In this document: positions 1 through 64,000 of the stretch, one piece after another
Position numbering within the stretch: the stretch's first letter is position 1
Layout of the letters: each line of letters starts with the position of its first letter
From: an uncultured Candidatus Saccharibacteria bacterium
GTDB lineage: Bacteria > Patescibacteriota > Minisyncoccia > RBG-13-40-8-A
Assembly (NCBI GenBank): GCA_965231075.1
Contig: OZ246412.1
Coordinates: 14,224-78,223 of the forward strand
Direction of reading: 5' to 3'
Length of the DNA stretch: 64,000 nucleotides
Position numbers and translations under genes: made by a program
The notes under the pieces: generated by a model
Told to the model about the DNA's origin: nothing
What the model saw: the letters and a program-made list of their open reading frames with translations, nothing else
The model's database searches: none

Positions 1-253
1 CACATTGATTACAGGGCCCTTGGTTGCAATTTATAGTTTTACAGTTTATAAAAAGGTTAAAGAATTAAAAGGTGGCAATGTATTGGAACCCAAAAAAAGC
101 ACGGGTACAATAATTTCCCTGATCGCATTTTTGGGAATTCTGTTATTAATTGGCGGGATGATATTTGGCGGAGCAAAATTAATTAAATCATTTAGGGGTG
201 GTAATAGCATCCCGAATATTGAATTTAATTCTAATTATTATTTAAATCAATAA
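1..253 (+). CDS. small membrane protein (ORF begins with TTG at 5; may be 5'-partial, running in from upstream of the window)
   Basis: ORF track 5..253; hydrophobic segment IISLIAFLGILLLIGGMIFGG; no recognisable family. Confidence 0.3.
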   Translation, partial: TLITGPLVAIYSFTVYKKVKELKGGNVLEPKKSTGTIISLIAFLGILLLIGGMIFGGAKLIKSFRGGNSIPNIEFNSNYYLNQ

Positions 254-287
254 CAAAAAGGTCGTTAATTAGTAAATTCACAAAAAC

Positions 288-659
288 ATGTTTTATTCAT
301 TATTTGGTTTGGGATTCGTAGCAGGATTCTTGATCGTTGTGGGAATTCTTTTCCTATTGGTGAATCTGGGCGTAATTAGTGCTGCAGTTTGGGCATGGTG
401 GCCAATTCTTTTGGTTGTCGTTGGAATTTATATTCTGACTCTAAAGAAGAGAAGAAAGAAAATTGCCGTGCACAATATTTTCTCCAAACTTGCTTCGGAC
501 GACAGAATTCAATCGAAACTTAATAAAATCATTGAAACCGTTGATCAGGTTGTTGAAAAAAAGATAGATGAATGGCACGAAGAAGCAACAGGCGAGAAGG
601 AGGAAGAGGAAACAAGAACACATGAAACCCATCACACAAAATCGAAGATCCAGCTATGA
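288..659 (+). CDS. hypothetical membrane protein with charged C-terminal tail
   Basis: ORF track; two predicted TM helices then a K/E-rich tail; its 3' end overlaps the smpB start. Confidence 0.35.
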   Translation: MFYSLFGLGFVAGFLIVVGILFLLVNLGVISAAVWAWWPILLVVVGIYILTLKKRRKKIAVHNIFSKLASDDRIQSKLNKIIETVDQVVEKKIDEWHEEATGEKEEEETRTHETHHTKSKIQL

Positions 660-1059
660 TTATGAAATATTAGAAACTTACGAGGCCGGTTTAGTGCTTT
701 TTGGTTTTGAAGTAAAAGCGATTAAAACCGGCCATGTTAGTTTAACGGGTTCATTTGTGACAACAAAGAACGGAGAGCTTTTTTTGACGAACGCTCTAAT
801 TCCACCTTACCAGCCCCAAAATACGCCAATCGATTATGATCAATCGCGACCGAGAAAACTTTTATTAAATAAATCAGAAATCAACTCTTTAATTGGTAAA
901 TTAAAAGTAAAAGGGTTGACATTAGTGCCAATTCGGTTATATACTAAGAGGAACAGAATAAAGTTGGAATTCGGGGTCGCTAAAGGAAAGAAGAAATCCG
1001 ACAAAAGAGAAGCGATAAAGAAAAGAGATGCAGAAAGAGAGATGCAAAGGGGGCGCTAG
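622..1059 (+). CDS. smpB: SsrA-binding protein SmpB
   Basis: Translation from internal ATG 622 (MKPITQNRRSSYDYEILETYEAGLVL...GSFVTTKNGELFLTNALIPPYQ...) matches SmpB throughout; tmRNA follows immediately. Confidence 0.85.
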   Translation: MKPITQNRRSSYDYEILETYEAGLVLFGFEVKAIKTGHVSLTGSFVTTKNGELFLTNALIPPYQPQNTPIDYDQSRPRKLLLNKSEINSLIGKLKVKGLTLVPIRLYTKRNRIKLEFGVAKGKKKSDKREAIKKRDAEREMQRGR

Positions 1060-1402
1060 GTTTCGATCGAAGATCTTTTTAAAACAAGCAAATCGAGGAT
1101 TCTAGTATCTCGCTAAAATCTAGAAAAAATAAACGCAAATACAAATTTTGCTTTTGCCACAGCTTAATTTAAGTTGAGGCCACTTCGACGGAGATTCTCA
1201 ATAGGCTGTTGAAGTGTTATAGTGCCATAAGGCACTTGAGATAGATATTGCAATGCCCAAGTTGTAATATTGAAAGTAATTGGGTCGGATTATTCAAATT
1301 TTTGTTTGTTTATGATTTGAATAATTAAGTAAACAAACTACATTTGTAGAATTGTTTTAAATTGTTTTCAAGACGCGGGTTCGACTCCCGCCGTCTCCAC
1401 CA
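1049..1402 (+). ncRNA. ssrA: tmRNA (SsrA)
   Basis: 5' GGGGGCG pairs with 3' CGUCUCC (including G-U pairs), followed by ACCA at 1399-1402. T-arm GCGGGTTCGACTCCCGC at 1376-1392. Internal tag reading frame ~1135-1167 gives ANTNFAFATA-stop (Ala/Phe-rich C-terminus typical of tmRNA tags). Lies directly 3' of smpB, overlapping its stop codon. Confidence 0.8.
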
Positions 1403-1427
1403 AAATTAAACTAATTAAATATAATAA

Positions 1428-2051
1428 ATGTTTCAAAAAAAACCATTTTTTAAGCCAGCATTCAGACCAACAGGAGGTCGACCATACAATCGATTTGACA
1501 ATAGGTTTGTAAAACAAAACAAAGACAGGATTAACGAACAGATTAAATCTCCAGAGGTGAGGGTGATTGATGAACAAGGAACCAATTTAGGGGTTTTAAA
1601 CACACAAGAAGCCATAACAATGGCCAAAGACAGAGGATTAGACTTAGTAGAAATTACAGAGAATGTTCAGCCACCAATTTGTAAAATTATCGATTACGGA
1701 AAATATAAATACATTCAAGAGAAAAAAGACAAAAAACAACAATCAAGTCACAAAAAAATAGAAACAAAAGGCGTGAGAATTAGCTTAACGATATCTCCTC
1801 ATGACTTAGAGATTAGAGCTAATCAAATAGAGAAATTTTTTAAAGAAGGTCACAAGGTCAGAGTGGAAATGAAGCTAAAAGGGAGAGAAAAAGCTCATTT
1901 CGATCTAGCTAAAGAAAAATTAGAATCATTTATAAGTACCATTCCCAAGGGAGCGAAAAAAGAAGAAGAAATTAAGCGTAGCCCTCAAGGATTGGCAGTA
2001 ACTATATGTCAGGCAAAACAAGAGGATCGGTCACAAAACGATTCAAAATAA
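1428..2051 (+). CDS. infC: translation initiation factor IF-3
   Basis: EVRVIDEQGTNLGVLNTQEAITMAKDRGLDLVEI...PPICKIIDYGKYKY matches the IF-3 N- and C-domains; true start codon uncertain (IF-3 often uses non-ATG starts). Confidence 0.85.
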   Translation: MFQKKPFFKPAFRPTGGRPYNRFDNRFVKQNKDRINEQIKSPEVRVIDEQGTNLGVLNTQEAITMAKDRGLDLVEITENVQPPICKIIDYGKYKYIQEKKDKKQQSSHKKIETKGVRISLTISPHDLEIRANQIEKFFKEGHKVRVEMKLKGREKAHFDLAKEKLESFISTIPKGAKKEEEIKRSPQGLAVTICQAKQEDRSQNDSK

Positions 2052-2203
2052 CAAAAAATAAAAAAGTAATTCATCGATCGCGAAATCAGAACCATTTAAA
2101 TTCGAAAGAATCCGGTGATGAAAAGCGAACCAAGAGACACTCAAAAACTGTCGAAACCCAAACCAGAATGGTTCGGAACATTGTTGAGTTTAAAAACAGA
2201 TAA
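2006..2203 (+). CDS. rpmI: 50S ribosomal protein L35
   Basis: KTRGSVTKRFKITKNKKVIHRSRNQNHL is L35-like; conserved infC-rpmI-rplT order; overlaps the infC 3' end by 46 nt. Confidence 0.7.
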   Translation: MSGKTRGSVTKRFKITKNKKVIHRSRNQNHLNSKESGDEKRTKRHSKTVETQTRMVRNIVEFKNR

Positions 2204-2208
2204 AATTT

Positions 2209-2559
2209 ATGACTAGAGTTAAAAGAGGCGTCCAAAAACGCGCCAGAAAAAAGAAAATTATAAAGCTTGCTAAGGGATTTAAATGGCAGAGAAAGTCCAA
2301 CTATCGTGCAGCTAAGGATGCTCTAAGGCACGCCTGGACTTACGCTTATCGCGACAGAAGAAACAAGAAACGAAGTTTTCGTAATCTTTGGAACATTAAA
2401 ATTAATGCTATTTGTCGAGAAAACGGAATATCTTATAGTAGATTTATTAACGCCATTAAGGCAGCTAATATTATTATTGATAGGAAGATTCTATCGCAGC
2501 TGGCCGAAAATTATCCCGAAACATTTAAGAAGATATTAGATGAAATTAAGACGAAATAA
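2209..2559 (+). CDS. rplT: 50S ribosomal protein L20
   Basis: MTRVKRGVQKRARKKKIIKLAKGF...RAAKDALRHAWTYAYRDRRNKKR is canonical L20. Confidence 0.9.
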   Translation: MTRVKRGVQKRARKKKIIKLAKGFKWQRKSNYRAAKDALRHAWTYAYRDRRNKKRSFRNLWNIKINAICRENGISYSRFINAIKAANIIIDRKILSQLAENYPETFKKILDEIKTK

Positions 2560-2574
2560 ACTAGAGATAATTAA

Positions 2575-2602
2575 GGGCCCCGCTGCGGCGGGGCCCTTTT
2601 AA
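2575..2602 (+). terminator. rho-independent terminator after rplT
   Basis: GGGCCCCGCTGCGGCGGGGCCC hairpin followed by TTTT. Confidence 0.6.
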
Positions 2603-2631
2603 ATTAAGTTGAATTAAGTTAGAATTAAAAT

Positions 2632-4353
2632 ATGACAATTAGGTCGGAAATAAAGGAGATGATCTCCAAAATAGTAGGAGAAGGTATTCAGTTTACAGTT
2701 GAAATCCCCGAGAATACAAGTTATGGCGACTATGCTACAAATGTCGCTATGATTTTGGCAAAAAAAGAAAAACGTAATCCGGCTGAAATTGCCAAAGAAA
2801 TTGAATCGAAGATAAAGAGTGAAATTTTCGAAAAAACCGAATTTGTTAATGGTTTTATTAATTTTCACTTAAAGCCAGAGTTTATTCAAAATCAGGTCAA
2901 AGAAATTCTAAAACAAAATAAAAAGTACGGGAGCAGCAAGGTCGGCAAAGGCAAAACGATTATAATAGATTATTCTGCACCAAATATTGCAAAGAAAATG
3001 CACGTTGGCCATTTAAGATCAACTATAATCGGTGCTGCGATTTACAATATTTATAAGTTTTTAGGGTATAAAGTTATTGGTGACAATCATCTAGGGGATT
3101 GGGGTACGCAATTTGGAATAATGATATCGGCAATTAAACTGTTTTATGCACCATATAAAGGGCTTGAGAAAGACAAAAAAATGCAGAGCCTCAAAAATCT
3201 TACGGTTTCTGATATGCTTAATCTTTATGTGGACTATAACAAAAAGATGGAAGATTCTGCTAACGGATTGACAGATCTGCCCAGAGAAGAATTCAAAAAA
3301 CTCGAGGACGGAGATGAAGAGAATAAGGCAATTTGGAGCGTATTGAGAAAAAAATCGCTTGAAGAGTTTGATAAAATTTATAACATATTAGGCATCGAGT
3401 TTGACGAATACAAAGGAGAAAGTCATTACGAACCAATTTTAAAAGAAATAATTAAAGATTGTGAAAATTTAGACAAAAAATATTATTTTCAAAGTGGTGA
3501 CGCTTTTCTGATTGATCTGAATGAATTTAACATGGCCCCTCTCTTAATGAAAAAGTCTGATGGCGCTACACTTTATGCTACGAGGGAACTTGCGACAATA
3601 AAAGAAAGAGTCAAAGATAATCCAGATAAAATAATTTATGTTGTTGGCAATGAACAATCTTTACATTTTCAACAATCTTTTCAAGCAGCTGAATTGTTGG
3701 GATATATCTCTAAAAACAAACTTGTTCACGTTAAGTTTGGACTTATCTTGGACGAAAATCACAAAAAATTAGCCACTAGGTCGGGAAAATTTATTGGCGC
3801 AGAAGACCTGATTAATCAAATAATTGAATTGGCAGAAAAAATTATAAAAGAAAAAAACCCTTCGTTGTCAGAAAAAGCAAGAGAGGAGGCTGCTAAGGTT
3901 ATCGGTATTGGTGCGTTAAAATATAACGATCTTTCTCAAAATCGACAAAGTGACATTGTCTTTGATTGGGACAAAATGCTAAGTTTTGATGGAAATTCTG
4001 CCCCATATATACTATATACATACGTGAGATTGCAAAGCATTATAGGAAAGACTAAATTTGCGGGAAGTTTTGATTCGGAATTTTTAAAGGAAACCGAAGA
4101 GTTAAATGTTGTAAAGGAATTAATTAAATTTTCCGATGTAATTGAAAATTCGGCAGAAAGTTTTCAGATGAACAATTTGGCAAATTATCTTTATGGTTTG
4201 GCAAGCGTAGTTAATAATTTTTATGAAAAATTTAACATATTAAAAGTAAATCATGACATTCGGTCGGCTCGATTGGCGTTAATAAAAGCTGTTACCATTG
4301 TTTTGAAAAACGGGTTAAATTTACTAGGTATAAACACCATCGAAAAGATGTAA
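2632..4353 (+). CDS. argS: arginyl-tRNA synthetase
   Basis: HVGHLRSTIIG (HIGH motif), class I Rossmann fold, C-terminal DALR-like domain; 573 aa. Confidence 0.9.
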   Translation: MTIRSEIKEMISKIVGEGIQFTVEIPENTSYGDYATNVAMILAKKEKRNPAEIAKEIESKIKSEIFEKTEFVNGFINFHLKPEFIQNQVKEILKQNKKYGSSKVGKGKTIIIDYSAPNIAKKMHVGHLRSTIIGAAIYNIYKFLGYKVIGDNHLGDWGTQFGIMISAIKLFYAPYKGLEKDKKMQSLKNLTVSDMLNLYVDYNKKMEDSANGLTDLPREEFKKLEDGDEENKAIWSVLRKKSLEEFDKIYNILGIEFDEYKGESHYEPILKEIIKDCENLDKKYYFQSGDAFLIDLNEFNMAPLLMKKSDGATLYATRELATIKERVKDNPDKIIYVVGNEQSLHFQQSFQAAELLGYISKNKLVHVKFGLILDENHKKLATRSGKFIGAEDLINQIIELAEKIIKEKNPSLSEKAREEAAKVIGIGALKYNDLSQNRQSDIVFDWDKMLSFDGNSAPYILYTYVRLQSIIGKTKFAGSFDSEFLKETEELNVVKELIKFSDVIENSAESFQMNNLANYLYGLASVVNNFYEKFNILKVNHDIRSARLALIKAVTIVLKNGLNLLGINTIEKM

Positions 4354-4356
4354 TTT

Positions 4357-4926
4357 ATGAAATTTAATAATCAATATTATATTCTCCGTCACGGAAGAGC
4401 AATTTCTAACGAACAGAGAATTGTCAGTTCTTGGCCAGAGAAATTCGAAAACCCATTAACCGAAGAAGGAAAAAAACAGATCAACGAAATAGCATCTGAA
4501 ATTGAAAAGCTAAACATTGACCTAATTTTTGCTTCCGATCTATTGCGCACAAAACAAACCGCAGAAATTATCGCCGACGCATTAAAATTAGAAATAATTT
4601 TTGATAAAAGATTGCGCGAAATAGATATGGGAATTTTTAATGGTGGCTCGGAAGACGCATGGAACGAATTTTATGAATGCGATTCTCAAAGGTTTATCAA
4701 AAAACCAAAAGATGGCGGAGAAAATTACAGAGAAGTTAAACAGAGAGTAGGAGATTTTATTGAAGAAATTGACAAAAAATATGAAAATAAAAACATTTTA
4801 ATTGTGAGTCATGGTTGCGTTTTGTTTAGTTTGCAGGCGACTGCCAATGGGCAGACCGAAGAACAAGAAATGTCCTGTCGCAGCGATTTAATTATGAGAA
4901 ACGGCGAATTGCGTAAATTAAATTAA
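4357..4926 (+). CDS. histidine phosphatase family protein (phosphoglycerate mutase-like)
   Basis: N-terminal YILRHGRAISNE (RHG catalytic motif) and SHG near the C-terminus. Confidence 0.7.
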   Translation: MKFNNQYYILRHGRAISNEQRIVSSWPEKFENPLTEEGKKQINEIASEIEKLNIDLIFASDLLRTKQTAEIIADALKLEIIFDKRLREIDMGIFNGGSEDAWNEFYECDSQRFIKKPKDGGENYREVKQRVGDFIEEIDKKYENKNILIVSHGCVLFSLQATANGQTEEQEMSCRSDLIMRNGELRKLN

Positions 4927-4927
4927 T

Positions 4928-7723
4928 ATGGAAAAAATTTCAGACATAGAGAAGAAAATATTAGAATTTTGGAAAGAAAATAAAATCTTTGAAAAATCCC
5001 TGATGAAGAAACCCTCCTCCACTAAAACTTCGGCGGGCAAGGATTATGTTTTTTATGATGGTCCGCCATTTGCGACAGGAACACCACATTATGGACACAT
5101 TGTGGCGTCTTTAATGAAAGATATGGTGCCACGCTTTTGGACAATGCGTGGTTACCGAGTCGAAAGAAAATGGGGTTGGGATTGCCATGGCTTACCAATA
5201 GAGAATATTGTTGAACAAGAACTGGGTTTAAAAAATAAAAAAGACATCATATCAATTGGCGTTGATAAATTTAATGAAACAGCCAGAAGTAAGGTTTTAA
5301 AATATGTTGATGAATGGAAGAAAGTAATTGAAAGAATGGGTAGGTGGGCGGACATGGACAACGCCTACAAAACCATGGACTTAAATTACATGGAAAGTAT
5401 CTGGTGGGTATTTAAACAATTGTGGGACAAAGAACTTATATATGAAGGATATAAATCAATGCACATTTGCCCGAGATGCGAAACAACTCTTTCGCAATTC
5501 GAGGTCAGTGATAATTACAAAGACGTTAAAGATCTATCGGTAATAGCGAAATTTGAACTCGTAAACGAACCAGGAACCTATGTTCTGGCATGGACGACTA
5601 CCCCCTGGACGTTAATTGGCAATGTTGCATTGGCAATTGGCGAAAAATTGAACTATATTAAAGTCGAACATAATAATGAACTCTATATTTTAGTCGATCA
5701 AAATGTCGATAAAATTTTTAATAATAAAAAACATGAAATTGTTGAAAAAATTGACCCCAAAGACTTGATTGGTAAAAAATACAAATCATTGTTTGATTAT
5801 TATCTTAACGAGGACCTACCAAATAAAGAAAATCTTTATACGATTGTTTCTGCCGATTTTGTGACCACCGAAGATGGTACGGGCGTCGTGCATATTGCCC
5901 CTGCGTTCGGAGAAGAGGATATGAATTTAGGTAAAGAAAAAAAATTATCTTTTATTCAGCACGTTAAAATGAACGGACAAATCACCGATGAGGCCAAAGA
6001 ATTTGCCGGACTAGAAGTTAAACCAAAAAACGATCCCTCTGCCACCGACAGAAAGGTGATTGAATATTTAAAAAATAAAAATTTACTATTTTTAGAAGAA
6101 GAATATGCTCACAGTTATCCTTATTGTTATCGTTGCGATTCTCCACTTCTAAATTATGCTACTTCTTCATTATTCGTAAACGTAACAGAATTAAAAGACA
6201 AGGCACTTAAACATGCCAAGAGGATAAACTGGACGCCAACACACATAAAAGAAGGGAGGTTTGGTAATTGGTTAGAAGGGGCGCGCGATTGGTCAATTTC
6301 GCGTCAAAGATTTTGGGGTTCAGTAATTCCAATTTGGGTTTGTGATAAGTGCAAGAAGAAAGTGGTGGTTGGTTCAATCAAAGAATTGGAAAAATTGAGC
6401 AGTGTGAAAGTCACAGATTTACACAAACATTTTATTGATAAGATAGAATTTTCGTGTAGTTGCGACGGAAGCATGAAACGAGTTCCCGATGTCTTAGATT
6501 GCTGGTTTGAATCTGGCTCAATGCCATACGCTCAAATGCATTATCCGTTTGAAAATAAAGAAAAATTCGAGAAAAATTTTCCCGCCGAATTTATTGCCGA
6601 AGGAGTTGATCAGACCCGTGCCTGGTTTTACTATATGCATATTTTGTCGACCGCGGTTAAAAACAGCGAAGCATTCAAAAATGTAATTGTGAATGGAATG
6701 GTTTTAGCGGAAGATGGCAAAAAAATGTCGAAACATCTAAACAACTATCCCGACCCGATGGAGGTTTTTGAAAAACACGGGGCTGATGCCGTACGATATT
6801 ACCTAGCCACATCGCCAGTGGTGAAAGCAGATGATTTGTGTTTTTCAGAAAAAGGAGTCGACGAAGTCGTTAAAAAAGTTTTACTGATGATTTTAAATAT
6901 TTTGTCTTTCTATAAACTATCCGCAACCGACACAAAAGAAAGCACAAAAAGCGAGGACATATTAGACAAATGGATTATCTCCAAAACAGAATCTTTGAAA
7001 AAAGAAGTAACCAATGGTTATGAAAATTACGATCTAAACAAGGCCACAAAACCAATTTCTGGATTTATTGATGAATTATCGACCTGGTATGTGCGTAGAT
7101 CCAGGGAAAGATTCAAATCTGAAAACAAAGACGAGGCAGTGCAAACATTAAAATATGTATTATTAGAACTATCTAAAGTAATCGCTCCGGTAGTGCCGTT
7201 TATAGCAGAACACGTATATAAAGAAGTGGGAGGCAACCAAAATAGTGTGCACTTAGAAGATTGGCCAAAAGTGAATGAAAAATTAATCGACGAAAAATTG
7301 GAAGAACAGATGGTGCAAGTGCGAGATATTTGTAGTGCGGGATTACAAAAAAGGGCGGAGGCAAATTTAAAAGTTCGACAACCTTTAGCCAAAATCCAAA
7401 TTCCAAATTATAAATTACAAAAAGAATTACTCGACTTAATCAAAGACGAGGTTAATGTAAAAGAGGTTGTAGCAGACCTAAAAGAGGGAGTGGCACTTGA
7501 TACCACTATCACCGAAGAACTCAAAGCAGAGGGCGCTGTGAGGGATTTTGTGCGCACTATTCAATCAAAACGTAAGGAAATGGGTCTGACGCCGAAGGAC
7601 AAGATTCGGGTAATTTATTCAGAGAATAAGGAAATTGTTGAAAAATACACCGATCAAATCAAGAAACAAGTAATTGCTGAAGAAATTATTTTCGGCAACG
7701 AATTCAAAATAGAAAAAATATAG
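4928..7723 (+). CDS. ileS: isoleucyl-tRNA synthetase
   Basis: PHYGHIVASLMKD (HIGH), KMSKHL (KMSKS), editing-domain and zinc-cysteine clusters; 931 aa. Confidence 0.9.
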   Translation: MEKISDIEKKILEFWKENKIFEKSLMKKPSSTKTSAGKDYVFYDGPPFATGTPHYGHIVASLMKDMVPRFWTMRGYRVERKWGWDCHGLPIENIVEQELGLKNKKDIISIGVDKFNETARSKVLKYVDEWKKVIERMGRWADMDNAYKTMDLNYMESIWWVFKQLWDKELIYEGYKSMHICPRCETTLSQFEVSDNYKDVKDLSVIAKFELVNEPGTYVLAWTTTPWTLIGNVALAIGEKLNYIKVEHNNELYILVDQNVDKIFNNKKHEIVEKIDPKDLIGKKYKSLFDYYLNEDLPNKENLYTIVSADFVTTEDGTGVVHIAPAFGEEDMNLGKEKKLSFIQHVKMNGQITDEAKEFAGLEVKPKNDPSATDRKVIEYLKNKNLLFLEEEYAHSYPYCYRCDSPLLNYATSSLFVNVTELKDKALKHAKRINWTPTHIKEGRFGNWLEGARDWSISRQRFWGSVIPIWVCDKCKKKVVVGSIKELEKLSSVKVTDLHKHFIDKIEFSCSCDGSMKRVPDVLDCWFESGSMPYAQMHYPFENKEKFEKNFPAEFIAEGVDQTRAWFYYMHILSTAVKNSEAFKNVIVNGMVLAEDGKKMSKHLNNYPDPMEVFEKHGADAVRYYLATSPVVKADDLCFSEKGVDEVVKKVLLMILNILSFYKLSATDTKESTKSEDILDKWIISKTESLKKEVTNGYENYDLNKATKPISGFIDELSTWYVRRSRERFKSENKDEAVQTLKYVLLELSKVIAPVVPFIAEHVYKEVGGNQNSVHLEDWPKVNEKLIDEKLEEQMVQVRDICSAGLQKRAEANLKVRQPLAKIQIPNYKLQKELLDLIKDEVNVKEVVADLKEGVALDTTITEELKAEGAVRDFVRTIQSKRKEMGLTPKDKIRVIYSENKEIVEKYTDQIKKQVIAEEIIFGNEFKIEKI

Positions 7724-7765
7724 AGCAAACTACAAAATTTTGATCACAATAATTTGTCATACGTA

Positions 7766-7794
7766 TTGACAAATTTTTGTTTTAGGAGTACAAT
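7766..7794 (+). promoter_or_regulatory. sigma70-type promoter: TTGACA - 17 bp - TACAAT
   Basis: Exact -35 and near-consensus -10 with 17-bp spacer, followed by AAGGAG Shine-Dalgarno at 7803 and ATG at 7815. Confidence 0.5.
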
Positions 7795-7814
7795 ATACAA
7801 CAAGGAGAATAAAA

Positions 7815-8279
7815 ATGAGAAAAAATGCGAAGGTGTCTGTTCTTTTCATCGTCATGGTGGTCGTGTTCGCCGGGTGCATACAACCACCTCAAATCGCAGA
7901 AGCCCAGGCCTTAATTGCCGAGCTCATGAAATTGGATGCAGGCACATATGCCCCCAAAGAATTCATGAAGATTCAAGGCGACATGAACAAGGCTATGGAC
8001 GAAGTCATGGCCCAGGACAAGAAATTTTTCAAGAAATATGGCTACGCCAGAGAGGCATTAGACAAAGTAATATATGAAGCCAGAGACCTTAAAACAAAAA
8101 TGCCCGATAAAAAGTATGACTACGAAAAAAACAATTATCGGGGCAACAATGATGAGCGCAAGATCCTCGGGCAAGCTGTTTTGATTCTGCGAAACGGAGA
8201 CACTCGTCTCGAGGAGCTGATTGCCGACATGATAGAAGACGTCATTTCTTATCGCTTCGGAGGGAGCGAGAAGAAATAG
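7815..8279 (+). CDS. predicted lipoprotein, compositionally atypical (GC-rich) gene
   Basis: Signal peptide with lipobox VFAG-C; ~46% GC coding sequence against a ~32% background; own promoter and terminator. Confidence 0.6.
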   Translation: MRKNAKVSVLFIVMVVVFAGCIQPPQIAEAQALIAELMKLDAGTYAPKEFMKIQGDMNKAMDEVMAQDKKFFKKYGYAREALDKVIYEARDLKTKMPDKKYDYEKNNYRGNNDERKILGQAVLILRNGDTRLEELIADMIEDVISYRFGGSEKK

Positions 8280-8298
8280 TCTGAATCAATTTTTCAGT

Positions 8299-8330
8299 GC
8301 CCCGTGCGCTTGCGCGCGGGGCCTTTTTAT
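8299..8330 (+). terminator. GC-rich hairpin terminator
   Basis: GCCCCGTGCGCTTGCGCGCGGGGC hairpin followed by TTTTT. Confidence 0.55.
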
Positions 8331-8358
8331 TTCTCACAAAATACAATATAATAAAACC

Positions 8359-8829
8359 ATGATTAAGACCGAGGCAATTATACTGAAAACAACCGACCAA
8401 AATGAAACTGGTCGGCTTTTGACGGTTTATTCAGAGAAATTAGGCAAAATCAACGTGCAAGCTAAGGGGGTAAAAAAAATCGAAAGTAAACTGCGTGGAC
8501 ATATTGAGGCCATATCTTATAGTCAATTAATTATCGTAGAAGGAAAAAACTCTTTAATTCTAAAAGACGCGTATTTATTAAATCAATTTCTGAATATCAA
8601 AAAAAGCCTAGAAAAAATAAAAGTCGCCAAACGAATTGCCAATTTAATTGATGAGGCTATGGTTGGACAGGAAAGAGATGAAAGCGTATGGAAATTAATT
8701 TTGGGAACATTTGAAACGCTAAACAATGATGTAAATGTTAAAGATGTTGTAATTGTTTTTGAAAAGAAGTTAATTAATCTTTTGGGCTACGACTCCGAAC
8801 ATATGCGCGAAATAGAAAACTTGTATTAA
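8359..8829 (+). CDS. recO: RecO-like recombination mediator (short form, lacks C-terminal zinc domain)
   Basis: N-terminal OB-fold pattern (EAIILKTTDQNETGRLLTVYSEKLGKINVQAKGVKK...RGHIEAISYSQLIIVEG...) then helical region with ...LINLLGY, resembling RecO. Confidence 0.5.
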   Translation: MIKTEAIILKTTDQNETGRLLTVYSEKLGKINVQAKGVKKIESKLRGHIEAISYSQLIIVEGKNSLILKDAYLLNQFLNIKKSLEKIKVAKRIANLIDEAMVGQERDESVWKLILGTFETLNNDVNVKDVVIVFEKKLINLLGYDSEHMREIENLY

Positions 8830-8850
8830 AAATGATATAATTAAATTATA

Positions 8851-10683
8851 ATGGACAATTTTCAATTCAAACAAATAGACACGCAAATTAATCCTACATT
8901 CCAACCCGAAATCAAGCCAGAAAATAAATTTAAAAAACTTTTCAGTAGGAAAAATTTACCCAAAACTTCGGCAATTTTAATTATTGTGGGTGTTTTAATT
9001 ATTGGTGGAGCGATTCTTTGGGGGAGGGGTTCTTTTGTTGGTTCAAAGGTTGTTTTAAATATTCAAACTTCGGAGAATATCTCTTCTGGCGAAGAGACCA
9101 CAATCACAATTAACTATATTAATAATAATCGTGTAGACCTAAACAATGCCAAATTGATTATTAATTATCCCCAAGGAACTTTTTCTTTGGACGGGAAAGA
9201 AATATATCAAGATTCAAAAACATTGGGAGTTGTCGCCAAAAAAACGGGAGGGAAAGAGATTTTTAAGATAAGATTTTTGGGTGAAAGGGGCAGCACAAAA
9301 AACATTATTGCTAAGTTAGAATATAAACCCGCCAACATTAACTCTCGATTTGAGGCAGAAACGTCATCTAAGATAGAAATCAATACTGTAGCAATCGGTA
9401 TTCATGTCGAAGGATCAGAAAAATCAGTCGCTGGGCAAGAAATTAGCTACGCCATAGAGTATGAAAACAGAACAGAAGAAACAGTTGATGATTTGGTTAT
9501 TAAATTAGAATATCCAGATGATTTTAATTTTAAGACATCTGATCCAGCGCCTAAATCTGAAAACGAGGTAAATATTTGGGAAGTCGGCACATTAAAACCC
9601 AACGAAAAAAGAACAATTAATTTAAACGGATCATTGAATGGTCAAGAGATGGAGAATAAAGTTCTAAGAGCAACAATTGGACAGATGCAAGACGGAAATT
9701 TCTTAAAATATAGTTTGTCTGATTTTGTGACGCAAATTTCTCCAGCACCAATTGTTTTGTTAGTTGCCGTTGATAATGCAGACAACGATTGCAAAGTTAA
9801 CGCTGGTCAGGAATTAAGATACGCAATTAATTTTAGAAACAATACCGACATCGCTCTTAAAGAATTGATTTTAAAAGTGTACTTGCAAGACGGGGTTTTT
9901 GATTTAAGAACCATAGACTTAAATGGTAAGGGGTTTTTTGATAGCCGAACAAATACCATCACTTGGAGCGGAGCCGATATTTCTGCTTTAAGCCTATTAG
10001 ATACAAATCAATTCGGAGAAGTGAGGTTTTCTGTAAAAGTAAAAAATGAATTGCCAATTTATAGTTTTAATGATAAAAATTTCGAAGCAGGAGTGATTGC
10101 CGAAATTCAAACCTTAACTGTTCCGGCAAAATTCGCTGGGACAGAGCTAAAATTCGAAAAAGAATTGAACTGCAAAATTAATACTCAGTTAATATTAAAC
10201 ACTAGGGGCTATTATTATGAGCCATCGCAAGGAATTTATAATCTTGGCCCAATTCCACCGAAAGTTAATGAGTTAACAAATTATACAATTCATTGGCAGG
10301 TAATTAACGTTTCTAATGATTTAGATGGCGTTATTATAAAATCAGTTTTGCCTCAAGGGATTAATTATATGAATTATCATATTAATAAATTAAACAAGGG
10401 ACAGTTTTCATACAACGATCGAACCAAAGAAATAATTTGGAATATCGGTAAAGTACCAGCCGGCACTGGCAAAACATTGCCATTATACGAATTAATCTTC
10501 CAAATTGGTCTAACCCCATCTATTAATCAAGTCGGCAGTTCGCCAATATTAATTAATCAATCACAAATTGAGGGAAGAGATATTTTTACGGGTATCAACT
10601 TAAACTCGATTAGTCCGGCCGTAGACACCTCTGTTCCCGACGACACAAAGGTGAATGCTTACGGAGAAAGAGTAATTGAATAA
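8851..10683 (+). CDS. membrane-anchored surface protein with three DUF11/CARDB-like repeats
   Basis: N-terminal TM helix (ILIIVGVLIIGGAILWG), then three ~110-aa repeats of the pattern E(I/L)xYxIx(Y/F)xNxT...L(K/N)... Confidence 0.55.
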   Translation: MDNFQFKQIDTQINPTFQPEIKPENKFKKLFSRKNLPKTSAILIIVGVLIIGGAILWGRGSFVGSKVVLNIQTSENISSGEETTITINYINNNRVDLNNAKLIINYPQGTFSLDGKEIYQDSKTLGVVAKKTGGKEIFKIRFLGERGSTKNIIAKLEYKPANINSRFEAETSSKIEINTVAIGIHVEGSEKSVAGQEISYAIEYENRTEETVDDLVIKLEYPDDFNFKTSDPAPKSENEVNIWEVGTLKPNEKRTINLNGSLNGQEMENKVLRATIGQMQDGNFLKYSLSDFVTQISPAPIVLLVAVDNADNDCKVNAGQELRYAINFRNNTDIALKELILKVYLQDGVFDLRTIDLNGKGFFDSRTNTITWSGADISALSLLDTNQFGEVRFSVKVKNELPIYSFNDKNFEAGVIAEIQTLTVPAKFAGTELKFEKELNCKINTQLILNTRGYYYEPSQGIYNLGPIPPKVNELTNYTIHWQVINVSNDLDGVIIKSVLPQGINYMNYHINKLNKGQFSYNDRTKEIIWNIGKVPAGTGKTLPLYELIFQIGLTPSINQVGSSPILINQSQIEGRDIFTGINLNSISPAVDTSVPDDTKVNAYGERVIE

Positions 10684-10685
10684 AA

Positions 10686-11981
10686 ATGAAAAAAGAAAAT
10701 TTAATGGAAAAAATTGTGAGTTTATGTAAAAGACGAGGATTTGTTTATCCTGGTTCAGAAATTTATGGTGGATTTCAGGGTTTTTATGATTTTGGGCCAC
10801 TTGGCGTATTAATGAAAAATAACTTAAAACAGTTATGGTGGAACTGGATGACCAGGGAGCATGAAAACATTGTAGGCATTGATGGTGCAATTATTACCAA
10901 TCCTAGGGTTTGGGAAGCATCGGGTCATGTGAAAAGTTTTGTCGATCCACTTTCGGAGTGTAAAAAATGTCATCACCGATTTAAGGTAGATGACCTAAAA
11001 GATAGTAAAAAATGCCCCGATTGTAAAGGCGAATTAACCGAACCAAAACAATTTAATATTTTAGTTCCCACACAATTAGGCGTAATTGAAGGAGAAAAAA
11101 CTAATGCCTATTTACGCGGAGAGGCGTGTCAAACAATTTATCTTAATTATAAAAACGTCTTAAACACCACACGATTGAAAGTTCCTTTCGGAATTTGCCA
11201 AATTGGTAAGGCGTTTAGAAATGAAGTAACGCCAGGAAATTTTTTATTTAGACAACGCGAGTTTGAGCAGTGGGACCTGCAGTGGTTTTGTAAAGAAAAC
11301 GAAATGGAAAAATGGTTTGAATTTTGGAAAAAAGAGAGAATGGAGTGGTACAAGAATATCTTTACCAATCCCAAAAATCTTGGGTTTTACAAACACGAGA
11401 AATTGGCACACTATGCCAAAATGGCCTATGATATTACTTACGAAAATTCGCCTTGCGAAATTAAGGAAATGGAGGGAATTCATTGGCGTGGAGACTGGGA
11501 CCTCTTGGGGCATGCGAAATTTTCCGGGCAAGATTTAAGTTACACTGATCCAGAAACTAACGAAAAATTTGTTCCACAAATTGTGGAAACGTCTGGTGGG
11601 GTTGATCGAGCATTTTTATTTTTATTGATCGATGCCTATATTGAAGAAAAAGAGAGAATCGTCTTAAAATTACACTCTAAAATTGCGCCATATCAAGTCG
11701 CCGTATTCCCATTATTAAAAAATAAACCGGAATTAATCGAAAAAGCGCAAAAAGTATATCGGGAACTAAAAAAAGATTTTAATGTTTCCTGGGATGATCG
11801 AGGTAATATTGGCAAAAGATATTTTGCTCAAGACGAAATCGGTACGCCATTTTGTGTAACGGTTGATTTTGACACACTAGAGAAAAACATTGTTACAGTT
11901 AGAGACAGAGATAGTATGAAACAAGACAAAGTTGACCTTCAGGAATTAAAAGACTATTTAAAAGAAAAAATAAATGTCTAA
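10686..11981 (+). CDS. glyQS: glycyl-tRNA synthetase, alpha2 (archaeal/eukaryotic-like) type
   Basis: YPGSEIYGGFQGFYDFGPLGVLMKNNL and class II motifs, Cys4 insertion, C-terminal anticodon-binding domain. Confidence 0.85.
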   Translation: MKKENLMEKIVSLCKRRGFVYPGSEIYGGFQGFYDFGPLGVLMKNNLKQLWWNWMTREHENIVGIDGAIITNPRVWEASGHVKSFVDPLSECKKCHHRFKVDDLKDSKKCPDCKGELTEPKQFNILVPTQLGVIEGEKTNAYLRGEACQTIYLNYKNVLNTTRLKVPFGICQIGKAFRNEVTPGNFLFRQREFEQWDLQWFCKENEMEKWFEFWKKERMEWYKNIFTNPKNLGFYKHEKLAHYAKMAYDITYENSPCEIKEMEGIHWRGDWDLLGHAKFSGQDLSYTDPETNEKFVPQIVETSGGVDRAFLFLLIDAYIEEKERIVLKLHSKIAPYQVAVFPLLKNKPELIEKAQKVYRELKKDFNVSWDDRGNIGKRYFAQDEIGTPFCVTVDFDTLEKNIVTVRDRDSMKQDKVDLQELKDYLKEKINV

Positions 11982-13251
11982 ACCGTTTCAAAAATTTACA
12001 TTTAAAAACGGTCTAAGGTTGGTCACTGTTCCGATGAAAAATACTCAAGCAGTGACTGTTTTAGTTTTAGTTGGGACTGGCTCTAAATACGAAACCAAGG
12101 AGGTTAATGGGATTTCACATTTTTTAGAGCACATGTTTTTTAAGGGGACAAAGAATAAACCGAGCACAAATAAACTAATTGAACCATTAGATAGGATTGG
12201 AGGAAAATATAATGCCTCTACCGATTATGAGATAACTGATTTTTGGGCAAAAGTTGATGCAAAACACTTAGACGTGGCAATTGATTGGATTTCGGATATA
12301 TTTCTGAATTCCAGAATAGATTCGAAAGAAATCGAGAAAGAAAAAGGAGTCATTATAGAGGAGATTAATATGTACTTAGACGAACCAATCAATTATGTTT
12401 CTGACTTGTGGAACAAATTATTGTATGGCGATCAACCAGCGGGATGGTTTATAGCCGGAGAAAAAGAGACGGTGCAAAACATAAAAAGAAATGATTTTAT
12501 AAATTACTTAAAAAATCACTACTCATCTGTTAATACTGTAGTTGTGGTGGCCGGGAAAATAGATAACATTAAAAAATTAAAGCTTAATATTCAACAAAAA
12601 TTCCAAAAGATAAATAGAAAAAGCCCGCAACCAAGAGCAAAAGTTTTTTACTCGCAACAGAAGCCACAAGCATTGATATACTACAAGAAAACAGACCAAA
12701 CTCACTTGTGTCTTGGCAATAGAGCATACAATATGTTTCATCCAGACAGGTATATTCTGGATATTATAAATACAATTTTAAGTGGAGGATTTACATCAAG
12801 GATGTGGACAAATATACGCCAAAAAAGAGGACTAGCCTATTATGTTTATACTTATGGAAACGCGGATCTGGATACGGGGTATATATTAACCAAGGCCGGA
12901 GTTAATAACGATAAAGTTGACGAAGCGATAAAAGAAATTTTAAACCAATACAATATTATTAAAAATAAAAAAGTTTCCGCACAAGAACTAAGAAAAGCTA
13001 AAGACTATATAAAGGGAAGAGCAATTTTGGGCATGGAATCATCTGATGCTCTGGCTTCTTTTTACGGCCATCAGGAATTATTTGAAAATAAAATTTTGAC
13101 CCTAGAAGAGAAACTTGCTAAAATAGAAGCAGTAACGGCCGAAGACGTACAAAGAGTGGCGAAAGACATATTTAGACCAGAAAAATTAAATTTAGCATTA
13201 ATTGGACCATTTAAAAATAAGGCGAAATTTCAACGCCTTCTAAAATTATGA
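11974..13251 (+). CDS. M16 family zinc peptidase (pitrilysin-like)
   Basis: HFLEHMFFKGT (inverted zincin HxxEH motif) near N-terminus; two-domain M16 length. Confidence 0.75.
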   Translation: MSKPFQKFTFKNGLRLVTVPMKNTQAVTVLVLVGTGSKYETKEVNGISHFLEHMFFKGTKNKPSTNKLIEPLDRIGGKYNASTDYEITDFWAKVDAKHLDVAIDWISDIFLNSRIDSKEIEKEKGVIIEEINMYLDEPINYVSDLWNKLLYGDQPAGWFIAGEKETVQNIKRNDFINYLKNHYSSVNTVVVVAGKIDNIKKLKLNIQQKFQKINRKSPQPRAKVFYSQQKPQALIYYKKTDQTHLCLGNRAYNMFHPDRYILDIINTILSGGFTSRMWTNIRQKRGLAYYVYTYGNADLDTGYILTKAGVNNDKVDEAIKEILNQYNIIKNKKVSAQELRKAKDYIKGRAILGMESSDALASFYGHQELFENKILTLEEKLAKIEAVTAEDVQRVAKDIFRPEKLNLALIGPFKNKAKFQRLLKL

Positions 13252-14288
13252 ACGAAACAAAAACAATAAATATTTCTACGAACACCATTATTAGATTTAT
13301 TCTGATAGTTTTGGGATTAGTTTTTCTGTTTTTAATCCGCGATGTTATCGTTTTATTTATCTTTGCATTAATTATTGCCTCAGCGATAGCTCCGGTGGTT
13401 AATTTCTTTGAAAAAATCAAAATACCTCGAGTCGTCGGGGCATTAATTGTTTACGTTCTAGTTATTGGCGCAATAGCACTTCTAATTTCTCTAATCGTAC
13501 CAACAATTGCCAAAAATGTTAAAGATCTGGCCACTAATCTGCCTACCTACATTGAATCATTGTCAGAGAAATTTCAATCTTTTGAAAAAGCCTCGTCAAA
13601 ATACGGAATGATTATCGATAGATTGCAGGGGTATTTAAGTGATATTGGTGAAACATTAAAATCATTGAGCACAAATATTTTCTCTACCGCTGTTAGTTTC
13701 TTTGGTGGAATATTTTCCTTCTTTTTGGTTGTTGTGATGTCTTTTTATATATCCGTCCAAAAGAAAGGGGTACAAAGGGTTTTGACTGCGGTAATGCCGA
13801 TCAATTACCGTGATTACGTTTTGAATCTTTGGGATCGAGCACAAAAAAAACTGGGCCGATGGCTCCAGGGACAATTATTCTTAGCTTTAATTGTGGGGGC
13901 TTTGGTTTATGTCGGTCTTTCTCTTTTAGGAGTTAAATACGCCCTCATATTGGGAATAATTTCAGGGGTTTTAGAGCTATTTCCGTATATCGGGCCAGTG
14001 CTTGCAGGTATCCCAGGCGTAATTTTGGGCTTATTACAATCGCCAATTTTAGGCTTGTGGGTGTTTATCTTGTATGTGGTTGTGCAACAAATTGAGAGTT
14101 ATTTAATTACACCATTGGTTATGGGTAAGGTAGTAGGATTAAATCCGATTGTCATAATCTTGGCATTGTTAATTGGTGCGAAATTTGGCGGAATTCTTGG
14201 GATGATTTTAGCTGTTCCTTTGGCAGCAGTATTTGCGGAACTGTTAAGAGATATGATTAAAAAACGAAAAGAATCAGAAGCGAAATAA
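13248..14288 (+). CDS. AI-2E family transporter (PerM/YhhT-like permease)
   Basis: Eight predicted TM helices; C-terminal LVMGKVVGLNPIVIILALLIGAKFGGILGMILAVPLAAV is typical of the AI-2E family. Confidence 0.75.
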   Translation: MNETKTINISTNTIIRFILIVLGLVFLFLIRDVIVLFIFALIIASAIAPVVNFFEKIKIPRVVGALIVYVLVIGAIALLISLIVPTIAKNVKDLATNLPTYIESLSEKFQSFEKASSKYGMIIDRLQGYLSDIGETLKSLSTNIFSTAVSFFGGIFSFFLVVVMSFYISVQKKGVQRVLTAVMPINYRDYVLNLWDRAQKKLGRWLQGQLFLALIVGALVYVGLSLLGVKYALILGIISGVLELFPYIGPVLAGIPGVILGLLQSPILGLWVFILYVVVQQIESYLITPLVMGKVVGLNPIVIILALLIGAKFGGILGMILAVPLAAVFAELLRDMIKKRKESEAK

Positions 14289-14715
14289 TAATTACAACAA
14301 TTTGCAGAAAAAACTCAAAGAAGGTCGATGTACCTTCTTTTTGTGATTTATAGTGAAAATTATGATGAAATGATATGTATTTTTGAACAAATTTAATTCT
14401 AGTATTTTGGAACAAAAACCACAAAATATCGGGGACTAGAGAGAAAAATATTCCCAAGATAATTAAGGCAATATTCTTTGTGGTTAAAGAATTATTTTGA
14501 CCAATATATACGAATACCAGAAACAATCCAATCGTACCATCCAAAAACATTTTAAGCACGTTTTTTATTTTTCTAGTACTAGAAATACAATAGTCCCAAT
14601 GAGGAATCTTATCGACAACGAAGTGAAAGATAACTCCTAGAACCATCACTAACCAAAAATTATTTACTTTTGATCCAATAATAGCGCCAATTAAAACATG
14701 AGGAGTTATAATCAT
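14257..14715 (-). CDS. hypothetical polytopic membrane protein
   Basis: ORF track; 4 predicted TM helices; convergently overlaps the AI-2E gene by 32 nt and contains a terminator-like hairpin (14317-14346), so the 3' end is uncertain. Confidence 0.35.
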   Translation of the reverse strand: MIITPHVLIGAIIGSKVNNFWLVMVLGVIFHFVVDKIPHWDYCISSTRKIKNVLKMFLDGTIGLFLVFVYIGQNNSLTTKNIALIILGIFFSLVPDILWFLFQNTRIKFVQKYISFHHNFHYKSQKEGTSTFFEFFLQIVVIIISLLILFVF

Positions 14716-14763
14716 AGTATTTTTATATTAACAAATATTTAATTTACTGTTAAGCTGAAACTA

Positions 14764-15423
14764 ATGGGCAAATTATACATTATTGCAACACCAATAGGAA
14801 ATTTAGACGACATAACTTTAAGATCAATAAATATCTTAAAAGGCGTGGATTTAGTTTTGTGCGAAGATACAAGAGTTACAAAAAAACTACTTGAACATTT
14901 TGAAATTAAAACACCTGTACAAAGTTATCATCAACATAGTGATTCTAAAAAAACCGATTACATTTTAAATTTATTTAAAGAAAATAAAAATATCGCATTA
15001 GTTTCTGATTCGGGAACTCCAGGAATATCAGATCCAGGGAATAAATTGGTGGAAGATGCGCATAGAGAGGGGGTAAAGATTGTGCCGATTCCCGGGCCCA
15101 GTGCGATGATTGCAATTGCGAGCGTTGCGGGGATTTCTATGGACAAATTTGTGTTTATGGGATTTCCGCCACATAAAAAGGGTCGACAGACAATGTTTAA
15201 AGAAATTTCCGAATCTAAATATCCAGTAATAATTTACGAATCAGTGCACAGAATTATAAAAACTCTAAAAGAGTTGCAAACATTACATGATTTTGATATA
15301 GTTGTCGGCAGAGAATTAACCAAAAAATTCGAAACTATCTGCCGTGGCAAAATCTCCGAAGTCATTCCCCAAATCGAACTAAAAGGAGAATTTGTAGTAA
15401 TAATACATAAAGATGAAAAATAA
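14764..15423 (+). CDS. rsmI: 16S rRNA (cytidine1402-2'-O)-methyltransferase
   Basis: LYIIATPIGNLDDITLRSINILKGVDLVLCEDTRVTKKLL (tetrapyrrole-methylase fold, RsmI signature). Confidence 0.85.
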   Translation: MGKLYIIATPIGNLDDITLRSINILKGVDLVLCEDTRVTKKLLEHFEIKTPVQSYHQHSDSKKTDYILNLFKENKNIALVSDSGTPGISDPGNKLVEDAHREGVKIVPIPGPSAMIAIASVAGISMDKFVFMGFPPHKKGRQTMFKEISESKYPVIIYESVHRIIKTLKELQTLHDFDIVVGRELTKKFETICRGKISEVIPQIELKGEFVVIIHKDEK

Positions 15424-16912
15424 ATTTTATATCACAACTACATTGCCATATGTGAATGCTGAGCCACATATTGGATTTGCGCTAGAAATTGTGCAGGCAG
15501 ATGTTATTGCTCGATATCGCGCCCTACAAGGCGACGAGGTGTTTTTTAATACCGGGACCGACGAGCATGGATTGAAAATCTATCAAAAGGCGTTAGAAGA
15601 AAAAAAAGACCCACAAGCATATTGTGATGAGTATGCAGCGAAATTTGATTTATTAAAAACGAAATTAAATCTTTCTTACAATAATTTTATTCGCACCACT
15701 GACAAACATCATATTGAGGCGTGCCAAGAATTCTGGAAAAAATGTGAAAAAAATGGCGATATTTACAAAAAGAATTACAAAACCAAATATTGCGTTGGTT
15801 GTGAATTAGAAAAAACCGATTCCGAATTAGTTGATGGCAAATGCCCGATTCATCCCAATCGCGAACTAGAAATCATCGAAGAAGAAAATTATTTCTTTAA
15901 GTTTTCTAAATACCAGCAACCACTTTTGGATTTTTACGACAAAAATAAAGGTTTTGTTATTCCTGCGCATCGTCAAAAAGAAATTTATAATTTTGTAAAA
16001 AATGGTTTGCAAGATTTTAGTATTTCCCGACTCAAAACAAAAATGCCATGGGGCGTACCCGTACCGGGGGACAGTGACCACATAATGTATGTTTGGTTTG
16101 ATGCCCTTATCAACTATATTTCCTGTCTAGGTTGGCCCAAAGACGAGAAAAAGTTCAAAGAATTCTGGCCGGGACTGCAAGTTGCCGGAAAAGATAATTT
16201 AAGACAACAAACTGCAATGTGGCAAGCCATGCTTTTATCGGCTAAGCTTCCGTTATCGAAACAGGTGTTTATTCATGGATTTATTACTTTAGGTGGACAA
16301 AAAATTAGTAAATCTTCTAGTCCAAGCCCAAGTCCATCGCCATCAAGCGAGGTTTCATTATCAAAGAATATTTTACCAAGTCCAATTGAGTTGGTTGATA
16401 AATACGGCATTGATGCGGTGAGATACTATTTATTGCGCGGAATTCCGTCTTCCGAAGATGGCGATTTTTCTATTGAACGATTTGAAGAATTATACAATTC
16501 TGATCTAGCAAATGGATTAGGAAATTTGGTTGCGAGAGTATTGGGATTAACAGAGAAACATAATCTATTTAAAAGCATTTTTATAAATGATGTCGACGGC
16601 AAATACAAAAGAGACGTGGACAACCTGAAAGCAGCAGTCAGCGATTGCATTAACGGGTTTGGATTTTCGGAATTTTTAGAAATCGTTTGGTCTGGTATTC
16701 GTGTTTTGGGTGACACATACATTGATAGTCAAAAACCATGGGAATTAGCTGGAGAAGATGAGATTAAATTAAAACAAGTTTTAACTAATTTACTTTATTT
16801 AATTTCCGAAATTGCCGAATTAATTACACCGTTTTTACCTGAAACGAGTGAAAAAATAAAAAATCAATTAAAATCCGGTAAATCAGAAATATTGTTTCCC
16901 AGAATTTCATAA
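15413..16912 (+). CDS. metG: methionyl-tRNA synthetase
   Basis: PYVNAEPHIGF (HIGH variant), zinc knuckle CVGCELEKTD...CPIHPN, KISKS (KMSKS) followed by an unusual SSPSPSPSPSSEVS insertion. Confidence 0.9.
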   Translation: MKNKFYITTTLPYVNAEPHIGFALEIVQADVIARYRALQGDEVFFNTGTDEHGLKIYQKALEEKKDPQAYCDEYAAKFDLLKTKLNLSYNNFIRTTDKHHIEACQEFWKKCEKNGDIYKKNYKTKYCVGCELEKTDSELVDGKCPIHPNRELEIIEEENYFFKFSKYQQPLLDFYDKNKGFVIPAHRQKEIYNFVKNGLQDFSISRLKTKMPWGVPVPGDSDHIMYVWFDALINYISCLGWPKDEKKFKEFWPGLQVAGKDNLRQQTAMWQAMLLSAKLPLSKQVFIHGFITLGGQKISKSSSPSPSPSPSSEVSLSKNILPSPIELVDKYGIDAVRYYLLRGIPSSEDGDFSIERFEELYNSDLANGLGNLVARVLGLTEKHNLFKSIFINDVDGKYKRDVDNLKAAVSDCINGFGFSEFLEIVWSGIRVLGDTYIDSQKPWELAGEDEIKLKQVLTNLLYLISEIAELITPFLPETSEKIKNQLKSGKSEILFPRIS

Positions 16913-16923
16913 AAGTTATAACA

Positions 16924-16951
16924 TTGACGTAATAAATTTAATAGTATATAG
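16924..16951 (+). promoter_or_regulatory. sigma70-type promoter: TTGACG - 16 bp - TATAGT
   Basis: Near-consensus hexamers upstream of the GC-rich gene at 17001; AGGGAG Shine-Dalgarno at ~16990. Confidence 0.45.
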
Positions 16952-16978
16952 TAAAATCAGTTCCTTTGGAACTGATTT
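16952..16978. promoter_or_regulatory. perfect 12-3-12 inverted repeat AAAATCAGTTCC-TTT-GGAACTGATTTT at the predicted transcription start (candidate operator, or metG terminator)
   Basis: Perfect palindrome immediately downstream of the -10 element; not followed by a U-tract. Confidence 0.45.
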
Positions 16979-17000
16979 TAAATCTAATAGGGAGTGTGCA

Positions 17001-18026
17001 ATGAAAAAATCAGTTTGTGTCGTTCTTTTTATGTTCATGTTTTTGTCGCTATCTTTTTCGGCGTTCGGCCAGCAGGTCGAATACAAAAAGATCTATCGAC
17101 TCGGCGTGGCTCCGCTGGAAAAAAACGGGGTCAAGACACTGGAAGAGCTCGAAGCGCTCATCGTCAAAAAGATTGTGGTCATCGATCTATTATTGAGCGG
17201 GCGAAAAGAGCTTGTCGAAGAATTCTATCGACAATTTCCCGAGGCAAGGGTCGAAGAGATTTCTTTTGACAAAAATGACCACGTGCGAATTATTTCGATG
17301 TCCTGGGAGAACTGGGACAAGAAGCCCAAGGTAACGGTACCTGTCGAATGGGCTGGAGAAGGAATCGTTGAGGCATATATTTTTAAAATCGATTATATGC
17401 ACATCGGAAAGTCTTATTGGTTCCTGATTCCCAAGAAGTGTGGGAACGTTTCTCTATGGAAGATCGAAGATCTTGAGATTCCGATTAGGAAAATCGAAGA
17501 GAAGCCGGTTGTCGAGTACCCATCTCGGTCAAACCCCGAGATCGAAACGGTTCACAATCCGGAACCCAAGCCCGTTGTCGAGACGTCCAAAGAAAAGGAT
17601 GATACGGATTATTTCGCAGATTTGGCCGGAGGAATTTTCAAAAGCTGCTACAAGGAGTATATTATCCTCCGGGCTGGTTTCGCGAAAAAAATCAGCGAAA
17701 AATTCGAACTGACCTTCTTGGGAGGAATCGGCCTTCCTCTTGATTTCCAAACCGGATATCCCGGAACCGAGGAATGGAAAGTGGTGTTTATGGGCGACAC
17801 AAAGTTGATATACAGACCATCTTCATTCTTTATCGGTGTAGGCGCCGGAATGTCGTCTGCCGTCAAGGCAGGCAATACCAAGCAACTGGAAGGAATTTGC
17901 ACGACAGGAATCAGTTCAGGCAAGATCGATTTATTTGTTGAAGTGCGTCTTCCTATGCAGAAAGACAAGAGCTTCAAGAACAACTACAAGATATTTGCCG
18001 GAATAGGAGTACACTGGGGGCGATGA
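17001..18026 (+). CDS. secreted hypothetical protein, compositionally atypical (GC-rich) gene
   Basis: Signal peptide MKKSVCVVLFMFMFLSLSFSAFGQQ; ~48% GC; flanked by its own promoter and hairpin terminator. Confidence 0.6.
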   Translation: MKKSVCVVLFMFMFLSLSFSAFGQQVEYKKIYRLGVAPLEKNGVKTLEELEALIVKKIVVIDLLLSGRKELVEEFYRQFPEARVEEISFDKNDHVRIISMSWENWDKKPKVTVPVEWAGEGIVEAYIFKIDYMHIGKSYWFLIPKKCGNVSLWKIEDLEIPIRKIEEKPVVEYPSRSNPEIETVHNPEPKPVVETSKEKDDTDYFADLAGGIFKSCYKEYIILRAGFAKKISEKFELTFLGGIGLPLDFQTGYPGTEEWKVVFMGDTKLIYRPSSFFIGVGAGMSSAVKAGNTKQLEGICTTGISSGKIDLFVEVRLPMQKDKSFKNNYKIFAGIGVHWGR

Positions 18027-18040
18027 GCCCCCTTTTTTAT
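18015..18040 (+). terminator. hairpin terminator overlapping the stop codon
   Basis: GGGGGCGATGAGCCCCC followed by TTTTTT. Confidence 0.55.
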
Positions 18041-18067
18041 TCTTTAAAATAGTGATATATTGATTTT

Positions 18068-18865
18068 ATGTTGATCGATACACACGCGCATTTAAATTTT
18101 AAAGATTTTGATGACGATCGAAATGAAATTATTAAAAAATGCCAAGATTTACAAGTTGGCATTATTAATATTGGCGTTAATTATACTGCCTCTAAAGAGG
18201 TGATTGAACTTGCTGAGAAATATAGTAATTGTTGGGCGACGGTTGCCATGCATCCACATGACATTAATGATCCAAGAGATAAAATTGGTTTTGATTACAA
18301 CAAATTTTTGGAACTTGCTAAAAATCCAAAAGTCGTAGGAATTGGTGAATGTGGATTGGATTATCAATTTTGTGAAGACGATTTAACACAACAAAAACAA
18401 CAGCAAGAAATTTTTATACAACATTTAAAATTGGCGCAGGAAGTAAACAAGCCAATCATTATTCACAGTCGTAGATTGTTTCCAGAAATATTAGAGATCA
18501 TTAAAACATTTCAAGCATCAAACACCAGACATTTAGCCGGTGTTCTTCACTGCTATATGGGACGCTGGAGTTATGCGGAAGAATATTTAAAATTAGGTTT
18601 TTATTTAAGTTTTACGGGACTAATAACCTATGCGCGAGATTATGATAAAGTGATTAAAAATTGTCCGTTAGATAAAATTTTAATTGAAACCGATTCACCG
18701 TATTTGACGCCCGACCCCCTGCACAAAAAAGACGAAATTGTCCGCAATACACCATTAAATGTCGAATTAGTTGCTCGAAAAATTGCCGAAATTAAAGGAA
18801 TCAGCCTTGAAGAAGTTGCAAAACAAACCACCCAAAACGCACAAAAGCTATTTAATATAGTATAA
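18068..18865 (+). CDS. tatD: TatD family metal-dependent hydrolase (DNase)
   Basis: MLIDTHAHLNF...GIGECGLDY...HSR... are TatD signature motifs. Confidence 0.85.
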   Translation: MLIDTHAHLNFKDFDDDRNEIIKKCQDLQVGIINIGVNYTASKEVIELAEKYSNCWATVAMHPHDINDPRDKIGFDYNKFLELAKNPKVVGIGECGLDYQFCEDDLTQQKQQQEIFIQHLKLAQEVNKPIIIHSRRLFPEILEIIKTFQASNTRHLAGVLHCYMGRWSYAEEYLKLGFYLSFTGLITYARDYDKVIKNCPLDKILIETDSPYLTPDPLHKKDEIVRNTPLNVELVARKIAEIKGISLEEVAKQTTQNAQKLFNIV

Positions 18866-18872
18866 TTAAGTT

Positions 18873-21356
18873 ATGGAATATAATCCTCAAGAGATTGAAA
18901 AAAAGTGGCAAAAAGAATGGGAAAAACTTGGTCTATACGAGGCCAAAGATTTTGATAAAAAACCGAAACAATACATTCTGGTTGAATTTCCATATCCTTC
19001 TGGAGACGGACTTCATGTTGGTCACGCCAGAAGTTATTCTGCGCTCGACGCTATGGCACGTAAAAAGAGAATGCAAGGATACAATGTTTTATTTCCTATT
19101 GGTTACGATGCTTTTGGACTTCCCACGGAAAACTATGCCATTAAAACTGGTATTCATCCGATTGAGGTAACTAAAAAAAATACCGCAATTTTTAGAGAAC
19201 AACTAAAAAGCCTCGGCCTATCATTTGACTGGTCCCGAGAAATAAATACTACTGACCCCGAATATTACAAATGGACGCAGTGGATATTTTTACAATTTTT
19301 TAAGAAAGGATTGGCCTACCAACAAGAAATGCCGATAAATTGGTGTCCAAAATGCAAAACCGGACTAGCTAACGAAGAGGTTGTAAACGGAAAATGTGAA
19401 CGCTGTGGCGCTCAAACCGAAAAACGTAACAAAAAACAATGGTTATTAAAAATTACCGCCTACGCAGACAGATTGATTGACGATTTAAAATTAGTTAATT
19501 TTCCCGATAGGATAAAAAATCAGCAAATAAATTGGATTGGCAGATCAGAAGGAACTAATATAAAATTCAAGATTGAAAACGAGGAACTAGAAGTATTTAC
19601 AACCAGAATAGATACAATTTTTGGCGTAACCGCTTTAGTTTTAGCGCCAGAACATGAATTGGTATCAAAGCTTAAAGATCAAAGCTCAAACGTTAAAGAA
19701 ATTGAAGATTATATCTCGCAAACCAGGAAAAAATCAGAAATTGAGCGCATGGATTTCGCAAAAGAAAAAACCGGTGCGGAATTAAAAGGAGTTTATGCGA
19801 TTAATCCTTTAAATGATGAAAAAATCCCAATTTGGATTGGCGATTATGTAATCGCTACCTATGGGGGAGGGGCAGTGATGATGGTACCCGCACACGACGG
19901 ACGAGATTATGAATTTGCTAAAAAATACGGAATTAAAATTAAAAAAGTTATAATTCCTAAGGCAATAATAAGTCGTTATATGAATGCTGAACAAATTGCC
20001 GCTGGCGGACAAACAGAATTACGGCCAGTGGTGGATTGTTTTACGGAATATGGCGAACTAATTAATTCTGGCGAATTTAATGGCTTAGATTCAGACAAGG
20101 CGATCAAGGAAATCACAAAATGGTTAGAAAAGAAGAAATTAGGCAAAAAACAAGTCAATTATCACTTACGAGACTGGGTGTTTACGCGCCAACATTATTG
20201 GGGTGAACCAATTCCGATTATTCATTGCGAAAAATGTGGAGCGGTGCCAGTAAACGAAAAAGATTTACCAATAGAACTTCCGTATGTCGAGAAATACGAA
20301 CCAACCGATACCGGAGAGTCGCCATTATCAGCGATCGATGAGTGGGTGAACACGAAATGTCCAAAATGTGGAGGCAAAGCAAAGCGAGAAACCGACACAA
20401 TGCCAAATTGGGCAGGATCCAATTGGTACTACCTCGCATATTTGATGCGAGGAATTTCCAATTTCCAGTTTCCAATTTCCAAATACCAAGATGCATTTAA
20501 ATACTGGATGCCAGTGGATTTATATAACGGTGGAATGGAGCATGTCACACTTCATCTTTTATATTCGAGATTTGTCTACAAATTTTTATATGATATTGGT
20601 GTTGTCCCTGGTCCCGAACCATATCAAAGACGATGTGCACATGGCATGGTTTTGGCGTCTGATGGTCAGAAAATGTCTAAATCTCGGGGCAATGTTATTA
20701 ACCCCGACGAAATTGTTAAAAAATATGGTGCCGATACGATTCGTCTTTACGAAATGTTTATGGGGCCATATGAAGATGAAATTTCTTGGAGCACAGAAAG
20801 CTTAGAGGGCTGTGCAAGGTTTTTAAAAAAGATTTGGAACTTATTTGCCAATGATAAAAAATTTGCCAAAGAAGCTTCGAAAGAATTGATTCAGAAATTA
20901 CATTATACGATAAAAAAAGTTGGTGACGATTTAGATAACATGAAATTCAACACCGCAATTTCAAGTATGATGGAATTAATTAATATGTGGTCTATTGAGG
21001 GGAGCGTAATGGCAAAAGAAGATGCAGAAAATTTCTTGAAGATTTTAGCACCGTTTGCACCACATATAACAGAAGAATTATTTCAAAAAATCCAAAATTC
21101 AGAATCCAAAATTCAAAGCGTCTTTGAAGCGGAGTGGCCGGAATATGATGAGAAATTAATCAAGAAAGATAAGATTGATTTAATTATTCAAATCAATGGC
21201 AAAGTCAGAGACAAAATTGAGGTAAGAGCAGACATCTCCGAAAAAGAGGCCAAGGAATTAGTTTTGTCGAACGAAAAGATAAAAACCTGGCTTAACAATC
21301 AAGAACCAAAGAAAATCATTTTCGTGAAAAACAAATTAATAAATATTGTAATATGA
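18873..21356 (+). CDS. leuS: leucyl-tRNA synthetase
   Basis: HVGHARSYSALDAMARKKRMQGYNVLFPIGYDAFGLP, KMSKSRGN, editing domain; 827 aa. Confidence 0.9.
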   Translation: MEYNPQEIEKKWQKEWEKLGLYEAKDFDKKPKQYILVEFPYPSGDGLHVGHARSYSALDAMARKKRMQGYNVLFPIGYDAFGLPTENYAIKTGIHPIEVTKKNTAIFREQLKSLGLSFDWSREINTTDPEYYKWTQWIFLQFFKKGLAYQQEMPINWCPKCKTGLANEEVVNGKCERCGAQTEKRNKKQWLLKITAYADRLIDDLKLVNFPDRIKNQQINWIGRSEGTNIKFKIENEELEVFTTRIDTIFGVTALVLAPEHELVSKLKDQSSNVKEIEDYISQTRKKSEIERMDFAKEKTGAELKGVYAINPLNDEKIPIWIGDYVIATYGGGAVMMVPAHDGRDYEFAKKYGIKIKKVIIPKAIISRYMNAEQIAAGGQTELRPVVDCFTEYGELINSGEFNGLDSDKAIKEITKWLEKKKLGKKQVNYHLRDWVFTRQHYWGEPIPIIHCEKCGAVPVNEKDLPIELPYVEKYEPTDTGESPLSAIDEWVNTKCPKCGGKAKRETDTMPNWAGSNWYYLAYLMRGISNFQFPISKYQDAFKYWMPVDLYNGGMEHVTLHLLYSRFVYKFLYDIGVVPGPEPYQRRCAHGMVLASDGQKMSKSRGNVINPDEIVKKYGADTIRLYEMFMGPYEDEISWSTESLEGCARFLKKIWNLFANDKKFAKEASKELIQKLHYTIKKVGDDLDNMKFNTAISSMMELINMWSIEGSVMAKEDAENFLKILAPFAPHITEELFQKIQNSESKIQSVFEAEWPEYDEKLIKKDKIDLIIQINGKVRDKIEVRADISEKEAKELVLSNEKIKTWLNNQEPKKIIFVKNKLINIVI

Positions 21357-21952
21357 AGAACATAGCGGTGTTGATATCGGGCAATGGGACGAATTTGCAA
21401 GCGATAATTGATGAGGCGAAAGATGGAAAAATAAACGGCAAGATTGTTGCCGTAATTTCGAATAAATCCGATGCTTATGGACTAGAGAGGGCGAAACAGG
21501 CCGACATTCCAACATATTTTATTGACCACAAAGGAATCACGCGCGAAGAACATGAACAAAAAATAATTGATACTTTAGAAAAGGCGAAAGTTGATTTGGT
21601 GGTTTTAGCGGGATATATGCGCGTGGTAACACCGTTGTTTGTAAACAAATACAAACATAAATTAATCAATATTCACCCCGCACTACTTCCAGCATTTCCC
21701 GGAACCGATGGTTATGGCGATACATTTAATTATGGTTGTAAGGTTGGTGGATGCACAGTGCATTTTGTTGACGAGGGGGTTGATACCGGGCCGATTATTG
21801 TTCAAAAAGTTAATGAAATTAAAGAAAACGATACATTAGAAAGTTTTAAACAACGCGGATTAGAAATTGAGCATCAGGCACTTCCCGAGGCAGTAAGATT
21901 ATTCTGCGAAGACAAACTACAAATTGAAGGAAGAAAGGTTAAAATTTTATGA
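21353..21952 (+). CDS. purN: phosphoribosylglycinamide formyltransferase-like formyl transferase
   Basis: IAVLISGNGTNLQAIID...NIHPALLPAFPG...HFVDEGVDTGPII is the PurN/formyltransferase N-domain signature. Confidence 0.75.
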   Translation: MKNIAVLISGNGTNLQAIIDEAKDGKINGKIVAVISNKSDAYGLERAKQADIPTYFIDHKGITREEHEQKIIDTLEKAKVDLVVLAGYMRVVTPLFVNKYKHKLINIHPALLPAFPGTDGYGDTFNYGCKVGGCTVHFVDEGVDTGPIIVQKVNEIKENDTLESFKQRGLEIEHQALPEAVRLFCEDKLQIEGRKVKIL

Positions 21953-22527
21953 CCAAAAAAGAACAATTAGAACAACTAAATAAAAAAATGTTAGCTTGTT
22001 CAAAATGTGTTCTGCGAAAAACTTGTCGAGTTGTGGTTCCGGGAGAGGGAAATGCTAACACAGAAATTATGTTTATTGGTGAAGGGCCAGGACAAAAAGA
22101 GGACGAACTAGGTCGTCCTTTTGTTGGTTCTGCAGGAAAATTTTTAGATGAGATGCTAGGAACAATAAAAACCAAGCGCGAAGATATTTATATTGCTAAT
22201 GTTGTAAAATGTCGTCCACCAGCAAATCGTGATCCACTTCCTGAAGAGGCGATCGCTTGCTGGCCGTGGTTGGAACAACAAATCAAAATTATAGAACCAA
22301 AATTAATTGTTTTGTTGGGTAGGCATGCCATGGAAAGATTTTTGCCGGGGCAAAAAATTTCCCAAATTCACGGAAAAGCTCTGCGCAAAGATATGCCCGG
22401 CTTTGGGCCAATGGTTTTTTACGCTCTCTATCATCCTGCCGCTGCACTCTATAACGGCAGTATGCGAGAGACATTAATTGATGATTTCAAAAAAATACCG
22501 AAAGTACTAAAAGCAATAAAAAAATAG
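21949..22527 (+). CDS. family 4 uracil-DNA glycosylase
   Basis: CSKCVLRKTCRVVVPGEGNANTEIMFIGEGPGQKEDELGRPFVGSAGKFLDEML are UDG family 4 motifs. Confidence 0.8.
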   Translation: MTKKEQLEQLNKKMLACSKCVLRKTCRVVVPGEGNANTEIMFIGEGPGQKEDELGRPFVGSAGKFLDEMLGTIKTKREDIYIANVVKCRPPANRDPLPEEAIACWPWLEQQIKIIEPKLIVLLGRHAMERFLPGQKISQIHGKALRKDMPGFGPMVFYALYHPAAALYNGSMRETLIDDFKKIPKVLKAIKK

Positions 22528-22548
22528 CCCCACGGACAAGGGGCTATT
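22526..22548. terminator. bidirectional hairpin terminator between convergent genes
   Basis: GCCCCACGGACAAGGGGC hairpin with T-runs on both sides. Confidence 0.45.
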
Positions 22549-22675
22549 TGAGTTGACTCGGTGAAAATAACGACAAGAAAGTGCTGATTAAACAGTAAAT
22601 CCAAAAAGAGTAAATGACTAACAGCAAAACAGAGAAAATTATACCCGCAAGGAAATTGCGGATTGTTTTTATCAT
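22544..22675 (-). CDS. small (43 aa) single-pass membrane protein
   Basis: Strong GGAGGAGG Shine-Dalgarno 5 nt upstream of ATG (minus strand); hydrophobic core IIFSVLLLVIYSFWIYCLISTFLSLF. The longer track ORF 22544..22783 is an antisense-tRNA artifact in its N-terminal part. Confidence 0.4.
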   Translation of the reverse strand: MIKTIRNFLAGIIFSVLLLVIYSFWIYCLISTFLSLFSPSQLK

Positions 22676-22695
22676 CTCCTCCTCCTTTTTATAAA

Positions 22696-22779
22696 GATCG
22701 ACAAGTGCCCGGGGGGAGAGTCGAACTCCCATGACCTTGCGGTCACACGATTTTGAGTCGTGCGCGTCTGCCAGTTCCG
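22696..22779 (-). tRNA. tRNA-Leu (anticodon CAA)
   Basis: Minus-strand cloverleaf GCCCAGG...: 7-bp acceptor stem (one A-C mismatch), anticodon stem CACGA/TCGTG, loop CUCAAAA, long variable arm GACCGCAAGGTCA, T-arm GGGAGTTCGACTCTCCC; CCA not encoded. Confidence 0.85.
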
Positions 22780-22809
22780 CCACCTGGGCATGATTTTAAG
22801 TTATCACAA

Positions 22810-24858
22810 TCAATCAGTTTTTTCAAATGCACAATCCTTGTTGCTACATTTTATTTTTCTGCTTCGAGTTGTAACAAGTAGTGAATTGCATTTTGGACAA
22901 AGTTCGCCAGTCGGTCTATCCCACAAAGCAAATTTACAGTCTGGGTATTTGCTGCAACTGAAAAATATTTTTCCTCTGCGTGTTTTTCTTTCCAATATCT
23001 TTCCGTCTTTACATTCGGGACATTTTACGTCAGTTGAATTTTCAATATGTTTCGTGTTTTTACATTTAGGAAAATTTGAACAAGCAATGAATTTTCCAAA
23101 TCTTCCTGTTTTAATTACCATTGGCGATCCACACTTCTCACAAACCTGATCAGTTTTCTCGTCTACAACCTCTTTTTTAACAATGTCTGTATATTTTTGT
23201 TTAACATTTTTTTCAAACGGTTTATAAAAACTTTCAATCACGGGTACCCATTCTTTTTTTCCGTCAGCAATTTCATCAAGTTCATTTTCCATATTCGCCG
23301 TAAAATCAATATCCACAATTTCGGGGAAGTGTTCGACCAAAAGTCCATTTACTAAAACTCCAATTTCACTAGGATAAAGATATTTTGCGGTTTTGGTGAC
23401 GTATCCACGCTTTTGAATTGTTTCCATGGTTGGGGCATAAGTTGATGGTCTACCAATGCCATGTTCTTCAAGCGCTTTAATTAAAGTTGCTTCGGTAAAT
23501 GGTGCCGGCGCCTGGGTGAAATGTTGCAGGGAATTTAATTTCAATAAATCTAAAATTTCATTAACTTTAAGTTCTGGTAAAATGGTTTCTTCGGTTTTTG
23601 ATGACCAAACACTCAAAAATCCATCAAATTTAATAATATTTCCATTGGCCTTAAATCCATAACCATTGCCAGCGCTAATATCAATAGAGGTTGAATCGAA
23701 CACAGCAGAATTCATTTGAGAGGCAATTGTTCTGCGCCAAATAAGATTATATAAAGCAAATTGATTTTTATTTAAATAACTTTTTACGTCTTCGGGTTTA
23801 TATTCGGGGAAAGTTGGTCTAATTGCTTCATGTGCTTCTTGCGCGCCTTTGCTTTTGGTTTTATAGAAATTAGGCTGCAAGGGTAAATATTTTTTACCAA
23901 AATCTTTTTCAATTAATTCTCTAGTTTTAGATATTGCTGAGGTTGCCAAATTCAAAGAGTCGGTTCTCATGTATGTGATAAGACCGACTGGTTTTTTATT
24001 TTCCAAAGGAAGCCCTTCGTATAATTGTTGGGCAATAAACATTGTTTGTTTTGCAGAAAATCTTAATTTGCGCGAGGCCTCTTGTTGTAATGTACTGGTT
24101 GTGAATGGGGGAAAAGGATTTCTTTTAACTTCTTTTTTCTCGATGTTTTCAATTTTATACTCGGCATTGGTTAGGTCGTTGATGATATCTTCGGCCTGTT
24201 TCTGGTTTTTAATCTCAAGCTTGTCAACGGTTTTGTTGTTGATTTTATTTAAAGTCGCAACGAAATTTGGGTTGTGTTTAAATTCTGCTTCAATGGTGTG
24301 ATATTCTTCTGGCTTAAACTGATCAATTTCTTTTTGCTTTTCAACCACCAGGCGGACAGCAACCGACTGAACTCTTCCCGCCGAAAGCCCTCTGGCAACC
24401 TTTTTCCACAACAAAGGAGAAAGTTTATAACCAACCAATCTGTCCAGGATTCTTCGTGCTTGTTGTGCATCAACAAGATTTAAATCAATCTCACGCGGAT
24501 TTTTTAAAGCGTCCTCGATGGCTTGTTTGGTAATTTCATGAAAAACAATTCTTTTAGGGTTTTTTAATTTTAATGCTTCGGTTAAATGCCAAGCAATTGC
24601 TTCTCCTTCGCGGTCTTCGTCAGTTGCAAGAATTACTTCGTCTGATTTTTTAACTTTTTCTTTTAGTGCAGTAACATTCTTTCTTGCCTTAGGAACAATA
24701 ATATATTGAGGTTCAAAACCGTTTTCCGTATCAATTGCTAACTTGCTCTTGGGCAAGTCTCGAACATGACCAAAAGAGGATTCAACCATGAATCCCTTGC
24801 CTAAAAATTGTTTAATTGTCTTTGCTTTTGTTGGCGACTCAACAATAATTAAATTCAT
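22810..24858 (-). CDS. topA: DNA topoisomerase I
   Basis: MNLIIVESPTKAKTIKQFLGKGFMVESSFGHVRDLP (TOPRIM), catalytic Tyr region, three C-terminal Cys4 zinc ribbons. Confidence 0.9.
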   Translation of the reverse strand: MNLIIVESPTKAKTIKQFLGKGFMVESSFGHVRDLPKSKLAIDTENGFEPQYIIVPKARKNVTALKEKVKKSDEVILATDEDREGEAIAWHLTEALKLKNPKRIVFHEITKQAIEDALKNPREIDLNLVDAQQARRILDRLVGYKLSPLLWKKVARGLSAGRVQSVAVRLVVEKQKEIDQFKPEEYHTIEAEFKHNPNFVATLNKINNKTVDKLEIKNQKQAEDIINDLTNAEYKIENIEKKEVKRNPFPPFTTSTLQQEASRKLRFSAKQTMFIAQQLYEGLPLENKKPVGLITYMRTDSLNLATSAISKTRELIEKDFGKKYLPLQPNFYKTKSKGAQEAHEAIRPTFPEYKPEDVKSYLNKNQFALYNLIWRRTIASQMNSAVFDSTSIDISAGNGYGFKANGNIIKFDGFLSVWSSKTEETILPELKVNEILDLLKLNSLQHFTQAPAPFTEATLIKALEEHGIGRPSTYAPTMETIQKRGYVTKTAKYLYPSEIGVLVNGLLVEHFPEIVDIDFTANMENELDEIADGKKEWVPVIESFYKPFEKNVKQKYTDIVKKEVVDEKTDQVCEKCGSPMVIKTGRFGKFIACSNFPKCKNTKHIENSTDVKCPECKDGKILERKTRRGKIFFSCSKYPDCKFALWDRPTGELCPKCNSLLVTTRSRKIKCSNKDCAFEKTD

Positions 24859-25721
24859 TTGATTATATAATTATTTTTACCTAAATTCCTAACTGCGTTT
24901 TTTATTTCTAAGATTGTTAATGTTGAATTTACGACTGACACTGGTAGTTTGCTAAGTTTTATTATATCGTCGATATGCATCGGCTGTAAAGAGAGTAGTG
25001 ATAGAATAATTTCTTCTTCCTTGTTCTCTGGTTTGGCTTTGACTTTTGGTGTCTCGGAAAGTAGATGTGTTAAATTCAATTCTTCTAAAATGTCTTCGAC
25101 GCAAGTTACTAATTTTGCTCCCTGTTTAATTAATTTATGTGTGCCTTGTGAATTCTCATCATAAATGTTTCCGGGTACGGCAAATACCTCCTTGTTTTGC
25201 TCGAGTGCTAAATTGGCAGTAATTAACGCCCCACTTTGTTCTGGGGCTTCAATTACTACTACGCCCAAACTTAAACCACTAACAATCCGATTCCTTTCAG
25301 GAAAAGTGTAAATTGCGCCAATTGTTCCTTCGGGATATTCGGTGATTACTGCTCCATTTTGGGCGATTTCTTCTCCCAATGCGTAATTTTGTGATGGCGA
25401 AAAACTTTTTTGATCCATGCCACTTCCCAATACGGCAATTGTTCTTCCGCCTACCTCAATCGCAGCTTTGTGCGCGAACGTATCGATGCCACGGGCCAGT
25501 CCGCTAACAATCGTAATCCCCAGTTTAGCTAATTTGGAAGATAAGTCAAGCGCAACTTGTTTTCCGTAAGCAGAATATTTGCGCGTTCCGACGATTGCAA
25601 TCGCAACTTTGTCTTGATTTTTAATTTCACCCTTAATGAATAATTGTTTGGGAGGGTTGTGTATTTCTTTCAGGGAAGAGGGATAATCTTTATCGTTAAT
25701 TGTGATTTTTTTAATATCCAT
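24855..25721 (-). CDS. dprA: DNA processing protein DprA (Smf)
   Basis: VAIAIVGTRKYSAYGKQVALDLSSKLAKLGITIVSGLARGIDTFAHKAAI (Rossmann-like DprA core). Confidence 0.85.
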   Translation of the reverse strand: MDIKKITINDKDYPSSLKEIHNPPKQLFIKGEIKNQDKVAIAIVGTRKYSAYGKQVALDLSSKLAKLGITIVSGLARGIDTFAHKAAIEVGGRTIAVLGSGMDQKSFSPSQNYALGEEIAQNGAVITEYPEGTIGAIYTFPERNRIVSGLSLGVVVIEAPEQSGALITANLALEQNKEVFAVPGNIYDENSQGTHKLIKQGAKLVTCVEDILEELNLTHLLSETPKVKAKPENKEEEIILSLLSLQPMHIDDIIKLSKLPVSVVNSTLTILEIKNAVRNLGKNNYIIK

Positions 25722-25731
25722 GATATACCTA

Positions 25732-25760
25732 TTGACAAACTTACAGCAATATGCTATACT
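25732..25760 (+). promoter_or_regulatory. sigma70-type promoter TTGACA - 17 bp - TATACT pointing into the pth-dprA intergenic gap
   Basis: Exact -35 hexamer and TATACT -10 on the plus strand, divergent from dprA. Confidence 0.4.
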
Positions 25761-25796
25761 TACTGTAGAATAAAAATATATAAATATTTCGTGTTT

Positions 25797-25917
25797 CTGG
25801 TCCTGCCTGATGAGTGACGAGAACCAATCTACCCTCCTTGATTTGGTTGATAGTCAAAGAGCGTTTAGGGTTTCTTGCTTTTGTGAGAAAATCTAAACCA
25901 CTCGCGGGTGGGACCAG
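25797..25917. ncRNA. candidate structured RNA (long closing helix CTGGTCC-TGCCTG..GAGTG / CACTC.CGGGTG-GGACCAG around a ~75-nt interior); identity unknown
   Basis: 18+ bp of nested complementarity at the two ends of a 121-nt segment inside an unusually long (205 bp) intergenic region of a compact genome. Confidence 0.3.
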
Positions 25918-25926
25918 GAACAAGAA

Positions 25927-26397
25927 TTAAGAAAGCAGTTTGGAAATTTCTTCGACTGCTTTTTTGATTATTTCGGGTAATTTTTCTTCTTCGGCCTTAC
26001 CGAAATTCTTTAATACAAAATCGGTAGTATTAACTTCATGAGTTGGTTTAATGCCGATTCTAATGCGCACGAAATCTTTTGTTTTTAATTCATCGATAAT
26101 TGATTGCACTCCCTTGTGTCCGGCAGACGAAGAATCCTTGCTAACCTTAACTGTTTCAAATGGCAAATCGATATCATCGTGAATAACAATTAAATTTTCT
26201 GGAGACATTTTTTCGTAAGCAAGATATTCTCGAACAATTTTACCAGAATTGTTCATAAAACTGTCGGGCTTCAAAAACACAATATTGTTATTTAATATTT
26301 TACATTCTAATTCATCAATAACTCTAAATCCGACGTTGTGTCGGGTTTTTTCGTATTTTTTTCCGGGATTTCCCAATCCCACAATTAAAGTTTTCAT
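25927..26397 (-). CDS. pth: peptidyl-tRNA hydrolase
   Basis: MKTLIVGLGNPGKKYEKTRHNVGFRVIDEL is canonical Pth. Confidence 0.9.
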   Translation of the reverse strand: MKTLIVGLGNPGKKYEKTRHNVGFRVIDELECKILNNNIVFLKPDSFMNNSGKIVREYLAYEKMSPENLIVIHDDIDLPFETVKVSKDSSSAGHKGVQSIIDELKTKDFVRIRIGIKPTHEVNTTDFVLKNFGKAEEEKLPEIIKKAVEEISKLLS

Positions 26398-27398
26398 AAA
26401 TTAATTAATAGGTTATTAATATAATTTTTAATTTCATTGTATTTTTCGATTCCGTTTTGTGGGATTAATACTGAAGCAGTTTCTCTCCCTAAAATCCTAG
26501 TGTCGAGCACAACCAACGGAGGAGCGATGGTGCCGAATTGTATGTTATCTAAATCGGTTTTCTTAATTAATTTTAAAACATATTTAATATCTATTAAACC
26601 AATATTGGTTTCTGTGTTTTGCTTAATATCGTTCCAGAGCTCCAAGATTGTGGGGAAATTCCAAAGAATATTCAGTTTTAGCGTCTTGTCCTTGATTGCG
26701 GAAATAACTTGTTGTTGACGCTCTATTCGAGAAAAATCTCCATTGGCCTGGTTTCTGGTACGAATATATTTTAGTGCCGTTTCTCCATCTAGGTGTTGGA
26801 CGCCCCTCGACAAAGAAAAAATCTGATAAGAATTGTATTCTGCGGGGAATTTTGGGTCATAAATATCTTCTTTTACATCGACCTCGATCCCGTCTAATTT
26901 ATCGATAATTTGTTTTACGCCTCCTAAATCTAACACCACATAATAATCAATATTTAAATCAGTAATTTCTTTTATTTTGGTTTTAATTGTTTCAATTCCG
27001 CCATATTTATATAAAGCATTAATTTTTGTATAGTAGTTTTTTTCTGGATATTTGACCAACAAATCACGAGGAATAGATATGGCGATTGGATCTTCTCCTT
27101 TCGGAGAACTGTTAATAATTAGAATTGTGTCGGTGAGTTGTGGTGCAGAATTTCCTTCGCCAGGAATTCCCAAAAACAATAAATTGATTCGATTCTTTTT
27201 TAATTGATTAAGGGTGGTCTGATCAATTTTTCCAAAATCAACAACTTGCGCAGAAGAACCATTACTAATGACGATCTCTTTTTTAAAAGAAACTTCGAAA
27301 GTAGATTTTGCCACAACCGCAATCGAACAAACCAAAAAGACAATGGTTATGCCCAAAACACATAAATCTCTAATTTCTTTTTTACGATCTCTGTCCAT
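26394..27398 (-). CDS. LytR-CpsA-Psr (LCP) family cell-envelope transferase
   Basis: N-terminal TM anchor, then NLLFLGIPGEGN...YYVVLDLGGVKQIIDKLDGIEVDV, the LCP domain pattern. Confidence 0.8.
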   Translation of the reverse strand: MDRDRKKEIRDLCVLGITIVFLVCSIAVVAKSTFEVSFKKEIVISNGSSAQVVDFGKIDQTTLNQLKKNRINLLFLGIPGEGNSAPQLTDTILIINSSPKGEDPIAISIPRDLLVKYPEKNYYTKINALYKYGGIETIKTKIKEITDLNIDYYVVLDLGGVKQIIDKLDGIEVDVKEDIYDPKFPAEYNSYQIFSLSRGVQHLDGETALKYIRTRNQANGDFSRIERQQQVISAIKDKTLKLNILWNFPTILELWNDIKQNTETNIGLIDIKYVLKLIKKTDLDNIQFGTIAPPLVVLDTRILGRETASVLIPQNGIEKYNEIKNYINNLLINL

Positions 27399-27458
27399 CT
27401 ACTATATTATAACACAGAAGATTTGCATTTTTACAAAAAACCTTTATAATAGAGCTAT

Positions 27459-28028
27459 ATGGAAGAGAGTAAACCAAAAATCTCTGGTTTTAAGTACTGG
27501 TTAGATTTCACTTGGGAAATCTTGAAAATTGTTGTAATCTCTTTGGCAATCATTGTGCCAATTAGATATTTTTTAATTCAACCATTTTTTGTTAAAGGAG
27601 CGTCAATGGAACCAACCTATTTAGATGGTGATTATTTGATTATTGATGAAATTAGTTATCGCTTCGAAGCACCGAAAAGAGGAGAGGTGGTTATTTTTAG
27701 ATATCCATTAGACCCGACACAATTTTTTATAAAAAGAGTGATTGGATTGCCGGGAGAGACGGTTAAAATTGAAAATGGAAAAGTAATTATCGAAGAACAA
27801 TCAGGTAACTCGTTTATTTTAGATGAATCAAAATATTTGAACGGAGTTATTACTGCTGGCAACATTGAGACCACGCTTGAAAATGACGAATATTTTGTCT
27901 TGGGAGACAATCGTAATGCCAGTTCGGATTCGCGTCGGTGGGGAGAGGTAAACAAAAAACTTATTATTGGTCGTGCCTGGTTGCGTGCCTGGCCATTTAA
28001 TAGATTAGACACTTTATTAAATAAATAA
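27459..28028 (+). CDS. lepB: signal peptidase I
   Basis: GASMEPTYLDGDYLII (catalytic Ser), RVIGLPGETV, GDNRNASSDSRRWG boxes. Confidence 0.85.
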   Translation: MEESKPKISGFKYWLDFTWEILKIVVISLAIIVPIRYFLIQPFFVKGASMEPTYLDGDYLIIDEISYRFEAPKRGEVVIFRYPLDPTQFFIKRVIGLPGETVKIENGKVIIEEQSGNSFILDESKYLNGVITAGNIETTLENDEYFVLGDNRNASSDSRRWGEVNKKLIIGRAWLRAWPFNRLDTLLNK

Positions 28029-28033
28029 AATTT

Positions 28034-29374
28034 ATGAAACAAGAAAAAAAGAAAAGAGGAAGGCCATCGAAGCCAAGAAAACCCAAAATTGCTAAAATAA
28101 AAATTCAAGCACCAAAGGGAGTGCACGATATTTTGCCCGACGATCAAAAATATTGGGAAAAGCTTTATGCTGTAATTACCCAGGTTTTGCCAGGGTATGG
28201 ATTTAAAAGAATCGATGTTCCAGTTTTCGAAGATGCGCGTCTCTATTTAAGGGGCACCGGTTCAACTACGGATATTGTGCAAAAAGAAATGTATACCTTT
28301 AAAAAGGGCGATGCAGAAACTTTTGCGCTTCGCCCGGAATTTACTCCGGGAATTGTGCGGGCATATATTGAACACGGAATGAAAAACCTGCCACAGCCAG
28401 TAAAGCTTTATACCACTGGACCACTGTTTAGACACGATAAACCACAGGCGGGCAGATACAGACAATTTAATCAAATTGATTGGGAAATCATTGGTGATCA
28501 GGGAGCAGTAAGTGACGTGCAGGTCATCCAAACATTTACAAGTATTCTAAAAAAACTTAACCTTAAAAAATACACATTATATATTAATAGTATTGGTTGT
28601 CCGATTTGTGTCCCAAAATATAAAAAGGCACTGATTGGTTATTATAAACAACACCTTAACAGTGTTTGTCCAGATTGTCATCGCCGATTTAAAGAAAACC
28701 CATTAAGATTGTTGGACTGTAAAAACGAAAAATGTCAGAAGACGTCTTTAAAATCACCACAGATATTAGATTTTCTTTGCGATGAATGTCACAAACATTT
28801 TAAAGAAGTATTAGAATTTCTCGATGAATTAAACATTCCTTATCAACTGAATCCTCAACTGGTCCGAGGTCTTGATTATTATACAAAAACCGTTTTTGAG
28901 TTTTATGAAGACACCAAAGAAACTTCGTCACAGGGAGCATTAATGGGCGGGGGAAGATACGATAATCTTGTAGAGATGTTTAAGGGTAGATCGACGCCGG
29001 GAGTGGGTGCGGCAGCGGGAATGGAGCGATTGATAAACGTAGTCAAAAAACAAGATGTTAAATTAATCGAGAAAGAAAAAGCCAAAGTGTTCTTGATCCA
29101 ATTGGGTGACATGGGAAAGAAAAAATGTTTAAAATTGTTTGAAGAATTTCACGCCAAAGGAATTAAAATTGGCGAGGCATTTTCTAAAGAAAGCATTAAG
29201 TCACAATTAAAGGTCGCAGACAAAGAGGGCGCAGAGTGGGCATTAATTATGGGTCAACGAGAAGCACTTGAAGACACTATAATCATTAAAGACATGAAAA
29301 CCGGCGCCCAAGAAACAATAAGATTAGACAGAATAATTAACGAAGTTAAAAAAAGAATAGATTCACCCCGTTAA
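28034..29374 (+). CDS. hisS: histidyl-tRNA synthetase
   Basis: Class II motifs (ALRPEFTPGIVRAY, GGGRYDNLV), Cys-rich insertion, C-terminal anticodon-binding domain. Confidence 0.9.
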   Translation: MKQEKKKRGRPSKPRKPKIAKIKIQAPKGVHDILPDDQKYWEKLYAVITQVLPGYGFKRIDVPVFEDARLYLRGTGSTTDIVQKEMYTFKKGDAETFALRPEFTPGIVRAYIEHGMKNLPQPVKLYTTGPLFRHDKPQAGRYRQFNQIDWEIIGDQGAVSDVQVIQTFTSILKKLNLKKYTLYINSIGCPICVPKYKKALIGYYKQHLNSVCPDCHRRFKENPLRLLDCKNEKCQKTSLKSPQILDFLCDECHKHFKEVLEFLDELNIPYQLNPQLVRGLDYYTKTVFEFYEDTKETSSQGALMGGGRYDNLVEMFKGRSTPGVGAAAGMERLINVVKKQDVKLIEKEKAKVFLIQLGDMGKKKCLKLFEEFHAKGIKIGEAFSKESIKSQLKVADKEGAEWALIMGQREALEDTIIIKDMKTGAQETIRLDRIINEVKKRIDSPR

Positions 29375-29420
29375 ATCCCGCGGAGCGGGTTCGCCGAAGG
29401 CGAAATTTAACAGGGGTAAA
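29361..29420 (+). repeat. 60-nt structured repeat element, copy A (terminal inverted repeats CCCCGTTAAAT/ATTTAACAGGGG enclosing two hairpins); overlaps the hisS stop codon, upstream of rpsU
   Basis: 56/60 identity to copy B at 30691-30750; the differences are compensatory within hairpin stems. Confidence 0.6.
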
Positions 29421-29432
29421 GTAAAACAATAT

Positions 29433-29645
29433 ATGCAGGTTACAAAAAAACCAAAAGAAAACGTGTCTTCTTTAATGAGACGATTCTCGCAAAAGGTGAG
29501 GGAAAGCGGAATTTTAATGGAAGCAAAAAAATCGCAATTTCGCACAAAACCACAAAGCCGAATTACGCGCAGAAAGGGTGCCTTGGAGAGAGTCTCAATT
29601 AGAAAAGCAAAAATGCGTTTAAGAAAATTTGGAAAAACTAAATAA
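29433..29645 (+). CDS. rpsU: 30S ribosomal protein S21
   Basis: ENVSSLMRRFSQKVRESGILMEAKKSQFRTKPQSRITRRK aligns with the S21 family. Confidence 0.8.
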   Translation: MQVTKKPKENVSSLMRRFSQKVRESGILMEAKKSQFRTKPQSRITRRKGALERVSIRKAKMRLRKFGKTK

Positions 29646-29661
29646 TTAATTTTTCAAAAAT

Positions 29662-30150
29662 ATGTTACGAGAAAAAATTAATGGTGATATCAAGCAAGCA
29701 ATGATTGCGAAGCAAGAGTTGTTGCTTTTGGTTTTAAGGGGGATTAATTCCTCGATAAAAAATAAGGAAATCGAGAAAAGAACAAAACTTGTTAAAACAG
29801 AGAAGGATCTCACAAAAGTTGATGAATTATGCAAATTAAACGACGAAGAAATAATCGACGTAATTTCTAGTGAAGCCAAAAAACGAAAAGACTCGATCGA
29901 AGAATTCACTAAGGGCAACAGAATGGACTTAGTGGAAAAAGAACAAAAAGAATTAGAAATTTTAAAACAATATTTGCCAGAACAAATGTCGGAAGACGCA
30001 GTAAGAGAGATTATCAAGAAAGCAATCGAAGAAACCGGTGCGGCCGGACCAAAAGACACGGGAAAAGTAATGGCAAAAATTATGCCACAAGTCAAAGGCA
30101 AAGCTGACGGTTCATTGGTCAGTAAAATCGTTGGGGAATTATTAAAATAA
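29662..30150 (+). CDS. GatB/YqeY domain protein
   Basis: C-terminal ...KQYLPEQMSEDAVREIIKKAIEETGAAGPKDTGKVMAKIMPQVKGKADGSLVSKIV is the YqeY/GatB C-terminal signature; the rpsU-yqeY adjacency is conserved. Confidence 0.75.
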   Translation: MLREKINGDIKQAMIAKQELLLLVLRGINSSIKNKEIEKRTKLVKTEKDLTKVDELCKLNDEEIIDVISSEAKKRKDSIEEFTKGNRMDLVEKEQKELEILKQYLPEQMSEDAVREIIKKAIEETGAAGPKDTGKVMAKIMPQVKGKADGSLVSKIVGELLK

Positions 30151-30161
30151 ATAACAAATAT

Positions 30162-30299
30162 ATGAACAACGAAACAAATATTTTTGCGAAAAAATTGCCG
30201 GGATGGATTTTTGTTGTCGCCATGTTTTTTGCAGCAGTGGCCGTGGTCTTAATTGCTCAGGGCGCATTTTTGATTATTGACGACATGAGCAAGATATAA
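30162..30299 (+). CDS. possible small (45 aa) membrane protein
   Basis: ATG ORF with one strongly hydrophobic helix (WIFVVAMFFAAVAVVLIAQGAFLII); no clear SD; below the ORF-track length cutoff. Confidence 0.3.
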   Translation: MNNETNIFAKKLPGWIFVVAMFFAAVAVVLIAQGAFLIIDDMSKI

Positions 30300-30302
30300 T
30301 AA

Positions 30303-30704
30303 ATGAAAGTTGAGATAAATAAATTGGTTCCCGACAAGATTGATTTTGAATTTTTAGAGAAATTTGTACAAAAGGTTTTAAAATTGGTAAAATTAAATAT
30401 TCCCGAATTAAGTGTGGTTTTAGTTTGCGACGCACGGATGAAATCTATAAACAAAAAATATCGCAACAAAAACAAAACCACAGATGTGCTGTCGTTTGAT
30501 TACGGAGAAGTAATCGTTTGTTTAAATCAAGCCAAAAGACAAGCAAAAAAAGAGAAACACTCAATCGAAGACGAATTAGAAACACTATTACTTCATGGTA
30601 TACTTCATTTGGCAGGTTACGATGACCAAACAAATGATGGCTATGGAAAAATGGTCAACAAGCAAAATCAAGTTTTAAGAAAAATGAAAAATTCACCCCG
30701 TTAA
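30303..30704 (+). CDS. ybeY: rRNA maturation endoribonuclease YbeY
   Basis: LLHGILHLAGYDDQ (H3xH5xH zinc motif region) and the typical ~130-aa length. Confidence 0.8.
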   Translation: MKVEINKLVPDKIDFEFLEKFVQKVLKLVKLNIPELSVVLVCDARMKSINKKYRNKNKTTDVLSFDYGEVIVCLNQAKRQAKKEKHSIEDELETLLLHGILHLAGYDDQTNDGYGKMVNKQNQVLRKMKNSPR

Positions 30705-30750
30705 ATCCCACGAAGTGGGTTCGCCAAAGGCGAAATTTAACAGGGGTAAA
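30691..30750 (+). repeat. 60-nt structured repeat element, copy B; overlaps the ybeY stop codon, immediately upstream of the ftsA SD
   Basis: See copy A; stem CCCAC/GTGGG here versus CCCGC/GCGGG in copy A. Confidence 0.6.
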
Positions 30751-30759
30751 AAAGGAGGT

Positions 30760-32019
30760 ATGGGAAGAAATCAAATCATAGTTGGGCTAGATGTTGGCAC
30801 GAGCAAAGTAAGAACCGTGGCGGCATCAATCAGAACCAAAGAAGAAGCAAAACCAAGAATTATTGGTATTGGTGAAAGTGGTTCTTTTGGTATGCGCAAG
30901 GGCATGGTCGTAGACATTGAAGAAATGACCAAGAGTATCAAAAAATCAATTGAACAAGCCGAAAGAATGATTGGCGATTCGATTGATAAAGTTTATGTGG
31001 CAGTTGGGGGAAGTCACATCAAAGCCAGAAATAGCAAAGGAGTAGCCGCGGTTTCGCGAGCCGATAATAATGAATTTACCGACGGCGATATGAATCGTGC
31101 AATCACCAATGCTTCTGCCGTCTCTTTGGGGCCGAATAAAGAAATTTTAGATATTATTTCGCAGGAATTTAATATTGATGGTCAAGGCGGAATACAAGAT
31201 CCACGCGGTATGAGCGGAGTGAGATTAGAAGTTGATACCTTAATTATTGAAGGTCAGGCACAATATTTGAAAAATTTAAGAAAATGTTTAACTTTAAATA
31301 GAATTGAACCAGAAGCGTTAATTTTAGATGTATTAGCGGCGTCAGATGCAGTACTTTCAAAGAAACAAAAGGAGTTGGGTGTTTTGGTTTTAGACCTAGG
31401 CGCGGGTACGACCGGCATGGCCGTATATGAAGAAGGCAAACTACTGGATGTCCAAATCCTACCAATCGGCTCTAGCCACATTACTTATGACATAGCCATT
31501 GGCCTAAAAACCAGTCCCGACGTTGCCGAAAAAGTTAAAATTGCTTATGGTACCTGTTTGCCCGAAGAAATTGGCAAGAAAGACATTATCGACTTATCAA
31601 AAATAGATGAAAATGAAGAAGGGGTTGCTAGCAGAAAAGAAATGTCGCGGATTATCGAAGCAAGGATTGATGAAATTTTCGAATTGGTAAATAAAGAACT
31701 AAAAAGAATTGGCAGAGAAAGAAAATTGCCATCGGGGGTTATTTTGGTTGGTGGCGGTTCAAAAATATCTGGAATTATTGATTTAGCGAAAGACAAATTG
31801 AAATTAAATGTTCAAATTGGGTATCCGCAAGAAATTGATGGATTAGTAGACAAGGTTGACGACCCAGGATTTGCCACAGCCGTAGGACTAATTCATAAAG
31901 CCATGGAACTACAAGACAGGGGGGAAGATATAAGAATTCCGCTCATCGGAAATTTAAATCATAAAAGTAAAGGATTGTTGGATAGGGTTAAAAAGATATT
32001 TCGACCGTTTATCCCATAG
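30760..32019 (+). CDS. ftsA: cell division protein FtsA
   Basis: Start at ATG 30760 preceded by AAAGGAGG; IVGLDVGTSKVRTVAA...actin-like ATPase motifs; the GTG-extended track ORF (30715) would read through the repeat element. Confidence 0.85.
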   Translation: MGRNQIIVGLDVGTSKVRTVAASIRTKEEAKPRIIGIGESGSFGMRKGMVVDIEEMTKSIKKSIEQAERMIGDSIDKVYVAVGGSHIKARNSKGVAAVSRADNNEFTDGDMNRAITNASAVSLGPNKEILDIISQEFNIDGQGGIQDPRGMSGVRLEVDTLIIEGQAQYLKNLRKCLTLNRIEPEALILDVLAASDAVLSKKQKELGVLVLDLGAGTTGMAVYEEGKLLDVQILPIGSSHITYDIAIGLKTSPDVAEKVKIAYGTCLPEEIGKKDIIDLSKIDENEEGVASRKEMSRIIEARIDEIFELVNKELKRIGRERKLPSGVILVGGGSKISGIIDLAKDKLKLNVQIGYPQEIDGLVDKVDDPGFATAVGLIHKAMELQDRGEDIRIPLIGNLNHKSKGLLDRVKKIFRPFIP

Positions 32020-32077
32020 CTCTTGATTATTTTTTTGATTTGATATAGTATGGAATTCTAGTAAAATACTATAGAAT

Positions 32078-33229
32078 ATGCCTCAAATCAAACCAGAAAT
32101 TGAAACATTTGCCCGCATCAAAGTTGTGGGAGTTGGTGGGAGTGGTGGAAATGCTCTCGGTCGCATGATGTCCTGCGGGATTAAGGGCGTTGATTTTGTT
32201 GCTATCAACACAGATGTTCAAGCATTACACAACAATAAAGCGCAACACAAGATTCATATTGGAAAGGTGTTAACAAGAGGCATGGGTGCAGGAATGAATC
32301 CGGAAGTTGGCAGAAGAGCGGCGGAAGAAAACAAAGAAGAAATTCAACAAGCGCTTCGTGGTTCAGACATGGTTTTTATAACATGTGGCTTGGGTGGCGG
32401 TACCGGTTCAGGTGCTTCAGCTGTTGTGGCAGAACTTGCCAGAGAAACAGGAGCATTAACCGTGGCTGTTGTCACCAAGCCTTTTTCTTTTGAAGGAACA
32501 CAAAGATCAAGAATCGCTGAAGAAGCACTGGCAGAATTAAAACAAAAAGTAGACACAATCATTGTTATTCCTAATGATCGTTTATTAAATGTAATCGACA
32601 AGAAAATTTCTTTATTGAATGCATTCGGAATTGTTGATGATGTTTTGCGTCAAGCAGTGCAAGGAATCTCTGATCTGATTATTTATCCCGGAATTGTTAA
32701 TTTGGATTTTGCTGATATTAAAACAATTATGGAAAATTCAGGACCGGCAATTATGGGTATTGGACGCGCTACAGGAGAAGAGAGAGCGATTGAGGCCGCT
32801 AAAGCAGCGATTAGTTCTCCGTTGCTTGAATTCTCAATTGAGGGCGCAAAGGGAGTTTTGTTTAATGTTACCGGTGGTTCTGATTTGGGAATGATTGAGG
32901 TTGCCGAGGCAGCAAAAGTAATCACTGAATCAGCAGATCGAGATGCAAAAGTTATCTTTGGTGCGGTGATTGATGATAAAATCAAAAAGGGTGAAATTAA
33001 AATCACGGTTATTGCAACCGGTTTTAATCATAATGGATCAAGCCACTCTAATCAAATGTCGTTGGCTTCGGAAATGAATGCACCAATTAATGTCGAAGTT
33101 GAAAAAAGAAGAATAATTAGTAAAGAAATTACCAAAGAAGAAAACGCAAAAACCGGATACAAAAGTCCACTAGCTGACGACAACGATGATGAATGGGACA
33201 TTCCTACATTTTTAAGAAAAAAGAAATAA
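32078..33229 (+). CDS. ftsZ: cell division protein FtsZ
   Basis: GVGGSGGNALGRMM and GLGGGTGSGA tubulin signature. Confidence 0.9.
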   Translation: MPQIKPEIETFARIKVVGVGGSGGNALGRMMSCGIKGVDFVAINTDVQALHNNKAQHKIHIGKVLTRGMGAGMNPEVGRRAAEENKEEIQQALRGSDMVFITCGLGGGTGSGASAVVAELARETGALTVAVVTKPFSFEGTQRSRIAEEALAELKQKVDTIIVIPNDRLLNVIDKKISLLNAFGIVDDVLRQAVQGISDLIIYPGIVNLDFADIKTIMENSGPAIMGIGRATGEERAIEAAKAAISSPLLEFSIEGAKGVLFNVTGGSDLGMIEVAEAAKVITESADRDAKVIFGAVIDDKIKKGEIKITVIATGFNHNGSSHSNQMSLASEMNAPINVEVEKRRIISKEITKEENAKTGYKSPLADDNDDEWDIPTFLRKKK

Positions 33230-33311
33230 TTGATTCAGAAAATTTATTTTGATATAATTAAATCTCACTCAAAAAGTGAGATTTAAAATTCTTTAAAACA
33301 GGGAGGGCATT

Positions 33312-33617
33312 GTGAGAAAGAGAAGCGTCGAAGAGGAAATCAGACTTTTAAAGGGGGATCTTTATAATCGCAAAAGAAAATATCAGGTGTTTTTTCTTCT
33401 TTTGTTTATTCTATATTTGATTGCGCCAATTTTTAAAATCCACGAATTTTTTGGAGAAGAAATTATTACTAACTTCTTCGGAGATAAGCTTTGGGATTAT
33501 TATTTGTCGGGATTCTTAATACTTATTAGCGTTGCGTTGGTGATGATCCCAAGAAAAAAAATTTCCGACAGAAGAGACAAGAAAGTTCTAAAAGATGAGT
33601 ACAAAATTATAGTCTAA
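33312..33617 (+). CDS. hypothetical two-helix membrane protein
   Basis: ORF track (starts at GTG after an AGGGAGGG Shine-Dalgarno); two predicted TM segments. Confidence 0.4.
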   Translation: MRKRSVEEEIRLLKGDLYNRKRKYQVFFLLLFILYLIAPIFKIHEFFGEEIITNFFGDKLWDYYLSGFLILISVALVMIPRKKISDRRDKKVLKDEYKIIV

Positions 33618-33631
33618 AACGCATTCTCTGG

Positions 33632-33670
33632 GCGAATTTACCACTGAGTGAATTCGCTCGTTTTATTTGT
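33632..33670 (+). terminator. rho-independent terminator
   Basis: GCGAATT...AATTCGC hairpin followed by TCGTTTTATTTGTTTT. Confidence 0.45.
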
Positions 33671-33790
33671 TTTAATTTGACTTGCTTTAATTTTTTTAAT
33701 TGTTTAAAATTAAGTATTAAATTAGTTTTTTAATATTTTAAAATGGGTTATAATGATATTTCATATCACTAACTTACTAAGTAATGGGTC

Positions 33791-35890
33791 ATGAAAAATA
33801 AATTTACGCAATTAAAAAAAAGAGATGGACGAATCGTTGATTTTGATCAAGATAAAGTTACCGAAGCAATTTTTAAAGCGTTGACAGCTACCAACAAGGG
33901 AGGGCGAGGTATCGCCAAAAAACTCTCCGATAAAGTGGTAGTTTTTTTAAACAAGAGATTTAAAAAAGATCACATTCCCACAGTTGAAGAGATCCAAGAC
34001 TTAGTTGAAGAAGTCTTGATTCTGGCCGATTACGCGGAAACTGCGCGTTCATATATTTTGTATCGTGAACAACGAAGGAAGGTTAGAGAGATTGAAAAAG
34101 CGACCCAAGAGAGTGTGGATATGGTAAGTAGTTATGTTGAAGAACTTGATTGGCAGGTCCACGAGAACAGTAACATGAATTATTCTTTACAGGGACTTCA
34201 TGACTATACCTCGAGTTCAATTACAAAAATTTATTGGTTAAATAAAGTTTATCCTCAAGAAATACGTGAAGCAGTACAATCCGGAGATTTTCATATTCAT
34301 GATTTGGGATATTTGGCTCCTTATTGCTGTGGTTGGGATTTAACCGATCTACTGATGAAGGGATTTAAAGGTGTGTCAGGGAAAATTGAAACCAAACCAG
34401 CGAAACATTTTCGTACAGCCTTAAATCATATCGTAAATTTCTTTTATACATTACAAGGCGAAACCGCTGGAGCAGAAGCGTTTTCTAGTTTTGATACATT
34501 GCTCGCCCCGTTTATCCGTTACGATAAGCTTGATTACGAACAGGTCAAACAATGCTTACAAGAATTTTTATTCGGTTGTAACGTACCCACGCGCGTTGGA
34601 TTTCAAACTCCGTTCACCAATATAACCATGGATTTAATTGTTCCCAATAATATAAAAGACAATCCAGTAATCATTGGCGGGAAACCACAGAAAGAAACCT
34701 ACAAAGAATTTCAAAAAGAAATGGACATGTTAAACAGAGCATTTGCGGAATTAATGGCAGAAGGAGATGCAACCGGGAGAGTGTTTACCTTTCCCATACC
34801 AACATATAATATCACTAAGGACTTTCAATGGGACAATCCAGTGTTGGATTCGGTTTGGGAAATGACTGCAAAGTATGGAATTCCGTATTTTGCAAATTTT
34901 ATCAACAGCGAAATGAGTCCTGAGGATGCTCGTTCAATGTGTTGTCGTTTACGATTAGACAACAGAGAGCTATATAAAAGAGGAGGGGGTTTGTTTGGCG
35001 CGGCACCATTAACTGGTTCTGTGGGCGTAGTGACGATTAATTTGCCAAGAATTGGATATCTTTCGAAGACTAAAGAAGAATTTTTAAATCGTTTAAAGAA
35101 TTTAATGGATCTAGCCAAGGATTCTTTAGAAATAAAAAGAAAAACCGTTGAGACATTTACCGAGAAAGGATTGTATCCTTACGCTAAATATTATTTAGAG
35201 GGCGTGAAAAAGATGCGCGGAAGTTATTGGGGTAATCATTTTTCAACTATCGGATTAATTGGTATGAATGAAGCGTTATTGAATTTTATGAAGAAAGATA
35301 TCACCAGCTCTGAAGGAAGAAAATTTGCAATCGAAGTTTTGGAATTTATGCGCGAAAGAATGAAAATGTATCAAGAATCAACGGGGAACATGTATAACCT
35401 AGAAGCATCTCCCAGCGAAGGTACCTCTTATCGTTTAGCAAAAATGGACAGAAAACAATATCCCAACATTATTACCGCCGGAAACGGTGAACCGTATTAT
35501 ACAAATTCCACACAATTGCCAGTAGATTATACTGACGATCTATTCGAGGCACTAAAAATCCAGGATGATCTACAAACCAAATACACTGGTGGAACAGTAT
35601 TTCATGGATTTATCGGTGAAAAAATTTCTGACAATGAAACCGTAAAAAGTTTAATTAAAAAAGTATTTACTAAATTCCACTTACCATATTTCACGCTCAC
35701 GCCCACATTTAGTATTTGTCCGACACATGGTTACATTAATGGAGAGCACTTTGCTTGTCCTAAATGTACAATCGAACAACCCTGTGAAGTTTATTCGAGA
35801 ATTGTGGGATATATTAGGCCCGTACAACAATGGAACAAGGGGAAGCAACAGGAATTTAGGGAAAGAAAAGAATTTAAACCAAAAGTTTAA
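33791..35890 (+). CDS. nrdD: anaerobic ribonucleoside-triphosphate reductase (class III)
   Basis: N-terminal ATP-cone (KKRDGRIVDFDQDKVTEAIFKAL), C-terminal glycyl-radical motif SRIVGYIRPV with a CPKC zinc site. Confidence 0.9.
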   Translation: MKNKFTQLKKRDGRIVDFDQDKVTEAIFKALTATNKGGRGIAKKLSDKVVVFLNKRFKKDHIPTVEEIQDLVEEVLILADYAETARSYILYREQRRKVREIEKATQESVDMVSSYVEELDWQVHENSNMNYSLQGLHDYTSSSITKIYWLNKVYPQEIREAVQSGDFHIHDLGYLAPYCCGWDLTDLLMKGFKGVSGKIETKPAKHFRTALNHIVNFFYTLQGETAGAEAFSSFDTLLAPFIRYDKLDYEQVKQCLQEFLFGCNVPTRVGFQTPFTNITMDLIVPNNIKDNPVIIGGKPQKETYKEFQKEMDMLNRAFAELMAEGDATGRVFTFPIPTYNITKDFQWDNPVLDSVWEMTAKYGIPYFANFINSEMSPEDARSMCCRLRLDNRELYKRGGGLFGAAPLTGSVGVVTINLPRIGYLSKTKEEFLNRLKNLMDLAKDSLEIKRKTVETFTEKGLYPYAKYYLEGVKKMRGSYWGNHFSTIGLIGMNEALLNFMKKDITSSEGRKFAIEVLEFMRERMKMYQESTGNMYNLEASPSEGTSYRLAKMDRKQYPNIITAGNGEPYYTNSTQLPVDYTDDLFEALKIQDDLQTKYTGGTVFHGFIGEKISDNETVKSLIKKVFTKFHLPYFTLTPTFSICPTHGYINGEHFACPKCTIEQPCEVYSRIVGYIRPVQQWNKGKQQEFRERKEFKPKV

Positions 35891-35895
35891 AATCT

Positions 35896-36594
35896 ATGAA
35901 AATAGGGGGTTTGCAAAAACTAACTCTCGTTGATTATCCAAACAAAATTGCAGCAACAGTGTTTTTAACTGGCTGCAATTTTAAGTGTGGCTTTTGTCAC
36001 AATTTCGACATTGTTGATCCCGACCTTGCGTCGGGACGAGTTCCAATTACCGAAAAAGAATTTTTTGACTTTTTAAAATCAAAACAAGGACTAATTGACG
36101 GAATCTGTGTTACCGGCGGAGAACCCACGATCAATGCTGACTTGATTAATTTTATAAAAAGAATAAAAGAATTAAATTTCTCAATTAAATTAGACACAAA
36201 TGGGAGCAATCCATCGATGCTAAAAGAGCTGATCGATCAGAAATTATTAGATTTCGTTGCCATGGATATTAAAACGAGTCCAGAAAAATATACAAAAGCG
36301 GTTGGCACAGAAATCAATATAGACAATATCAAGAAAAGCGTAGAAATAATCAGAAAATCAAAAATTGATTACGAATTTAGAACCACAGTTGTGCCGGGGA
36401 TAGTTGACAGAGAAGACGTTGAAAAACTTGGCAAATGGTTGAAGGGTGCGAAAAAATTCTCTTTACAGCAGTTCAGAAATCAAAAAGTTTTGAATAAAGA
36501 ATTCGAAAAAATCGTACCGTATTGGGACGATACATTAAAAGAGTTTAAAAAGATATTAGAAAAATATATTAAAAACGTCGAACTAAGAATTTGA
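35896..36594 (+). CDS. nrdG: anaerobic RNR activating protein (radical SAM)
   Basis: CNFKCGFCHN (CxxxCxxC) near the N-terminus; adjacent to nrdD. Confidence 0.85.
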   Translation: MKIGGLQKLTLVDYPNKIAATVFLTGCNFKCGFCHNFDIVDPDLASGRVPITEKEFFDFLKSKQGLIDGICVTGGEPTINADLINFIKRIKELNFSIKLDTNGSNPSMLKELIDQKLLDFVAMDIKTSPEKYTKAVGTEINIDNIKKSVEIIRKSKIDYEFRTTVVPGIVDREDVEKLGKWLKGAKKFSLQQFRNQKVLNKEFEKIVPYWDDTLKEFKKILEKYIKNVELRI

Positions 36595-36618
36595 CTTTAT
36601 AAGTAGAAAGAGTATATT
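36591..36618 (+). promoter_or_regulatory. sigma70-type promoter TTGACT - 16 bp - TATATT
   Basis: Overlaps the nrdG stop codon; AAGGAGG Shine-Dalgarno at 36625 and ATG at 36636. Confidence 0.35.
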
Positions 36619-36635
36619 AGAATCAAGGAGGACTT

Positions 36636-36845
36636 ATGAACATTTTAAAAAATAAAGTTTGGACGTGTTCGGGGTGCAATTGTCAGAACCCGGAAAGTCG
36701 TGCCACGTGTTTTAATTGTGGCACGCTGAAAGTGCTACTGGTCACCAAAGAGCCGGTGCTCGACTTTGGTCCTGATTACTCCGGCGATGGTCACCAAGAA
36801 GAAATTCAAATGCAACGAGATCATGGCCTAGACCCGATTGAATGA
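36636..36845 (+). CDS. small RanBP2-type zinc-finger protein, compositionally atypical (GC-rich)
   Basis: WTCSGCNCQNPESRATCFNCG fits W-x-C-x2-C-x3-N-x6-C-x2-C exactly; ~50% GC; own promoter, SD and terminator. Confidence 0.55.
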   Translation: MNILKNKVWTCSGCNCQNPESRATCFNCGTLKVLLVTKEPVLDFGPDYSGDGHQEEIQMQRDHGLDPIE

Positions 36846-36865
36846 ATTACATTTCCGGACATTAT

Positions 36866-36893
36866 GAGGGACTCTCGTGTCCCTCTTTTTTTA
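36866..36893 (+). terminator. GC hairpin terminator
   Basis: GAGGGACTCTCGTGTCCCTC followed by TTTTTTT. Confidence 0.55.
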
Positions 36894-36937
36894 TTTAATA
36901 CTTGTTTCAGGCCCATTGAAGATGTAAAATTGAATTA

Positions 36938-38263
36938 ATGAGAATTTCAAACATTTTTCTTGTTATTTGTTTGATATCTATTGTGGTCGTATTTTTTGTG
37001 TCGCCGAAAATGTTGGAGAAAAATATCCCTCAATCCCTGCCGGGCGAGGGCGTTTTTGTCGGCGAGGTGACTAAAGAGCCAAATACAAAAAGTAATAACA
37101 TTCAGTTGACACTAAAAACAGAAATTGGAAAAATCTTGGTTACTGTGCCGAATTATCCAGAATATTTTTATGGCGACGTTTTAAAAATAACCGGTAAGTT
37201 GCAATTCCCGACGGTATTCGAAGACTTTAATTATAAAAATTATTTGGCAAAAGATAAAATTTATTACGTTAGTTATTATCCAAAAATAGAAACCTTAAAC
37301 AGAAATCAAGGCAATAAAATTTTTTCTCTAATTTTAAAATTTAAAAACAATCTTACGCAAAAAGTGGAAACTCTAATGCCGTTTCCCGAAGTTTCAATTT
37401 TAGAAGGAATTATTTTGGGCAACAAGCAAATATTTTCTGAAGAAATTAAAAATAATCTGAGTATTACCGGCACAAGTCACATTACCGCAATTTCAGGAAT
37501 GAACATTGTAATTATTTCTGAAATTTTAATGATCGTTTTGATTGGTTTGGGACTATGGCGGAAACAAGCATTTTATTTTGTTGTGGTTTTAATCGTCTTG
37601 TTTATTTTGATGGTTGGTGCACCGGCTTCAGCGGTACGTGCCGGGATTATGGGTATGATTTTGCTATATGCAAAAAAAATCGGACGATTAAATAGTCCTG
37701 TGCGAATCATGATTTTTGCGGGGGCGATTATGCTCGCGTTTAATCCATTGTTATTAAGATACGATATCGGATTCCAACTTTCATTTTTGGCCGTTTTAGG
37801 ATTGATCTACATTAAGCCAATTTTCGATAATCTCTGGGGCAAACTATTAAAAAAAGAGCACATTGGCTCGGTTTTAGAAATCATTAATACGACCATTGCC
37901 GCACAAATATCAGTTTTAGGAATCTTGATTTATAATTTTGGAAAAATTTCTTTTATCTCGCCAGTCGCCAATATTGTAATTGTGCCATTTATAACCTTGC
38001 TAACAATTATTGGTATAATTTTCATTGGGGGACTAACAATATCTGGGTTTCTGGGAAAAATTTTACTTTGGCCGGTATATATTGGCACAACTTATGTGTT
38101 GCGAGTCATCAATTGGCTAGCCCAAATTCCCTGGGCTTCAAAACAAATTTTAGGGGTCCACTGGTCTTGGGTGGTCGTTTATTATATTTTATTAATTGGA
38201 TCGATTGTTTTTTATAATTTCCGAATAAAAAGGTCTACAACACAACACGAGCCATCACAATGA
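36938..38263 (+). CDS. comEC: ComEC/Rec2 competence channel, N-terminal part (DUF4131 + competence domain)
   Basis: ITGTSHITAISGMNIVII and a polytopic membrane profile. Confidence 0.8.
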   Translation: MRISNIFLVICLISIVVVFFVSPKMLEKNIPQSLPGEGVFVGEVTKEPNTKSNNIQLTLKTEIGKILVTVPNYPEYFYGDVLKITGKLQFPTVFEDFNYKNYLAKDKIYYVSYYPKIETLNRNQGNKIFSLILKFKNNLTQKVETLMPFPEVSILEGIILGNKQIFSEEIKNNLSITGTSHITAISGMNIVIISEILMIVLIGLGLWRKQAFYFVVVLIVLFILMVGAPASAVRAGIMGMILLYAKKIGRLNSPVRIMIFAGAIMLAFNPLLLRYDIGFQLSFLAVLGLIYIKPIFDNLWGKLLKKEHIGSVLEIINTTIAAQISVLGILIYNFGKISFISPVANIVIVPFITLLTIIGIIFIGGLTISGFLGKILLWPVYIGTTYVLRVINWLAQIPWASKQILGVHWSWVVVYYILLIGSIVFYNFRIKRSTTQHEPSQ

Positions 38264-39111
38264 TTAGAAAATATCAAGGAAGAATTTTATTAGGACTATT
38301 AATGATTACAATAATCGTTTGGGTTTTTGTTTTTCAAGAAGCAATTACTAATAAATTTTTAGAAATTGATTTCTTGGATGTCGGCCAGGGAGATGCAATT
38401 TTTATTGAAACTTTAGATAAAAAACAAATACTGATTGATGGCGGTCCCAATTTAAGTGTTTTGGAAAAATTAGGCAAAGTTATGCCGTTTTATGATCGAT
38501 ATATTGATGTTGTTTTGTTAACCCATCCCGAGCAGGATCATATGAACGGATTGATTGAGGTTTTAAAAAGATACCAAGTAGGAATGGTGGTGTTTAATGG
38601 AATTATTAGAGACACAGTACAATATCAAGAATTCATGAACATAATTAAACAAAAAGAAATTCTTGTAAAAGTTGTTTATCAAGGGGAAAAAATAAATTTT
38701 GACAACAATATAAGTTTGAACATTCTGTATCCGTTTGAAAACTTGGAAAATAAAAAATTAGCTGATAGCAACAATACTTCAATTGTTTCAAAATTAGTTT
38801 ATAAAAACTTTGAACTACTCTTAACGGGGGACATTGAGAAAAGCGTAGAAAACAAATTAATCAAGGAAAGAGTTGATTTGACTGCTGATGTTATAAAAAT
38901 TGCACATCACGGAAGCAAAACCTCAACTAGCGAAGCATTTTTAAACGCGGTTAATGCAATTATGGCAGTAATTGAGGTTGGCAAAGATAATCGCTACGGT
39001 CACCCGCATCAGGATGTCATAAACCGGCTGAAAAACTTAATCGTTCTCCAAACTAGTACCGAAGGCACGATTCAAATCCTAACCGACGGAGAAAAGATAA
39101 TTAAAAAATAA
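38260..39111 (+). CDS. comEC: ComEC C-terminal metallo-beta-lactamase domain as a separate ORF
   Basis: LDVGQGDAIFIETLDKKQILIDGGPN...LLTHPEQDHMNGL...IAHHGS; ATGA start/stop overlap with the preceding ORF. Confidence 0.8.
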   Translation: MIRKYQGRILLGLLMITIIVWVFVFQEAITNKFLEIDFLDVGQGDAIFIETLDKKQILIDGGPNLSVLEKLGKVMPFYDRYIDVVLLTHPEQDHMNGLIEVLKRYQVGMVVFNGIIRDTVQYQEFMNIIKQKEILVKVVYQGEKINFDNNISLNILYPFENLENKKLADSNNTSIVSKLVYKNFELLLTGDIEKSVENKLIKERVDLTADVIKIAHHGSKTSTSEAFLNAVNAIMAVIEVGKDNRYGHPHQDVINRLKNLIVLQTSTEGTIQILTDGEKIIKK

Positions 39112-39114
39112 GTG

Positions 39115-39143
39115 TTGACAGATAGAGCACTAAATGTTACAAT
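39115..39143 (+). promoter_or_regulatory. sigma70 promoter TTGACA - 17 bp - TACAAT; CTTGCGCAAG palindrome (39152-39161) between the -10 and the SD
   Basis: Exact consensus hexamers; AAGGAG at 39159; ATG at 39172. Confidence 0.45.
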
Positions 39144-39171
39144 TACAATATCTTGCGCAAGGAGAAAAATA

Positions 39172-39546
39172 ATGCCGCAGGTATTCATGATCCTTGGATC
39201 CCAGGTTGTAAAACGCCTGGACCACGAAATCATCAACGAGATCGGAACCACTTTGATCTCATTGGTGGAGCAATTCTTCAAAATCGAGGGCAGAAACGAC
39301 GTGGCGTTTACGGCCGTTTCGGCTATCGCCACGATCAACGAGGCTCCGATTCAAGTTGAAATCCGGTATACTGCCGGCAGGGACGAGTATGGGCAAGGAA
39401 AGCCGTTCGATCCCTCTGAAGAAGAGCAAGAGCTTTTGGCCAGCCTTATTATGGGGGTTGTTCAGGGCTTAACTCTCGGCAAATACAAGGTTTCGGTGTG
39501 GTGCAAGCCATACCACAACTCTGTGTTTAAGGACAAGCCAGTGTAA
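39172..39546 (+). CDS. hypothetical cytoplasmic protein, compositionally atypical (GC-rich)
   Basis: Start taken at ATG 39172 after AAGGAG (the track ORF begins at 39112 inside the promoter); ~50% GC; no signal peptide. Confidence 0.5.
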   Translation: MPQVFMILGSQVVKRLDHEIINEIGTTLISLVEQFFKIEGRNDVAFTAVSAIATINEAPIQVEIRYTAGRDEYGQGKPFDPSEEEQELLASLIMGVVQGLTLGKYKVSVWCKPYHNSVFKDKPV

Positions 39547-39560
39547 ATCAGGGAGTGGCA

Positions 39561-39595
39561 AGGGGTTGGGACGTGTCCCAGCCCCTATTTTATTT
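39561..39595 (+). terminator. GC hairpin terminator
   Basis: AGGGGTTGGGACGTGTCCCAGCCCCT followed by ATTTTATTT. Confidence 0.5.
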
Positions 39596-39630
39596 GATTT
39601 TAGTTGAGATTAGATATAAAATGAAGGTAT

Positions 39631-39885
39631 ATGAAAAAACAATTTACAATCGAGGAGGCAAAAATAATTGGTGACAAAGTTAATATCGACTGGGGCAAAT
39701 ACGACCTAGAGCAATTCCGAATGGGATTGGGCGTGGAATTAGAACATGGTTTACACGATCCAGAAACCAATGTTACCGACGATGATGAAATAATAACTGG
39801 TAAAATTGCCTTGGCTCATCTCAAAGAAATCCCTGACTATTATACAAGATTAAACGAAATGGAAAAAAGAGCAGAGAGCAAATAA
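39631..39885 (+). CDS. hypothetical small acidic protein
   Basis: ORF track; no recognisable family. Confidence 0.4.
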   Translation: MKKQFTIEEAKIIGDKVNIDWGKYDLEQFRMGLGVELEHGLHDPETNVTDDDEIITGKIALAHLKEIPDYYTRLNEMEKRAESK

Positions 39886-39888
39886 TTT

Positions 39889-41172
39889 ATGAAGAAAATA
39901 CTCATTGTTATTATAATAATTATTGTGATTGTTTTGGCAATGTTTGTTTTTAAGATTTGTCCGCCGAAAGGGCCGTGGCCAACACCTCCCTGGTGTAAAA
40001 CTTTTAGCATCAATCAATATGATGTCAAAGTTGATGCCGAACAACTTTCTCAAGTTAAAGCTGTAAATATGTATGACACATGGGGTCGTAACTATAATAT
40101 GAATATGGTTGAAACCACCTGGGACAACTTAGAAAGTTCATTTAATCGAGTTCAAGATTTGGGTGCAAGTGTGGTTTATGTACACGATTTTGATCGAGCA
40201 ATTTACGAAAAGGGCCAGGATTACACTAGCACAAAGTATGTTTTAGCCGACGATATTTTCGGCAATGATATGCGCGACGAAGCAATCAGTGTTAAACATC
40301 TTAAAAAAATAGTTACCACAGCGCATGAAAGGGGATTGAAACTTGGCATTAAACGCAATTTAACTTTTTTAGATATGGGCAGTTTGATTGTTTCGGGAAT
40401 CAAAGGAACAATCGAACAAGACGTAGCAAAGAGTTTCGCTGAATTTAATCGAGAGCACAGTGACGAATGGGTTAAAGATTATTTTGCCAAATGGCAGTCA
40501 CGATTAATAGAAAAAGCCAAAATTTATCAGGATGCTGGGGTAGATATTATGTCGGTTTCGCCAACGTTTCAAGATCCACAATTCGCTGGACACGAAATTC
40601 TGGCGAACGAACTTTGGAAGAAACTAATTTCTGAAGTCAAGAATAATTTTAAGGGACAAATTTTAATCGATTTTAATGTTTATGGTCTTGTGGACGGAAA
40701 TAATGGCGCTGAACAGTGGCACAAGTATGATTACTATAAAGATGCTGATATTGTAGAAGCTCGGGTTTATAAAATTTTAGAAAAATACCAAAGTGGTAAT
40801 AAAAACCTAAAACAAGACACCATTAAAATGGTTAACGGCCTGAATCAAGCGGCAGAGGACCTGGGTATTAAAATCCATATTTTCTTTGCGCCATCAAGTT
40901 ATGTTGATGGTTTGTACTTAGGGCCGGTGGAATATTTAGATGTAAATAGCGATAAGATAAAAAAATTATCTAAAGACTATGAAGTTCAGGCAATGGCTAT
41001 TGATGAATTTTTTAGAACGACCAAGGACAAGCAAAATATTATCGGTCTGAATATTGGTAATTTTGCTTGGGATGATGCACTTGATCCCGACGTGAGGGCG
41101 CGTGTCTCGGTTTCTGCTGGTTTTCGCAACAAACCTGCCGAAACAGTAGTTAAAGAGTGGTATAAAGAATAA
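39889..41172 (+). CDS. membrane-anchored hypothetical protein, possibly a TIM-barrel glycoside-hydrolase-like exoenzyme
   Basis: N-terminal TM/signal anchor (ILIVIIIIIVIVLAMFVF), Cys pair, ~400-aa soluble domain; fold assignment is a guess. Confidence 0.4.
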   Translation: MKKILIVIIIIIVIVLAMFVFKICPPKGPWPTPPWCKTFSINQYDVKVDAEQLSQVKAVNMYDTWGRNYNMNMVETTWDNLESSFNRVQDLGASVVYVHDFDRAIYEKGQDYTSTKYVLADDIFGNDMRDEAISVKHLKKIVTTAHERGLKLGIKRNLTFLDMGSLIVSGIKGTIEQDVAKSFAEFNREHSDEWVKDYFAKWQSRLIEKAKIYQDAGVDIMSVSPTFQDPQFAGHEILANELWKKLISEVKNNFKGQILIDFNVYGLVDGNNGAEQWHKYDYYKDADIVEARVYKILEKYQSGNKNLKQDTIKMVNGLNQAAEDLGIKIHIFFAPSSYVDGLYLGPVEYLDVNSDKIKKLSKDYEVQAMAIDEFFRTTKDKQNIIGLNIGNFAWDDALDPDVRARVSVSAGFRNKPAETVVKEWYKE

Positions 41173-41234
41173 TATTTTAATAATTAATCGGTCTCAATTA
41201 GATAAATAAATCTAATTAAGATAAACATAGGCAT

Positions 41235-41534
41235 ATGAAAGATTTTATTGAATTTATACGAAAACAAGGGGTTGTAGGATTAGCGATCGGATTTATTTTA
41301 GGTGGTGCAGTGTCGAAAGTGGTGGGTGCGTTAGTGGAAGACATAATTAACCCAATTATCGGAATCTTTTTAGGAAAAATTGGCGATTTGTCTAATCTGT
41401 ATTTGCGCATCGGTTCAGCACACATAACCTTTGGTCATTTTATTTCAATCTTGATAGATTTCGTAATTGTCGCATTAGTTGTCTATGCCGGGTTTAAATA
41501 TTTGAAGTTGGACAAATTAGATAAAAAGGATTAA
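41235..41534 (+). CDS. mscL: large-conductance mechanosensitive channel
   Basis: MKDFIEFIRKQGVVGLAIGFILGGAVSKVV...IINPIIG is canonical MscL. Confidence 0.8.
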   Translation: MKDFIEFIRKQGVVGLAIGFILGGAVSKVVGALVEDIINPIIGIFLGKIGDLSNLYLRIGSAHITFGHFISILIDFVIVALVVYAGFKYLKLDKLDKKD

Positions 41535-41562
41535 TTTTCTCGCTTCTTGCGGGATAAAATTT

Positions 41563-42111
41563 ATGCGGTTAGCGGTGACCGGACCACAAAACACGGGAAA
41601 GACAACCTTTATCAGGGATTTTTTGAGTGCTTTCCCCAATTATGTTACCCCAGACGAAACCTATCGTGATGTGGTTAGGAAAAACAAATTAAAATTAAAC
41701 CGCGTGGCTGTCGAATATAGTCAAAGAGTGATTCGCGATTTTTTATATAAACAAACCACGGAAAACAAACAAAAAAATATTATTTTCGATCGTTGCGTTT
41801 TAGATAATCTTATCTATTCTTTGTATCAATACGAAATCGGAAACTTTAAAAAAGAATTTATCGACAAAACCAGAAAAATGGTTTACGACTCATTGAAACA
41901 TCTCGAAGCATTAATTTTTATTCCCACCGCCGTTTCAGTGCCATTAGCTGAAGATGGAGAGCGCGATATTAATACGCAATATGTTGATGCGATTAATCGC
42001 TTGTTCATTTCTGAAATTTTAGAAGTTGCGCGCAAAACAAAAATTAAAATTTTTACCATAACCGGCAACCGCGAAACTAGAATTGAACAGATTGGAGGAT
42101 TGATTAAATAA
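41563..42111 (+). CDS. P-loop NTPase (AAA_28 / nucleoside-kinase-like)
   Basis: Walker A GPQNTGKTT; small kinase-like size. Confidence 0.55.
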   Translation: MRLAVTGPQNTGKTTFIRDFLSAFPNYVTPDETYRDVVRKNKLKLNRVAVEYSQRVIRDFLYKQTTENKQKNIIFDRCVLDNLIYSLYQYEIGNFKKEFIDKTRKMVYDSLKHLEALIFIPTAVSVPLAEDGERDINTQYVDAINRLFISEILEVARKTKIKIFTITGNRETRIEQIGGLIK

Positions 42112-42132
42112 GAAATAAATATTTTTTAAAAC

Positions 42133-42166
42133 AAAAAAGACAATCCGAAAGGATTGTTTTTTTATT
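42133..42166 (+). terminator. rho-independent terminator
   Basis: ACAATCC-GAAA-GGATTGT followed by TTTTTTTATT. Confidence 0.55.
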
Positions 42167-42170
42167 GGGG

Positions 42171-42240
42171 TCGGGCTGCCGGCCTGCCTGCCGGCAGGCA
42201 GGGAATTGTCCCGCAGAGCGGGATCCCGCTACGCGGGAAA
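42171..42240. repeat. GC-rich palindrome cluster: CCTGCCTGCC|GGCAGGCAGG (20-bp perfect palindrome) plus tandem hairpins TCCCGC-AGA-GCGGGA / TCCCGC-TAC-GCGGGA
   Basis: ~75% GC over 70 bp in a 32% GC genome; immediately 3' of tRNA-Pro. Confidence 0.5.
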
Positions 42241-42249
42241 CTCTTTGTG

Positions 42250-42320
42250 TCGGGCCAAGCGGAATTGAACCGCTATTATACCCACCCCAAGGGTACGGAC
42301 TGCCGTTATCCTATGGCCCG
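42250..42320 (-). tRNA. tRNA-Pro (anticodon GGG)
   Basis: Minus-strand CGGGCCA...TGGCCCG acceptor stem, anticodon stem TACCC/GGGTA with loop UUGGGGU, T-arm AGCGGTTCAATTCCGCT; CCA not encoded. Confidence 0.8.
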
Positions 42321-42329
42321 TCCGTTTCC

Positions 42330-42518
42330 TTATTTCTTCTTTCCGATTTGTTTAATGCACTTTGCACAAGCTTTAATTCTTTTTCCGTTTGCCAAAGTTG
42401 TCCATTGTAAATTTGGATATCTTCTCGATTTATCGGTAGGATTATACTTGCTTCTGAGCTTCTTTCTTGTTACAGTTACTATAGATGTTTTTCCACAAAG
42501 GGAACATGTTCTTGACAT
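42330..42518 (-). CDS. rpmB: 50S ribosomal protein L28
   Basis: MSRTCSLCGK...RYPNLQWTTLANGKRIKACAKCIK is the L28 family with a Cys4 zinc ribbon. Confidence 0.8.
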   Translation of the reverse strand: MSRTCSLCGKTSIVTVTRKKLRSKYNPTDKSRRYPNLQWTTLANGKRIKACAKCIKQIGKKK

Positions 42519-42687
42519 AAAATTATTCTAATTATTCTAATTTCTAATTAACCTAATTAAATCTAACACGGAATTTAAAAATTAGCAAATTTACCCTGCA
42601 CTTTTAGTGTCAAGCAACAAAAACAAAGACAAAATGGGCATTGCTAAAAAAATAAATTAAGCATTAATAACAGGTAAAAGTGAACGG

Positions 42688-43281
42688 GTGTCGTCAATTG
42701 AATCAAAAATATTTATATACGTTGTTATAGTTTTTTCTTCAATTATTCATGAATATTGTCATGCATGGGCGGCTTTTGTGCAGGGCGACCATACCGCCAA
42801 AAACGAGGGGAGGCTAACACTAAACCCAATCTCACATTTAGATTTATATGGTACGGTATTTATTCCACTATTCTTCTTAGTTTTTGTAGGGGGATTTATC
42901 GGTTGGGCAAAACCAGTGCCAGTCAATCCTTATAATTTTAAAAACCAAAAACATGGGATTGTTTGGGTTTCTTTAGCCGGACCAGCATCCAACCTATTTA
43001 TTGCTTTAATTTTAGGAACGTTGATCAGATTTTCTGTGTTTCCGTTTTTGCTTACACCATTCGCCTGGATCGCTTACATTAATATTTTTTTGGCGCTATT
43101 TAACTTGATCCCCATGCCACCATTGGATGGTTCAAAACTATTATTAAATAAATTTCCCAAACTAGAAGAAAAATTTGGCAGATCATTTATTGGAACATTT
43201 ATTGCCTTAGCGATTGCAATTACAATTTTGCCATACATCGCCAGTTTTATTTTCACAATTTTTACTGGACAGACGATATAG
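42688..43281 (+). CDS. site-2 protease family (peptidase M50) membrane metalloprotease
   Basis: HEYCHAWAAF (HExxH in a TM helix) and NLIPMPPLDGSKLL (LDG motif). Confidence 0.75.
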   Translation: MSSIESKIFIYVVIVFSSIIHEYCHAWAAFVQGDHTAKNEGRLTLNPISHLDLYGTVFIPLFFLVFVGGFIGWAKPVPVNPYNFKNQKHGIVWVSLAGPASNLFIALILGTLIRFSVFPFLLTPFAWIAYINIFLALFNLIPMPPLDGSKLLLNKFPKLEEKFGRSFIGTFIALAIAITILPYIASFIFTIFTGQTI

Positions 43282-43333
43282 ATAATGTTAAAACAAGATT
43301 AAAACATAACAATTAAATTAAAACATAAAAACT

Positions 43334-46171
43334 ATGTTTAAAAAGACATTTTTTGTATTTGTGGGATTAATTTCAATAATCTCTAGTTTTTTTATAATTA
43401 ATTCGATTTTGGGGACAAAAGAAGCGGTGGCAGGGGACTCCGTTGTTCTCATTTCTCCTAACGGCGGAGAAAGAGTAGAGATTGGGAAAACTTATAGAAT
43501 TAGATTTAATACAACCATATCCAATGATCGATATTATATGTCGTTGTTAAAAAACGGATCTAATTATATGCAGGTATTGGGTTCTTATTCTTATGCTTCT
43601 GGTGAAAATTATTTTGATTGGAATGTTCCAACTGGAACAGTAATATCTCCAGGCGATAATTATAAAATAAAGATTTATAATTTAAATGGGACAGTTGAGG
43701 ACACAAGTGATGCAAATTTTACTATTTTTTCAAATCTACCAGCGGTGACGGTTGTTTCACCCAATGGTGGAGAGAAGATTGTTAAGGGGCAAAATTATAA
43801 AATCGAATGGAACGTCAATTGGATGCCACATCCGTTTGATGCGGAGGGTGCAGAAAATAAAGTTGATATTCTTTATCGTCGAACAACTGGATCCGATCAA
43901 ACAAATTCCGGCATTATTTACGGAGAATATAATCATGAAGCGATTAATAATTATTATATGTGGTCAGTTCCAAACACGCTTCCGGATGGCACCTATAGAA
44001 TTACCATTAGAGCACGTGGCATCTATTCCAATTTGTTAGACGAGGGTGATGCAGATTTTAATATTATTACCACGAATGATACGCCTCCTGGCATTAGAAT
44101 AACTTCTCCGGGCGGTGGAGAAAATTGGGAAATCGGAAAAACTCACAACATTACATGGGAATCAATTAATTTTTCATCCAATGTTGATATTTCGATATGT
44201 AAAGAATCTCTGGGATCTGGTTGTGTTGCTTATATAGCGAAAAATATTTCTAATACAGGTTCTTATATTTGGGATACAAAAAATCCTTTAATTACTGTTT
44301 CGTCGTATTCGTTATCCGTTTTATCGAAGGGCAATGATTATAAGATTTATGTGGCCAGCACAGATAAAAAAGTGAGTGACGGAAGCGAATATTTCAGTTT
44401 TGTTAACGCTTTTAGTTGCACTGATTCTGATAACGGTAAGGATTATTATGCTCAAGGTAACACGTTTGGCACAAGAGATGCAACTCCGTATTCAATAACT
44501 GATTGGTGTGATGGCTCCACACGACTTGTAGAGAATTTTTGCACAGGAAATGTTTTTGGTAATGAATATTATACTTGTCCTAACGGTTGCGAAAATGGAG
44601 CATGTAAGCCAGACAAGCCAGATTTAACAATTAAAGAAAATCCGTCGTTTTATTCGTCCTGGGGAGGATTCAATAATGTGATTGTTGCAAGTGTTTGCAA
44701 CGACGGGAAAGATTTTGTTGTGCCACAATATTTTAATGTCGAATTTAAAGTATCCGACATCAACAAACAAGCAACGTGGGTTGGCTATCAGGGGGAAACA
44801 TTTTACAAAAACACATGTAAGTCGGTTTTTACAACGGCTTCTAGTTTAAATATAACTACATCTGGTACGTATAATTTTATAACGACAGTAGACAGCTCCG
44901 GTCGCGTAGACGAAAGCAACGAACTTAACAATGGAAAGATCAATGCGGTCACAATAACAATAGGTGATAGTGGTAAATGTTTTGATTCTGACAGCGGAAG
45001 GAATTATTATACAAAAGGATATACGACTTATGCGGGATATACTGATGCAAGCGGACAATTAATAAAAGAATATGATACGTGTGTCGGAAACATACTTCAA
45101 GAAAAATATTGTCCAAGCAGTGGACTGGGTACAATCGATTATACCTGTCCCAACGGTTGCGAAAATGGAGCATGTAAAAAAGATGATTACAATTCTTTAG
45201 ATATATATGCCCCGGAAGTTAATGGTATGAGCGTCAGTTTAAATGGAGTTACTGCCCCACAGGGTTGTGGAAGCAATGACTTAACCTGGTGTAAACAAAT
45301 TAATCCAAGTGCTGATGGAAATGGTCCGTGGGAATTTAATTGGAAAGATGGCACCAAAAGCTGTTCTTGGTTTCCTGGCAAACATACCTATAAAAACAAT
45401 GGCACTTACGATATTGAGGTCCGAGTTAAAAATACGTGTGGGTATATTTCGGCACGTACTTCGCAGACTATTAGTATCAAGGAGGTTGTTTCTGGCGAAT
45501 GTCTACCCGATGGCACTCTAATTAAAATCCCCACTGATCCTAAAATTTACGTAATTAGAAACTGTAAAAAAGAATGGATTCAGACTGCCGAAGAATTCAG
45601 ACAAGAAGGATACAAGTGGGAAGATGTTAAAGAGGTTAATTCTTCGGTTGTTCAATCGTATAGCGATTATTTGCAGTCAACAGCTAATCTTTTAAGGGCG
45701 ATTGGTCAGCAAAAAGTCTATCGTGTTGTTGACGGAAAAATCCTTTGGGTTCCTACCGTTTCTGCTTTTAACGCTCAGGGATTAAAGTGGGAAGACATTC
45801 AAAATGTCGATTCATCGATAATTAATCAATATTCAAGATTAAAATTGGTCAGAATAAAAGGAGATCCAAAAGTTTATTATTTAACAGAAAGCGGGCTCAA
45901 GAGGTGGGTCCCCACAATAGAAATATTTAATTCCTACAACAATAAATGGGAAGACGTAATTGAACTAGAGAAGAAAGACGTAAATGGATATTCCGACAAC
46001 GTTTTTATAAAATTAGAAAATGACTCTAGGGTTTACAAGATAGAGAACGGCAAGAAAAGATGGATTAAAACCGAAGCAGCGCTCAAGAGATTAGGCGTCG
46101 ATTGGAGTATAGTTGCACCCGTTAATCAAGCAGAGTTTAACTTCTATCCCGAAGGAGCTGTTATTGAATAA
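43334..46171 (+). CDS. large secreted or surface protein with three repeat classes
   Basis: Signal peptide; 3x ~95-aa SPNGGE...Y.I.W domains; 2x Cys-rich module ending CPNGCENGACK; 4x ~40-aa C-terminal repeats of the pattern KvY...gkk.W(i/v)pT.e.f...G..WeDV..v. Confidence 0.6.
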   Translation: MFKKTFFVFVGLISIISSFFIINSILGTKEAVAGDSVVLISPNGGERVEIGKTYRIRFNTTISNDRYYMSLLKNGSNYMQVLGSYSYASGENYFDWNVPTGTVISPGDNYKIKIYNLNGTVEDTSDANFTIFSNLPAVTVVSPNGGEKIVKGQNYKIEWNVNWMPHPFDAEGAENKVDILYRRTTGSDQTNSGIIYGEYNHEAINNYYMWSVPNTLPDGTYRITIRARGIYSNLLDEGDADFNIITTNDTPPGIRITSPGGGENWEIGKTHNITWESINFSSNVDISICKESLGSGCVAYIAKNISNTGSYIWDTKNPLITVSSYSLSVLSKGNDYKIYVASTDKKVSDGSEYFSFVNAFSCTDSDNGKDYYAQGNTFGTRDATPYSITDWCDGSTRLVENFCTGNVFGNEYYTCPNGCENGACKPDKPDLTIKENPSFYSSWGGFNNVIVASVCNDGKDFVVPQYFNVEFKVSDINKQATWVGYQGETFYKNTCKSVFTTASSLNITTSGTYNFITTVDSSGRVDESNELNNGKINAVTITIGDSGKCFDSDSGRNYYTKGYTTYAGYTDASGQLIKEYDTCVGNILQEKYCPSSGLGTIDYTCPNGCENGACKKDDYNSLDIYAPEVNGMSVSLNGVTAPQGCGSNDLTWCKQINPSADGNGPWEFNWKDGTKSCSWFPGKHTYKNNGTYDIEVRVKNTCGYISARTSQTISIKEVVSGECLPDGTLIKIPTDPKIYVIRNCKKEWIQTAEEFRQEGYKWEDVKEVNSSVVQSYSDYLQSTANLLRAIGQQKVYRVVDGKILWVPTVSAFNAQGLKWEDIQNVDSSIINQYSRLKLVRIKGDPKVYYLTESGLKRWVPTIEIFNSYNNKWEDVIELEKKDVNGYSDNVFIKLENDSRVYKIENGKKRWIKTEAALKRLGVDWSIVAPVNQAEFNFYPEGAVIE

Positions 46172-46196
46172 GTTTTTCCGAATTTATCAAGAATAT

Positions 46197-46225
46197 TTGA
46201 CAAGACATTTTTTTAACGCTATCAT
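46197..46225 (+). promoter_or_regulatory. candidate str-operon promoter TTGACA - 17 bp - TATCAT
   Basis: Hexamers upstream of rpsL. Confidence 0.35.
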
Positions 46226-46284
46226 TTAAAACAACTCGTAGCTGGGAGGGTTTTTTTATACACTCAGCAAAAAAATTATAAGAC

Positions 46285-46713
46285 ATGCCGACAATACATC
46301 AATTAATTAAACGACCAAGAAAAGCTTTGAAGTCAAAAACAACAACGCCTGCTTTAAGACGTGGTTTTAATGTTAAGAAAAACCGACCAATTAAAAGTTT
46401 TTCACCATTTAAACGAGGCGTTTGTTTAAAAGTTTTTACAACCACACCCAAGAAACCAAACTCCGCTTTAAGAAAAGTTGCCAGAGTTAGATTAACTAAT
46501 CAAATGGAAGTAACCGCATATATCCCAGGGGAGGGTCATAATTTACAGGAACACTCTGTAGTTGTACTTCGCGGTGGAAGAGTAAAAGACCTACCAGGTA
46601 TTCGATATCATATCGTGAGAGGAATGTTAGACACTGCCGGAGTTGAGGGGAGAAAACAACAAAGATCAAAATACGGAGCCAAGAAAGGTTCAGGAGCGAA
46701 AAAAACTGAATAA
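46285..46713 (+). CDS. rpsL: 30S ribosomal protein S12
   Basis: [13 protein letters not shown]...[18 protein letters not shown]. Confidence 0.9.
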
Positions 46714-46721
46714 ATAAATCT

Positions 46722-47195
46722 ATGAGAAGAAAGCAAGCTGTAAAAATAGAATTAAATCCAGACCCAAGATACGGGAGTATTTTGGTTTCGAAATTTGTAA
46801 ACAATTTAATGCTTGAAGGCAAAAAATCAACTGCCCAAGCTATTTTTTATACTGCCATGGATTTGGCGGCAAAAGAATTAAAGAAACAGGAGAACGTATT
46901 AGAAATTTTTGAACAAGCCATAAAAAACACCTCACCGCTTTTAGAGGTTAAATCAAGAAGAGTGGGAGGAGCCAACTATCAGGTTCCTTACGAGGTAAAA
47001 GGCAAAAGAAAAGAAGCATTATCAATGCGCTGGATTATTGGTGCGACTCGAAAAGGGAAAGGAAAACCAACCGCAGAAAAATTGGCCAAAGAATTAATTG
47101 ATGCCTACAATAATACTGGCGAAGCAGTTAAAAAGAAAGAAGAAACACATCGTGTAGCAGAGGCAAACAGAGCTTTTGCACATTTTGCTTGGTAA
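46722..47195 (+). CDS. rpsG: 30S ribosomal protein S7
   Basis: Family match; str operon order. Confidence 0.9.
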
Positions 47196-47199
47196 ATAT

Positions 47200-49305
47200 A
47201 TGAGAGACTATCCTTTAGAAAAAGTTAGAAACTTTGGAATCATTGCCCATATTGATGCTGGTAAGACCACTACATCAGAAAGAGTTTTGTATTACACAGG
47301 AATGATTCATAAAATTGGTGAAGTTCATGAGGGAGAAACAACTACTGATTGGATGGAACAGGAAAGAGAGCGCGGTATTACAATCACTGCTGCAGCAATC
47401 ACTTGTTTTTGGAATCCAACTTACATGCCCGCCTCTGATACTTCTAAAAAGGTACGTTTTAATATTATTGACACTCCGGGACATATTGATTTTACAGCTG
47501 AAGTTAAAAGATCGCTCCATGTTTTAGATGGGGCGGTTGTTGTTTTTGACGGAGTCGCAGGCGTAGAGCCACAATCAGAGACAAACTGGCGTTATGCTGA
47601 CGAAGAAAATGTTCCTCGATTATGTTTTATAAACAAACTAGATCGAATGGGAGCATCATTTGAAAAATCATATCAATCAATTTTGGACCGCTTAAATAAA
47701 AATGCAATTAGAGTACAAATTCCTATTGGACTAGAAGAAAATCATGTGGGGGTTATTGATTTGTTAAAGATGAAAGCATTTTATTTTGAAGGGGAAAAAG
47801 GAATTAATGTCGTGGAAAAAGAAATCCCCGTAGAATACTTGGAAGACGCTAAAAAATATCGAGGAGAATTGATTGAAAAAATTGTTGCCGAAGACGAAAC
47901 GTTAATGAATCAATATTTAGAGGGCAAAGAAATTGCCATTGATGAATTAAAAGCAGTTTTACGTAAAGCAGTAATTGCTAACACGATTTTTCCTGTATTT
48001 GCCGGATCGGCATTAAAAAACAAGGGAGTGCAGTTAATTTTGGATGCGGTTGTTGACTATTTGCCTAGCCCATTAGATATTCCACCAGTCAAGGGCATTG
48101 ATCCAAAAACCGGAGAAGAGATGGTAAGACACGCTTCCGACGAAGAGCCGTTTTCAGCATTAGCATTTAAATTACAAAGCGACCCATTTGTAGGCCAGCT
48201 TACTTTCTTTAGGGTCTATTCTGGAACAGTGTCGGCGGGGTCATATATCTATAATTCGACAACCGACAAAAAAGAAAGACTGGGAAGAATAGTGCGTCTA
48301 CAGGCAGACAAAAGAGAAGAAGTGGAAACAGTCTATGCCGGAGAAATCGCGGCCGCAGTAGGACTAAAAGACGTTAGAACTAGTCACACTTTTTGTGACG
48401 AGAATAAACCGATTTTGCTTGAACAAATTAAGTTCATGGAACCGGTTATTGCCATGAGTATTGAGCCAAAAACTAAGGCCGATCAAGAAAGAATGGGTAT
48501 GGCCCTAAAAAGACTAACTGACGAAGATCCAACTTTTAGAATAAAAACCGACGAAGAAACTGGCCAAACAATTATTTGGGGCATGGGCGAACTACACTTA
48601 GAAATTATTGTTGATAGAATGAAGAGAGAGTTTAAAGTTGAAACCAATGTTGGCAGGCCACAAGTAGCATACAAAGAAACAATTAAAAATACCGCAGAAG
48701 CAGAAGGAAAATATATCCGTCAATCTGGAGGTCGTGGTCAATATGGTCACGTTTGGATAAAAATTGAACCACTAGAAAGAGGAAAGGGTTTTGAATTTAT
48801 TGATCAGATTAAGGGAGGTGTTATCCCCGGAGAATATATTCCAGCAATCAAGAAGGGCATAAAAGAGGCGATGGACAGGGGTGTTTTGGCCGGATATCCG
48901 TTTGTGGATGCGCAGGTTACCTTGTTTGATGGATCTTTCCATGAAGTTGACTCTTCTGAAGCAGCATTTAAAATGGCTGGTTCGTTTGCATTACAAGAAG
49001 CAGCAAAAAAAGCAGGTTTAATTTTGCTTGAACCAATTATGAAATTAGAAGTGGTTATGCCTGCAGAATTTTTAGGTGATGTCACGGGAGATTTAAATAG
49101 TAAAAGAGCGAGAATAGAGAAACTTGATGATCGTTTGAATTCAAAGGTCATCGACGCAAAAGTTCCTTTATCTGAAATGTTTGGTTATGCAACACGCATT
49201 AGATCAATGACTCAGGGAAGAGGAACGTTCACAATGGAATTTTCTAATTACGAAGAAGTTCCCAAAAATGTGGCGCAAACCATTATCGAGGGTAGACAAA
49301 AGTAA
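47200..49305 (+). CDS. fusA: elongation factor G
   Basis: [22 protein letters not shown] GTPase motifs plus EF-G domains; start at ATG 47200 ([24 protein letters not shown]). Confidence 0.9.
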
Positions 49306-49311
49306 TAACAC

Positions 49312-49340
49312 TTGACTGATTATTAATAATCAGTTAAACT
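49312..49340 (+). promoter_or_regulatory. tuf promoter TTGACT - 17 bp - TAAACT, with its spacer occupied by the 20-bp perfect palindrome ACTGATTATTAATAATCAGT
   Basis: Palindrome 49315-49334 exactly fills the -35/-10 spacer. Confidence 0.45.
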
Positions 49341-49432
49341 GTAAAGTAATAAATTAATAACGCGACACGAATTACGAATAACAAACGAATCTACAAATTC
49401 GTAGGATTGGTGGTTAGTGTCGAAACAATAAT

Positions 49433-50629
49433 ATGGCAGGGAAATTTGAAAGAACAAAACCACACGTTAACGTAGGAACCATTGGTCACGTTGATCACGG
49501 CAAAACTACTTTAACTGCAGCCATCTTAAAACAATTGGGTCTTAAGGGTTTTGTTGCATCGAAAAGAGGCGTTAATGAAATTGATGCCGCTCCAGAAGAA
49601 AGAGAGCGTGGTATTACAATCGCATTAGCACACGTTGAATACGAAACAGAGAAAAGACATTATGCACACATTGATGCTCCAGGACACGCTGATTATATTA
49701 AAAACATGATCACCGGTGCAGCTCAAATGGATGGTGCTGTTTTGGTCGTATCAGCAGCTGATGGTCCAATGCCTCAAACCAGAGAGCATATACTTTTAGC
49801 TAATCAAGTCGGAGTGCCAAATATTATTGTTTTCTTAAACAAAGTTGATCAGGTTGATGATCCAGAACTTATTGATTTAGTTGAAGCCGAAGTTAGAGAG
49901 CTTTTAACAAAATATCAATACCCGGGAGATAAAACCCCATTTATTAGAGGTTCAGCATTAAAAGCATTAGAATCAGACGATCCTAATTCAGAAGACGCAA
50001 AATGTATTTTTGAGCTTGCAAAAGCATTAGATGAATACATCCCGGAACCAAAAAGAGAAACCGATAAACCATTTTTAATGCCAATCGAAGACATCTTCTC
50101 AATCGAAGGTCGTGGAACTGTTGTTACAGGAAAAATTGAAAGAGGTATTGTTAAGATTAATGATGAAATCGAAGTTGTGGGTCTAAAGCCAACACAGAAA
50201 ACGGTTGTAACTGGAATTGAAATGTTTAACAAATCACTAGATGAAGGTATGGCAGGAGATAATGCTGGTATTCTTATTAGAGGATTAAAGAAAGAAGACG
50301 TTGAAAGAGGACAAGTTATTGTTAAGCCAGGCTCAGTTACTCCTCATAGTGAATTTGAAGCCGAAGCATATATTTTATCCAAAGAGGAAGGCGGTAGACA
50401 CACCCCATTCTTTAAAGGATATAAACCTCAATTCTACATTAGAACCACTGATGTTACCGGAGATGTTGTTTCATTGGCCGATGGAGTAGAAATGATTATG
50501 CCAGGAGACAATGCCAAAATTACTGTAAAATTGATTGCTCCAGTCGCTCTAGAAGAAAAGCAAAAGTTTGCTATTCGTGAAGGTGGAAAAACTGTTGGAG
50601 CGGGATTTGTTACCAAGATCATTAAATAA
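49433..50629 (+). CDS. tuf: elongation factor Tu
   Basis: [25 protein letters not shown]. Confidence 0.95.
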
Positions 50630-50657
50630 CATTTAAGATTGAGTAAGTTCATAGTTT

Positions 50658-51002
50658 ATGGCAGTTAAAAAGAAAGATAGTGTTGCTCAAGAAGAGGCAA
50701 AACAACGTCTTAGGATCAAAATAAAAGCGTTTGATCATAAGATTGTTGACCAATCTGCAAAACAAATTATCGAGACTGCCGAGAGATATGGCGCTGAAGT
50801 AGTTGGTCCAATACCTCTACCCACCCATATTCAAAAATATACAGTTAACCGTTCAACCTTCGTGCACAAAAATGCCAGGGAGCAGTTCGAGATGAGAACA
50901 CACAAACGTGTAATTGATATATTTAATCCCGCACCCAAAATTATTGACGCACTAATGAATCTGAATTTACCAGCAGGAGTTGATATCGAGATAAAGATGT
51001 AA
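50658..51002 (+). CDS. rpsJ: 30S ribosomal protein S10
   Basis: [40 protein letters not shown]. Confidence 0.9.
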
Positions 51003-51085
51003 AAATTACAAATTGTAACGCAAGGATTATAAATAGTTATGAATTTGTATTTACAATATAATTAGTTTGTTTTTTAGCTAACTGT

Positions 51086-51118
51086 GTGAAAAATACCGGG
51101 TAGCCGGTATTTTTCATT
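51086..51118 (+). terminator. hairpin + U-tract between rpsJ and rplC (terminator or attenuator)
   Basis: GAAAAATACCGG-GTAG-CCGGTATTTTTC. Confidence 0.45.
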
Positions 51119-51145
51119 AAGAATTTGTAAATTAAGATTAAGATT

Positions 51146-51739
51146 ATGAAGTTCATTGTTGGAAAAAAAGTCGGAATGACTCAAATATATGACAAGAATG
51201 GAAATGTAACGCCAGTTACAGTTATTGAGGCTGGTCCTTGTTTTGTTACTCAGATTAAAACCAAAGAGAAGGATGGTTATGAATCCGTCCAGATTGGATT
51301 TGAGCCATTAAAGGAAAAGAAGATTAAAAAAACACAAAAAGGCAAAGAATATCGATTTCTAACTGAATTTCGAAATGCAATCGAAGAATACAAAACCGGA
51401 GACAAGATTGATGTTTCTAAATTTGTTGAGGGAGAAAAAATAAAGGTGTCGGGCATTACCAAGGGTCGTGGTTTCCAGGGAGTGGTTAAAAGACATGGAT
51501 TTAAGGGAGCACCAGCATCACACGGCCATCCACACGATCAAAGAAAGCCAGGATCAATTGGATGCAGTTTTCCCGAAAGAGTTATTAAGGGTATGAGAAT
51601 GGCGGGGCACATGGGAGTTGCTAGACATACTGTTAAAAATTTAAAAATTGTGACCGTTGATTCAGAAAATAATTTATTGGCTGTGTCGGGCGCAGTACCG
51701 GGTCCCAATAACGGAATAATTGAAATACAAACAGTCTAA
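51146..51739 (+). CDS. rplC: 50S ribosomal protein L3
   Basis: Family match. Confidence 0.9.
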   Translation: MKFIVGKKVGMTQIYDKNGNVTPVTVIEAGPCFVTQIKTKEKDGYESVQIGFEPLKEKKIKKTQKGKEYRFLTEFRNAIEEYKTGDKIDVSKFVEGEKIKVSGITKGRGFQGVVKRHGFKGAPASHGHPHDQRKPGSIGCSFPERVIKGMRMAGHMGVARHTVKNLKIVTVDSENNLLAVSGAVPGPNNGIIEIQTV

Positions 51740-51741
51740 AT

Positions 51742-52383
51742 ATGATTAAGACAGATTTATACAACCTAGACGGAGAAAAAACTGGAACAATCGAATTGCC
51801 AGAAAATATTTTTAATGTTGAAATTAACAATGATGTAATTTATCAGGCAGTTAACGTTCAAATGGCAAACTCTCGTCAAAGTTTAGCACATACCTTAAAT
51901 AGAGGAGAAGTTAGGGGTGGAGGAAAAAAACCATGGAGACAAAAGGGTACTGGCCGTGCAAGACACGGTTCAACCAGATCACCAATATGGAGAGGGGGAG
52001 GCATTACTTTTGGACCAAGAAACGATGAAAACTTCTCTAGAAAAATTAACAAAAAAACAAAACAAAAAGCATTATTTATGGTTTTGTCTTCCAAGTTAAG
52101 AGACAAAGAATTGATTGTTGTCGAAGATTTAAATATAAACGAACCAAAAACAAAAATAATTTCAGAAATTTTAAAAAAGATTTTCAAAGGCAAGAAAAAA
52201 ATTAGTGTTTTGGCCACGATATCAAAAAACAAGAAAAATGTGGGCATTGCAATGAGAAATATTCCTAACTCTAAAACCATTTTTGCGGATAGTTTGAACG
52301 TTTTAGAATTATTATCCTTTAAATATTTATTGATAGATAAAGAAGCGATTAGTGTAATCAATGAAACATATGGCAATATTTAA
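51742..52383 (+). CDS. rplD: 50S ribosomal protein L4
   Basis: Family match. Confidence 0.9.
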   Translation: MIKTDLYNLDGEKTGTIELPENIFNVEINNDVIYQAVNVQMANSRQSLAHTLNRGEVRGGGKKPWRQKGTGRARHGSTRSPIWRGGGITFGPRNDENFSRKINKKTKQKALFMVLSSKLRDKELIVVEDLNINEPKTKIISEILKKIFKGKKKISVLATISKNKKNVGIAMRNIPNSKTIFADSLNVLELLSFKYLLIDKEAISVINETYGNI

Positions 52384-52774
52384 TATTTTTAAAAAACACA
52401 ACGCTGATCAAAAGCCAAAAGTTAAGACCGAATCCAAGAAAGAAAAGAAGATCGAGCAGACAGTTAAAAAAGCTCCAGCCAAAAAGAAAGAAATTGCAAT
52501 CGCTGGACTTTTGAAAGAGCCACACATCAGCGAGAAAGCGACAATATTGTCAGAAAACGGCAAATATGTTTTTAAAGTTTACGCCGATGCTAATAAGTCA
52601 GAGGTTAAAAAAGCTATTTCTGGTCTTTATGGAGTGACAGTAAAAGACGTTAAAATCATTAATATTAAATCAAAAACCAGAATTATGAGAGGAATGAAAG
52701 GCGAGAAACCTGGATACAAAAAAGCCATTGTTACCCTAGAAAGGGGACATAAAATTGAAATTTTACCTCATTAA
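52361..52774 (+). CDS. rplW: 50S ribosomal protein L23 (with Lys-rich N-terminal extension)
   Basis: C-terminal half is canonical L23; start ambiguous. Confidence 0.8.
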   Translation: MKHMAIFNIFKKHNADQKPKVKTESKKEKKIEQTVKKAPAKKKEIAIAGLLKEPHISEKATILSENGKYVFKVYADANKSEVKKAISGLYGVTVKDVKIINIKSKTRIMRGMKGEKPGYKKAIVTLERGHKIEILPH

Positions 52775-52776
52775 TT

Positions 52777-53619
52777 ATGAAACACTTTAACCCAACAAGC
52801 CCGGGTACCAGAGGAAGAATTGGTATCGAATATAAAAAACTGCTATCTGGAGACAATCCTAAAAAGTCTTTGCTTTTGTCGTTTAAAGAGCAGGCAGGGA
52901 GAAACCGGAAGGGCAGAATTACAGTGAGACATCAGGGCGGGGGACACAAAAAATTATTTAGATTAATTGATTTCAAAAGAGAGAAACTTAATATTCCAGC
53001 AAAGATCAAAACGGTAGAATATGATCCTAATAGATCGGTGTTTATTGCTTTGGTTTGTTATAAAGACGGAGAACAGAGATATATTTTATTGCCACAAGAC
53101 CTAAAAATTGGAGACGAAATCATTGCTTCAGAAAAAACAGGAATAAAACCCGGCAACAGATTATTGCTTAAAAATATTCCCGTGGGAACGTTTGTTCATG
53201 ATATTGAATTAATTCCCGGACAAGGCGGAAAAATAGTCCACTCTGCTGGATCTAGTGCACAAGTAACTGCCAACGAGGGGAGATACGTTCATTTAACGCT
53301 TCCTTCCACAGAAACAAGAATGATTCTAGCGGATTGTATGGCAACAGTTGGTGCTTTGAGCAATCCTGAACACATGTTTACAAATTTAGGCAAGGCCGGA
53401 AGAATGAGGTGGAAAGGAGTTAGACCAAGGGTTAGAGGTACGGCCATGAATCCAGTCGACCATCCACACGGAGGGGGTGAGGGTAGGGCGCCAATTGGTT
53501 TGCGCAGAGGCCCGAAGACTCCATGGGGTAAACAAGCGTTTGGTGTTAAGACAAGAAAGAATAAAAAATATTCAGACAGATTTATTGTTCAAAGAAGAAT
53601 TCATAAAAAACGAAAATAA
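52777..53619 (+). CDS. rplB: 50S ribosomal protein L2
   Basis: Family match ([19 protein letters not shown], ...[13 protein letters not shown]). Confidence 0.9.
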
Positions 53620-53624
53620 AAAAT

Positions 53625-53948
53625 ATGCCAAGAAGTTTAAAAAAAGGTCCATGGGTGGACGAAAAACTAATTGAAAAAGTCAAACTAGCCAAGGGCGGAG
53701 AAAAGAGGGTTATTAAAACCTGGGCCAGAGACTGTACAATCACTCCTGAAATGGTTGGATATACTTTTGGTGTACACAACGGCAAAGATCATATTGCGGT
53801 GTTTGTTACCGAAGAAATGGTCGGACATAAATTAGGAGAATTTTCTCCAACCAGAAAATTTGTTCGTCACGGGGGCAAGATGCAGAAAGAAATTGAAAAA
53901 GGAACACCAGCTCCAGTAGCTACTCCTGCCACTAAATCAAGCAAATAA
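53625..53948 (+). CDS. rpsS: 30S ribosomal protein S19
   Basis: [15 protein letters not shown]...[13 protein letters not shown]. Confidence 0.9.
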
Positions 53949-53953
53949 AACAT

Positions 53954-54472
53954 ATGGAAATCAAGGCCAGTTTAAATTATTTAAGAATTGCTCCCAGAAA
54001 GGTTAGATCTGTAGTAGATTTAATGCGGGGCAAGGAGATTAAACAAGCAGAGGCTCAGCTAAAATTTTTAAGTCGTAGAGCATCAGCGCCGGTTTATCGA
54101 CTTTTAAAATCGGCAATCGCTAACGCTAAGAGTAATTTTGGGGTTGATAAAGAAAATTTATTTATAAAAGAGATCAGAGTTAATGGGGGGGTGCCATACA
54201 AAAGATGGAGACCAATGTCGCGCGGTAGAGCATTTCCAATTTTAAAAAGAACAAGTCATATTGTTATTTCTTTGGGAGTTAAAGAGGGAGTTAAGATTGA
54301 AAAGAAACAATCAAAAATTTCAGAAGTTAAAATCAGTAAATCAGAAAATGTTGTCAAAGAGGAAACAAAAACTGCTACAAAAACAATTAATAAAAAACCG
54401 GCCAAAGAGATGGGAATCAAGCCCAAAAAACAAAATTTGGCCAAGAGAATTTTTAGAAGGAAATCAATTTAA
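53954..54472 (+). CDS. rplV: 50S ribosomal protein L22 (Lys-rich C-terminal extension)
   Basis: N-terminal 110 aa canonical L22. Confidence 0.85.
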   Translation: MEIKASLNYLRIAPRKVRSVVDLMRGKEIKQAEAQLKFLSRRASAPVYRLLKSAIANAKSNFGVDKENLFIKEIRVNGGVPYKRWRPMSRGRAFPILKRTSHIVISLGVKEGVKIEKKQSKISEVKISKSENVVKEETKTATKTINKKPAKEMGIKPKKQNLAKRIFRRKSI

Positions 54473-54474
54473 TT

Positions 54475-55125
54475 ATGAGTCACAGAGTACATCCAAAAGT
54501 TTTTAGAATAAAAGGTATTGAAGACTGGCAGTCACAGTGGTTCAGCAAAAAAAACTACAAAGGTAATTTGGAGCAGGATCTTGCTATTCGTGGTTTTGTT
54601 AAAAAAGAACTAAAATCAGCAGCGATTGACGAAGTTGTGATCAAGCGATCAGCAAATTCCGTACATATTATTATCAAAGCAGCCCGACCAGGCATTATTA
54701 TTGGTCGTGGCGGCGCTGGCATACAAGAGGTTAAAAAGCAAATCATTAGTAAAATTTTTAAAGGCAAAATTAAGGGCATTGATATTAAAATTGACGTGGA
54801 AGAAATCAGGAAAGCCGAAATTCAATCAAGTATTGTTGGTCAAGCAATTGCCGAACAATTGGAACGCAGAATGCCATTTCGAAGAGTTATGAAACAAACC
54901 ATTGAAAAAATCATTCAGAATCCGGAAGTTAAGGGTGTTAAGATTTTCGTTTCTGGACGATTGAATGGTTCGGAAATGGCCAGAGAAGAGTGGCTTAAAA
55001 AAGGCAATTTACCATTACAGACAATCAGAACAAATATTGATTATGCGCAAGTTAATGCGCACACAATTTACGGAGTAATTGGAATAAAGGTCTGGATAAA
55101 CAAAGGAGAAATTTTTGATAAATAA
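54475..55125 (+). CDS. rpsC: 30S ribosomal protein S3
   Basis: KH domain plus S3 C-domain. Confidence 0.9.
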
Positions 55126-55127
55126 TT

Positions 55128-55535
55128 ATGCAACCCAAAAAAGTTAAACATAGAAAGTGGCACAAGGGCAGAAGAAGATCTTTGGGAGTAGCAAAGGGTG
55201 GTACAGAGTTAAGCTTTGGAAGTTTTGGCTTGAAATCTGATGGAACTAAGTGGATCACTGCTAGGCAAATTGAAGCTGCAAGACGTGCAATGACTCACCA
55301 TCTTCAGAAAGGCGGAAAGCTTTGGATTAAAATTTTTCCCGACAAGCCCGTTACACAAAAAGGACAAGAAGTGCCCATGGGTGGAGGCAAGGGAAGTGTT
55401 GAACACTATGTCGCCGCGGTGAAGCCCGGGAGAATACTTTTTGAAATTGATGGGGTAACCGAGGCCATTGCCAGAGAAGCAATGAAATTGGCTTCACATA
55501 AATTACCAATTAAAACTAAATTTGTTAAAAGATAA
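55128..55535 (+). CDS. rplP: 50S ribosomal protein L16
   Basis: Family match. Confidence 0.9.
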
Positions 55536-55537
55536 TT

Positions 55538-55729
55538 ATGAAAGTCCAAGAATTAAAACAAAAAACAGACAAAGAATTACATGATACACTAATTCAACTA
55601 AAAGACTCCTTAAGAGAGCTGAGGTTTAATTTAATTGGTGGCAAAGTGAAAAACATCAACGAAATTCATCGCACAAGACGCGATATCGCAAGGGTATTAA
55701 CTTTAATAAAATTACAACATGGAAAATAA
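55538..55729 (+). CDS. rpmC: 50S ribosomal protein L29
   Basis: Size and position; LRFNLIGGK... Confidence 0.8.
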   Translation: MKVQELKQKTDKELHDTLIQLKDSLRELRFNLIGGKVKNINEIHRTRRDIARVLTLIKLQHGK

Positions 55730-55961
55730 TACAGAATTAAATAAGCGCGTATTAAAGGGGACGGTAGTTTCAGACAAAATGGATAAAACCGTTGTGGTTT
55801 TAATTGAAAGAATTAAAGAACACAAACAATATCGTAAAAGATACAAAGTTTCGAAAAAATATAAAGCACACGATCAAGAAAATAAATATCACATTGGCGA
55901 CAAAGTTACAATTAAGGAATGTAAACCAATGTCGAAAGATAAAAAATGGATAGTGTTATAA
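55719..55961 (+). CDS. rpsQ: 30S ribosomal protein S17
   Basis: [20 protein letters not shown]... Confidence 0.85.
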
Positions 55962-55965
55962 TTAT

Positions 55966-56331
55966 ATGATACAAGTTGGAACAAATTTAAAAGTTGCTGA
56001 TAATACTGGAGCGAAAGCCATCCGCGTGTTTAGAATTTTAGGCGCAACCAGAAAAAGATATGCAATAATTGGAGACATTGTTGTTGCTTCGGTTAAATTA
56101 GTTGAACCAAGAAAAATGGTTAAAAAGAAAGAAATAATCAAGGCCGTAATTGTCAGACAAAAAAAATCTCTTAGAAGAAAAGATGGTAGTTATATTAGAT
56201 TCGATGACAATGCTGCTGTTATTCTAAACGGAGAGGAGCCAAAAGGAAATAGAATTTTTGGTCCAGTAGCCAGAGAGTTAAAGGACCGTGGTTTTGACAG
56301 AATAATTTCATTAGCACCCGAAGTACTATAA
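55966..56331 (+). CDS. rplN: 50S ribosomal protein L14
   Basis: [17 protein letters not shown]. Confidence 0.9.
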
Positions 56332-56345
56332 TTTTTGATAAATAT

Positions 56346-56651
56346 ATGGAAATTAAATTAAACGACACTGTCATAATAATTGCCGGCAAAGACAAGGGAA
56401 AAAGCGGAAAGGTTAATGAAGTTTTCCCCAAAACCAACAGAATTATTGTTGAGGGTTTAAATATTGTAAAAAAGCACGTGAAACCCAAAAAAGAAGGAGA
56501 GAAAGGACAACGCGTGGAAATCCCCCGATCGATTGATGTTTCTAACGTGAAACTGGTTTGTTCGAAATGTAAACAAGCAACCAGAATCGGACACAGAATA
56601 CTAGAAAATGGCAAAACAAGGACTTGTAAAAAATGTAATCAAGAAATTTAA
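56346..56651 (+). CDS. rplX: 50S ribosomal protein L24
   Basis: KOW motif GKDKGKSGKV. Confidence 0.85.
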   Translation: MEIKLNDTVIIIAGKDKGKSGKVNEVFPKTNRIIVEGLNIVKKHVKPKKEGEKGQRVEIPRSIDVSNVKLVCSKCKQATRIGHRILENGKTRTCKKCNQEI

Positions 56652-56658
56652 ATAATAT

Positions 56659-57198
56659 ATGACATTGGAAGAAAAATACAAAAAAGAAGTTGTGCCAAAA
56701 ATGAAAGACAGATTTGGATTTAAGAACGACTTTTCTGTTCCCAGAATCGAAAAGGTTGTGGTTAATGTTGGCATTGGAAGTGCCATGGCCTCCAAAGATG
56801 AGAAGGCTCGCGAATCAATCGAGAAGGACATTATTTTAATTACCGGACAAAAACCACTTGTAACCTTGGCCAAAAAAGCAATTGCTGCCTTTAAAACTCG
56901 AGAAGGTATGCCGGTTGGACTGAAAGTTACATTGCGCGGAAAAAGGATGTACGATTTTGTTTCCCGATTAATCAATATTGTTTTGCCCAGAACCAGGGAT
57001 TTTAGGGGATTAAATTCTAAATCAATTGATGCAGATGGCAATTTAAGCATTGGTATCAAAGAACATCTTATTTTTCCAGAGATTTCACAAGAAGATATTC
57101 GTAGAATATTCGGATTAGAGATAACCGTAGTTACGCACATTAAAGACAAGGCACAAGCATTAGAATTATATAAATTAATCGGTTTTCCGATAAAATAA
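56659..57198 (+). CDS. rplE: 50S ribosomal protein L5
   Basis: Family match. Confidence 0.9.
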
Positions 57199-57202
57199 AC
57201 TT

Positions 57203-57388
57203 ATGGCCAAAACGTCAGACATCGCAAAATCTAAAAAGAAACCAAAATTCATAACTCGAAAAGTTAACCGTTGTTTTAGGTGTGGTCGTAGACACGGGTT
57301 TATGAGAAAATTTGGCTTATGTAGAATTTGTTTTAGGGAGTTGGCAAATAAAGGTGAACTTCCAGGAATTAAAAAATCAAGTTGGTAA
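57203..57388 (+). CDS. rpsN: 30S ribosomal protein S14 type Z (zinc-binding)
   Basis: 61 aa with [20 protein letters not shown]. Confidence 0.85.
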
Positions 57389-57392
57389 AATT

Positions 57393-57794
57393 ATGAACAT
57401 AGATCCAATATCAGACATGTTAACACGCATAAGAAACGCACAAGCAGTCGGACATAAAACCGTGAGTTTTGTGTACTCTAAAATTAAATTTGAATTAGCT
57501 AAAATTTTGAGCGCAGAAGGTTATATTGGCACCGTTAAAGAAACAGGAAAAGGTGTAACCAGGGAGATAGAGGCGACTTTAAAATATAGAGACGAAAGAA
57601 ATACAATGCCCAAAATTCAGGGATTAATTAGAATTAGTAAGTCTGGACAAAGAATTTATGTTGCCAAAAAAGATTTAATTAAGTATTCTCAAGGTCGTGG
57701 ATTAATTATTTTAACTACTTCTGCGGGTCTAATGACCGACAAGGAAGCAAAAAAGAAAGGACTAGGCGGAGAGTTAATTTGTAGAGTTTTTTAA
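57393..57794 (+). CDS. rpsH: 30S ribosomal protein S8
   Basis: Start at ATG 57393 (MNIDPISDMLTRIRNA); the track ORF's TTG-extended start overlaps S14. Confidence 0.85.
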   Translation: MNIDPISDMLTRIRNAQAVGHKTVSFVYSKIKFELAKILSAEGYIGTVKETGKGVTREIEATLKYRDERNTMPKIQGLIRISKSGQRIYVAKKDLIKYSQGRGLIILTTSAGLMTDKEAKKKGLGGELICRVF

Positions 57795-57795
57795 T

Positions 57796-58341
57796 ATGTC
57801 TAGAATAGGAAAACAACCGATAATTATTCCCGATGGCGTCGAAATCAAAATCGACGGTAATTTAATTTCGGTCAAAGGCAAGAAGGGTACATTATCACAG
57901 GAAATAACTTCTGATATTAAATTAGAGATTAAGGGCAAAACAATTTTATTAAAACAGGAGAATAAAACCAAAAACAGCACTGCTTTATGGGGAACATTTA
58001 GAGCTTTGATCGCCAATATGGTCAAGGGCGTTTCCGAGGGATTTAGTAAAAAATTGATTATTGAGGGAATTGGTTTCAAGGCAGCGGTTAATGGAAATAA
58101 ATTAGTTTTAAATTTAGGATTTTCTCACCCTGTAGAAATAATTGCTCCAAAGGAGGTTGAGTTCAAGGTAGAGAAAAACACAATTATTATTACGGGCATT
58201 GATAAGCAATTAGTTGGTCAAACAGCGGCCAATATTAGAGTACAAAAGAAACCCGAGCCATATAAGGGCAAGGGGATTAGATATGATAACGAAATAATCA
58301 GAAGAAAAGACGGCAAAAAGGCCGTAGGTACAACTGGATAA
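57796..58341 (+). CDS. rplF: 50S ribosomal protein L6
   Basis: Family match. Confidence 0.9.
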
Positions 58342-58345
58342 TTAT

Positions 58346-58693
58346 ATGAAACGAACCAAAAAAGAAAAGAAAATAGTTAGACACACACGCATTAGAGCAA
58401 AATTAATTGGCACAAAGGAAGTCCCAAGGCTTTATGTTTTCAGAAGCAATAAACATATTTATGCACAACTGATTGATGATGTTAAGGGTAAGACACTAGC
58501 TAGCGCAAAAGACTCGGAAATAAAAGGTAAGCTTAAAAAAGTAGAGATGGCCTCGAAGGTCGGGGAATTAATCGCCAAGAAGGCATTAGAACAGAAAATT
58601 GAAAAAATAATTTTTGATCGAGCGGGACACAAATATCATGGTCGAATAAAGTCTTTAGCTGAAGGCGCTCGTAATGGTGGATTAAAATTTTAG
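58346..58693 (+). CDS. rplR: 50S ribosomal protein L18
   Basis: Family match. Confidence 0.85.
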
Positions 58694-58704
58694 TAAATAA
58701 ATTT

Positions 58705-59322
58705 ATGGCAGAAGAAACAAAAGACATACAAACAGAAGAAAAAAAACTAGAGACTGTTGAACCAACAGCCGAAGTTAAGGCCAAAGAAACAAAAAAAGAA
58801 CAATCAAAACCGTTTGGTAGATTTGGCAAGGGAAGTGGAAGAGGCAGTGGCGGAGGAAGGGGCGGGAGAAGACCGGAAAAGGGAAAAGAGGAAAAACCAG
58901 AATTTGAACAAAAACTTTTAGACATTAGAAGAACCGCCAGAATGGTTTCTGGTGGGAGAAGATTTAGTTTTAGAGCGCTAGTTGTAATTGGGAACAAGAA
59001 AGGCAAGGTGGGAGTTGGATTGGCTAAAGGTGCAGACGTTACGATTGCAGTAGAAAAAGCGGTTAATCAAGCCAAAAAGGCATTAATTGAAATCACAATT
59101 ACAGACAATAAATCAATTTCACAAATGATCGAAGCTAAATTTGGCGCAGCCAAAGTAATGTTGAAGCCCGCGCAAAAAGGACAAGGAATTATTGCTGGCG
59201 GGGCTGTGCGCGTGATTTGCTCGTTGGCGGGAATTGAAAATGTGGTATCTAAAATTATCGGTCGCACAACCAACAAATTAAACAATGCCCAGGCAACAAT
59301 TGAGGCACTAAAAAAACTATAA
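58705..59322 (+). CDS. rpsE: 30S ribosomal protein S5 (Gly/Arg-rich N-terminal extension)
   Basis: C-terminal 140 aa canonical S5. Confidence 0.85.
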   Translation: MAEETKDIQTEEKKLETVEPTAEVKAKETKKEQSKPFGRFGKGSGRGSGGGRGGRRPEKGKEEKPEFEQKLLDIRRTARMVSGGRRFSFRALVVIGNKKGKVGVGLAKGADVTIAVEKAVNQAKKALIEITITDNKSISQMIEAKFGAAKVMLKPAQKGQGIIAGGAVRVICSLAGIENVVSKIIGRTTNKLNNAQATIEALKKL

Positions 59323-59323
59323 T

Positions 59324-59809
59324 ATGCAATTACACCAAGTTAAACCCAAAAATATTAATAAAAGCAAAAAACGTGTTGGTCGCGGAGGGAAACGCGGAAC
59401 GTTTTCGGGCAGAGGAGCAAAAGGACAACTAGCACGCGCCGGAAGAAAACTTTATCCAGAAATTAGAGCTTTTGTAAAAAAAATCCCTAAAACCAGAGGG
59501 TACGACTTTAAGTCATTTAAAAACAAGCCAACAGTTATTAATTTGAAGGATTTAAATAAGCATTTTAAAGACGGAGAAATTGTAAGTCCAGAAACATTGA
59601 TACAAAAAGGGTTAATTGTTAAAATAAATAATAGAATGCCAATAGTGAAAATTTTAGGCGATGGCAAATTAGAAAAAAACTTGATAGTGGATAACTGTAA
59701 AATGTCAAAATCAGCAGAGAAAGTTTTGAAAATTAAAGAAGCAACAAAAGAGGTTGAAACAAAAAAACCAATCAAAAAAAACAAAAAGAAGATTATTAAA
59801 AAGAAATAA
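59324..59809 (+). CDS. rplO: 50S ribosomal protein L15 (directly follows S5; no L30 gene)
   Basis: KRVGRGGKRGTFSGRG. Confidence 0.85.
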   Translation: MQLHQVKPKNINKSKKRVGRGGKRGTFSGRGAKGQLARAGRKLYPEIRAFVKKIPKTRGYDFKSFKNKPTVINLKDLNKHFKDGEIVSPETLIQKGLIVKINNRMPIVKILGDGKLEKNLIVDNCKMSKSAEKVLKIKEATKEVETKKPIKKNKKKIIKKK

Positions 59810-59817
59810 AATATTTT

Positions 59818-61095
59818 ATGAAGTGGTTTAGTAAAATAACACAACTTTTTAAAGTTAAAGAATTAAGAAATAAAATACTGTTCGTGTTAGCGCTGTTGGC
59901 AGTATTTAGCTTAATTTCAAATATCCCAGTGCCTGGAATTAATACCGAAAAACTCCGGGCTTTTTTTCAAAGTAATCAGCTTTTTGGTTTGATTAATATA
60001 TTTACTGGTGGGGCAATGCAGAATTTTTCTTTAGCAATGTTGGGATTAGGACCATATATTACTTCAACGATTATTTTACAACTTTTAACCATGATTTTTC
60101 CCAAGCTTAAGGAAATGTACAGCGAATCAGGTCCAGAAGGACAAAGAAAATTTAATCAATATGGTAGAATTTTGACCGTGCCATTGTCAATTATGCAGGC
60201 CTATGCAATGATGAATCTTTTAATTAGTCAAGGAATACTTGTGCATTTATCGCGCATGGAAATGTTTACGGCTATTGCCTTAGTTACGGCCGGAGCAGTG
60301 TTTTTAATGTGGATCGGTGAGCTTATTTCTGAAAAAGGCATTGGTAACGGTGTTTCGATTCTAATTTTCGCCGGAATTATTGGCAGAATTCCTTCTTCGA
60401 TTCGACAAATAATTGCCACCTACAGCCCAGCACAACTTCCTTCGTATATCGGATTTGTCGTTGTGGCGATATTGGTTATCGTCGGCGTTGTAATTATTAA
60501 CGAATCACAAAGAAAAATTCCCATTGCCTATGCTAAAAGAATTAGGGGAAGAAGAGTGTATGGAGGTTTTTCGACATATTTGCCATTAAAGGTTAATCAA
60601 GCGGGAGTTATCCCAATTATTTTTGCATTATCAATAATGCTTTTTCCGGGGATGATTGCTAAATTCTTTGCAGCAGCGGCCAATCCAACAGTTGCACATA
60701 TTGCAACTGTGGTCGGAAATGTTTTTAATAATCAACTATTTTACGCAATTGTTTATTTCATATTGGTGGTTGTGTTTACGTTCTTTTATACGGCAGTGAC
60801 TTTCGATCCAAAAGCGATTTCAGAAAATATTCAAAAAAATGGTGGATTCGTGCCAGGGATTAGACCGGGCGAAAATACGGCGAGCTTTTTGTCTCATGTT
60901 TTAAACAAGATTACCTTAGTTGGTGCGTTATTTTTAGGCATTATTGCGGTTTTGCCTTCGATTATGCAAGGCGCAACCGGAATGAGCTCAATGGCGATTG
61001 GAGGAACAGCAGTTTTAATTGTGGTTTCAGTTGTTCTAGAAACAATGAAACAAGTCGAGGGACAATTAACAATGCGCGACTATGAAGGCTTCTAA
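59818..61095 (+). CDS. secY: preprotein translocase SecY
   Basis: 10-TM SecY profile. Confidence 0.9.
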   Translation: MKWFSKITQLFKVKELRNKILFVLALLAVFSLISNIPVPGINTEKLRAFFQSNQLFGLINIFTGGAMQNFSLAMLGLGPYITSTIILQLLTMIFPKLKEMYSESGPEGQRKFNQYGRILTVPLSIMQAYAMMNLLISQGILVHLSRMEMFTAIALVTAGAVFLMWIGELISEKGIGNGVSILIFAGIIGRIPSSIRQIIATYSPAQLPSYIGFVVVAILVIVGVVIINESQRKIPIAYAKRIRGRRVYGGFSTYLPLKVNQAGVIPIIFALSIMLFPGMIAKFFAAAANPTVAHIATVVGNVFNNQLFYAIVYFILVVVFTFFYTAVTFDPKAISENIQKNGGFVPGIRPGENTASFLSHVLNKITLVGALFLGIIAVLPSIMQGATGMSSMAIGGTAVLIVVSVVLETMKQVEGQLTMRDYEGF

Positions 61096-61687
61096 AAAAC
61101 CAATTAATATTATTTTAATCGGTCCGCCAGGCAGCGGAAAAGGAACGCAGGCAAAGCTTCTACTGAAGAAATTCAAGAAGCTTTATTACGTTTATCCGGG
61201 TGAAATTTTTAGAAAATTATTCAGCTTAAACACCGATGCCGGCAATAGAATTAAAAAAATAGGAGAAAAAGGTGGTTTGCAGTCTGAAGATTTCGCAATT
61301 ACTTTGTGGATGCACGAAATTTCTTTTAATGTAAAAGAAAATCAAGGATTTTTATTAGACGGATCACCGAGAAAAACCAGAGAATCGGAATCTTTGTATG
61401 ATTTTCTAAAATTCTTAGATAGAATCAAAACGACTAAATTGTTTTTTATAAACATATCTAAAAAAGAAAGTTATAACAGGCTAAGCAATAGAATTGATGC
61501 AAAAACCGGCAAAGCTATTAAGAGGGCAGATGACAGCAAAAAAAGAATAGATTTAAGATGGAAATTATACGAGCAAGATACCGTTCCCGCCATTAATTTA
61601 ATCAGGAAACATATAAAGTTTATCAAAATTAATGGCGAGCAATCAATTGAAAACGTTTTTAAAGACATCGTTAAGGCAATCAGATGA
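61082..61687 (+). CDS. adk: adenylate kinase
   Basis: IILIGPPGSGKGTQAKLL P-loop; position after secY. Confidence 0.8.
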   Translation: MKASKKPINIILIGPPGSGKGTQAKLLLKKFKKLYYVYPGEIFRKLFSLNTDAGNRIKKIGEKGGLQSEDFAITLWMHEISFNVKENQGFLLDGSPRKTRESESLYDFLKFLDRIKTTKLFFINISKKESYNRLSNRIDAKTGKAIKRADDSKKRIDLRWKLYEQDTVPAINLIRKHIKFIKINGEQSIENVFKDIVKAIR

Positions 61688-62427
61688 TTAATTTATACAC
61701 CGAAAAAGAAATAAGTATAATGGCTGAAGGCGGAAAGATTTTGAATAAAATTATACATGAAACCGCAAAACATGCCAAAGCCGGAGTTACTACAAAATAT
61801 CTAGATAAGGTCGCAGAAGACCTTATTTTTCAATATGGAGCAAGACCAGCGTTTAAGGGGTTTAATGGCTACCCAAACGCATTATGCGTGTCTGTTAACG
61901 AAGAAATCGTTCATGCTATACCAAGTAGCCGTATTTTAAAAGAAGGCGACGTGGTGACTCTTGATTTGGGAATTGAATTTAAGGGATATTGTACTGATTC
62001 GGCAATTACAATTGGTATTGGAAAAATTGATAGAAAACTACAAAAACTAATCAACGTTACCGAAAAATCACTAGATTTAGCAATTAAACAATGTAAACCA
62101 GGTAATCGACTGGGGGATATTGGTTTTGTCATTCAAAATTATGTGGAAAGAAATGGTTTTAATGTTGTGCGAGATTTAGTTGGGCACGGAATTGGTAAAA
62201 AGGTTCACGAAGAACCAGAAGTTTTAAATTACGGTGAAAAAGCCACGGGAATTGTCTTGAAACCGGGTATGGTAATCGCAATTGAACCAATGAATTTAAT
62301 TGGTGATTGGCAGATTGAAAGAGCCAAAGACGGTTTTGCGTTTTTGTCCAAAGATCGTTCAATCTCCGCTCATTTTGAGCACACCATAGCAATTACAAAA
62401 AGGGGTTGCAGAGTATTAACAAAATAA
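61684..62427 (+). CDS. map: methionine aminopeptidase type I
   Basis: Pita-bread fold metal ligands (D..D..H..E..E pattern). Confidence 0.9.
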   Translation: MINLYTEKEISIMAEGGKILNKIIHETAKHAKAGVTTKYLDKVAEDLIFQYGARPAFKGFNGYPNALCVSVNEEIVHAIPSSRILKEGDVVTLDLGIEFKGYCTDSAITIGIGKIDRKLQKLINVTEKSLDLAIKQCKPGNRLGDIGFVIQNYVERNGFNVVRDLVGHGIGKKVHEEPEVLNYGEKATGIVLKPGMVIAIEPMNLIGDWQIERAKDGFAFLSKDRSISAHFEHTIAITKRGCRVLTK

Positions 62428-62442
62428 AACATTTTTTGGCAA

Positions 62443-62466
62443 AGACCCGGAGAGGGTCTTTTTTAT
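62443..62466 (+). terminator. rho-independent terminator after map
   Basis: AGACCC-GGAGAG-GGTCT followed by TTTTTTATTT. Confidence 0.5.
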
Positions 62467-62498
62467 TTGTTCTGAAAATTGTGTTATAATTAAGATAT

Positions 62499-63245
62499 AT
62501 GGACAATAAAATACATTTATCAGTTATTTTGCCTTCGTATAACGAAGAAAAAAGAATTGCCAGCACGCTCTTAGATATTGATAGATATCTATCGCGACAA
62601 AACTATGATTATGAAATTATAGTGATTAGTGATGGCTCGAAGGATAAAACGGTTAGCGTGGCAACCAAAACCGGCGAACTGATTAAAAACTTACGCGTTA
62701 TTGATAACAAAGAAAATCGTGGCAAAGGATACGTTACCAAACAAGTAATGCTTGAGGCAAAAGGCGAATACCGATTATTTATGGACGCTGATAATTCTAC
62801 AAAAATAGACCACTTGGATTCCTTTTGGCCAGAATTTAATAATGGCAACGATATTGTTATTGGGTCAATCGAAGTAAAGGGAGCTAAAATTGAAGAAAAA
62901 TCAGCGTGGTACAGAAGATTATTGGGCAGAATTTCCAAATACATTATTCGAATCATCGCTGGCTTATGGGAAATAAAGGATTCACAGCGTGGATTTAAAT
63001 GTTTCAATCAAAAATCAGCAGAGGCAATATTCCCCAAACAAACATTAACACGTTGGGGTTTTGATTTCGAAATTTTAGCACTAGCTAAGAAGATGAGGTT
63101 TCAAATTAAAGAAATGCCAGTTGATTGGCACAATCCTAGTGAAAGCAGAGTTAAATTAAGCTCTTATTTTAAAACCTTTATCGAGCTTCTAAAAATCAAG
63201 TACAATTTTTCAACTAACAAATACAAGATAAATGAAATTAAATAA
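62499..63245 (+). CDS. family 2 glycosyltransferase (polyprenyl-phosphate sugar synthase-like)
   Basis: LSVILPSYNEEKRI...DADNS (DxD). Confidence 0.75.
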   Translation: MDNKIHLSVILPSYNEEKRIASTLLDIDRYLSRQNYDYEIIVISDGSKDKTVSVATKTGELIKNLRVIDNKENRGKGYVTKQVMLEAKGEYRLFMDADNSTKIDHLDSFWPEFNNGNDIVIGSIEVKGAKIEEKSAWYRRLLGRISKYIIRIIAGLWEIKDSQRGFKCFNQKSAEAIFPKQTLTRWGFDFEILALAKKMRFQIKEMPVDWHNPSESRVKLSSYFKTFIELLKIKYNFSTNKYKINEIK

Positions 63246-63309
63246 TTTAAGGAAAGCTAAAATATCTGGCGGTTCAGAATTAAGACAAGATATCATCAGT
63301 AAAGATTGG

Positions 63310-64000
63310 ATGATTATTGCAACTGGTCGCGCTAAAAGACCACAGCTTTTTGCCAATAAAAATAGAGAAAAATTCGAACAACCAATTTCAGAGTGTCCAT
63401 TTGAAGATCCGCAATCGTTTGGCCACGAAGAACCAGTTTTAATTTATTATAAAGATAATAAAAAAATAAAAATTAAGGGTGTTAGAAAATTAGTTAAAGA
63501 TTGGAGTTTGCAGGTTATAAAAAACAAATATCCAATGCTAGTTCCGGGATGTTGTTCAGATGTTTTAAAAGATGGGCCATATAAGATAATGCAGGGCAAT
63601 GGGTTTCACGAAGTAATTATTACCAGAGATCACAAGAAACACTTGGCAATGATGCCGACAAAAAACATAGAGGAAGTCATTAAATCGTACCAAGAAAGAT
63701 ATTTAGCATTAATGGATCATCGTTTTGTAAATTATATTTTTGTATTTCATAATCACGGCAAAGAAGCGGGGGCAAGCATTCCTCATCCACATACGCAATT
63801 GGTGGCTATGCCAATTTTACCCGCTGACGTGAGGAGAAGCTTGGATGGAGCAAAAAAATATTATGAAGAAAACAAAAAGTGCGCGCATTGTGAAATGATC
63901 GAATGGGAAAAAGAAGAAAAAAGATGCATATTTCAAAATGAATATTTTATAGTTTTTGCACCATTTGTCCCAAGAGTTAATTTTGAGTTAAGAATTTATC
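63310..64000 (+). CDS. galT: galactose-1-phosphate uridylyltransferase-like (HIT superfamily), 3'-partial at window edge
   Basis: In-frame translation from ATG 63310: ...ISECPFE...VFHNHGKEAGASIPHPHTQL (HxHxQ nucleotidyl-transfer motif), then CAHC. Confidence 0.65.
   Translation, partial: MIIATGRAKRPQLFANKNREKFEQPISECPFEDPQSFGHEEPVLIYYKDNKKIKIKGVRKLVKDWSLQVIKNKYPMLVPGCCSDVLKDGPYKIMQGNGFHEVIITRDHKKHLAMMPTKNIEEVIKSYQERYLALMDHRFVNYIFVFHNHGKEAGASIPHPHTQLVAMPILPADVRRSLDGAKKYYEENKKCAHCEMIEWEKEEKRCIFQNEYFIVFAPFVPRVNFELRIY

Follow-up and report, generated by a model that had tools for sequence, protein, structure and literature searches.

The 64-kb stretch of DNA analyzed here (the window) carries, between ileS (4928-7723) and a gene for a RecO_N/RecO_C protein (8359-8829; assigned by Pfam, RecO_N 1.5e-14), a short gene designated C1. 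An earlier note on this DNA had described a 154-aa lipoprotein gene between ileS and a recO-like gene, and the open reading frame is indeed found there, with a lipobox cysteine at position 21 (Table 1). From its signal peptide and lipobox, the product is predicted to be a bacterial lipoprotein and hence a substrate of Lgt and LspA. In the lipobox, MRKNAKVSVLFIVMVVVFAG-C21, the cysteine and the preceding glycine are invariant across three orthologues, and 124 of 149 distant relatives carry a lipobox-like motif. Searches against Pfam, NCBIfam and PDB sequences returned no significant match for C1, nor for two other proteins of the window, C2 and C3. Against Pfam DUF4398 (PF14346), C1 scores 13.5 bits (E=0.1), which is below the gathering threshold of 27.9 bits and would amount to resemblance only. 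Its AlphaFold model is all-helical but poor (pLDDT 59, pTM 0.45).

The expression signals reported in the earlier note, i.e. TTGACA-17-TACAAT, AAGGAG and a GC hairpin terminator, were all recovered. By sequence, they correspond to a sigma-70-type promoter and an intrinsic terminator of predicted activity. The hairpin itself (GCCCCGTGCGCTTGCGCGCGGGGC, 8299-8322) comprises 10 pairs, 9 of them G-C, with a folding energy of -22.6 kcal/mol (z=-5.0). Promoter-like sites matching the consensus at 11/12 positions or better are seven in the window, versus 2.3 +/- 1.5 expected, and they include those of C1 and of another unit, C4, as well as those preceding tmRNA and the rpsL operon. Around C1, neither flanking direct or inverted repeats beyond chance-level 9-mers nor terminal inverted repeats were found; the 9-nt repeats present, such as TACAATATA at 7789 and 8342, fit chance or promoter -10 boxes.

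Table 1. Features of the four single-gene units of the window (promoter scores are matches to the 12 consensus positions).
Feature	Position	Strand	Description
C1 promoter-like site	7766..7794	+	-35 TTGACA 7766-7771, 17-nt spacer, -10 TACAAT 7789-7794; 11/12
C1 Shine-Dalgarno AAGGAG	7802..7807	+	7 nt upstream of ATG
C1 coding sequence	7815..8279	+	154-aa predicted lipoprotein precursor, starts MRKNAKVSVLFIVMVVVFAGC; GC 0.452, GC3 0.561
C1 signal peptide and lipobox (VFAG-C21)	7815..7877	+	read from sequence
C1 intrinsic-terminator-like hairpin	8299..8332	+	GCCCCGTGCGC-TTGC-GCGCGGGGC and T-run
C2 promoter-like site	16924..16952	+	TTGACG-17-TATAGT; kept in L086, L012
C2 5'-UTR hairpin	16952..16980	+	13-bp perfect stem, 3-nt loop; -15.4 kcal/mol, z=-3.6
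C2 coding sequence	17001..18026	+	341-aa secreted protein, N-terminal signal peptide, no known family; GC3 0.538
C2 terminator	18016..18040	+	GGGGGCGATGAGCCCCC and T-run; overlaps stop codon
C3 promoter-like site	36591..36618	+	TTGACT-16-TATATT; kept in L123, L093
C3 coding sequence	36636..36845	+	69-aa zinc-ribbon (CxxC...CxxC) peptide; GC3 0.457
C3 terminator	36866..36893	+	GAGGGAC-loop-GTCCCTC and T-run
C4 promoter-like site	39115..39143	+	TTGACA-17-TACAAT, extended TG; 11/12
C4 coding sequence	39172..39546	+	124-aa tautomerase/MIF-fold protein; GC3 0.640
C4 terminator	39561..39596	+	AGGGGTTGGGAC-GTGT-CCCAGCCCCT and T-rich tail

C1 is sharply distinguished from its surroundings by its base composition. 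The contrast had first been put at about 46% GC against a background of about 32%; the value for the gene is close to that measured here and C1 is a clear GC3 outlier, but the background of the window is 36.0%. While the 53 native genes have a GC3 of 0.307 +/- 0.029 (maximum 0.356), that of C1 deviates by z=+8.8 (binomial P=5e-11). The other outliers are C2 (z 8.0), C3 (z 5.2) and C4 (z 11.5), and the four starts proposed in the earlier note (7815, 17001, 36636 and 39172) thus all mark GC3-outlier single-gene units, or cassettes. Upstream, the non-coding DNA of these units is AT-rich (GC 0.25-0.33), and the GC excess is therefore limited to the coding sequence and the terminator. In the cassettes, C/(C+T) reaches 0.56 versus 0.29-0.33 at two-fold pyrimidine codons, G/(A+G) 0.46 versus 0.20-0.26 at two-fold purine codons, and GC 0.60 versus 0.30-0.38 at four-fold codons, with shifts from TTA to CTN for leucine and from AGA to CGN for arginine. 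The lowest GC3 of the window is that of the ribosomal-protein genes (~0.29) and EF-Tu (0.233); ribosomal genes prefer TTA, AGA and NNA/T codons, the cassettes NNC/G. The excess is a shift of the whole composition, unlike the codon bias of ribosomal genes. In C1, GC2 and amino-acid composition (FYMINK 0.39) look native, while GC3 does not. Such an order would not be expected from mutational amelioration alone, and selection or biased conversion may have acted on GC3. When about 170 loci of relatives were surveyed for GC3 outliers, many small ones proved spurious (over RNA genes or opposite-strand ORFs), and only a handful were convincing, in L006 (246 aa), L057 (248 aa and 147 aa) and L087.

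C2, C3 and C4 each have a promoter-like site, a Shine-Dalgarno site and a hairpin terminator among the strongest of the window, and it is plausible, judging from these predicted signals, that the cassettes are highly expressed. The near-identical architecture claimed for C1 and C4 holds for the consensus elements, which are identical, but not for the spacers and 5' UTRs, which are unrelated. The four proteins are also unrelated to each other: C1 is a lipoprotein of helical type, C2 is secreted and 341 aa long, C3 is a zinc-ribbon peptide, and C4 has a tautomerase fold. A diversity-generating retroelement was discarded as an explanation, as the whole coding sequence is atypical rather than a 3' variable region and no reverse transcriptase was seen near the cassettes.

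Homologues of C2 (31-50% identical, GC3 0.39-0.48) occupy the slot between metG and tatD in L012, L006 and L086, and its promoter and 5'-UTR hairpin are kept in L086 and L012 but not in L006. In L007 and L008, metG abuts tatD and the slot is empty. Homologues of C3, whose match to Pfam Zn_ribbon_RanBP is below threshold (23.4 versus 27 bits), are confined to the two closest relatives, L123 and L093 (GC3 0.49 and 0.45), with an identity of about 35-50% depending on the method, versus 92% for NrdD; most of the other relatives have nrdG directly adjoining the gene that follows. Protein identity is 33-50% for C2 and C3 versus 72-92% in their flanks. Both follow the pattern of C1, with homologues in the closest relatives only, promoters kept and GC3 elevated. 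Their four-fold-site identity is no lower than that of the flanks, a comparison of low power as the flanks are near saturation (normalized identity 0.14-0.46). The C2 protein tree pairs the window with L086 and L012 with L006, whereas MetRS and TatD place the window nearest L012, and given this conflict with the flanking-gene distances, simple vertical descent may not apply to all of the cassettes.

C4 is a similar unit within a variable block: together with two genes downstream, it is missing from L123 and L093. Its start, Met-Pro-Gln, is invariant in the nine members of its family, and its structure model (pLDDT 86.8) matches CHMI, MIF, cis-CaaD, MSAD and 4-OT in Foldseek searches (probability 1.0, TM 0.55-0.66). 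With an N-terminal Pro1 and a modeled beta-alpha-beta fold, C4 can be assigned to the tautomerase superfamily. The family occurs in unrelated contexts with a mostly high GC3 (0.58, 0.69), one member being at 0.36; the homologue in L090 is near-native, and another one adjoins a restriction-modification/ParB/AbiEii island. Neither C2, C3 nor C4 could be traced to a donor family.

The window is part of a Patescibacteria (CPR) genome, and the closest relatives of the MetRS that it encodes are from Patescibacteria metagenome-assembled genomes (81-55% identity). For C1, only three close relatives were found among 5.8 billion proteins, all of them in the slot between ileS and recO of related Patescibacteria. 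The exact C1 protein is present on a 626-kb contig, and the GC3 of P0002 (75% identical to C1) and P0003 (50-53%) is 0.53 and 0.61, respectively, versus a background of about 0.30. At the orthologous loci L003 and L005, promoter, Shine-Dalgarno site and terminator are all conserved: the promoter reads TTGACA-17-TACAAT in L005 and TTGACA-17-TATCAT in L003, the Shine-Dalgarno region AAGGAGAAT is kept in both, and so is the terminator hairpin. In L012 and L007, ileS overlaps recO (ATGA) with no cassette between them. In L006, the coding sequence is gone and the slot holds an AT-rich 519-aa ORF, with the C1 terminator and downstream sequence still just upstream of recO; this slot was therefore once occupied and later remodeled. 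C1 is thus patchy at a conserved site, being present in the window, L005 and L003, absent from L012 and L007 and remodeled in L006. No further member of its family is encoded in the other ~170 Patescibacteria loci examined.

Flanking proteins of the window and L003 share 78-91% identity, apart from two less conserved neighbors at 59% and 68%; in most of these genes, four-fold sites are 45-62% identical (0.37-0.39 for the same two neighbors). The C1 proteins are only 50% identical, while their four-fold sites reach 59%. Overall, these sites are as similar in C1 (0.56-0.59) as in its flanks (0.45-0.62), and the comparison of the window with L005 agrees. A synonymous distance equal to that of the neighbors fits vertical descent with a raised rate of amino-acid substitution.

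The direction of third-position changes was inferred by parsimony. On the window and L005 branches, C1 shows 24 GC-to-AT and 15 AT-to-GC changes, while the ileS control shows 27 and 52, respectively (odds ratio 3.1, p=0.006). With 39 changes in C1 and a near-saturated outgroup (L003), the test is significant only relative to this control, which itself reveals a parsimony bias toward AT-to-GC changes; the raw 24:15 ratio is ambiguous alone. From the contrast between the two genes, it follows that C1 is losing GC relative to native DNA. A rough relaxation estimate (chance identity ~0.26) puts the GC3 excess of C1 down to about two-thirds per lineage. The ancestral GC3 would therefore have been near 0.7, matching that of its nearest relative outside the trio, P0018. 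GC3 is still 0.53-0.61 in all three lineages despite substantial turnover at four-fold sites; by this rough calculation, it is plausible that such persistence reflects neutral decay, which fits only if the ancestral value was about 0.7, and selection on GC3 or recombination may have played some part.

A profile built from the three C1 orthologues retrieved 328 relatives, 52 of them at E<=1e-10. These are mostly lipoproteins of ~200 aa, matched over C1 residues 1-105/125, and the distant ones are weakly DUF4398-like (17-25 bits, under the 27.9-bit threshold). P0018 is 45% identical to C1 over residues 9-99 (BLASTP, 92 aa, E=8e-23); its own GC3 is 0.69, on a contig of 51% GC. For the last ~55 residues of C1 (~105-154), profile search and BLASTP gave no match outside the Patescibacteria trio. 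In a neighbor-joining tree of the shared domain, made from sequences without taxon labels, the trio forms a clade in 69/100 bootstraps, its nearest neighbor being P0018, and P0003 is equally close to P0018 and to its own orthologues. The relatives that could be placed lie in genomes with a GC of 0.46-0.65 and a GC3 of 0.5-0.9. In three independent contigs, the C1-relative gene is directly upstream of YkuD L,D-transpeptidase genes; no YkuD-like sequence was matched within the 64-kb window. A TonB-dependent receptor, which marks diderm bacteria, is encoded on the contig of one relative. From such gene content and GC, we infer the taxonomy of the donor-type contigs, and the donor of C1 was probably a GC-richer, diderm bacterium. 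Viral relatives of C1, C2 and C4 were absent from IMG/VR, and PHROG gave no match.

Collectively, these data make a single ancient horizontal acquisition of C1, followed by vertical descent in a small clade with fast protein evolution and partial amelioration, the explanation that we consider reasonably probable. The gene would have been acquired by an ancestor of a small Patescibacteria group from a family of ~200-aa helical lipoproteins encoded beside L,D-transpeptidase (YkuD) genes, of which only the signal peptide, the lipobox and the first helical domain would still be recognizable. At the ileS/recO junction, it would work as a monocistronic unit driven by a sigma-70 promoter close to consensus and by a strong ribosome-binding site, the GC-rich hairpin terminator presumably insulating recO. 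It would then have been passed on vertically, with a protein apparently evolving much faster than its neighbors, as is common among exposed envelope proteins, and with third codon positions that may be slowly decaying from a donor-like (~0.7) to a host-like (~0.3) GC. The acquisition is old, the positional orthologues being 50-75% identical with the same GC3 excess.

Two origins had been suggested in the earlier note: either the genes were acquired together with their own strong expression signals, or they form a lineage-specific family with very high expression. For C1, the evidence supports a foreign origin, its wider family residing in GC-richer non-Patescibacteria genomes. Joint arrival of the expression signals fares less well, as nothing ties the promoter to the arrival of the gene, and both the promoter and the 5' UTR resemble the host in being rich in AT. 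The lineage-specific family is not supported in the form proposed: the four proteins are unrelated, and their codons are unlike those of the ribosomal-protein and EF-Tu genes. It had further been argued that the genes would be simple natives if relatives carried equally GC-skewed orthologues in an identical setting. Such orthologues do exist for C1, C2 and C3, yet they do not make these genes simple natives: there are other close relatives with empty slots, and GC is being lost from C1 compared with its control. That the cassettes are nonetheless native and very highly expressed, with selection (e.g. on mRNA stability or on the translation of abundant envelope proteins) keeping their GC, appears unlikely to us. 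The 11/12 promoters of C1 and C4, which rank with those of tmRNA and the rpsL operon, and the strong Shine-Dalgarno sites and terminators speak for it, and so do the GC3 excess that orthologues of 35-75% identity and C4 homologues from unrelated contexts still show, and the native-looking GC2 and amino-acid composition found alongside an atypical GC3. However, EF-Tu and ribosomal proteins, the expected top expressers, lack this bias and use other codons, the within-family spread of GC3 is wide (0.39-0.54 for C2, 0.36-0.69 for C4), the C1 family is rooted in GC-rich genomes, and a net flux from GC to AT is seen in C1 relative to ileS. An equally unlikely alternative views the slots as recombination hot spots, where diversifying selection acting on exposed proteins would drive frequent exchange of alleles between lineages and GC3 would be raised by GC-biased gene conversion or by import from GC-richer Patescibacteria, some relatives (L009-L011) having a GC3 of 0.45-0.56. 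While the C2 tree, at odds with MetRS and TatD despite a conserved promoter and 5'-UTR hairpin, the divergence of the cassettes (3-5 times faster than that of the flanks) and the variable slot occupancy are in line with such exchange, C1 has the synonymous divergence of its flanks and its trio is monophyletic, and C2 and C3 show four-fold identities no lower than their flanks (near saturation, with low power). Moreover, the effect of gene conversion on GC3 reported in bacteria is of a few percent, not +25 points.

Quite improbable is the reading in which GC-richness is a maintained trait of autonomous, strongly transcribed, fast-diversifying envelope-gene cassettes at fixed housekeeping slots, C1 being a captured mimic of the L,D-transpeptidase-linked (Braun-lipoprotein-like) lipoprotein of a diderm host at the episymbiont-host interface; C1 might then be tethered to host peptidoglycan via its conserved C-terminal lysine. 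The view that a mobile element or phage recently inserted the gene, as a moron or an integron-like cassette, is largely refuted and has very little probability left. The promoter-gene-terminator anatomy, the atypical GC and the position between genes adjacent in relatives are moron-like, and the island next to one C4 homologue also points that way. Nevertheless, IMG/VR has no relatives of C1, C2 or C4 and PHROG no match, the flanks of C1 are housekeeping genes with only chance-level 9-mers as repeats, and slot orthologues at only 50% identity imply that the insertion is old. As for a chimeric contig assembled or binned from two organisms, the window does come from a metagenome-assembled genome and the composition jump is sharp, but two sequencing runs independently yielded an assembly of the identical locus, which is also found in the 626-kb contig, diverged orthologous loci from other samples share its structure, and the GC-rich stretch is exactly one ORF with AT-rich regulatory DNA on both sides, which leaves such an artefact a negligible chance.

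With ancient acquisition as the favored reading, the C1 locus illustrates how Patescibacteria, which have tiny genomes and depend on host bacteria, could gain envelope genes: single foreign genes would settle at essential-gene junctions, where they are insulated, long-lived and fast-evolving. To our knowledge, the exposed proteins of these bacteria are largely undescribed, and C1 is a candidate for the symbiont-host interface, with relatives tied elsewhere to peptidoglycan L,D-transpeptidases. The YkuD association and the conserved C-terminal lysine provide a speculative but testable functional lead. In addition, a GC3-outlier ORF combined with a consensus promoter and a strong terminator would offer a cheap and specific way of flagging accessory surface genes when streamlined, AT-rich genomes are scanned.

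Among known systems, C1 shares with the YkuD-linked lipoproteins a signal peptide, the lipobox cysteine, a helical domain with the motif AQDKKFFKK(F/Y)G.A(K/R)E, and a lysine at or near the C-terminus. It differs by its length (154 versus ~200 aa), the lack of Ala-rich C-terminal helices and of an adjacent YkuD gene, and a trio-specific stretch of 55 C-terminal residues. Sequence comparison thus makes it a homologue of the N-terminal helical domain of this family, while the full-length architecture and the YkuD adjacency are not shared. An analogy, with no claim of homology, can be drawn with Braun's lipoprotein (Lpp), which is likewise small and helical with a lysine end, and L,D-transpeptidases, beside which the distant relatives of C1 are encoded, are the enzyme class linking Lpp to peptidoglycan. 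C1 is longer than Lpp and not an obvious coiled coil, its structure model is poor (pLDDT 59), and we know of no outer membrane in Patescibacteria.

A phage moron is an autonomous promoter-gene-terminator unit of deviant GC inserted between conserved genes. C1 is likewise one gene that has a promoter and a terminator to itself and stands apart in composition, and it is located between genes that are adjacent or overlapping in relatives. In contrast to morons, it is part of a cellular chromosome and not of a prophage, its neighbors being an aminoacyl-tRNA synthetase gene and a recombination gene, and IMG/VR and PHROG gave no viral homologues.

Horizontal transfer followed by amelioration is a textbook mechanism, and C1 is a clear case of a familiar and ordinary type of event. 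No description of this specific pattern was found in the literature. Patescibacteria have been documented to receive genes horizontally, other phyla being among the sources (PMC12455944). Like the single-gene islets of Patescibacteria (PMC12455944), C1 is one gene of atypical composition and patchy distribution in a streamlined genome. In contrast to these islets, its transfer is old (orthologues at 50% identity), its homology is confined to the N-terminal domain, and it has a near-consensus promoter and a terminator, with three more such units in the same 64 kb.

In the relatives of the window, the slot of the C1 cassette, which holds a 154-aa lipoprotein gene between ileS and recO, has had more than one fate. 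The locus L012 carries the closest relative of the window's MetRS (81% by tblastn), and its neighbouring genes share 75-91% identity with those of the window; its IleS (6-2054), however, shares only 54%. An apparent replacement of ileS in this lineage may also explain why the C1 cassette is absent. In another relative, L006, no C1 coding sequence is left in the slot upstream of recO, while a hairpin there (see the table) matches the C1 terminator of the window together with its downstream region. The cassette has left this hairpin behind as a molecular fossil.

Coordinates of the features in the window and in related loci
Feature	Location	Strand	Basis or remark
C4 tautomerase/MIF-superfamily fold protein gene	window 39172-39546	+	predicted structure and Foldseek
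Variable block (C4, 84-aa and 427-aa genes)	window 39112-41172		missing from L123 and L093
C1 terminator remnant	L006 ~2560-2640		upstream of recO; GCCCCG...CGGGGC-TTTTTATTTTTTACAAAATACAATA
GC-rich single genes elsewhere	L006 16866-17606; L057 286-1032, 12196-12639	-
C2 5' UTR hairpin, perfect 13-bp	window 16952-16980	+	directly after -10 box
Candidate small RNA region	window 25732-25930	+	promoter and long rod-like hairpin
C1-related lipoprotein/YkuD loci	L173 8001-9572; L177 355-2743; L178 2079-4424		gene adjacency

The islet pattern, a single GC3-outlier gene with its own promoter-like site and terminator hairpin, recurs with different cargo in other AT-rich Patescibacteria, whose very GC-rich single genes are unrelated. 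One example, in the 35% GC genome of L006, is a 246-aa lipoprotein-like ORF (GC 0.58, GC3 0.72) whose promoter matches the consensus at 12/12 positions and whose terminator is strong; two ORFs of L057 (248 and 147 aa) are others, with a GC3 of ~0.66. Two GC-rich entries of the mechanical ORF list for the window, 22544-22783 (-) and 42154-42531 (+), are spurious and overlie tRNA-Leu (22705-22789) and tRNA-Pro (42249-42320), respectively.

The model of the C4 protein (pLDDT 86.8) adopts a tautomerase/MIF-superfamily fold, with a Foldseek probability of 1.0 against CHMI, MIF, cis-CaaD and MSAD. Met-Pro-Gln is invariant across all 9 members of its family, a very small one whose genes are GC-rich in the majority of hosts and sit in unrelated contexts. 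In the two closest relatives, mscL directly follows the 283-aa gene in place of the variable block. Since the 84-aa and 427-aa genes of this block have native GC3 (~0.33-0.35), GC-richness is not universal among variable genes.

The 5' UTR hairpin of C2, a secreted protein gene, is kept in L086 and L012 despite a coding-sequence identity of only 35-50%, and may be a regulatory or stabilising stem-loop. A candidate unannotated small RNA lies between dprA-like (24855-25721, -) and pth (25927-26397, -) genes. Downstream of its promoter (11/12 match, TTGACA-17-TATACT plus TG), ~135 nt are predicted to fold at -62.6 kcal/mol (z=-7.5), a sequence without Rfam matches even at E<=1; L006 (~21116-21358) has the same promoter and sequence arrangement.

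Outside Patescibacteria, genes for C1-related ~200-aa lipoproteins directly precede YkuD L,D-transpeptidase genes, two each in L177 and L178 and one, with a 215-aa ORF, in L173, where the lipoprotein genes are tandem paralogues. Because of this adjacency, and of the C-terminal Lys or Arg found in 72/149 family members, these data suggest a peptidoglycan-tethered role reminiscent of Braun lipoprotein.

What the first reader, a model, noticed from the sequence alone, without database searches (positions are those of the whole stretch)
16924..18040. Second GC-rich cassette: secreted 341-aa protein with a perfect 12-3-12 palindrome at its transcription start
A TTGACG-16-TATAGT promoter is followed immediately by AAAATCAGTTCC-TTT-GGAACTGATTTT (perfect 27-bp inverted repeat, 16952-16978).
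- The repeat sits where the +1 site would be, the classic position for a repressor operator.
- It lacks a downstream U-tract, so it is not a good intrinsic terminator for metG.
- The gene (17001-18026, ~48% GC, signal peptide MKKSVCVVLFMFMFLSLSFSAFGQQ) ends in a GGGGGCGATGAGCCCCC-TTTTTT terminator that overlaps its stop codon.
- Interpretation: a tightly regulated, possibly foreign, secreted protein gene.
Basis: seen in the sequence. Interest (0 to 1): 0.6.

Follow-up and report, generated by a model that had tools for sequence, protein, structure and literature searches.

The report
Terminator-like hairpin fronting imported barrel-protein gene
The palindrome is most likely not a repressor binding site but a conserved RNA hairpin placed directly after a real promoter, at the front of a 1.15-kb imported gene cassette that encodes a fast-evolving, secreted, outer-membrane-type barrel protein and sits in a variable slot between two housekeeping genes of a small, AT-rich, probably CPR/Patescibacteria genome.

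Summary
TTGACG, a 17-nt spacer and TATAGT are followed at once by a perfect 12-3-12 inverted repeat (16953-16979), an SD, a 341-aa ORF and a strong terminator.

The operator reading fails. In 9 related loci the promoter and the hairpin position are conserved. The loop varies from 3 to 8 nt. Five of 11 stem pairs show compensatory changes, and one locus has a wholly different stem. The half-site occurs nowhere else.

The stem ends in TTT(T), and the full hairpin (-14 kcal/mol) is as stable as the gene's own terminator. The predicted start site lies inside the 5' arm, so the gene's own mRNA keeps only a 6-bp stub (-5.7 kcal/mol). My best reading is a one-way terminator that stops metG read-through and leaves a 5'-terminal stub on the cassette mRNA.

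'Foreign' is supported. Close relatives have metG and tatD overlapping, with an empty site. The same slot holds different GC-rich cargo elsewhere, and the protein's relationships disagree with MetG's.

The protein has a signal peptide, an N-domain with no match among solved structures, a linker and an OmpA-like 8-stranded barrel. Its family ends in a typical outer-membrane signal. That is odd if the host really lacks an outer membrane.

The parts
16906..18067 (+). Whole inserted cassette between the metG stop and the tatD start: promoter, hairpin, SD, gene, terminator and a new tatD promoter.
   Evidence: In empty-site relatives (L135, L138, L139, L143, L144, L148) the metG stop overlaps or abuts the tatD ATG, e.g. 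..TTTCCGAGAATATAATGTTAATTGATAC. Boundaries come from comparing that junction with the window sequence.
16924..16929 (+). -35 hexamer TTGACG.
   Evidence: Scan. TTGAC is conserved in all 8 loci whose sequence reaches this far.
16947..16952 (+). -10 hexamer TATAGT, 17 nt after the -35.
   Evidence: The spacing is 17 nt in all 8 loci. T24 and A25 of the alignment are invariant.
16953..16979 (+). Perfect 12-3-12 inverted repeat AAAATCAGTTCC-TTT-GGAACTGATTTT. It forms an RNA stem-loop flanked by an A-tract and a U-tract. The predicted transcription start (about 16959) lies inside its 5' arm.
   Evidence: Covariation: 97% of cells paired, 5 of 11 pairs with compensatory changes, 0 of 500 shuffles as good. 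The full hairpin is -14.0 kcal/mol; the stub from 16959 is -5.7 kcal/mol.
16990..16994 (+). Shine-Dalgarno GGGAG, 6 nt before the ATG.
   Evidence: Sequence. A GGAG-type motif is present at the same place in all orthologous leaders.
17001..18026 (+). CDS of a 341-aa exported two-domain protein ('X').
   Evidence: Seven proteins in two searches of 5.8 billion (the window's own plus six homologues). 329 representative clusters match in a profile search.
17001..17069 (+). Signal peptide (residues 1-23), with a likely signal peptidase I site after SAFG.
   Evidence: Sequence. Modelled as an N-terminal helix with low pLDDT. The cleavage site is my reading of the A-x-G rule. A signal peptidase I gene is at 27459-28028.
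17076..17480 (+). N-terminal alpha/beta domain (residues about 26-160) with the conserved PKxCGNxSL motif.
   Evidence: AF2 domain model has pLDDT 93.3. No significant match among solved structures; best Foldseek E is 0.4. Conserved motif seen.
17481..17597 (+). Disordered Pro/Glu-rich linker (residues about 161-199).
   Evidence: pLDDT below 50. Longer relatives carry PKD, FlgD_ig or Big domains at this position.
17598..18023 (+). C-terminal 8-stranded beta-barrel (residues about 200-341).
   Evidence: Eight strands in the model. Foldseek hits to OmpA-TM, Ail, NspA, OmpX, OmpW and PagL and to phage-encoded OMP barrels. Strands alternate hydrophobic and Gly/polar residues.
18016..18038 (+). 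Intrinsic terminator GGGGGC-GATGA-GCCCCC plus T6. The stop codon lies in its loop.
   Evidence: -14.4 kcal/mol. GC-rich terminators follow X in all loci.
18053..18061 (+). Extended -10 (TG-A-TATATT) ending 6 nt before the tatD ATG at 18068, with no SD. This predicts a leaderless tatD mRNA.
   Evidence: Sequence. The same TGnTATAnT ends 6-7 nt before the tatD ATG in L131, L132, L133, L137 and L147 (11 nt in L142).

Best explanation
The palindrome acts as RNA, not as a protein-binding DNA site. It is a stem-loop with an A-tract and a U-tract, placed directly against the -10 box of the cassette's own sigma-70-type promoter.

Transcripts reading through from metG contain the whole 12-bp stem followed by UUUU. 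They meet a structure as stable as a bona fide terminator, so metG transcription ends there and the cassette is insulated.

Transcripts started at the cassette promoter begin about 7 nt after the -10, inside the 5' arm. They can form only a 5-7 bp stub at their extreme 5' end. That stub is too weak to terminate. It is of the kind known to protect mRNAs from 5'-end-dependent decay.

The hairpin is one part of a self-contained 1.15-kb cassette: promoter, hairpin, SD, gene, strong terminator and a new leaderless promoter for tatD. The cassette sits in a variable slot between metG and tatD. It carries a secreted, fast-evolving protein with an outer-membrane-type barrel.

**Shown:**
- the structure is conserved and covaries;
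- its register to the promoter is fixed;
- the energetics of the full hairpin and the stub;
- the insertion and the allele mosaicism;
- the fold of the protein.

**Inferred:**
- the transcription start site;
- that termination actually happens;
- that the stub stabilises the mRNA.
For: 1. **Structure over sequence.**
   - Nine leaders align with 97% of stem cells paired.
   - Five of 11 pairs carry compensatory double changes, and 0 of 500 shuffles match this. Slid controls collapse.
   - L131 has GCTCC/GGAGC, L126 has AGG/CCT, L128 has ATG/CAT, and L132 has a completely different stem at the same place.
2. **Loop length** varies over 3, 4, 5, 6 and 8 nt.
3. **Strand.** Four G.U wobbles occur on the sense strand. 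Only one would occur on the antisense strand.
4. **Register.** The stem starts 0-1 nt after the -10 in every locus.
5. **Pairing extends upstream of the predicted start.**
   - Pairing begins at the very first base after the -10, and this also holds in unrelated instances.
   - In the window, TATAAT is followed at once by TAAATCTCACT-CAAAA-AGTGAGATTTA after ftsZ.
   - In L160 and L181 the same arrangement follows metG.
   - Nucleotides upstream of the cassette's own start are therefore kept paired. That only makes sense for RNA coming from upstream.
6. **Energetics.** The full hairpin is -14.0 kcal/mol, against -14.4 for the gene's real terminator. The stub from 16959 is -5.7. All loci show the same pattern.
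7. **U-tract.** TTT(T) follows the GC-containing core of the stem in all loci.
8. **Position.** It lies 41 nt after the metG stop, and there is no other terminator-like structure in between.
Against: - No transcription start or 3' end has been mapped. The start position rests on standard promoter geometry.
- The U-tract is short (3-4 U followed by A). The cassette terminators have 5-7 U.
- L003 and L128 have a separate GC-rich terminator upstream of the promoter yet keep a perfect hairpin. Termination of the upstream gene therefore cannot be its only role.
- L147 and L137 have cargo in the same slot with a promoter but no hairpin, so metG termination there is dispensable.
- The outermost four pairs (AAAT/ATTT) are nearly invariant among the homologous leaders. 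Evidence that they pair comes only from non-homologous instances.
Confidence: 0.5

Rival explanations
1. It is purely a 5'-terminal mRNA-stabilising stem-loop of the ompA, papA or aprE kind. The hairpin exists only to protect the cassette mRNA from 5'-end-dependent RNases and plays no part in ending metG transcription.
For: - The hairpin sits at the predicted 5' end in all loci.
- It is retained where an independent upstream terminator exists, in L003 and L128.
- The unrelated cargo in L142 also has a hairpin starting 6 nt after its -10, and that one has no U-tract.
- The principle is established; see the reference list of PMC3997798 (Emory 1992, Arnold 1998, Hambraeus 2002).
Against: - The stem starts directly after the -10, so 5-6 of its pairs lie upstream of the expected start. 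They would not be in the mRNA, yet they are kept paired, including in non-homologous instances.
- The remaining stub is only -5.7 kcal/mol, z = -1.9.
Confidence: 0.25
2. The palindrome is the operator of a dimeric repressor that blocks RNA polymerase at +1.
For: - It is a perfect palindrome overlapping +1.
- The core AATCAGTTCC is identical in four loci whose proteins are only 37-53% identical to one another.
Against: - Half-site spacing of 3-8 nt is incompatible with a fixed dimer.
- All changes are compensatory, and L132 has an unrelated stem.
- G.U wobbles are strand-specific.
- No regulator gene lies next to it; the flanks are metG and tatD.
- The half-site is absent elsewhere in the window even with 2 mismatches: 20 hits against 14.9 expected, and none is paired. 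It is also absent from about 540 kb of related loci.
Confidence: 0.05
3. It is a translational switch. The 3' arm (GGAACTGATTTT) can pair either with the 5' arm or with codons 2-5 (AAAAAATCAGTT, 17004-17015). The second pairing would hide the start region.
For: - The coding start repeats 10 nt of the 5' arm in the window, L002, L003 and L004.
- With a start 7 nt after the -10, the minimum-energy fold of L002 and L004 flips to this alternative.
Against: - There is no covariation. In L005, L126 and L128 the arms changed but the coding start did not follow.
- The window's own minimum-energy fold keeps the 5' hairpin, and the leader fold is not unusually stable (z = -0.5).
- MKKSV is an ordinary signal-peptide start.
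Confidence: 0.07
4. It is a recombination or mobility site of the cassette, such as an attC-like hairpin or a terminal repeat.
For: - The slot holds exchangeable cargo.
- Hairpins recognised by structure rather than sequence are typical of integron attC sites (my own knowledge).
Against: - No integrase or transposase is in the neighbourhood.
- The hairpin is absent from other cargo types (L137, L147).
- It sits inside the promoter-SD leader, not at a cassette boundary.
- There are no flanking direct repeats.
- L131 pairs an L002-type leader with a different allele class. The breakpoint is therefore downstream of the hairpin.
Confidence: 0.03

Closest known systems
Rho-independent terminators of the bidirectional type (A-tract, stem, loop, stem, U-tract)
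   Same: - A perfect stem at -14 kcal/mol, flanked by complementary A- and U-tracts.
- It lies 41 nt after a co-directional stop codon.
- Its weak Rfam hits are to the last or internal positions of sRNA models, far below threshold. That these positions are terminator stems is my reading.
   Different: - The U-tract is only 3-4 U.
- A promoter is squeezed between the stop codon and the hairpin, so the next gene's start falls inside the 5' arm.
- I do not know this arrangement as a described class; that statement rests on my own knowledge.
5'-terminal stem-loops that stabilise mRNA (E. coli ompA and papA; B. subtilis aprE), cited through the reference list of PMC3997798
   Same: - A hairpin at the very 5' end of the mRNA of an exported envelope protein.
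- Its pairing, not its sequence, is conserved.
   Different: - There is no sequence relationship.
- Here the stem extends upstream of the predicted start.
- No half-life data exist.
Eight-stranded outer-membrane beta-barrels (OmpA transmembrane domain, OmpX, Ail, NspA, OmpW, PagL)
   Same: - Fold match with Foldseek probability 1.0 and TM-score 0.44-0.58 normalised to the target.
- Alternating lipid-facing residues.
- Family members end in G(L/F)R(F/Y)xF, like a BAM beta-signal.
   Different: - No Pfam or NCBIfam match.
- The barrel is C-terminal, behind an N-domain with no solved relative and a linker or Ig domains.
- The window protein ends ..HWGR, two residues past the aromatic.
- The host is probably a monoderm.
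Phage 'morons' (autonomous transcription units inserted between conserved genes); comparison from my own knowledge
   Same: - Own promoter and own terminator.
- Deviant base composition.
- Inserted between two genes that are adjacent in relatives.
- Three such units lie in this window.
   Different: - This is not a phage. There are no PHROG hits and no relatives on IMG/VR contigs.
- The neighbours are housekeeping genes.
Surface-antigen loci swapped by homologous recombination between conserved flanking genes, such as capsule or O-antigen loci; comparison from my own knowledge
   Same: - A fixed slot between conserved genes.
- Deeply diverged allele classes whose relationships disagree with the flanks.
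- Mosaic junctions, as in L131.
- Competence genes (ComEC) are present in the window.
   Different: - This is a single small gene rather than a biosynthetic cluster.
- The recombination mechanism is inferred only.

Membership tests
Intrinsic (Rho-independent) terminator | Stable stem-loop containing G-C pairs. | tested here: met
   A 12-bp perfect stem with 4 G-C pairs at -14.0 kcal/mol, z = -6.5. This equals the gene's own terminator at -14.4.
Intrinsic (Rho-independent) terminator | U-rich tract directly 3' of the stem. | tested here: inconclusive
   TTT(T) is conserved in all 9 leaders but is only 3-4 long and pairs with the 5' A-tract. The consensus scan did not call it.
Intrinsic (Rho-independent) terminator | Lies downstream of a co-directional gene, with transcript 3' ends mapping to it. 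| not testable with these tools
   The position is met: it lies 41 nt after the metG stop. Mapping 3' ends needs Term-seq or metatranscriptomes.
5'-terminal mRNA-stabilising stem-loop (ompA/aprE type) | Stem-loop within 0-2 nt of the mRNA 5' end. | tested here: inconclusive
   Predicted from the promoter geometry. A start 6-8 nt after the -10 gives a stub hairpin with no unpaired 5' nucleotides in most folds. At offsets of 7-8 nt, L002 and L004 fold differently. The start site is not mapped.
5'-terminal mRNA-stabilising stem-loop (ompA/aprE type) | The hairpin lengthens mRNA half-life. | not testable with these tools
   This needs decay measurements with arm and compensatory mutants.
Palindromic operator of a dimeric repressor | Fixed centre-to-centre spacing of the half-sites. 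| tested here: not met
   The spacer is 3, 4, 5, 6 or 8 nt in orthologous loci.
Palindromic operator of a dimeric repressor | Conserved half-site sequence, with further sites or a cognate regulator in the genome. | tested here: not met
   L132 has an unrelated stem. Changes are compensatory. There are no other sites in the window or in related loci. No regulator gene is adjacent. Only 64 kb of the genome was available.
Eight-stranded outer-membrane beta-barrel (OmpA-TM/OmpX-like) | Eight antiparallel strands closing a barrel with a lipid-facing hydrophobic surface. | tested here: met
   The AF2 model has 8 strands of 10-13 residues. Foldseek matches OmpA-TM, Ail, NspA and OmpX. Most of the 8 strands show residue alternation.
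Eight-stranded outer-membrane beta-barrel (OmpA-TM/OmpX-like) | C-terminal beta-signal ending in an aromatic residue. | tested here: inconclusive
   Met in most family members and in allele groups B and C (..GIRITF..RIFF). The window protein ends ..GVHWGR.
Eight-stranded outer-membrane beta-barrel (OmpA-TM/OmpX-like) | Sequence membership in a curated OMP family. | tested here: not met
   No Pfam or NCBIfam hit. No sequence hit to PDB chains.
Eight-stranded outer-membrane beta-barrel (OmpA-TM/OmpX-like) | The host has an outer membrane and BAM machinery. | not testable with these tools
   Only 64 kb is visible. Its content points to a CPR-type monoderm: an LCP protein, split ComEC, DUF11/CARDB surface proteins and no L30 gene. 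No BamA was seen, but the whole genome was not searched.
Moron-like autonomous gene cassette | Own promoter and terminator, inserted between genes adjacent in relatives, with deviant composition. | tested here: met
   
Moron-like autonomous gene cassette | Resides in a phage or prophage. | tested here: not met
   No PHROG hits. No relatives on viral contigs. The neighbours are tRNA synthetases and TatD.
Any Rfam RNA family | Covariance-model score at or above the gathering threshold. | tested here: not met
   Only tmRNA and 2 tRNAs were found in the window. At the site, the best hits score 15.9 and 12.5 bits against thresholds of 100.

The most novel reading that the evidence does not exclude
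The host is a monoderm CPR/Patescibacteria cell with no outer membrane of its own. X would be an outer-membrane-type beta-barrel taken from diderm bacteria. The cell would secrete it and insert it into the outer membrane of the bacterium it lives on, with the new-fold N-domain held on a flexible tether as an anchor or receptor. The arms race with hosts or phages would then explain three things:
- the locus behaves as a hypervariable, recombining cassette slot;
- all alleles stay GC-rich;
- the cassette is transcriptionally insulated by a one-way terminator.
Probability: 0.12. Interest if true: 0.8.

Novelty: new variant of a known kind. Interest (0 to 1): 0.45.

Why it matters
**The hairpin.** If the one-way-terminator reading is right, it shows how extremely compact genomes fit a terminator and the next promoter into about 60 nt without the two interfering. 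A second native example sits after ftsZ in the same window. This would be a general design rule for reading transcription units in uncultivated, streamlined bacteria, and a useful part for synthetic biology.

**The slot.** It gives a concrete, well-bounded example of how small GC-rich accessory genes enter and are swapped in such genomes.

**The protein.** It defines an uncharacterised family of about 330 clusters with an N-domain that has no solved relative. If the host is truly monoderm, an outer-membrane-type barrel there points to a direct tool for contact with a diderm host.

Tried and rejected
- **Genome-collection scan with a loose hairpin pattern.** The organism could therefore not be named. 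The taxonomy rests on gene content.
- **Looking up sample and assembly accessions in the literature.** Nothing was found.
- **Regulon search for the half-site.** No further sites were found.
- **Alternative pairing of the 3' arm with codons 2-5.** It looked attractive in four loci, but there is no covariation in the other allele group.
- **High GC3 as codon bias of a highly expressed gene.** Rejected, because EF-Tu has GC3 0.23 and the ribosomal proteins about 0.3.
- **Phage origin.** No PHROG hits and no relatives on viral contigs.
- **Defence-system library.** Not searched.
- **Function of the N-domain.** There are no Pfam, NCBIfam or PDB sequence hits and no fold match.
- **Third protein-database search with a broad profile.** It returned few members because of the candidate cap. 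Most distant relatives could not be placed in a genomic context.
- **Integron or attC-like site.** Rejected: there is no recombinase, and the hairpin is not at a cassette boundary.
Full report
**1. Observation**

- TTGACG (16924-16929), a 17-nt spacer and TATAGT (16947-16952) score 10 of 12 in the promoter scan.
- Immediately after the -10 comes AAAATCAGTTCC-TTT-GGAACTGATTTT (16953-16979). It extends to 13-3-13.
- Next come GGGAG (16990-16994) and the ATG at 17001.
- The 341-aa ORF ends at 18026. Its stop codon lies in the loop of GGGGGC-GATGA-GCCCCC-T6 (18016-18038).
- Perfect inverted repeats of this size occur at three places in the window. Shuffles give 0.075.
- The gene has 45.4% GC against 35.9% for the rest of the window. 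Its GC3 is 0.54 against about 0.30.
- The statement that there is no U-tract is wrong. The last four bases of the 3' arm are TTTT.

**2. Setting**

The flanks are rsmI, metG (15413-16912), tatD (18068-18865), leuS and fmt.

The window is a one-strand run of housekeeping genes. It contains:
- an LCP (LytR_cpsA_psr) protein;
- a split ComEC;
- giant DUF11, CARDB and PKD surface proteins;
- anaerobic NrdD;
- signal peptidase I;
- a ribosomal operon in which S5 is followed directly by L15, with no L30 gene.

The sequence also lies on a 626-kb contig. One close relative comes from a 0.1-µm groundwater filtrate.

I infer a CPR/Patescibacteria genome at about 80%. This is not proven. Patescibacteria are thought to lack an outer membrane (PMC12102498).

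**3. The gene is an insertion in a variable slot**

Two searches of 5.8 billion proteins returned seven proteins: the window's own plus six homologues. Every one with visible context lies just upstream of tatD or just downstream of metG.

A metagenome scan with MetG gave 80 related loci.
- **Empty sites.** In L135, L138, L139, L143, L144 and L148 (MetG 68-75% identical), the metG stop overlaps or abuts the tatD start, e.g. ..ATATAATGTTAATTGATAC.
- **Occupied by X.** L131, L132, L133 and L147 carry X.
- **Other cargo.** L137 carries only a roughly 60-aa ORF. L147 carries that small ORF plus X. L128 carries a 115-aa membrane protein plus X. L142 carries an unrelated 263-aa GC-rich ORF.

The insert in the window spans about 16906-18067.

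In all occupied loci, the cassette terminator is followed by an extended -10 (TGnTATAnT). In most of them it ends 6-7 nt before the tatD ATG, and there is no SD. This predicts a leaderless tatD mRNA.

**4. Alleles and composition**

- MetG is 80-89% identical among the six loci compared, but X is only 30-58% identical.
- X falls into three allele groups that cut across a rough MetG tree.
- L003 has a MetG only 40% identical to the window's, yet it carries the closest X (53%).
- L131 combines an L002-type leader with an X of another group.

X is therefore either evolving very fast or being exchanged. Most likely both are true.

Most alleles are GC-richer than their genomes: 0.40-0.45 against 0.32-0.37. 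L004 is barely higher, at 0.38 against 0.35.

This is not expression-linked codon bias. EF-Tu has GC3 0.23.

A distant family member lies in a 51%-GC contig. Its neighbours there encode a sigma-54 activator, cytochrome bd and CdhD, which I read as a diderm anaerobe. Gene transfer into Patescibacteria from Omnitrophota, Bacteroidota and Desulfobacterota has been reported (PMC12455944).

Why GC3 stays high in alleles this diverged is not explained by a single old transfer.

**5. The hairpin**

- In eight loci, TTGAC-N, 17 nt and TA-N4 are conserved while the spacer sequence drifts. The stem begins 0-1 nt after the -10.
- On the nine-sequence alignment, the 11-pair helix has 97% of cells paired. 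Five pairs have changes on both sides, and no shuffle out of 500 reaches this. Sliding the partner by one column drops pairing to 54-56%.
- Variants are CAGTTCC/GGAACTG, CAGCTCC/GGAGCTG, AGGTTCC/GGAACCT and ATGTTCC/GGAACAT. In L132 the stem is unrelated: CCTCGC/GCGGGG.
- Loops are 3-8 nt.
- G.U pairs occur four times on the sense strand.
- No Rfam family matches.
- The half-site is not found elsewhere.

These facts exclude a fixed-geometry dimeric operator. They point to sense-strand RNA.

**6. How it most likely works**

The full hairpin folds at -14.0 kcal/mol, the same as the gene's own terminator at -14.4. It is followed by UUUUAAAU.

From the expected start (16959, 7 nt after the -10) only AGUUCC/GGAACU remains, at -5.7 kcal/mol, and it sits at the extreme 5' end.

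Pairing is kept right up to the base after the -10, which is upstream of the cassette's own start. The same arrangement recurs with unrelated sequences:
- **After ftsZ:** TTGATT, 17 nt, TATAAT, then at once TAAATCTCACT-CAAAA-AGTGAGATTTA (33230-33285; -12.3 kcal/mol).
- **After metG in L160 and L181**.

I therefore favour a one-way terminator. RNA coming from the upstream gene sees the full terminator. RNA started at the abutting promoter does not, and it keeps a protective 5' stub. Confidence is 0.5.

The main rival is a pure 5' stabiliser (0.25). L003 and L128 support it, because they keep the hairpin despite a separate upstream terminator. L142 also supports it, because its leader hairpin has no U-tract. 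The paired nucleotides upstream of the start argue against it.

**7. The protein**

- The AF2 model (mean pLDDT 75.8) shows a signal peptide, an alpha/beta N-domain, a disordered linker and eight long strands.
- The barrel matches OmpA-TM, Ail, NspA, OmpX, OmpW and PagL, and also phage-encoded OMP barrels.
- Its strands alternate hydrophobic and Gly/polar residues.
- The N-domain modelled alone reaches pLDDT 93.3 and has no significant PDB fold match.
- A profile search finds 329 representative clusters. Most end in G(L/F)R(F/Y)xF. Longer members carry PKD, FlgD_ig or Big domains in place of the linker.
- None of the members tested (the window protein and ten longer relatives) has a curated family match covering the N-domain or the barrel.

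The function of the N-domain is unknown. My working guess is a tethered surface or envelope binding module under diversifying selection.

**8. Verdict**

The features are real. The promoter, the export signal and the foreign origin are supported. The operator reading is not.

The hairpin is a new variant of known RNA elements, either a terminator or a 5' stem-loop. Its notable feature is the fixed register to the promoter.

The wider context is more interesting than the palindrome itself. That context is a swap-prone cassette slot, three GC-rich autonomous units in one window, and an outer-membrane-type barrel in a probable monoderm.

Noticed in passing
window 7766-8335: A first GC-rich autonomous unit. 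It has TTGACA, 17 nt and TACAAT, then an SD and a 154-aa lipoprotein-like ORF (7815-8279). The ORF has a ..VFAGC lipobox and GC3 of 0.56. A GC-rich terminator follows. There is no significant Pfam hit (one marginal GldM_1st match, below cutoff) and no PHROG hit.
   Followed up: partly
window 39115-39595: A third GC-rich autonomous unit. It has TTGACA, 17 nt and TACAAT, with a CTTGCGCAAG palindrome running into the SD. The 124-aa ORF (39172-39546) has GC3 of about 0.58 and no family hit. A GC-rich terminator follows.
   Followed up: partly
window 33230-33311: A second native case of a promoter abutting a hairpin. Directly after the ftsZ stop come TTGATT, 17 nt (TG-extended) and TATAAT, then at once a perfect 11-5-11 stem-loop (33259-33285, -12.3 kcal/mol), an SD and an ORF without any family (33312-33617).
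   Followed up: partly
window 51087-51116: A perfect 13-4-13 hairpin (TGAAAAATACCGG..CCGGTATTTTTCA) lies between rpsJ and rplC inside the ribosomal-protein cluster. It may be an attenuator or a processing site.
   Followed up: no
window 18053-18070, and L131, L132, L133, L137, L147: tatD has an extended -10 (TGnTATAnT) ending 6-7 nt before its ATG, and no Shine-Dalgarno. This predicts a leaderless mRNA. In empty-site relatives tatD is instead coupled to metG through an overlapping stop and start.
   Followed up: partly
window 58705-59809: The S5 gene is followed 2 nt later by the L15 gene, with no L30 gene between them. Together with the LCP protein, split ComEC and DUF11/CARDB proteins, this fits a CPR/Patescibacteria genome.
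   Followed up: partly
L003 922-1086; L137 about 5014-5200; L147 about 5060-5215: A family of small (about 50-60 aa) proteins recurs as cargo in the same metG|tatD slot, alone or upstream of X. Members share ..EEL.RAHEVALMA.. and ..MELDQIGIG...
   Followed up: partly
L142 2553-3524: An unrelated 263-aa GC-rich ORF without any family occupies the slot. It has its own TTGACA-17-TATAAT promoter, two leader hairpins and a GC-rich terminator.
   Followed up: partly
L181 2297-2560 and L160 about 4940-5200: After metG there is TTGACG, 17 nt and TATATA, followed at once by a 12-4-12 hairpin. About 200 nt without a convincing ORF then follow. This may be a small RNA gene.
   Followed up: no
X orthologues in L002-L005, L126, L128, L131, L132, L147: Nine of the ten X genes start with GTG or TTG. 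Only the window's copy uses ATG.
   Followed up: no
window 1049-1402: A tmRNA gene (tag peptide ANTNFAFATA) begins within the last bases of smpB (568-1059).
   Followed up: no

What the first reader, a model, noticed from the sequence alone, without database searches (positions are those of the whole stretch)
29361..30750. Two copies of a 60-nt inverted-repeat element with compensatory hairpin changes, overlapping stop codons upstream of rpsU and ftsA
Copy A (29361-29420) and copy B (30691-30750) share ATTCACCCCGTTAAATCCC[GCGGAGCGGG/ACGAAGTGGG]TTCGCC[G/A]AAGGCGAAATTTAACAGGGGTAAA.
- Structure: the terminal inverted repeats CCCCGTTAAAT / ATTTAACAGGGG form an outer helix around two hairpins.
- Covariation: hairpin 1 is CCCGC-GGA-GCGGG in copy A and CCCAC-GAA-GTGGG in copy B (G to A paired with C to T), so pairing is preserved. 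Hairpin 2 (TTCGCC-GAA-GGCGAA) changes only in its loop.
- Gene overlap: both copies begin inside the last three codons of unrelated genes (hisS and ybeY both end ...SPR-stop, TCACCCCGTTAA) and end just before the next start codon (rpsU; for ftsA right before the AAAGGAGG SD).
- Interpretation: the covariation suggests a functional RNA structure (processing or protein-binding site, small riboswitch-like regulator of S21/FtsA) or a MITE-like element that supplies a stop codon. I do not recognise it as a known family.
Basis: seen in the sequence. Interest (0 to 1): 0.75.

Follow-up and report, generated by a model that had tools for sequence, protein, structure and literature searches.

The report
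Tiny mobile palindrome rewriting gene ends
The two 60-nt repeats are copies of a very short palindromic mobile DNA element found in many uncultivated bacterial phyla; here it landed in the last codons of hisS and ybeY and supplies their stop codons, and elsewhere it sits in frame inside essential proteins, so it is not a regulator of rpsU or ftsA.

Summary
There are two 93%-identical copies and no others in the window. Each folds into an outer helix plus two hairpins, and each supplies the stop codon of hisS or ybeY.

- **Insertion.** Of 120 HisS orthologues, 118 end ...K* or similar, not ...SPR*. Sister genomes show the empty site, and the old AAG-TAA still follows the element.
- **Spread.** The same arms (CCCCGTTAAAT...ATTTAACGGGG) occur in at least 120 loci labelled as about 10 phyla, in both orientations and sometimes in tandem.
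- **In-frame copies.** The element also sits inside EF-G, TIM, PolA, TsaD and other genes, encoding HPVKS...FNGVK.
- **Reading frames.** One frame is open, one stops at TCA-CCC-CGT-TAA (the window case), and one stops at GGGG-TAA.
- **Hairpins.** They covary strongly but are almost pure Watson-Crick palindromes with no strand bias. At the ybeY-ftsA site, relatives keep the arms and have a different interior.

No Rfam hit, linked transposase or published description was found. The closest analogue is the Rickettsia palindromic element. I read it as a new short, cross-phylum variant with no evident target duplication. Its mobilising enzyme is unknown.

The parts
29364..29418 (+). Copy A of the element (unit CAC...GTA, 55 nt), inserted in the last codons of hisS. 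The boundary is uncertain by 1 nt: the T at 29363 may belong to the insert.
   Evidence: Filled versus empty sites.
29364..29376 (+). Copy A 5' arm, CACCCCGTTAAAT. It contains the new hisS stop codon TAA at 29372-29374.
   Evidence: The arm is invariant across the family.
29377..29389 (+). Copy A hairpin 1, CCCGC-GGA-GCGGG.
29390..29404 (+). Copy A hairpin 2, TTCGCC-GAA-GGCGAA.
29405..29418 (+). Copy A 3' arm, ATTTAAC-A-GGGGTA. The extra A is specific to this subfamily.
29419..29424 (+). Displaced original end of hisS (AAG TAA, Lys-stop), now untranslated.
   Evidence: Empty sites in L122 and L129 read ...AAG TAA. HisS orthologues end in K.
30694..30748 (+). Copy B of the element, in the last codons of ybeY and directly upstream of the ftsA Shine-Dalgarno sequence.
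   Evidence: Orthologous copies in relatives are shown.
30694..30706 (+). Copy B 5' arm. It contains the ybeY stop codon TAA at 30702-30704.
30707..30719 (+). Copy B hairpin 1, CCCAC-GAA-GTGGG. It carries the compensatory change relative to copy A.
30720..30734 (+). Copy B hairpin 2, TTCGCC-AAA-GGCGAA.
30735..30748 (+). Copy B 3' arm, ATTTAAC-A-GGGGTA.
30751..30762 (+). ftsA Shine-Dalgarno sequence (AAGGAGG) and true start ATG at 30760. Not part of the element, but it defines the element's context.
   Evidence: The conserved ATGGGAAGAAATCAAATCATAG start appears in relatives.

Best explanation
Both repeats are copies of a very short (about 45-70 nt), non-autonomous, palindromic mobile DNA element.

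**Anatomy.** The family has near-invariant 13-15-nt inverted arms, TT|CACCCCGTTAAAT ... ATTTAACGGGGTA|AA. The interior is variable. In about half of the copies it consists of two abutting, perfectly Watson-Crick hairpins.

**Insertion.** The element inserts at A/T-rich (T)T|AA sites. I could detect no target-site duplication.

**Reading frames.** The arms carry stop codons in two of the three frames. The third frame is open and reads HPVKS...FNGVK; the opposite orientation reads YPVKS...FNGV. In compact genomes, copies therefore survive in three places: in spacers, in frame inside tolerant protein loops, or in the last few codons of a gene.

**The window.**
- Copy A entered just before the final Lys codon of hisS. 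...IDK* became ...IDSPR*.
- Copy B sits at the end of ybeY, which in relatives without the element overlaps ftsA.
- The element now supplies both stop codons and places a stable three-way junction between cistrons.

**Shown.**
- Insertion polymorphism.
- Family membership.
- The reading-frame logic.
- In-frame copies in other genomes.
- The palindromic, DNA-type nature of the hairpins.
- Turnover of the interior at a fixed site.

**Inferred.**
- Mobilisation in trans by an unidentified enzyme that recognises the arms.
- Any effect on mRNA stability or on translational coupling.
For: **Insertion.**
- 118 of 120 HisS orthologues lack the SPR tail; nearly all end in Lys (...KKRxxK*). Only the window and P0014 end ...SPR*.
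- L129/L130 (empty) read aggc-AAG-TAA-aaaatcATG. L126 (filled) reads aggt-[TCACCCC...GGGGTA]-AAG-TAA-aaaatcATG. L122 versus the window shows the same.
- HisS identities are window-P0001 92%, P0014-P0016 96.6% and window-P0014 83%. The same site is therefore filled in two separate clades whose sisters are empty.
- One contig (L122 and L155) has ybeY filled and hisS empty.

**Family.**
They carry labels for Patescibacteria, Desulfobacterota, WOR-3/Stahlbacteria, Bacteroidota, Gammaproteobacteria, Omnitrophota, Cloacimonadota and others.
- Single MAGs hold several copies, and some copies are tandem with a fixed GGGG-TTCA-CCCC spacer.
- A polar end signature is conserved: 27 of 59 perfect-arm copies carry TCA...TAA flanks, against 1 each for the two symmetric forms.
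- Orientation relative to genes is mixed, 20 co-directional and 10 opposite.

**Coding compatibility.**
- In-frame copies occur in EF-G, TIM, PolA, TsaD (two copies), a RecG-like protein, a glycosyltransferase and an ABC ATPase.
- They are insertions relative to solved homologues: TIM against 1b9b and EF-G against 6not.
- 8 of 120 TsaD homologues carry element peptides at three or more sites and in both orientations. The net gain is exactly 18 aa at a TTT|AAC-type F|N junction.
- The CAC...GTA unit length is a multiple of 3 in 29 of 58 copies and in 7 of the 8 in-frame copies listed; the eighth, L016, has a variant GGGGTTA end.
- 10 of 45 TCA-oriented copies end an ORF of at least 60 codons at the internal TAA, as in the window.

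**Hairpins.**
- On 12 aligned copies, 99.5% of cells are paired. 9 of 11 hairpin pairs change on both sides and none changes on one side only.
- In 38 distinct two-hairpin copies there are 427 Watson-Crick and 11 G-T pairs on one strand, and 416 and 7 on the other.

**Turnover.** Orthologous ybeY-ftsA copies keep the arms and the site. Their interior is different, carries compensatory changes, or is reduced to one hairpin.

**Not a known RNA.** No Rfam hit. No promoter-like or terminator-like site on the + strand.
Against: - No autonomous partner or transposase was found. None lies in the window, which is entirely housekeeping. None recurs next to copies in 120 loci.
- No target-site duplication is visible, which is atypical for DDE-type MITEs.
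- The insert boundary is ambiguous by 1 nt. In-frame copies imply the unit CAC...GTA at TT|AA. The two hisS filled/empty pairs show one extra T.
- The ybeY copy has persisted across YbeY proteins of 56-100% identity with intact arms. That could reflect a host function rather than selfish persistence.
- Phylum labels are the MAG submitters' own. Some could be binning errors.
Confidence: 0.85

Rival explanations
1. The element is mobile in origin but has been co-opted by the host. On this reading it acts as an intercistronic RNA structure in the hisS-rpsU...ybeY-ftsA-ftsZ transcript: a 3'-exonuclease barrier, an RNase III-type processing site, or an uncoupler of translation. That would resemble what is known for REP, ERIC and Correia elements. 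This reading is compatible with the main explanation.
For: - The fold is stable on the mRNA strand, at -25 to -27 kcal/mol.
- An element has been retained at the ybeY-ftsA junction across a clade whose YbeY proteins are 56-100% identical. The arms are intact and the hairpins still pair.
- In L156 the arm change GTTGAAT still allows a G-U pair on the mRNA strand.
- In relatives without the element, ybeY overlaps ftsA, so the insertion changes coupling.
Against: - The closest relatives function without it at hisS-rpsU.
- There is no orientation rule relative to genes.
- Hairpin pairing shows no strand bias and almost no G-U pairs.
- The interior is replaced wholesale at the same site.
- There is no terminator-like U tract.
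Confidence: 0.2
2. The element is a dedicated cis-regulatory RNA (riboswitch-like or protein-binding leader) that controls S21 and FtsA synthesis.
For: - It lies immediately upstream of rpsU and ftsA.
- It has a structured fold with a compensatory change.
Against: - It is absent upstream of rpsU in 118 of 120 relatives.
- The same element lies next to, and inside, unrelated genes in many phyla and in both orientations.
- There is no conserved unpaired nucleotide that could form a ligand pocket. The interior is fully paired and its sequence varies.
- No Rfam hit.
Confidence: 0.03
3. The element is a site for site-specific recombination: an integron attC-like folded site, or a Xer/dif-like site formed when the two ends are joined. 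On this reading it is moved by a tyrosine recombinase rather than a transposase.
For: - The arms contain GTTAAAT/ATTTAAC, which fits the attC core consensus GTTRRRY/RYYYAAC and the outer end of the E. coli dif XerD arm. Both comparisons are from my own knowledge and were not tested.
- Joined or tandem ends give two 11-nt inverted arms with a 4-5-nt spacer.
- There is no target duplication.
- The interior is swapped at a fixed site.
Against: - The order of the boxes is reversed relative to attC: GTTAAAT comes first and ATTTAAC last on both strands.
- There are no cassette arrays and no integrase nearby.
- Insertion sites are diverse, with only a (T)T|AA preference.
- The 4-5-nt spacer is shorter than the usual 6-8.
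Confidence: 0.07
4. The repeats are a chance or assembly artefact, or a simple local duplication, with no wider meaning.
For: There are only two copies in the 64 kb.
Against: - Zero matches are expected by chance.
- An independent assembly (L121) contains both copies.
- There are hundreds of related copies in independent assemblies.
Confidence: 0.01

Closest known systems
Rickettsia palindromic elements (RPE; Ogata et al. 2000, as summarised in PMC10969869)
   Same: - Short palindromic repeats with no coding capacity of their own.
- They insert in frame into unrelated, often essential, protein genes and are read through as extra peptide segments.
- They are also found between genes.
- The mobilising enzyme is unknown.
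   Different: - RPEs are about 100-150 bp and confined to Rickettsia (PMC10969869). This family is 45-70 nt and carries the same arms in MAGs labelled as about 10 phyla.
- Here the arms are near-invariant while the interior is swappable.
- Sequence relatedness to RPE families was not tested.
Bacterial MITEs (Correia/NEMIS, RUP, ERIC, Nezha and others)
   Same: - Terminal inverted repeats.
- Small size.
- Multiple copies per genome.
- Insertion polymorphism.
- Occasional in-frame or gene-end insertions.
- Potential to fold in transcripts.
   Different: - No target-site duplication is detectable.
- No cognate insertion sequence with the same ends was found.
- This family is much shorter than typical MITEs.
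- A single polar mismatch (TCA...TAA) is conserved.
REP/BIME and REPIN elements mobilised by RAYT (HUH) transposases
   Same: - Short GC-rich palindromes.
- Inverted doublets forming long hairpins.
- Clustering at gene 3' ends.
- Tandem arrays.
- No target duplication.
   Different: - REPs are extragenic and species-specific, and carry motifs such as GTAG (from my own knowledge). This family is also intragenic, cross-phylum and lacks that motif.
- No RAYT-like gene was seen near copies or in the window.
Integron attC sites
   Same: - An imperfect palindrome that acts as a folded strand.
- Conserved 7-nt boxes matching GTTRRRY/RYYYAAC.
- A variable central structure.
   Different: - The box order and orientation are reversed.
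- The hosts here are housekeeping operons, not cassette arrays.
- No IntI was found.

Membership tests
MITE (miniature inverted-repeat transposable element) | Terminal inverted repeats | tested here: met
   13-15-nt arms TT(C/T)ACCCCGTTAAAT / ATTTAACGGGGT(A/G)AA.
MITE (miniature inverted-repeat transposable element) | Small, non-coding, multicopy, with presence/absence polymorphism | tested here: met
   - Size is 45-70 nt.
- Single MAGs hold several copies.
- Filled and empty sites are shown.
MITE (miniature inverted-repeat transposable element) | Target-site duplication flanking the element | tested here: not met
   - The L126 versus L129 pair shows the insert followed by unchanged AAGTAAAAAATC, with no direct repeat.
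- Flanks are T(T) and AA, not a duplication.
- The boundary is uncertain by 1 nt.
MITE (miniature inverted-repeat transposable element) | A related autonomous insertion sequence with the same ends that encodes the transposase | tested here: inconclusive
   - No long-range arm pairs around an ORF in 120 loci.
- No recurrent transposase-like ORF cluster.
- None in the window.
- Whole genomes could not be searched.
Rickettsia palindromic elements (RPE) | Palindromic repeat inserted in frame in protein-coding genes | tested here: met
Rickettsia palindromic elements (RPE) | Sequence homology to RPE-1 to RPE-10, and a Rickettsia host | not tested
- The hosts here are CPR and other phyla.
- The length is 45-70 nt, against about 150 bp for RPEs (PMC10969869).
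REP/REPIN-RAYT | Strictly extragenic location | tested here: not met
   In-frame intragenic copies.
REP/REPIN-RAYT | A cognate RAYT (IS200-like HUH) gene in the genome | not testable with these tools
   Only 8-kb loci and one 64-kb window were held. None was seen in them.
Integron attC | 5'-RYYYAAC ... GTTRRRY-3' box order, with adjacent cassettes and IntI | tested here: not met
   Both strands read GTTAAAT...ATTTAAC. The context is housekeeping genes.
Any Rfam family (riboswitch, leader, ribozyme, sRNA) | Covariance-model match | tested here: not met
   No hit at gathering thresholds in the window. Nothing overlaps the elements meaningfully at E<=10.
Intrinsic (Rho-independent) terminator | GC-rich hairpin followed by a U tract on the transcribed strand | tested here: not met
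   The + strand shows GGGGTAAA after the helix. No + strand terminator-like site was found.

The most novel reading that the evidence does not exclude
This would be a previously undescribed, cross-phylum class of 45-70-nt mobile palindromes.
- It has invariant arms and exchangeable hairpin cassettes.
- It is moved without target duplication by an enzyme not yet identified. That enzyme could be widespread or host-encoded, for example a recombinase or HUH nuclease that acts on the folded arms.
- It repeatedly adds 18-21-residue loops to essential proteins such as EF-G, TIM, PolA and TsaD.
- It rewrites gene ends in streamlined CPR genomes.
Probability: 0.35. Interest if true: 0.8.

Novelty: new variant of a known kind. 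Interest (0 to 1): 0.62.

Why it matters
**Annotation.**
- The element creates false C-termini (...SPR*).
- It creates false N-terminal extensions: FtsA is called from a GTG inside the element.
- It adds 18-21-residue inserts to core proteins of CPR and other uncultivated bacteria.

**Biology.**
- It shows that even roughly 0.6-Mb, spacer-poor genomes tolerate a mobile element, because the element is built to be readable in one frame and to end translation cleanly in the others.
- Identical arms across distant phyla point to horizontal spread and to a conserved but unknown mobilising activity.
- That activity can now be sought by correlating element presence with gene content.

**Method.** The case is also a caution: perfect compensatory changes in a hairpin can come from DNA palindromes and need not indicate a functional RNA.

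Tried and rejected
- **Rfam.** Gathering thresholds and E<=10 gave nothing.
- **Literature.** Searches by arm sequence and by topic (MITE, palindromic element, CPR, RPE) found no description of this family.
- **Linked transposase.** Long-range arm pairs, all-against-all clustering of 1017 ORFs from 120 loci and Pfam on 40 window ORFs found none.
- **Phage vector.** Only 4 IMG/VR contigs matched, all the same locus.
- **Strand-specific RNA.** Folding energies and G-T counts show no bias. Rejected.
- **attC reading.** Rejected, because the box order is reversed.
- **TA or TTAA target duplication.** The flanks are not direct repeats.
- **Exact insert boundary.** The in-frame copies and the hisS pairs disagree by 1 nt. 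The P0021 allele ends GGC-TAA, so it does not settle the question.
- **Covariance model.** Not built. MAFFT misaligned hairpins of unequal length, so pairs were counted on a uniform subset instead.
Full report
**1. Observation**

- Copy A lies at 29361-29420 and copy B at 30691-30750. They form the only long two-copy direct repeat of this kind in the window, 89% identical over 71 nt.
- A pattern that masks the four variable positions matches only these two sites, with none expected by chance.
- Single-arm, fuzzy-arm and six-frame peptide searches find no further copy in the 64 kb.
- Both copies fold into an outer helix enclosing two abutting hairpins, with no unpaired junction nucleotides. Energies are -26.9 and -25.4 kcal/mol on the + strand and -30.3 and -28.7 on the - strand. 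No shuffle folds as well.
- HisS (28034..29374) and YbeY (30303..30704) both end ...SPR*, using TCA-CCC-CGT-TAA of the 5' arm.
- rpsU starts 12 nt after copy A. The ftsA Shine-Dalgarno sequence and its ATG at 30760 directly follow copy B.
- Rfam gives nothing at gathering thresholds or at E<=10.

**2. It is an insertion**

The host is a Portnoybacteria/Paceibacterota-type CPR bacterium, going by the names attached to its homologues.

- *C-termini.* Of 120 HisS orthologues, 118 lack the SPR tail, and nearly all end in Lys (...KKR(I/L)xK*). Only the window protein (...IDSPR*) and P0014 (...LGSPR*) carry the SPR tail.
- *DNA of the sites.*
  - L129/L130 (empty) read agattaggc-AAG-TAA-aaaatcATG.
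  - L126 (filled) reads agattaggt-[TCACCCC...CAGGGGTA]-AAG-TAA-aaaatcATG.
  - L122 versus the window shows the same pattern.
  - The original Lys-stop is still present directly after the element, at window 29419-29424.
- *Two separate clades.* HisS identities are window-P0001 92%, P0014-P0016 96.6% and window-P0014 83%. The same nucleotide position is therefore filled in two clades whose nearest sisters are empty. This points to independent hits or lateral transfer of the allele, not to a conserved regulatory feature.
- *Independent occupancy.* One contig (L122 and L155) has hisS empty and ybeY filled. L126 has hisS filled and ybeY empty.

**3. It belongs to a large, cross-phylum family**

By my own rough estimate, a pattern with 21 specified bases would give on the order of ten chance hits in that collection.
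- *Record titles.*

| Label on the record | Loci |
|---|---|
| Patescibacteria lineages | about 34 |
| Desulfobacterota | about 27 |
| WOR-3/Stahlbacteria | about 14 |
| Bacteroidota | about 12 |
| Gammaproteobacteria-labelled MAGs | about 10 |
| Omnitrophota, Cloacimonadota, Bdellovibrionales, Calditrichaceae and others | the rest |

- *Within genomes.* Several MAGs contribute multiple contigs. Copies within one genome share interior sequence, which indicates amplification inside that genome. Tandem copies occur with a fixed GGGG-TTCA-CCCC junction.
- *Flanks.* The consensus is R-T-T|CACCCC...GGGGTA|A-A.
- *Polarity.* Among 59 perfect-arm copies, 27 carry TCA on one side and TAA on the other. 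Each of the two symmetric combinations occurs once.
- *Orientation.* Relative to neighbouring genes it is mixed, 20 co-directional and 10 opposite.
- *Other collections.* Only one phage locus carries a copy. A metagenome scan for the window's own subfamily found 15 loci.

**4. Reading frames explain the stop-codon overlap**

In other genomes the same element lies inside long ORFs.
- The hosts are EF-G (L061), triosephosphate isomerase (L029), DNA polymerase I (L023), TsaD (two copies, L111), a RecG-like protein (L082), a glycosyltransferase (L016), an ABC ATPase (L033) and one more protein (L096).
- The encoded peptide is x-HPVKS-(8-12 small or polar residues)-FNGVK. In the opposite orientation it is YPVKS...FNGxK.
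- Alignment to solved structures shows these are insertions. TIM against 1b9b has a gap of about 17 residues. EF-G against 6not jumps from query residue 77 to 106 while the chain stays at residue 85.
- Among 120 TsaD homologues, 8 carry such peptides at three or more sites and in both orientations. Against an empty homologue the gain is exactly 18 residues, at KKK-F|N-TT.

The three frames behave differently.
- CAC-CCC-GTT-AAA...TTT-AAC-GGG-GTA is open.
- TCA-CCC-CGT-TAA stops in the 5' arm.
- The third frame stops at GGGG-TAA.

Two counts fit this.
- The CAC...GTA unit is a multiple of 3 in 29 of 58 copies and in 7 of the 8 in-frame copies listed; the eighth, L016, has a variant GGGGTTA end.
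- 10 of 45 TCA-oriented copies terminate an ORF of at least 60 codons at the internal TAA, as in the window.

My inference is that, in genomes where hisS and rpsU are 3-13 nt apart and ybeY overlaps ftsA, only three kinds of insertion survive: in spacers, in frame in tolerant loops, or in the last codons of a gene. The window shows the third kind twice.

**5. What the covariation means**

- On 12 copies of uniform architecture, 99.5% of cells pair. Nine of the 11 hairpin pairs change on both sides and none changes on one side only. The A/T part of the outer helix never varies.
- Across 59 copies, 30 have two hairpins, 22 have one and 7 have none. Neither strand folds consistently better.
- In 38 distinct two-hairpin copies there are 427 Watson-Crick and 11 G-T pairs on one strand, and 416 and 7 on the other.
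- This is the signature of DNA palindromes, or of a constraint acting on both strands. It is not what selection on a single-strand RNA would give, because that tolerates G-U pairs on one strand only.
- Quasi-palindrome correction by template switching can produce 'compensatory' changes in one step. This is established knowledge and was not tested here.

**6. Turnover at a fixed site**

YbeY homologues of 56-81% identity also end in SPR. Their DNA shows the element at the same position with the same arms but a different interior.
- L152-L155 carry AATCGC-CCT-GCGATT plus GCCGC-TTC-GCGGC.
- L154 carries a compensatory GTCGC/GCGAC.
- L156 has a single hairpin and a GTTGAAT arm.
- The window has CCCAC-GAA-GTGGG plus TTCGCC-AAA-GGCGAA.

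The arms therefore persist while the interior is exchanged. One plausible route is insertion next to a resident copy followed by recombination between arms, since tandem copies exist. This route is an inference.

**7. What was not found**

- There is no transposase or recombinase in the window. The 40 ORFs scanned are housekeeping: aminoacyl-tRNA synthetases, SmpB, IF3, topoisomerase I, NrdD, EF-G and ribosomal proteins. DprA and ComEC are also present.
- No protein family recurs next to copies.
- No long element is bounded by the arms.
- There is no target duplication.
- The insert boundary is uncertain by 1 nt. In-frame copies imply CAC...GTA at TT|AA. The hisS pairs show one additional T. 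The P0021 allele, which ends GGC-TAA, does not resolve this.
- No promoter-like or terminator-like site is associated with the copies on the + strand.
- Literature searches by sequence and by topic found no description. The library lacks most subscription journals.

**8. Comparison and verdict**

- *Closest analogue.* Functionally this is nearest to the Rickettsia palindromic elements, which are palindromic repeats inserted in frame in many genes (PMC10969869).
- *Differences from RPEs.* This family is about half to a third of their size. It has invariant arms with a swappable interior. It occurs in many phyla.
- *MITE criteria.* It meets inverted repeats, small size, copy number and polymorphism. 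It shows no target duplication and no cognate insertion sequence.
- *Excluded.* It is not an attC site, an intrinsic terminator or any Rfam family.
- *Classification.* I classify it as a new variant of a known kind, short palindromic mobile DNA.
The MITE-like alternative is supported.
- *Secondary role.* A role as an intercistronic RNA structure cannot be excluded and needs transcript data.

Noticed in passing
window 30715-30759 (and L121 4283-5587): Automatic gene calling starts FtsA at a GTG inside copy B, giving 434 aa with the N-terminus MGSPKAKFNRGKKGG. Relatives show the true start is the ATG at 30760, after the AAGGAGG Shine-Dalgarno sequence. The element's open frame therefore creates a false N-terminal extension.
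   Followed up: partly
L111 (TsaD, two copies); P0186-P0298: A Moranbacteria TsaD carries two in-frame copies of the element. 8 of 120 TsaD homologues carry element-coded peptides at three or more positions (around residues 124, 255 and 343) and in both orientations. This indicates repeated independent hits in permissive loops.
   Followed up: partly
L009, L060, L078, L084 (Desulfobacterota loci): Longer variants contain a second, degenerate arm pair nested inside the outer arms (GCCCCGTTGAAT...ATTCAACTCGGGC). These look like an element within an element, or a duplicated module.
   Followed up: no
L024, L028, L036, L038, L068, L114, L117 (WOR-3/Stahlbacteria): A subfamily has the same core arms, an unstructured A/T-rich interior and inverted repeats extended outward (CGCAGATTYACCCC...GGGGTRAATCTGCG). 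The recognised end may be longer in that lineage.
   Followed up: no
L133-L136 (IMG/VR contigs): One phage locus, present on four viral contigs, carries a Desulfobacterota-type copy. It is the only viral occurrence found.
   Followed up: no
window 568-1402: The SmpB gene (568-1056) is immediately followed by the tmRNA gene (1049-1402; Rfam 135.7 bits), and the two overlap by a few bases.
   Followed up: no
window 24858-25721 (-) and 36938-38260 (+): DprA and a ComEC-type competence protein are encoded in the window. DNA uptake plus homologous recombination could move filled alleles between related strains. This is an inference only.
   Followed up: no
window 43334-46168, repeats at 44524-44607 and 45094-45177: A 945-aa protein with a Kre9/KNH-like Ig-like domain contains internal repeats that end in the conserved motif YTCPNGCENGAC (74% DNA identity between the two units). 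It is probably a repetitive surface protein.
   Followed up: no
window 30162-30299: A 45-aa ORF with a hydrophobic core lies between yqeY and ybeY and has no Pfam match. It is called as a gene in the independent assembly L121. Relatives carry different genes at this position.
   Followed up: no
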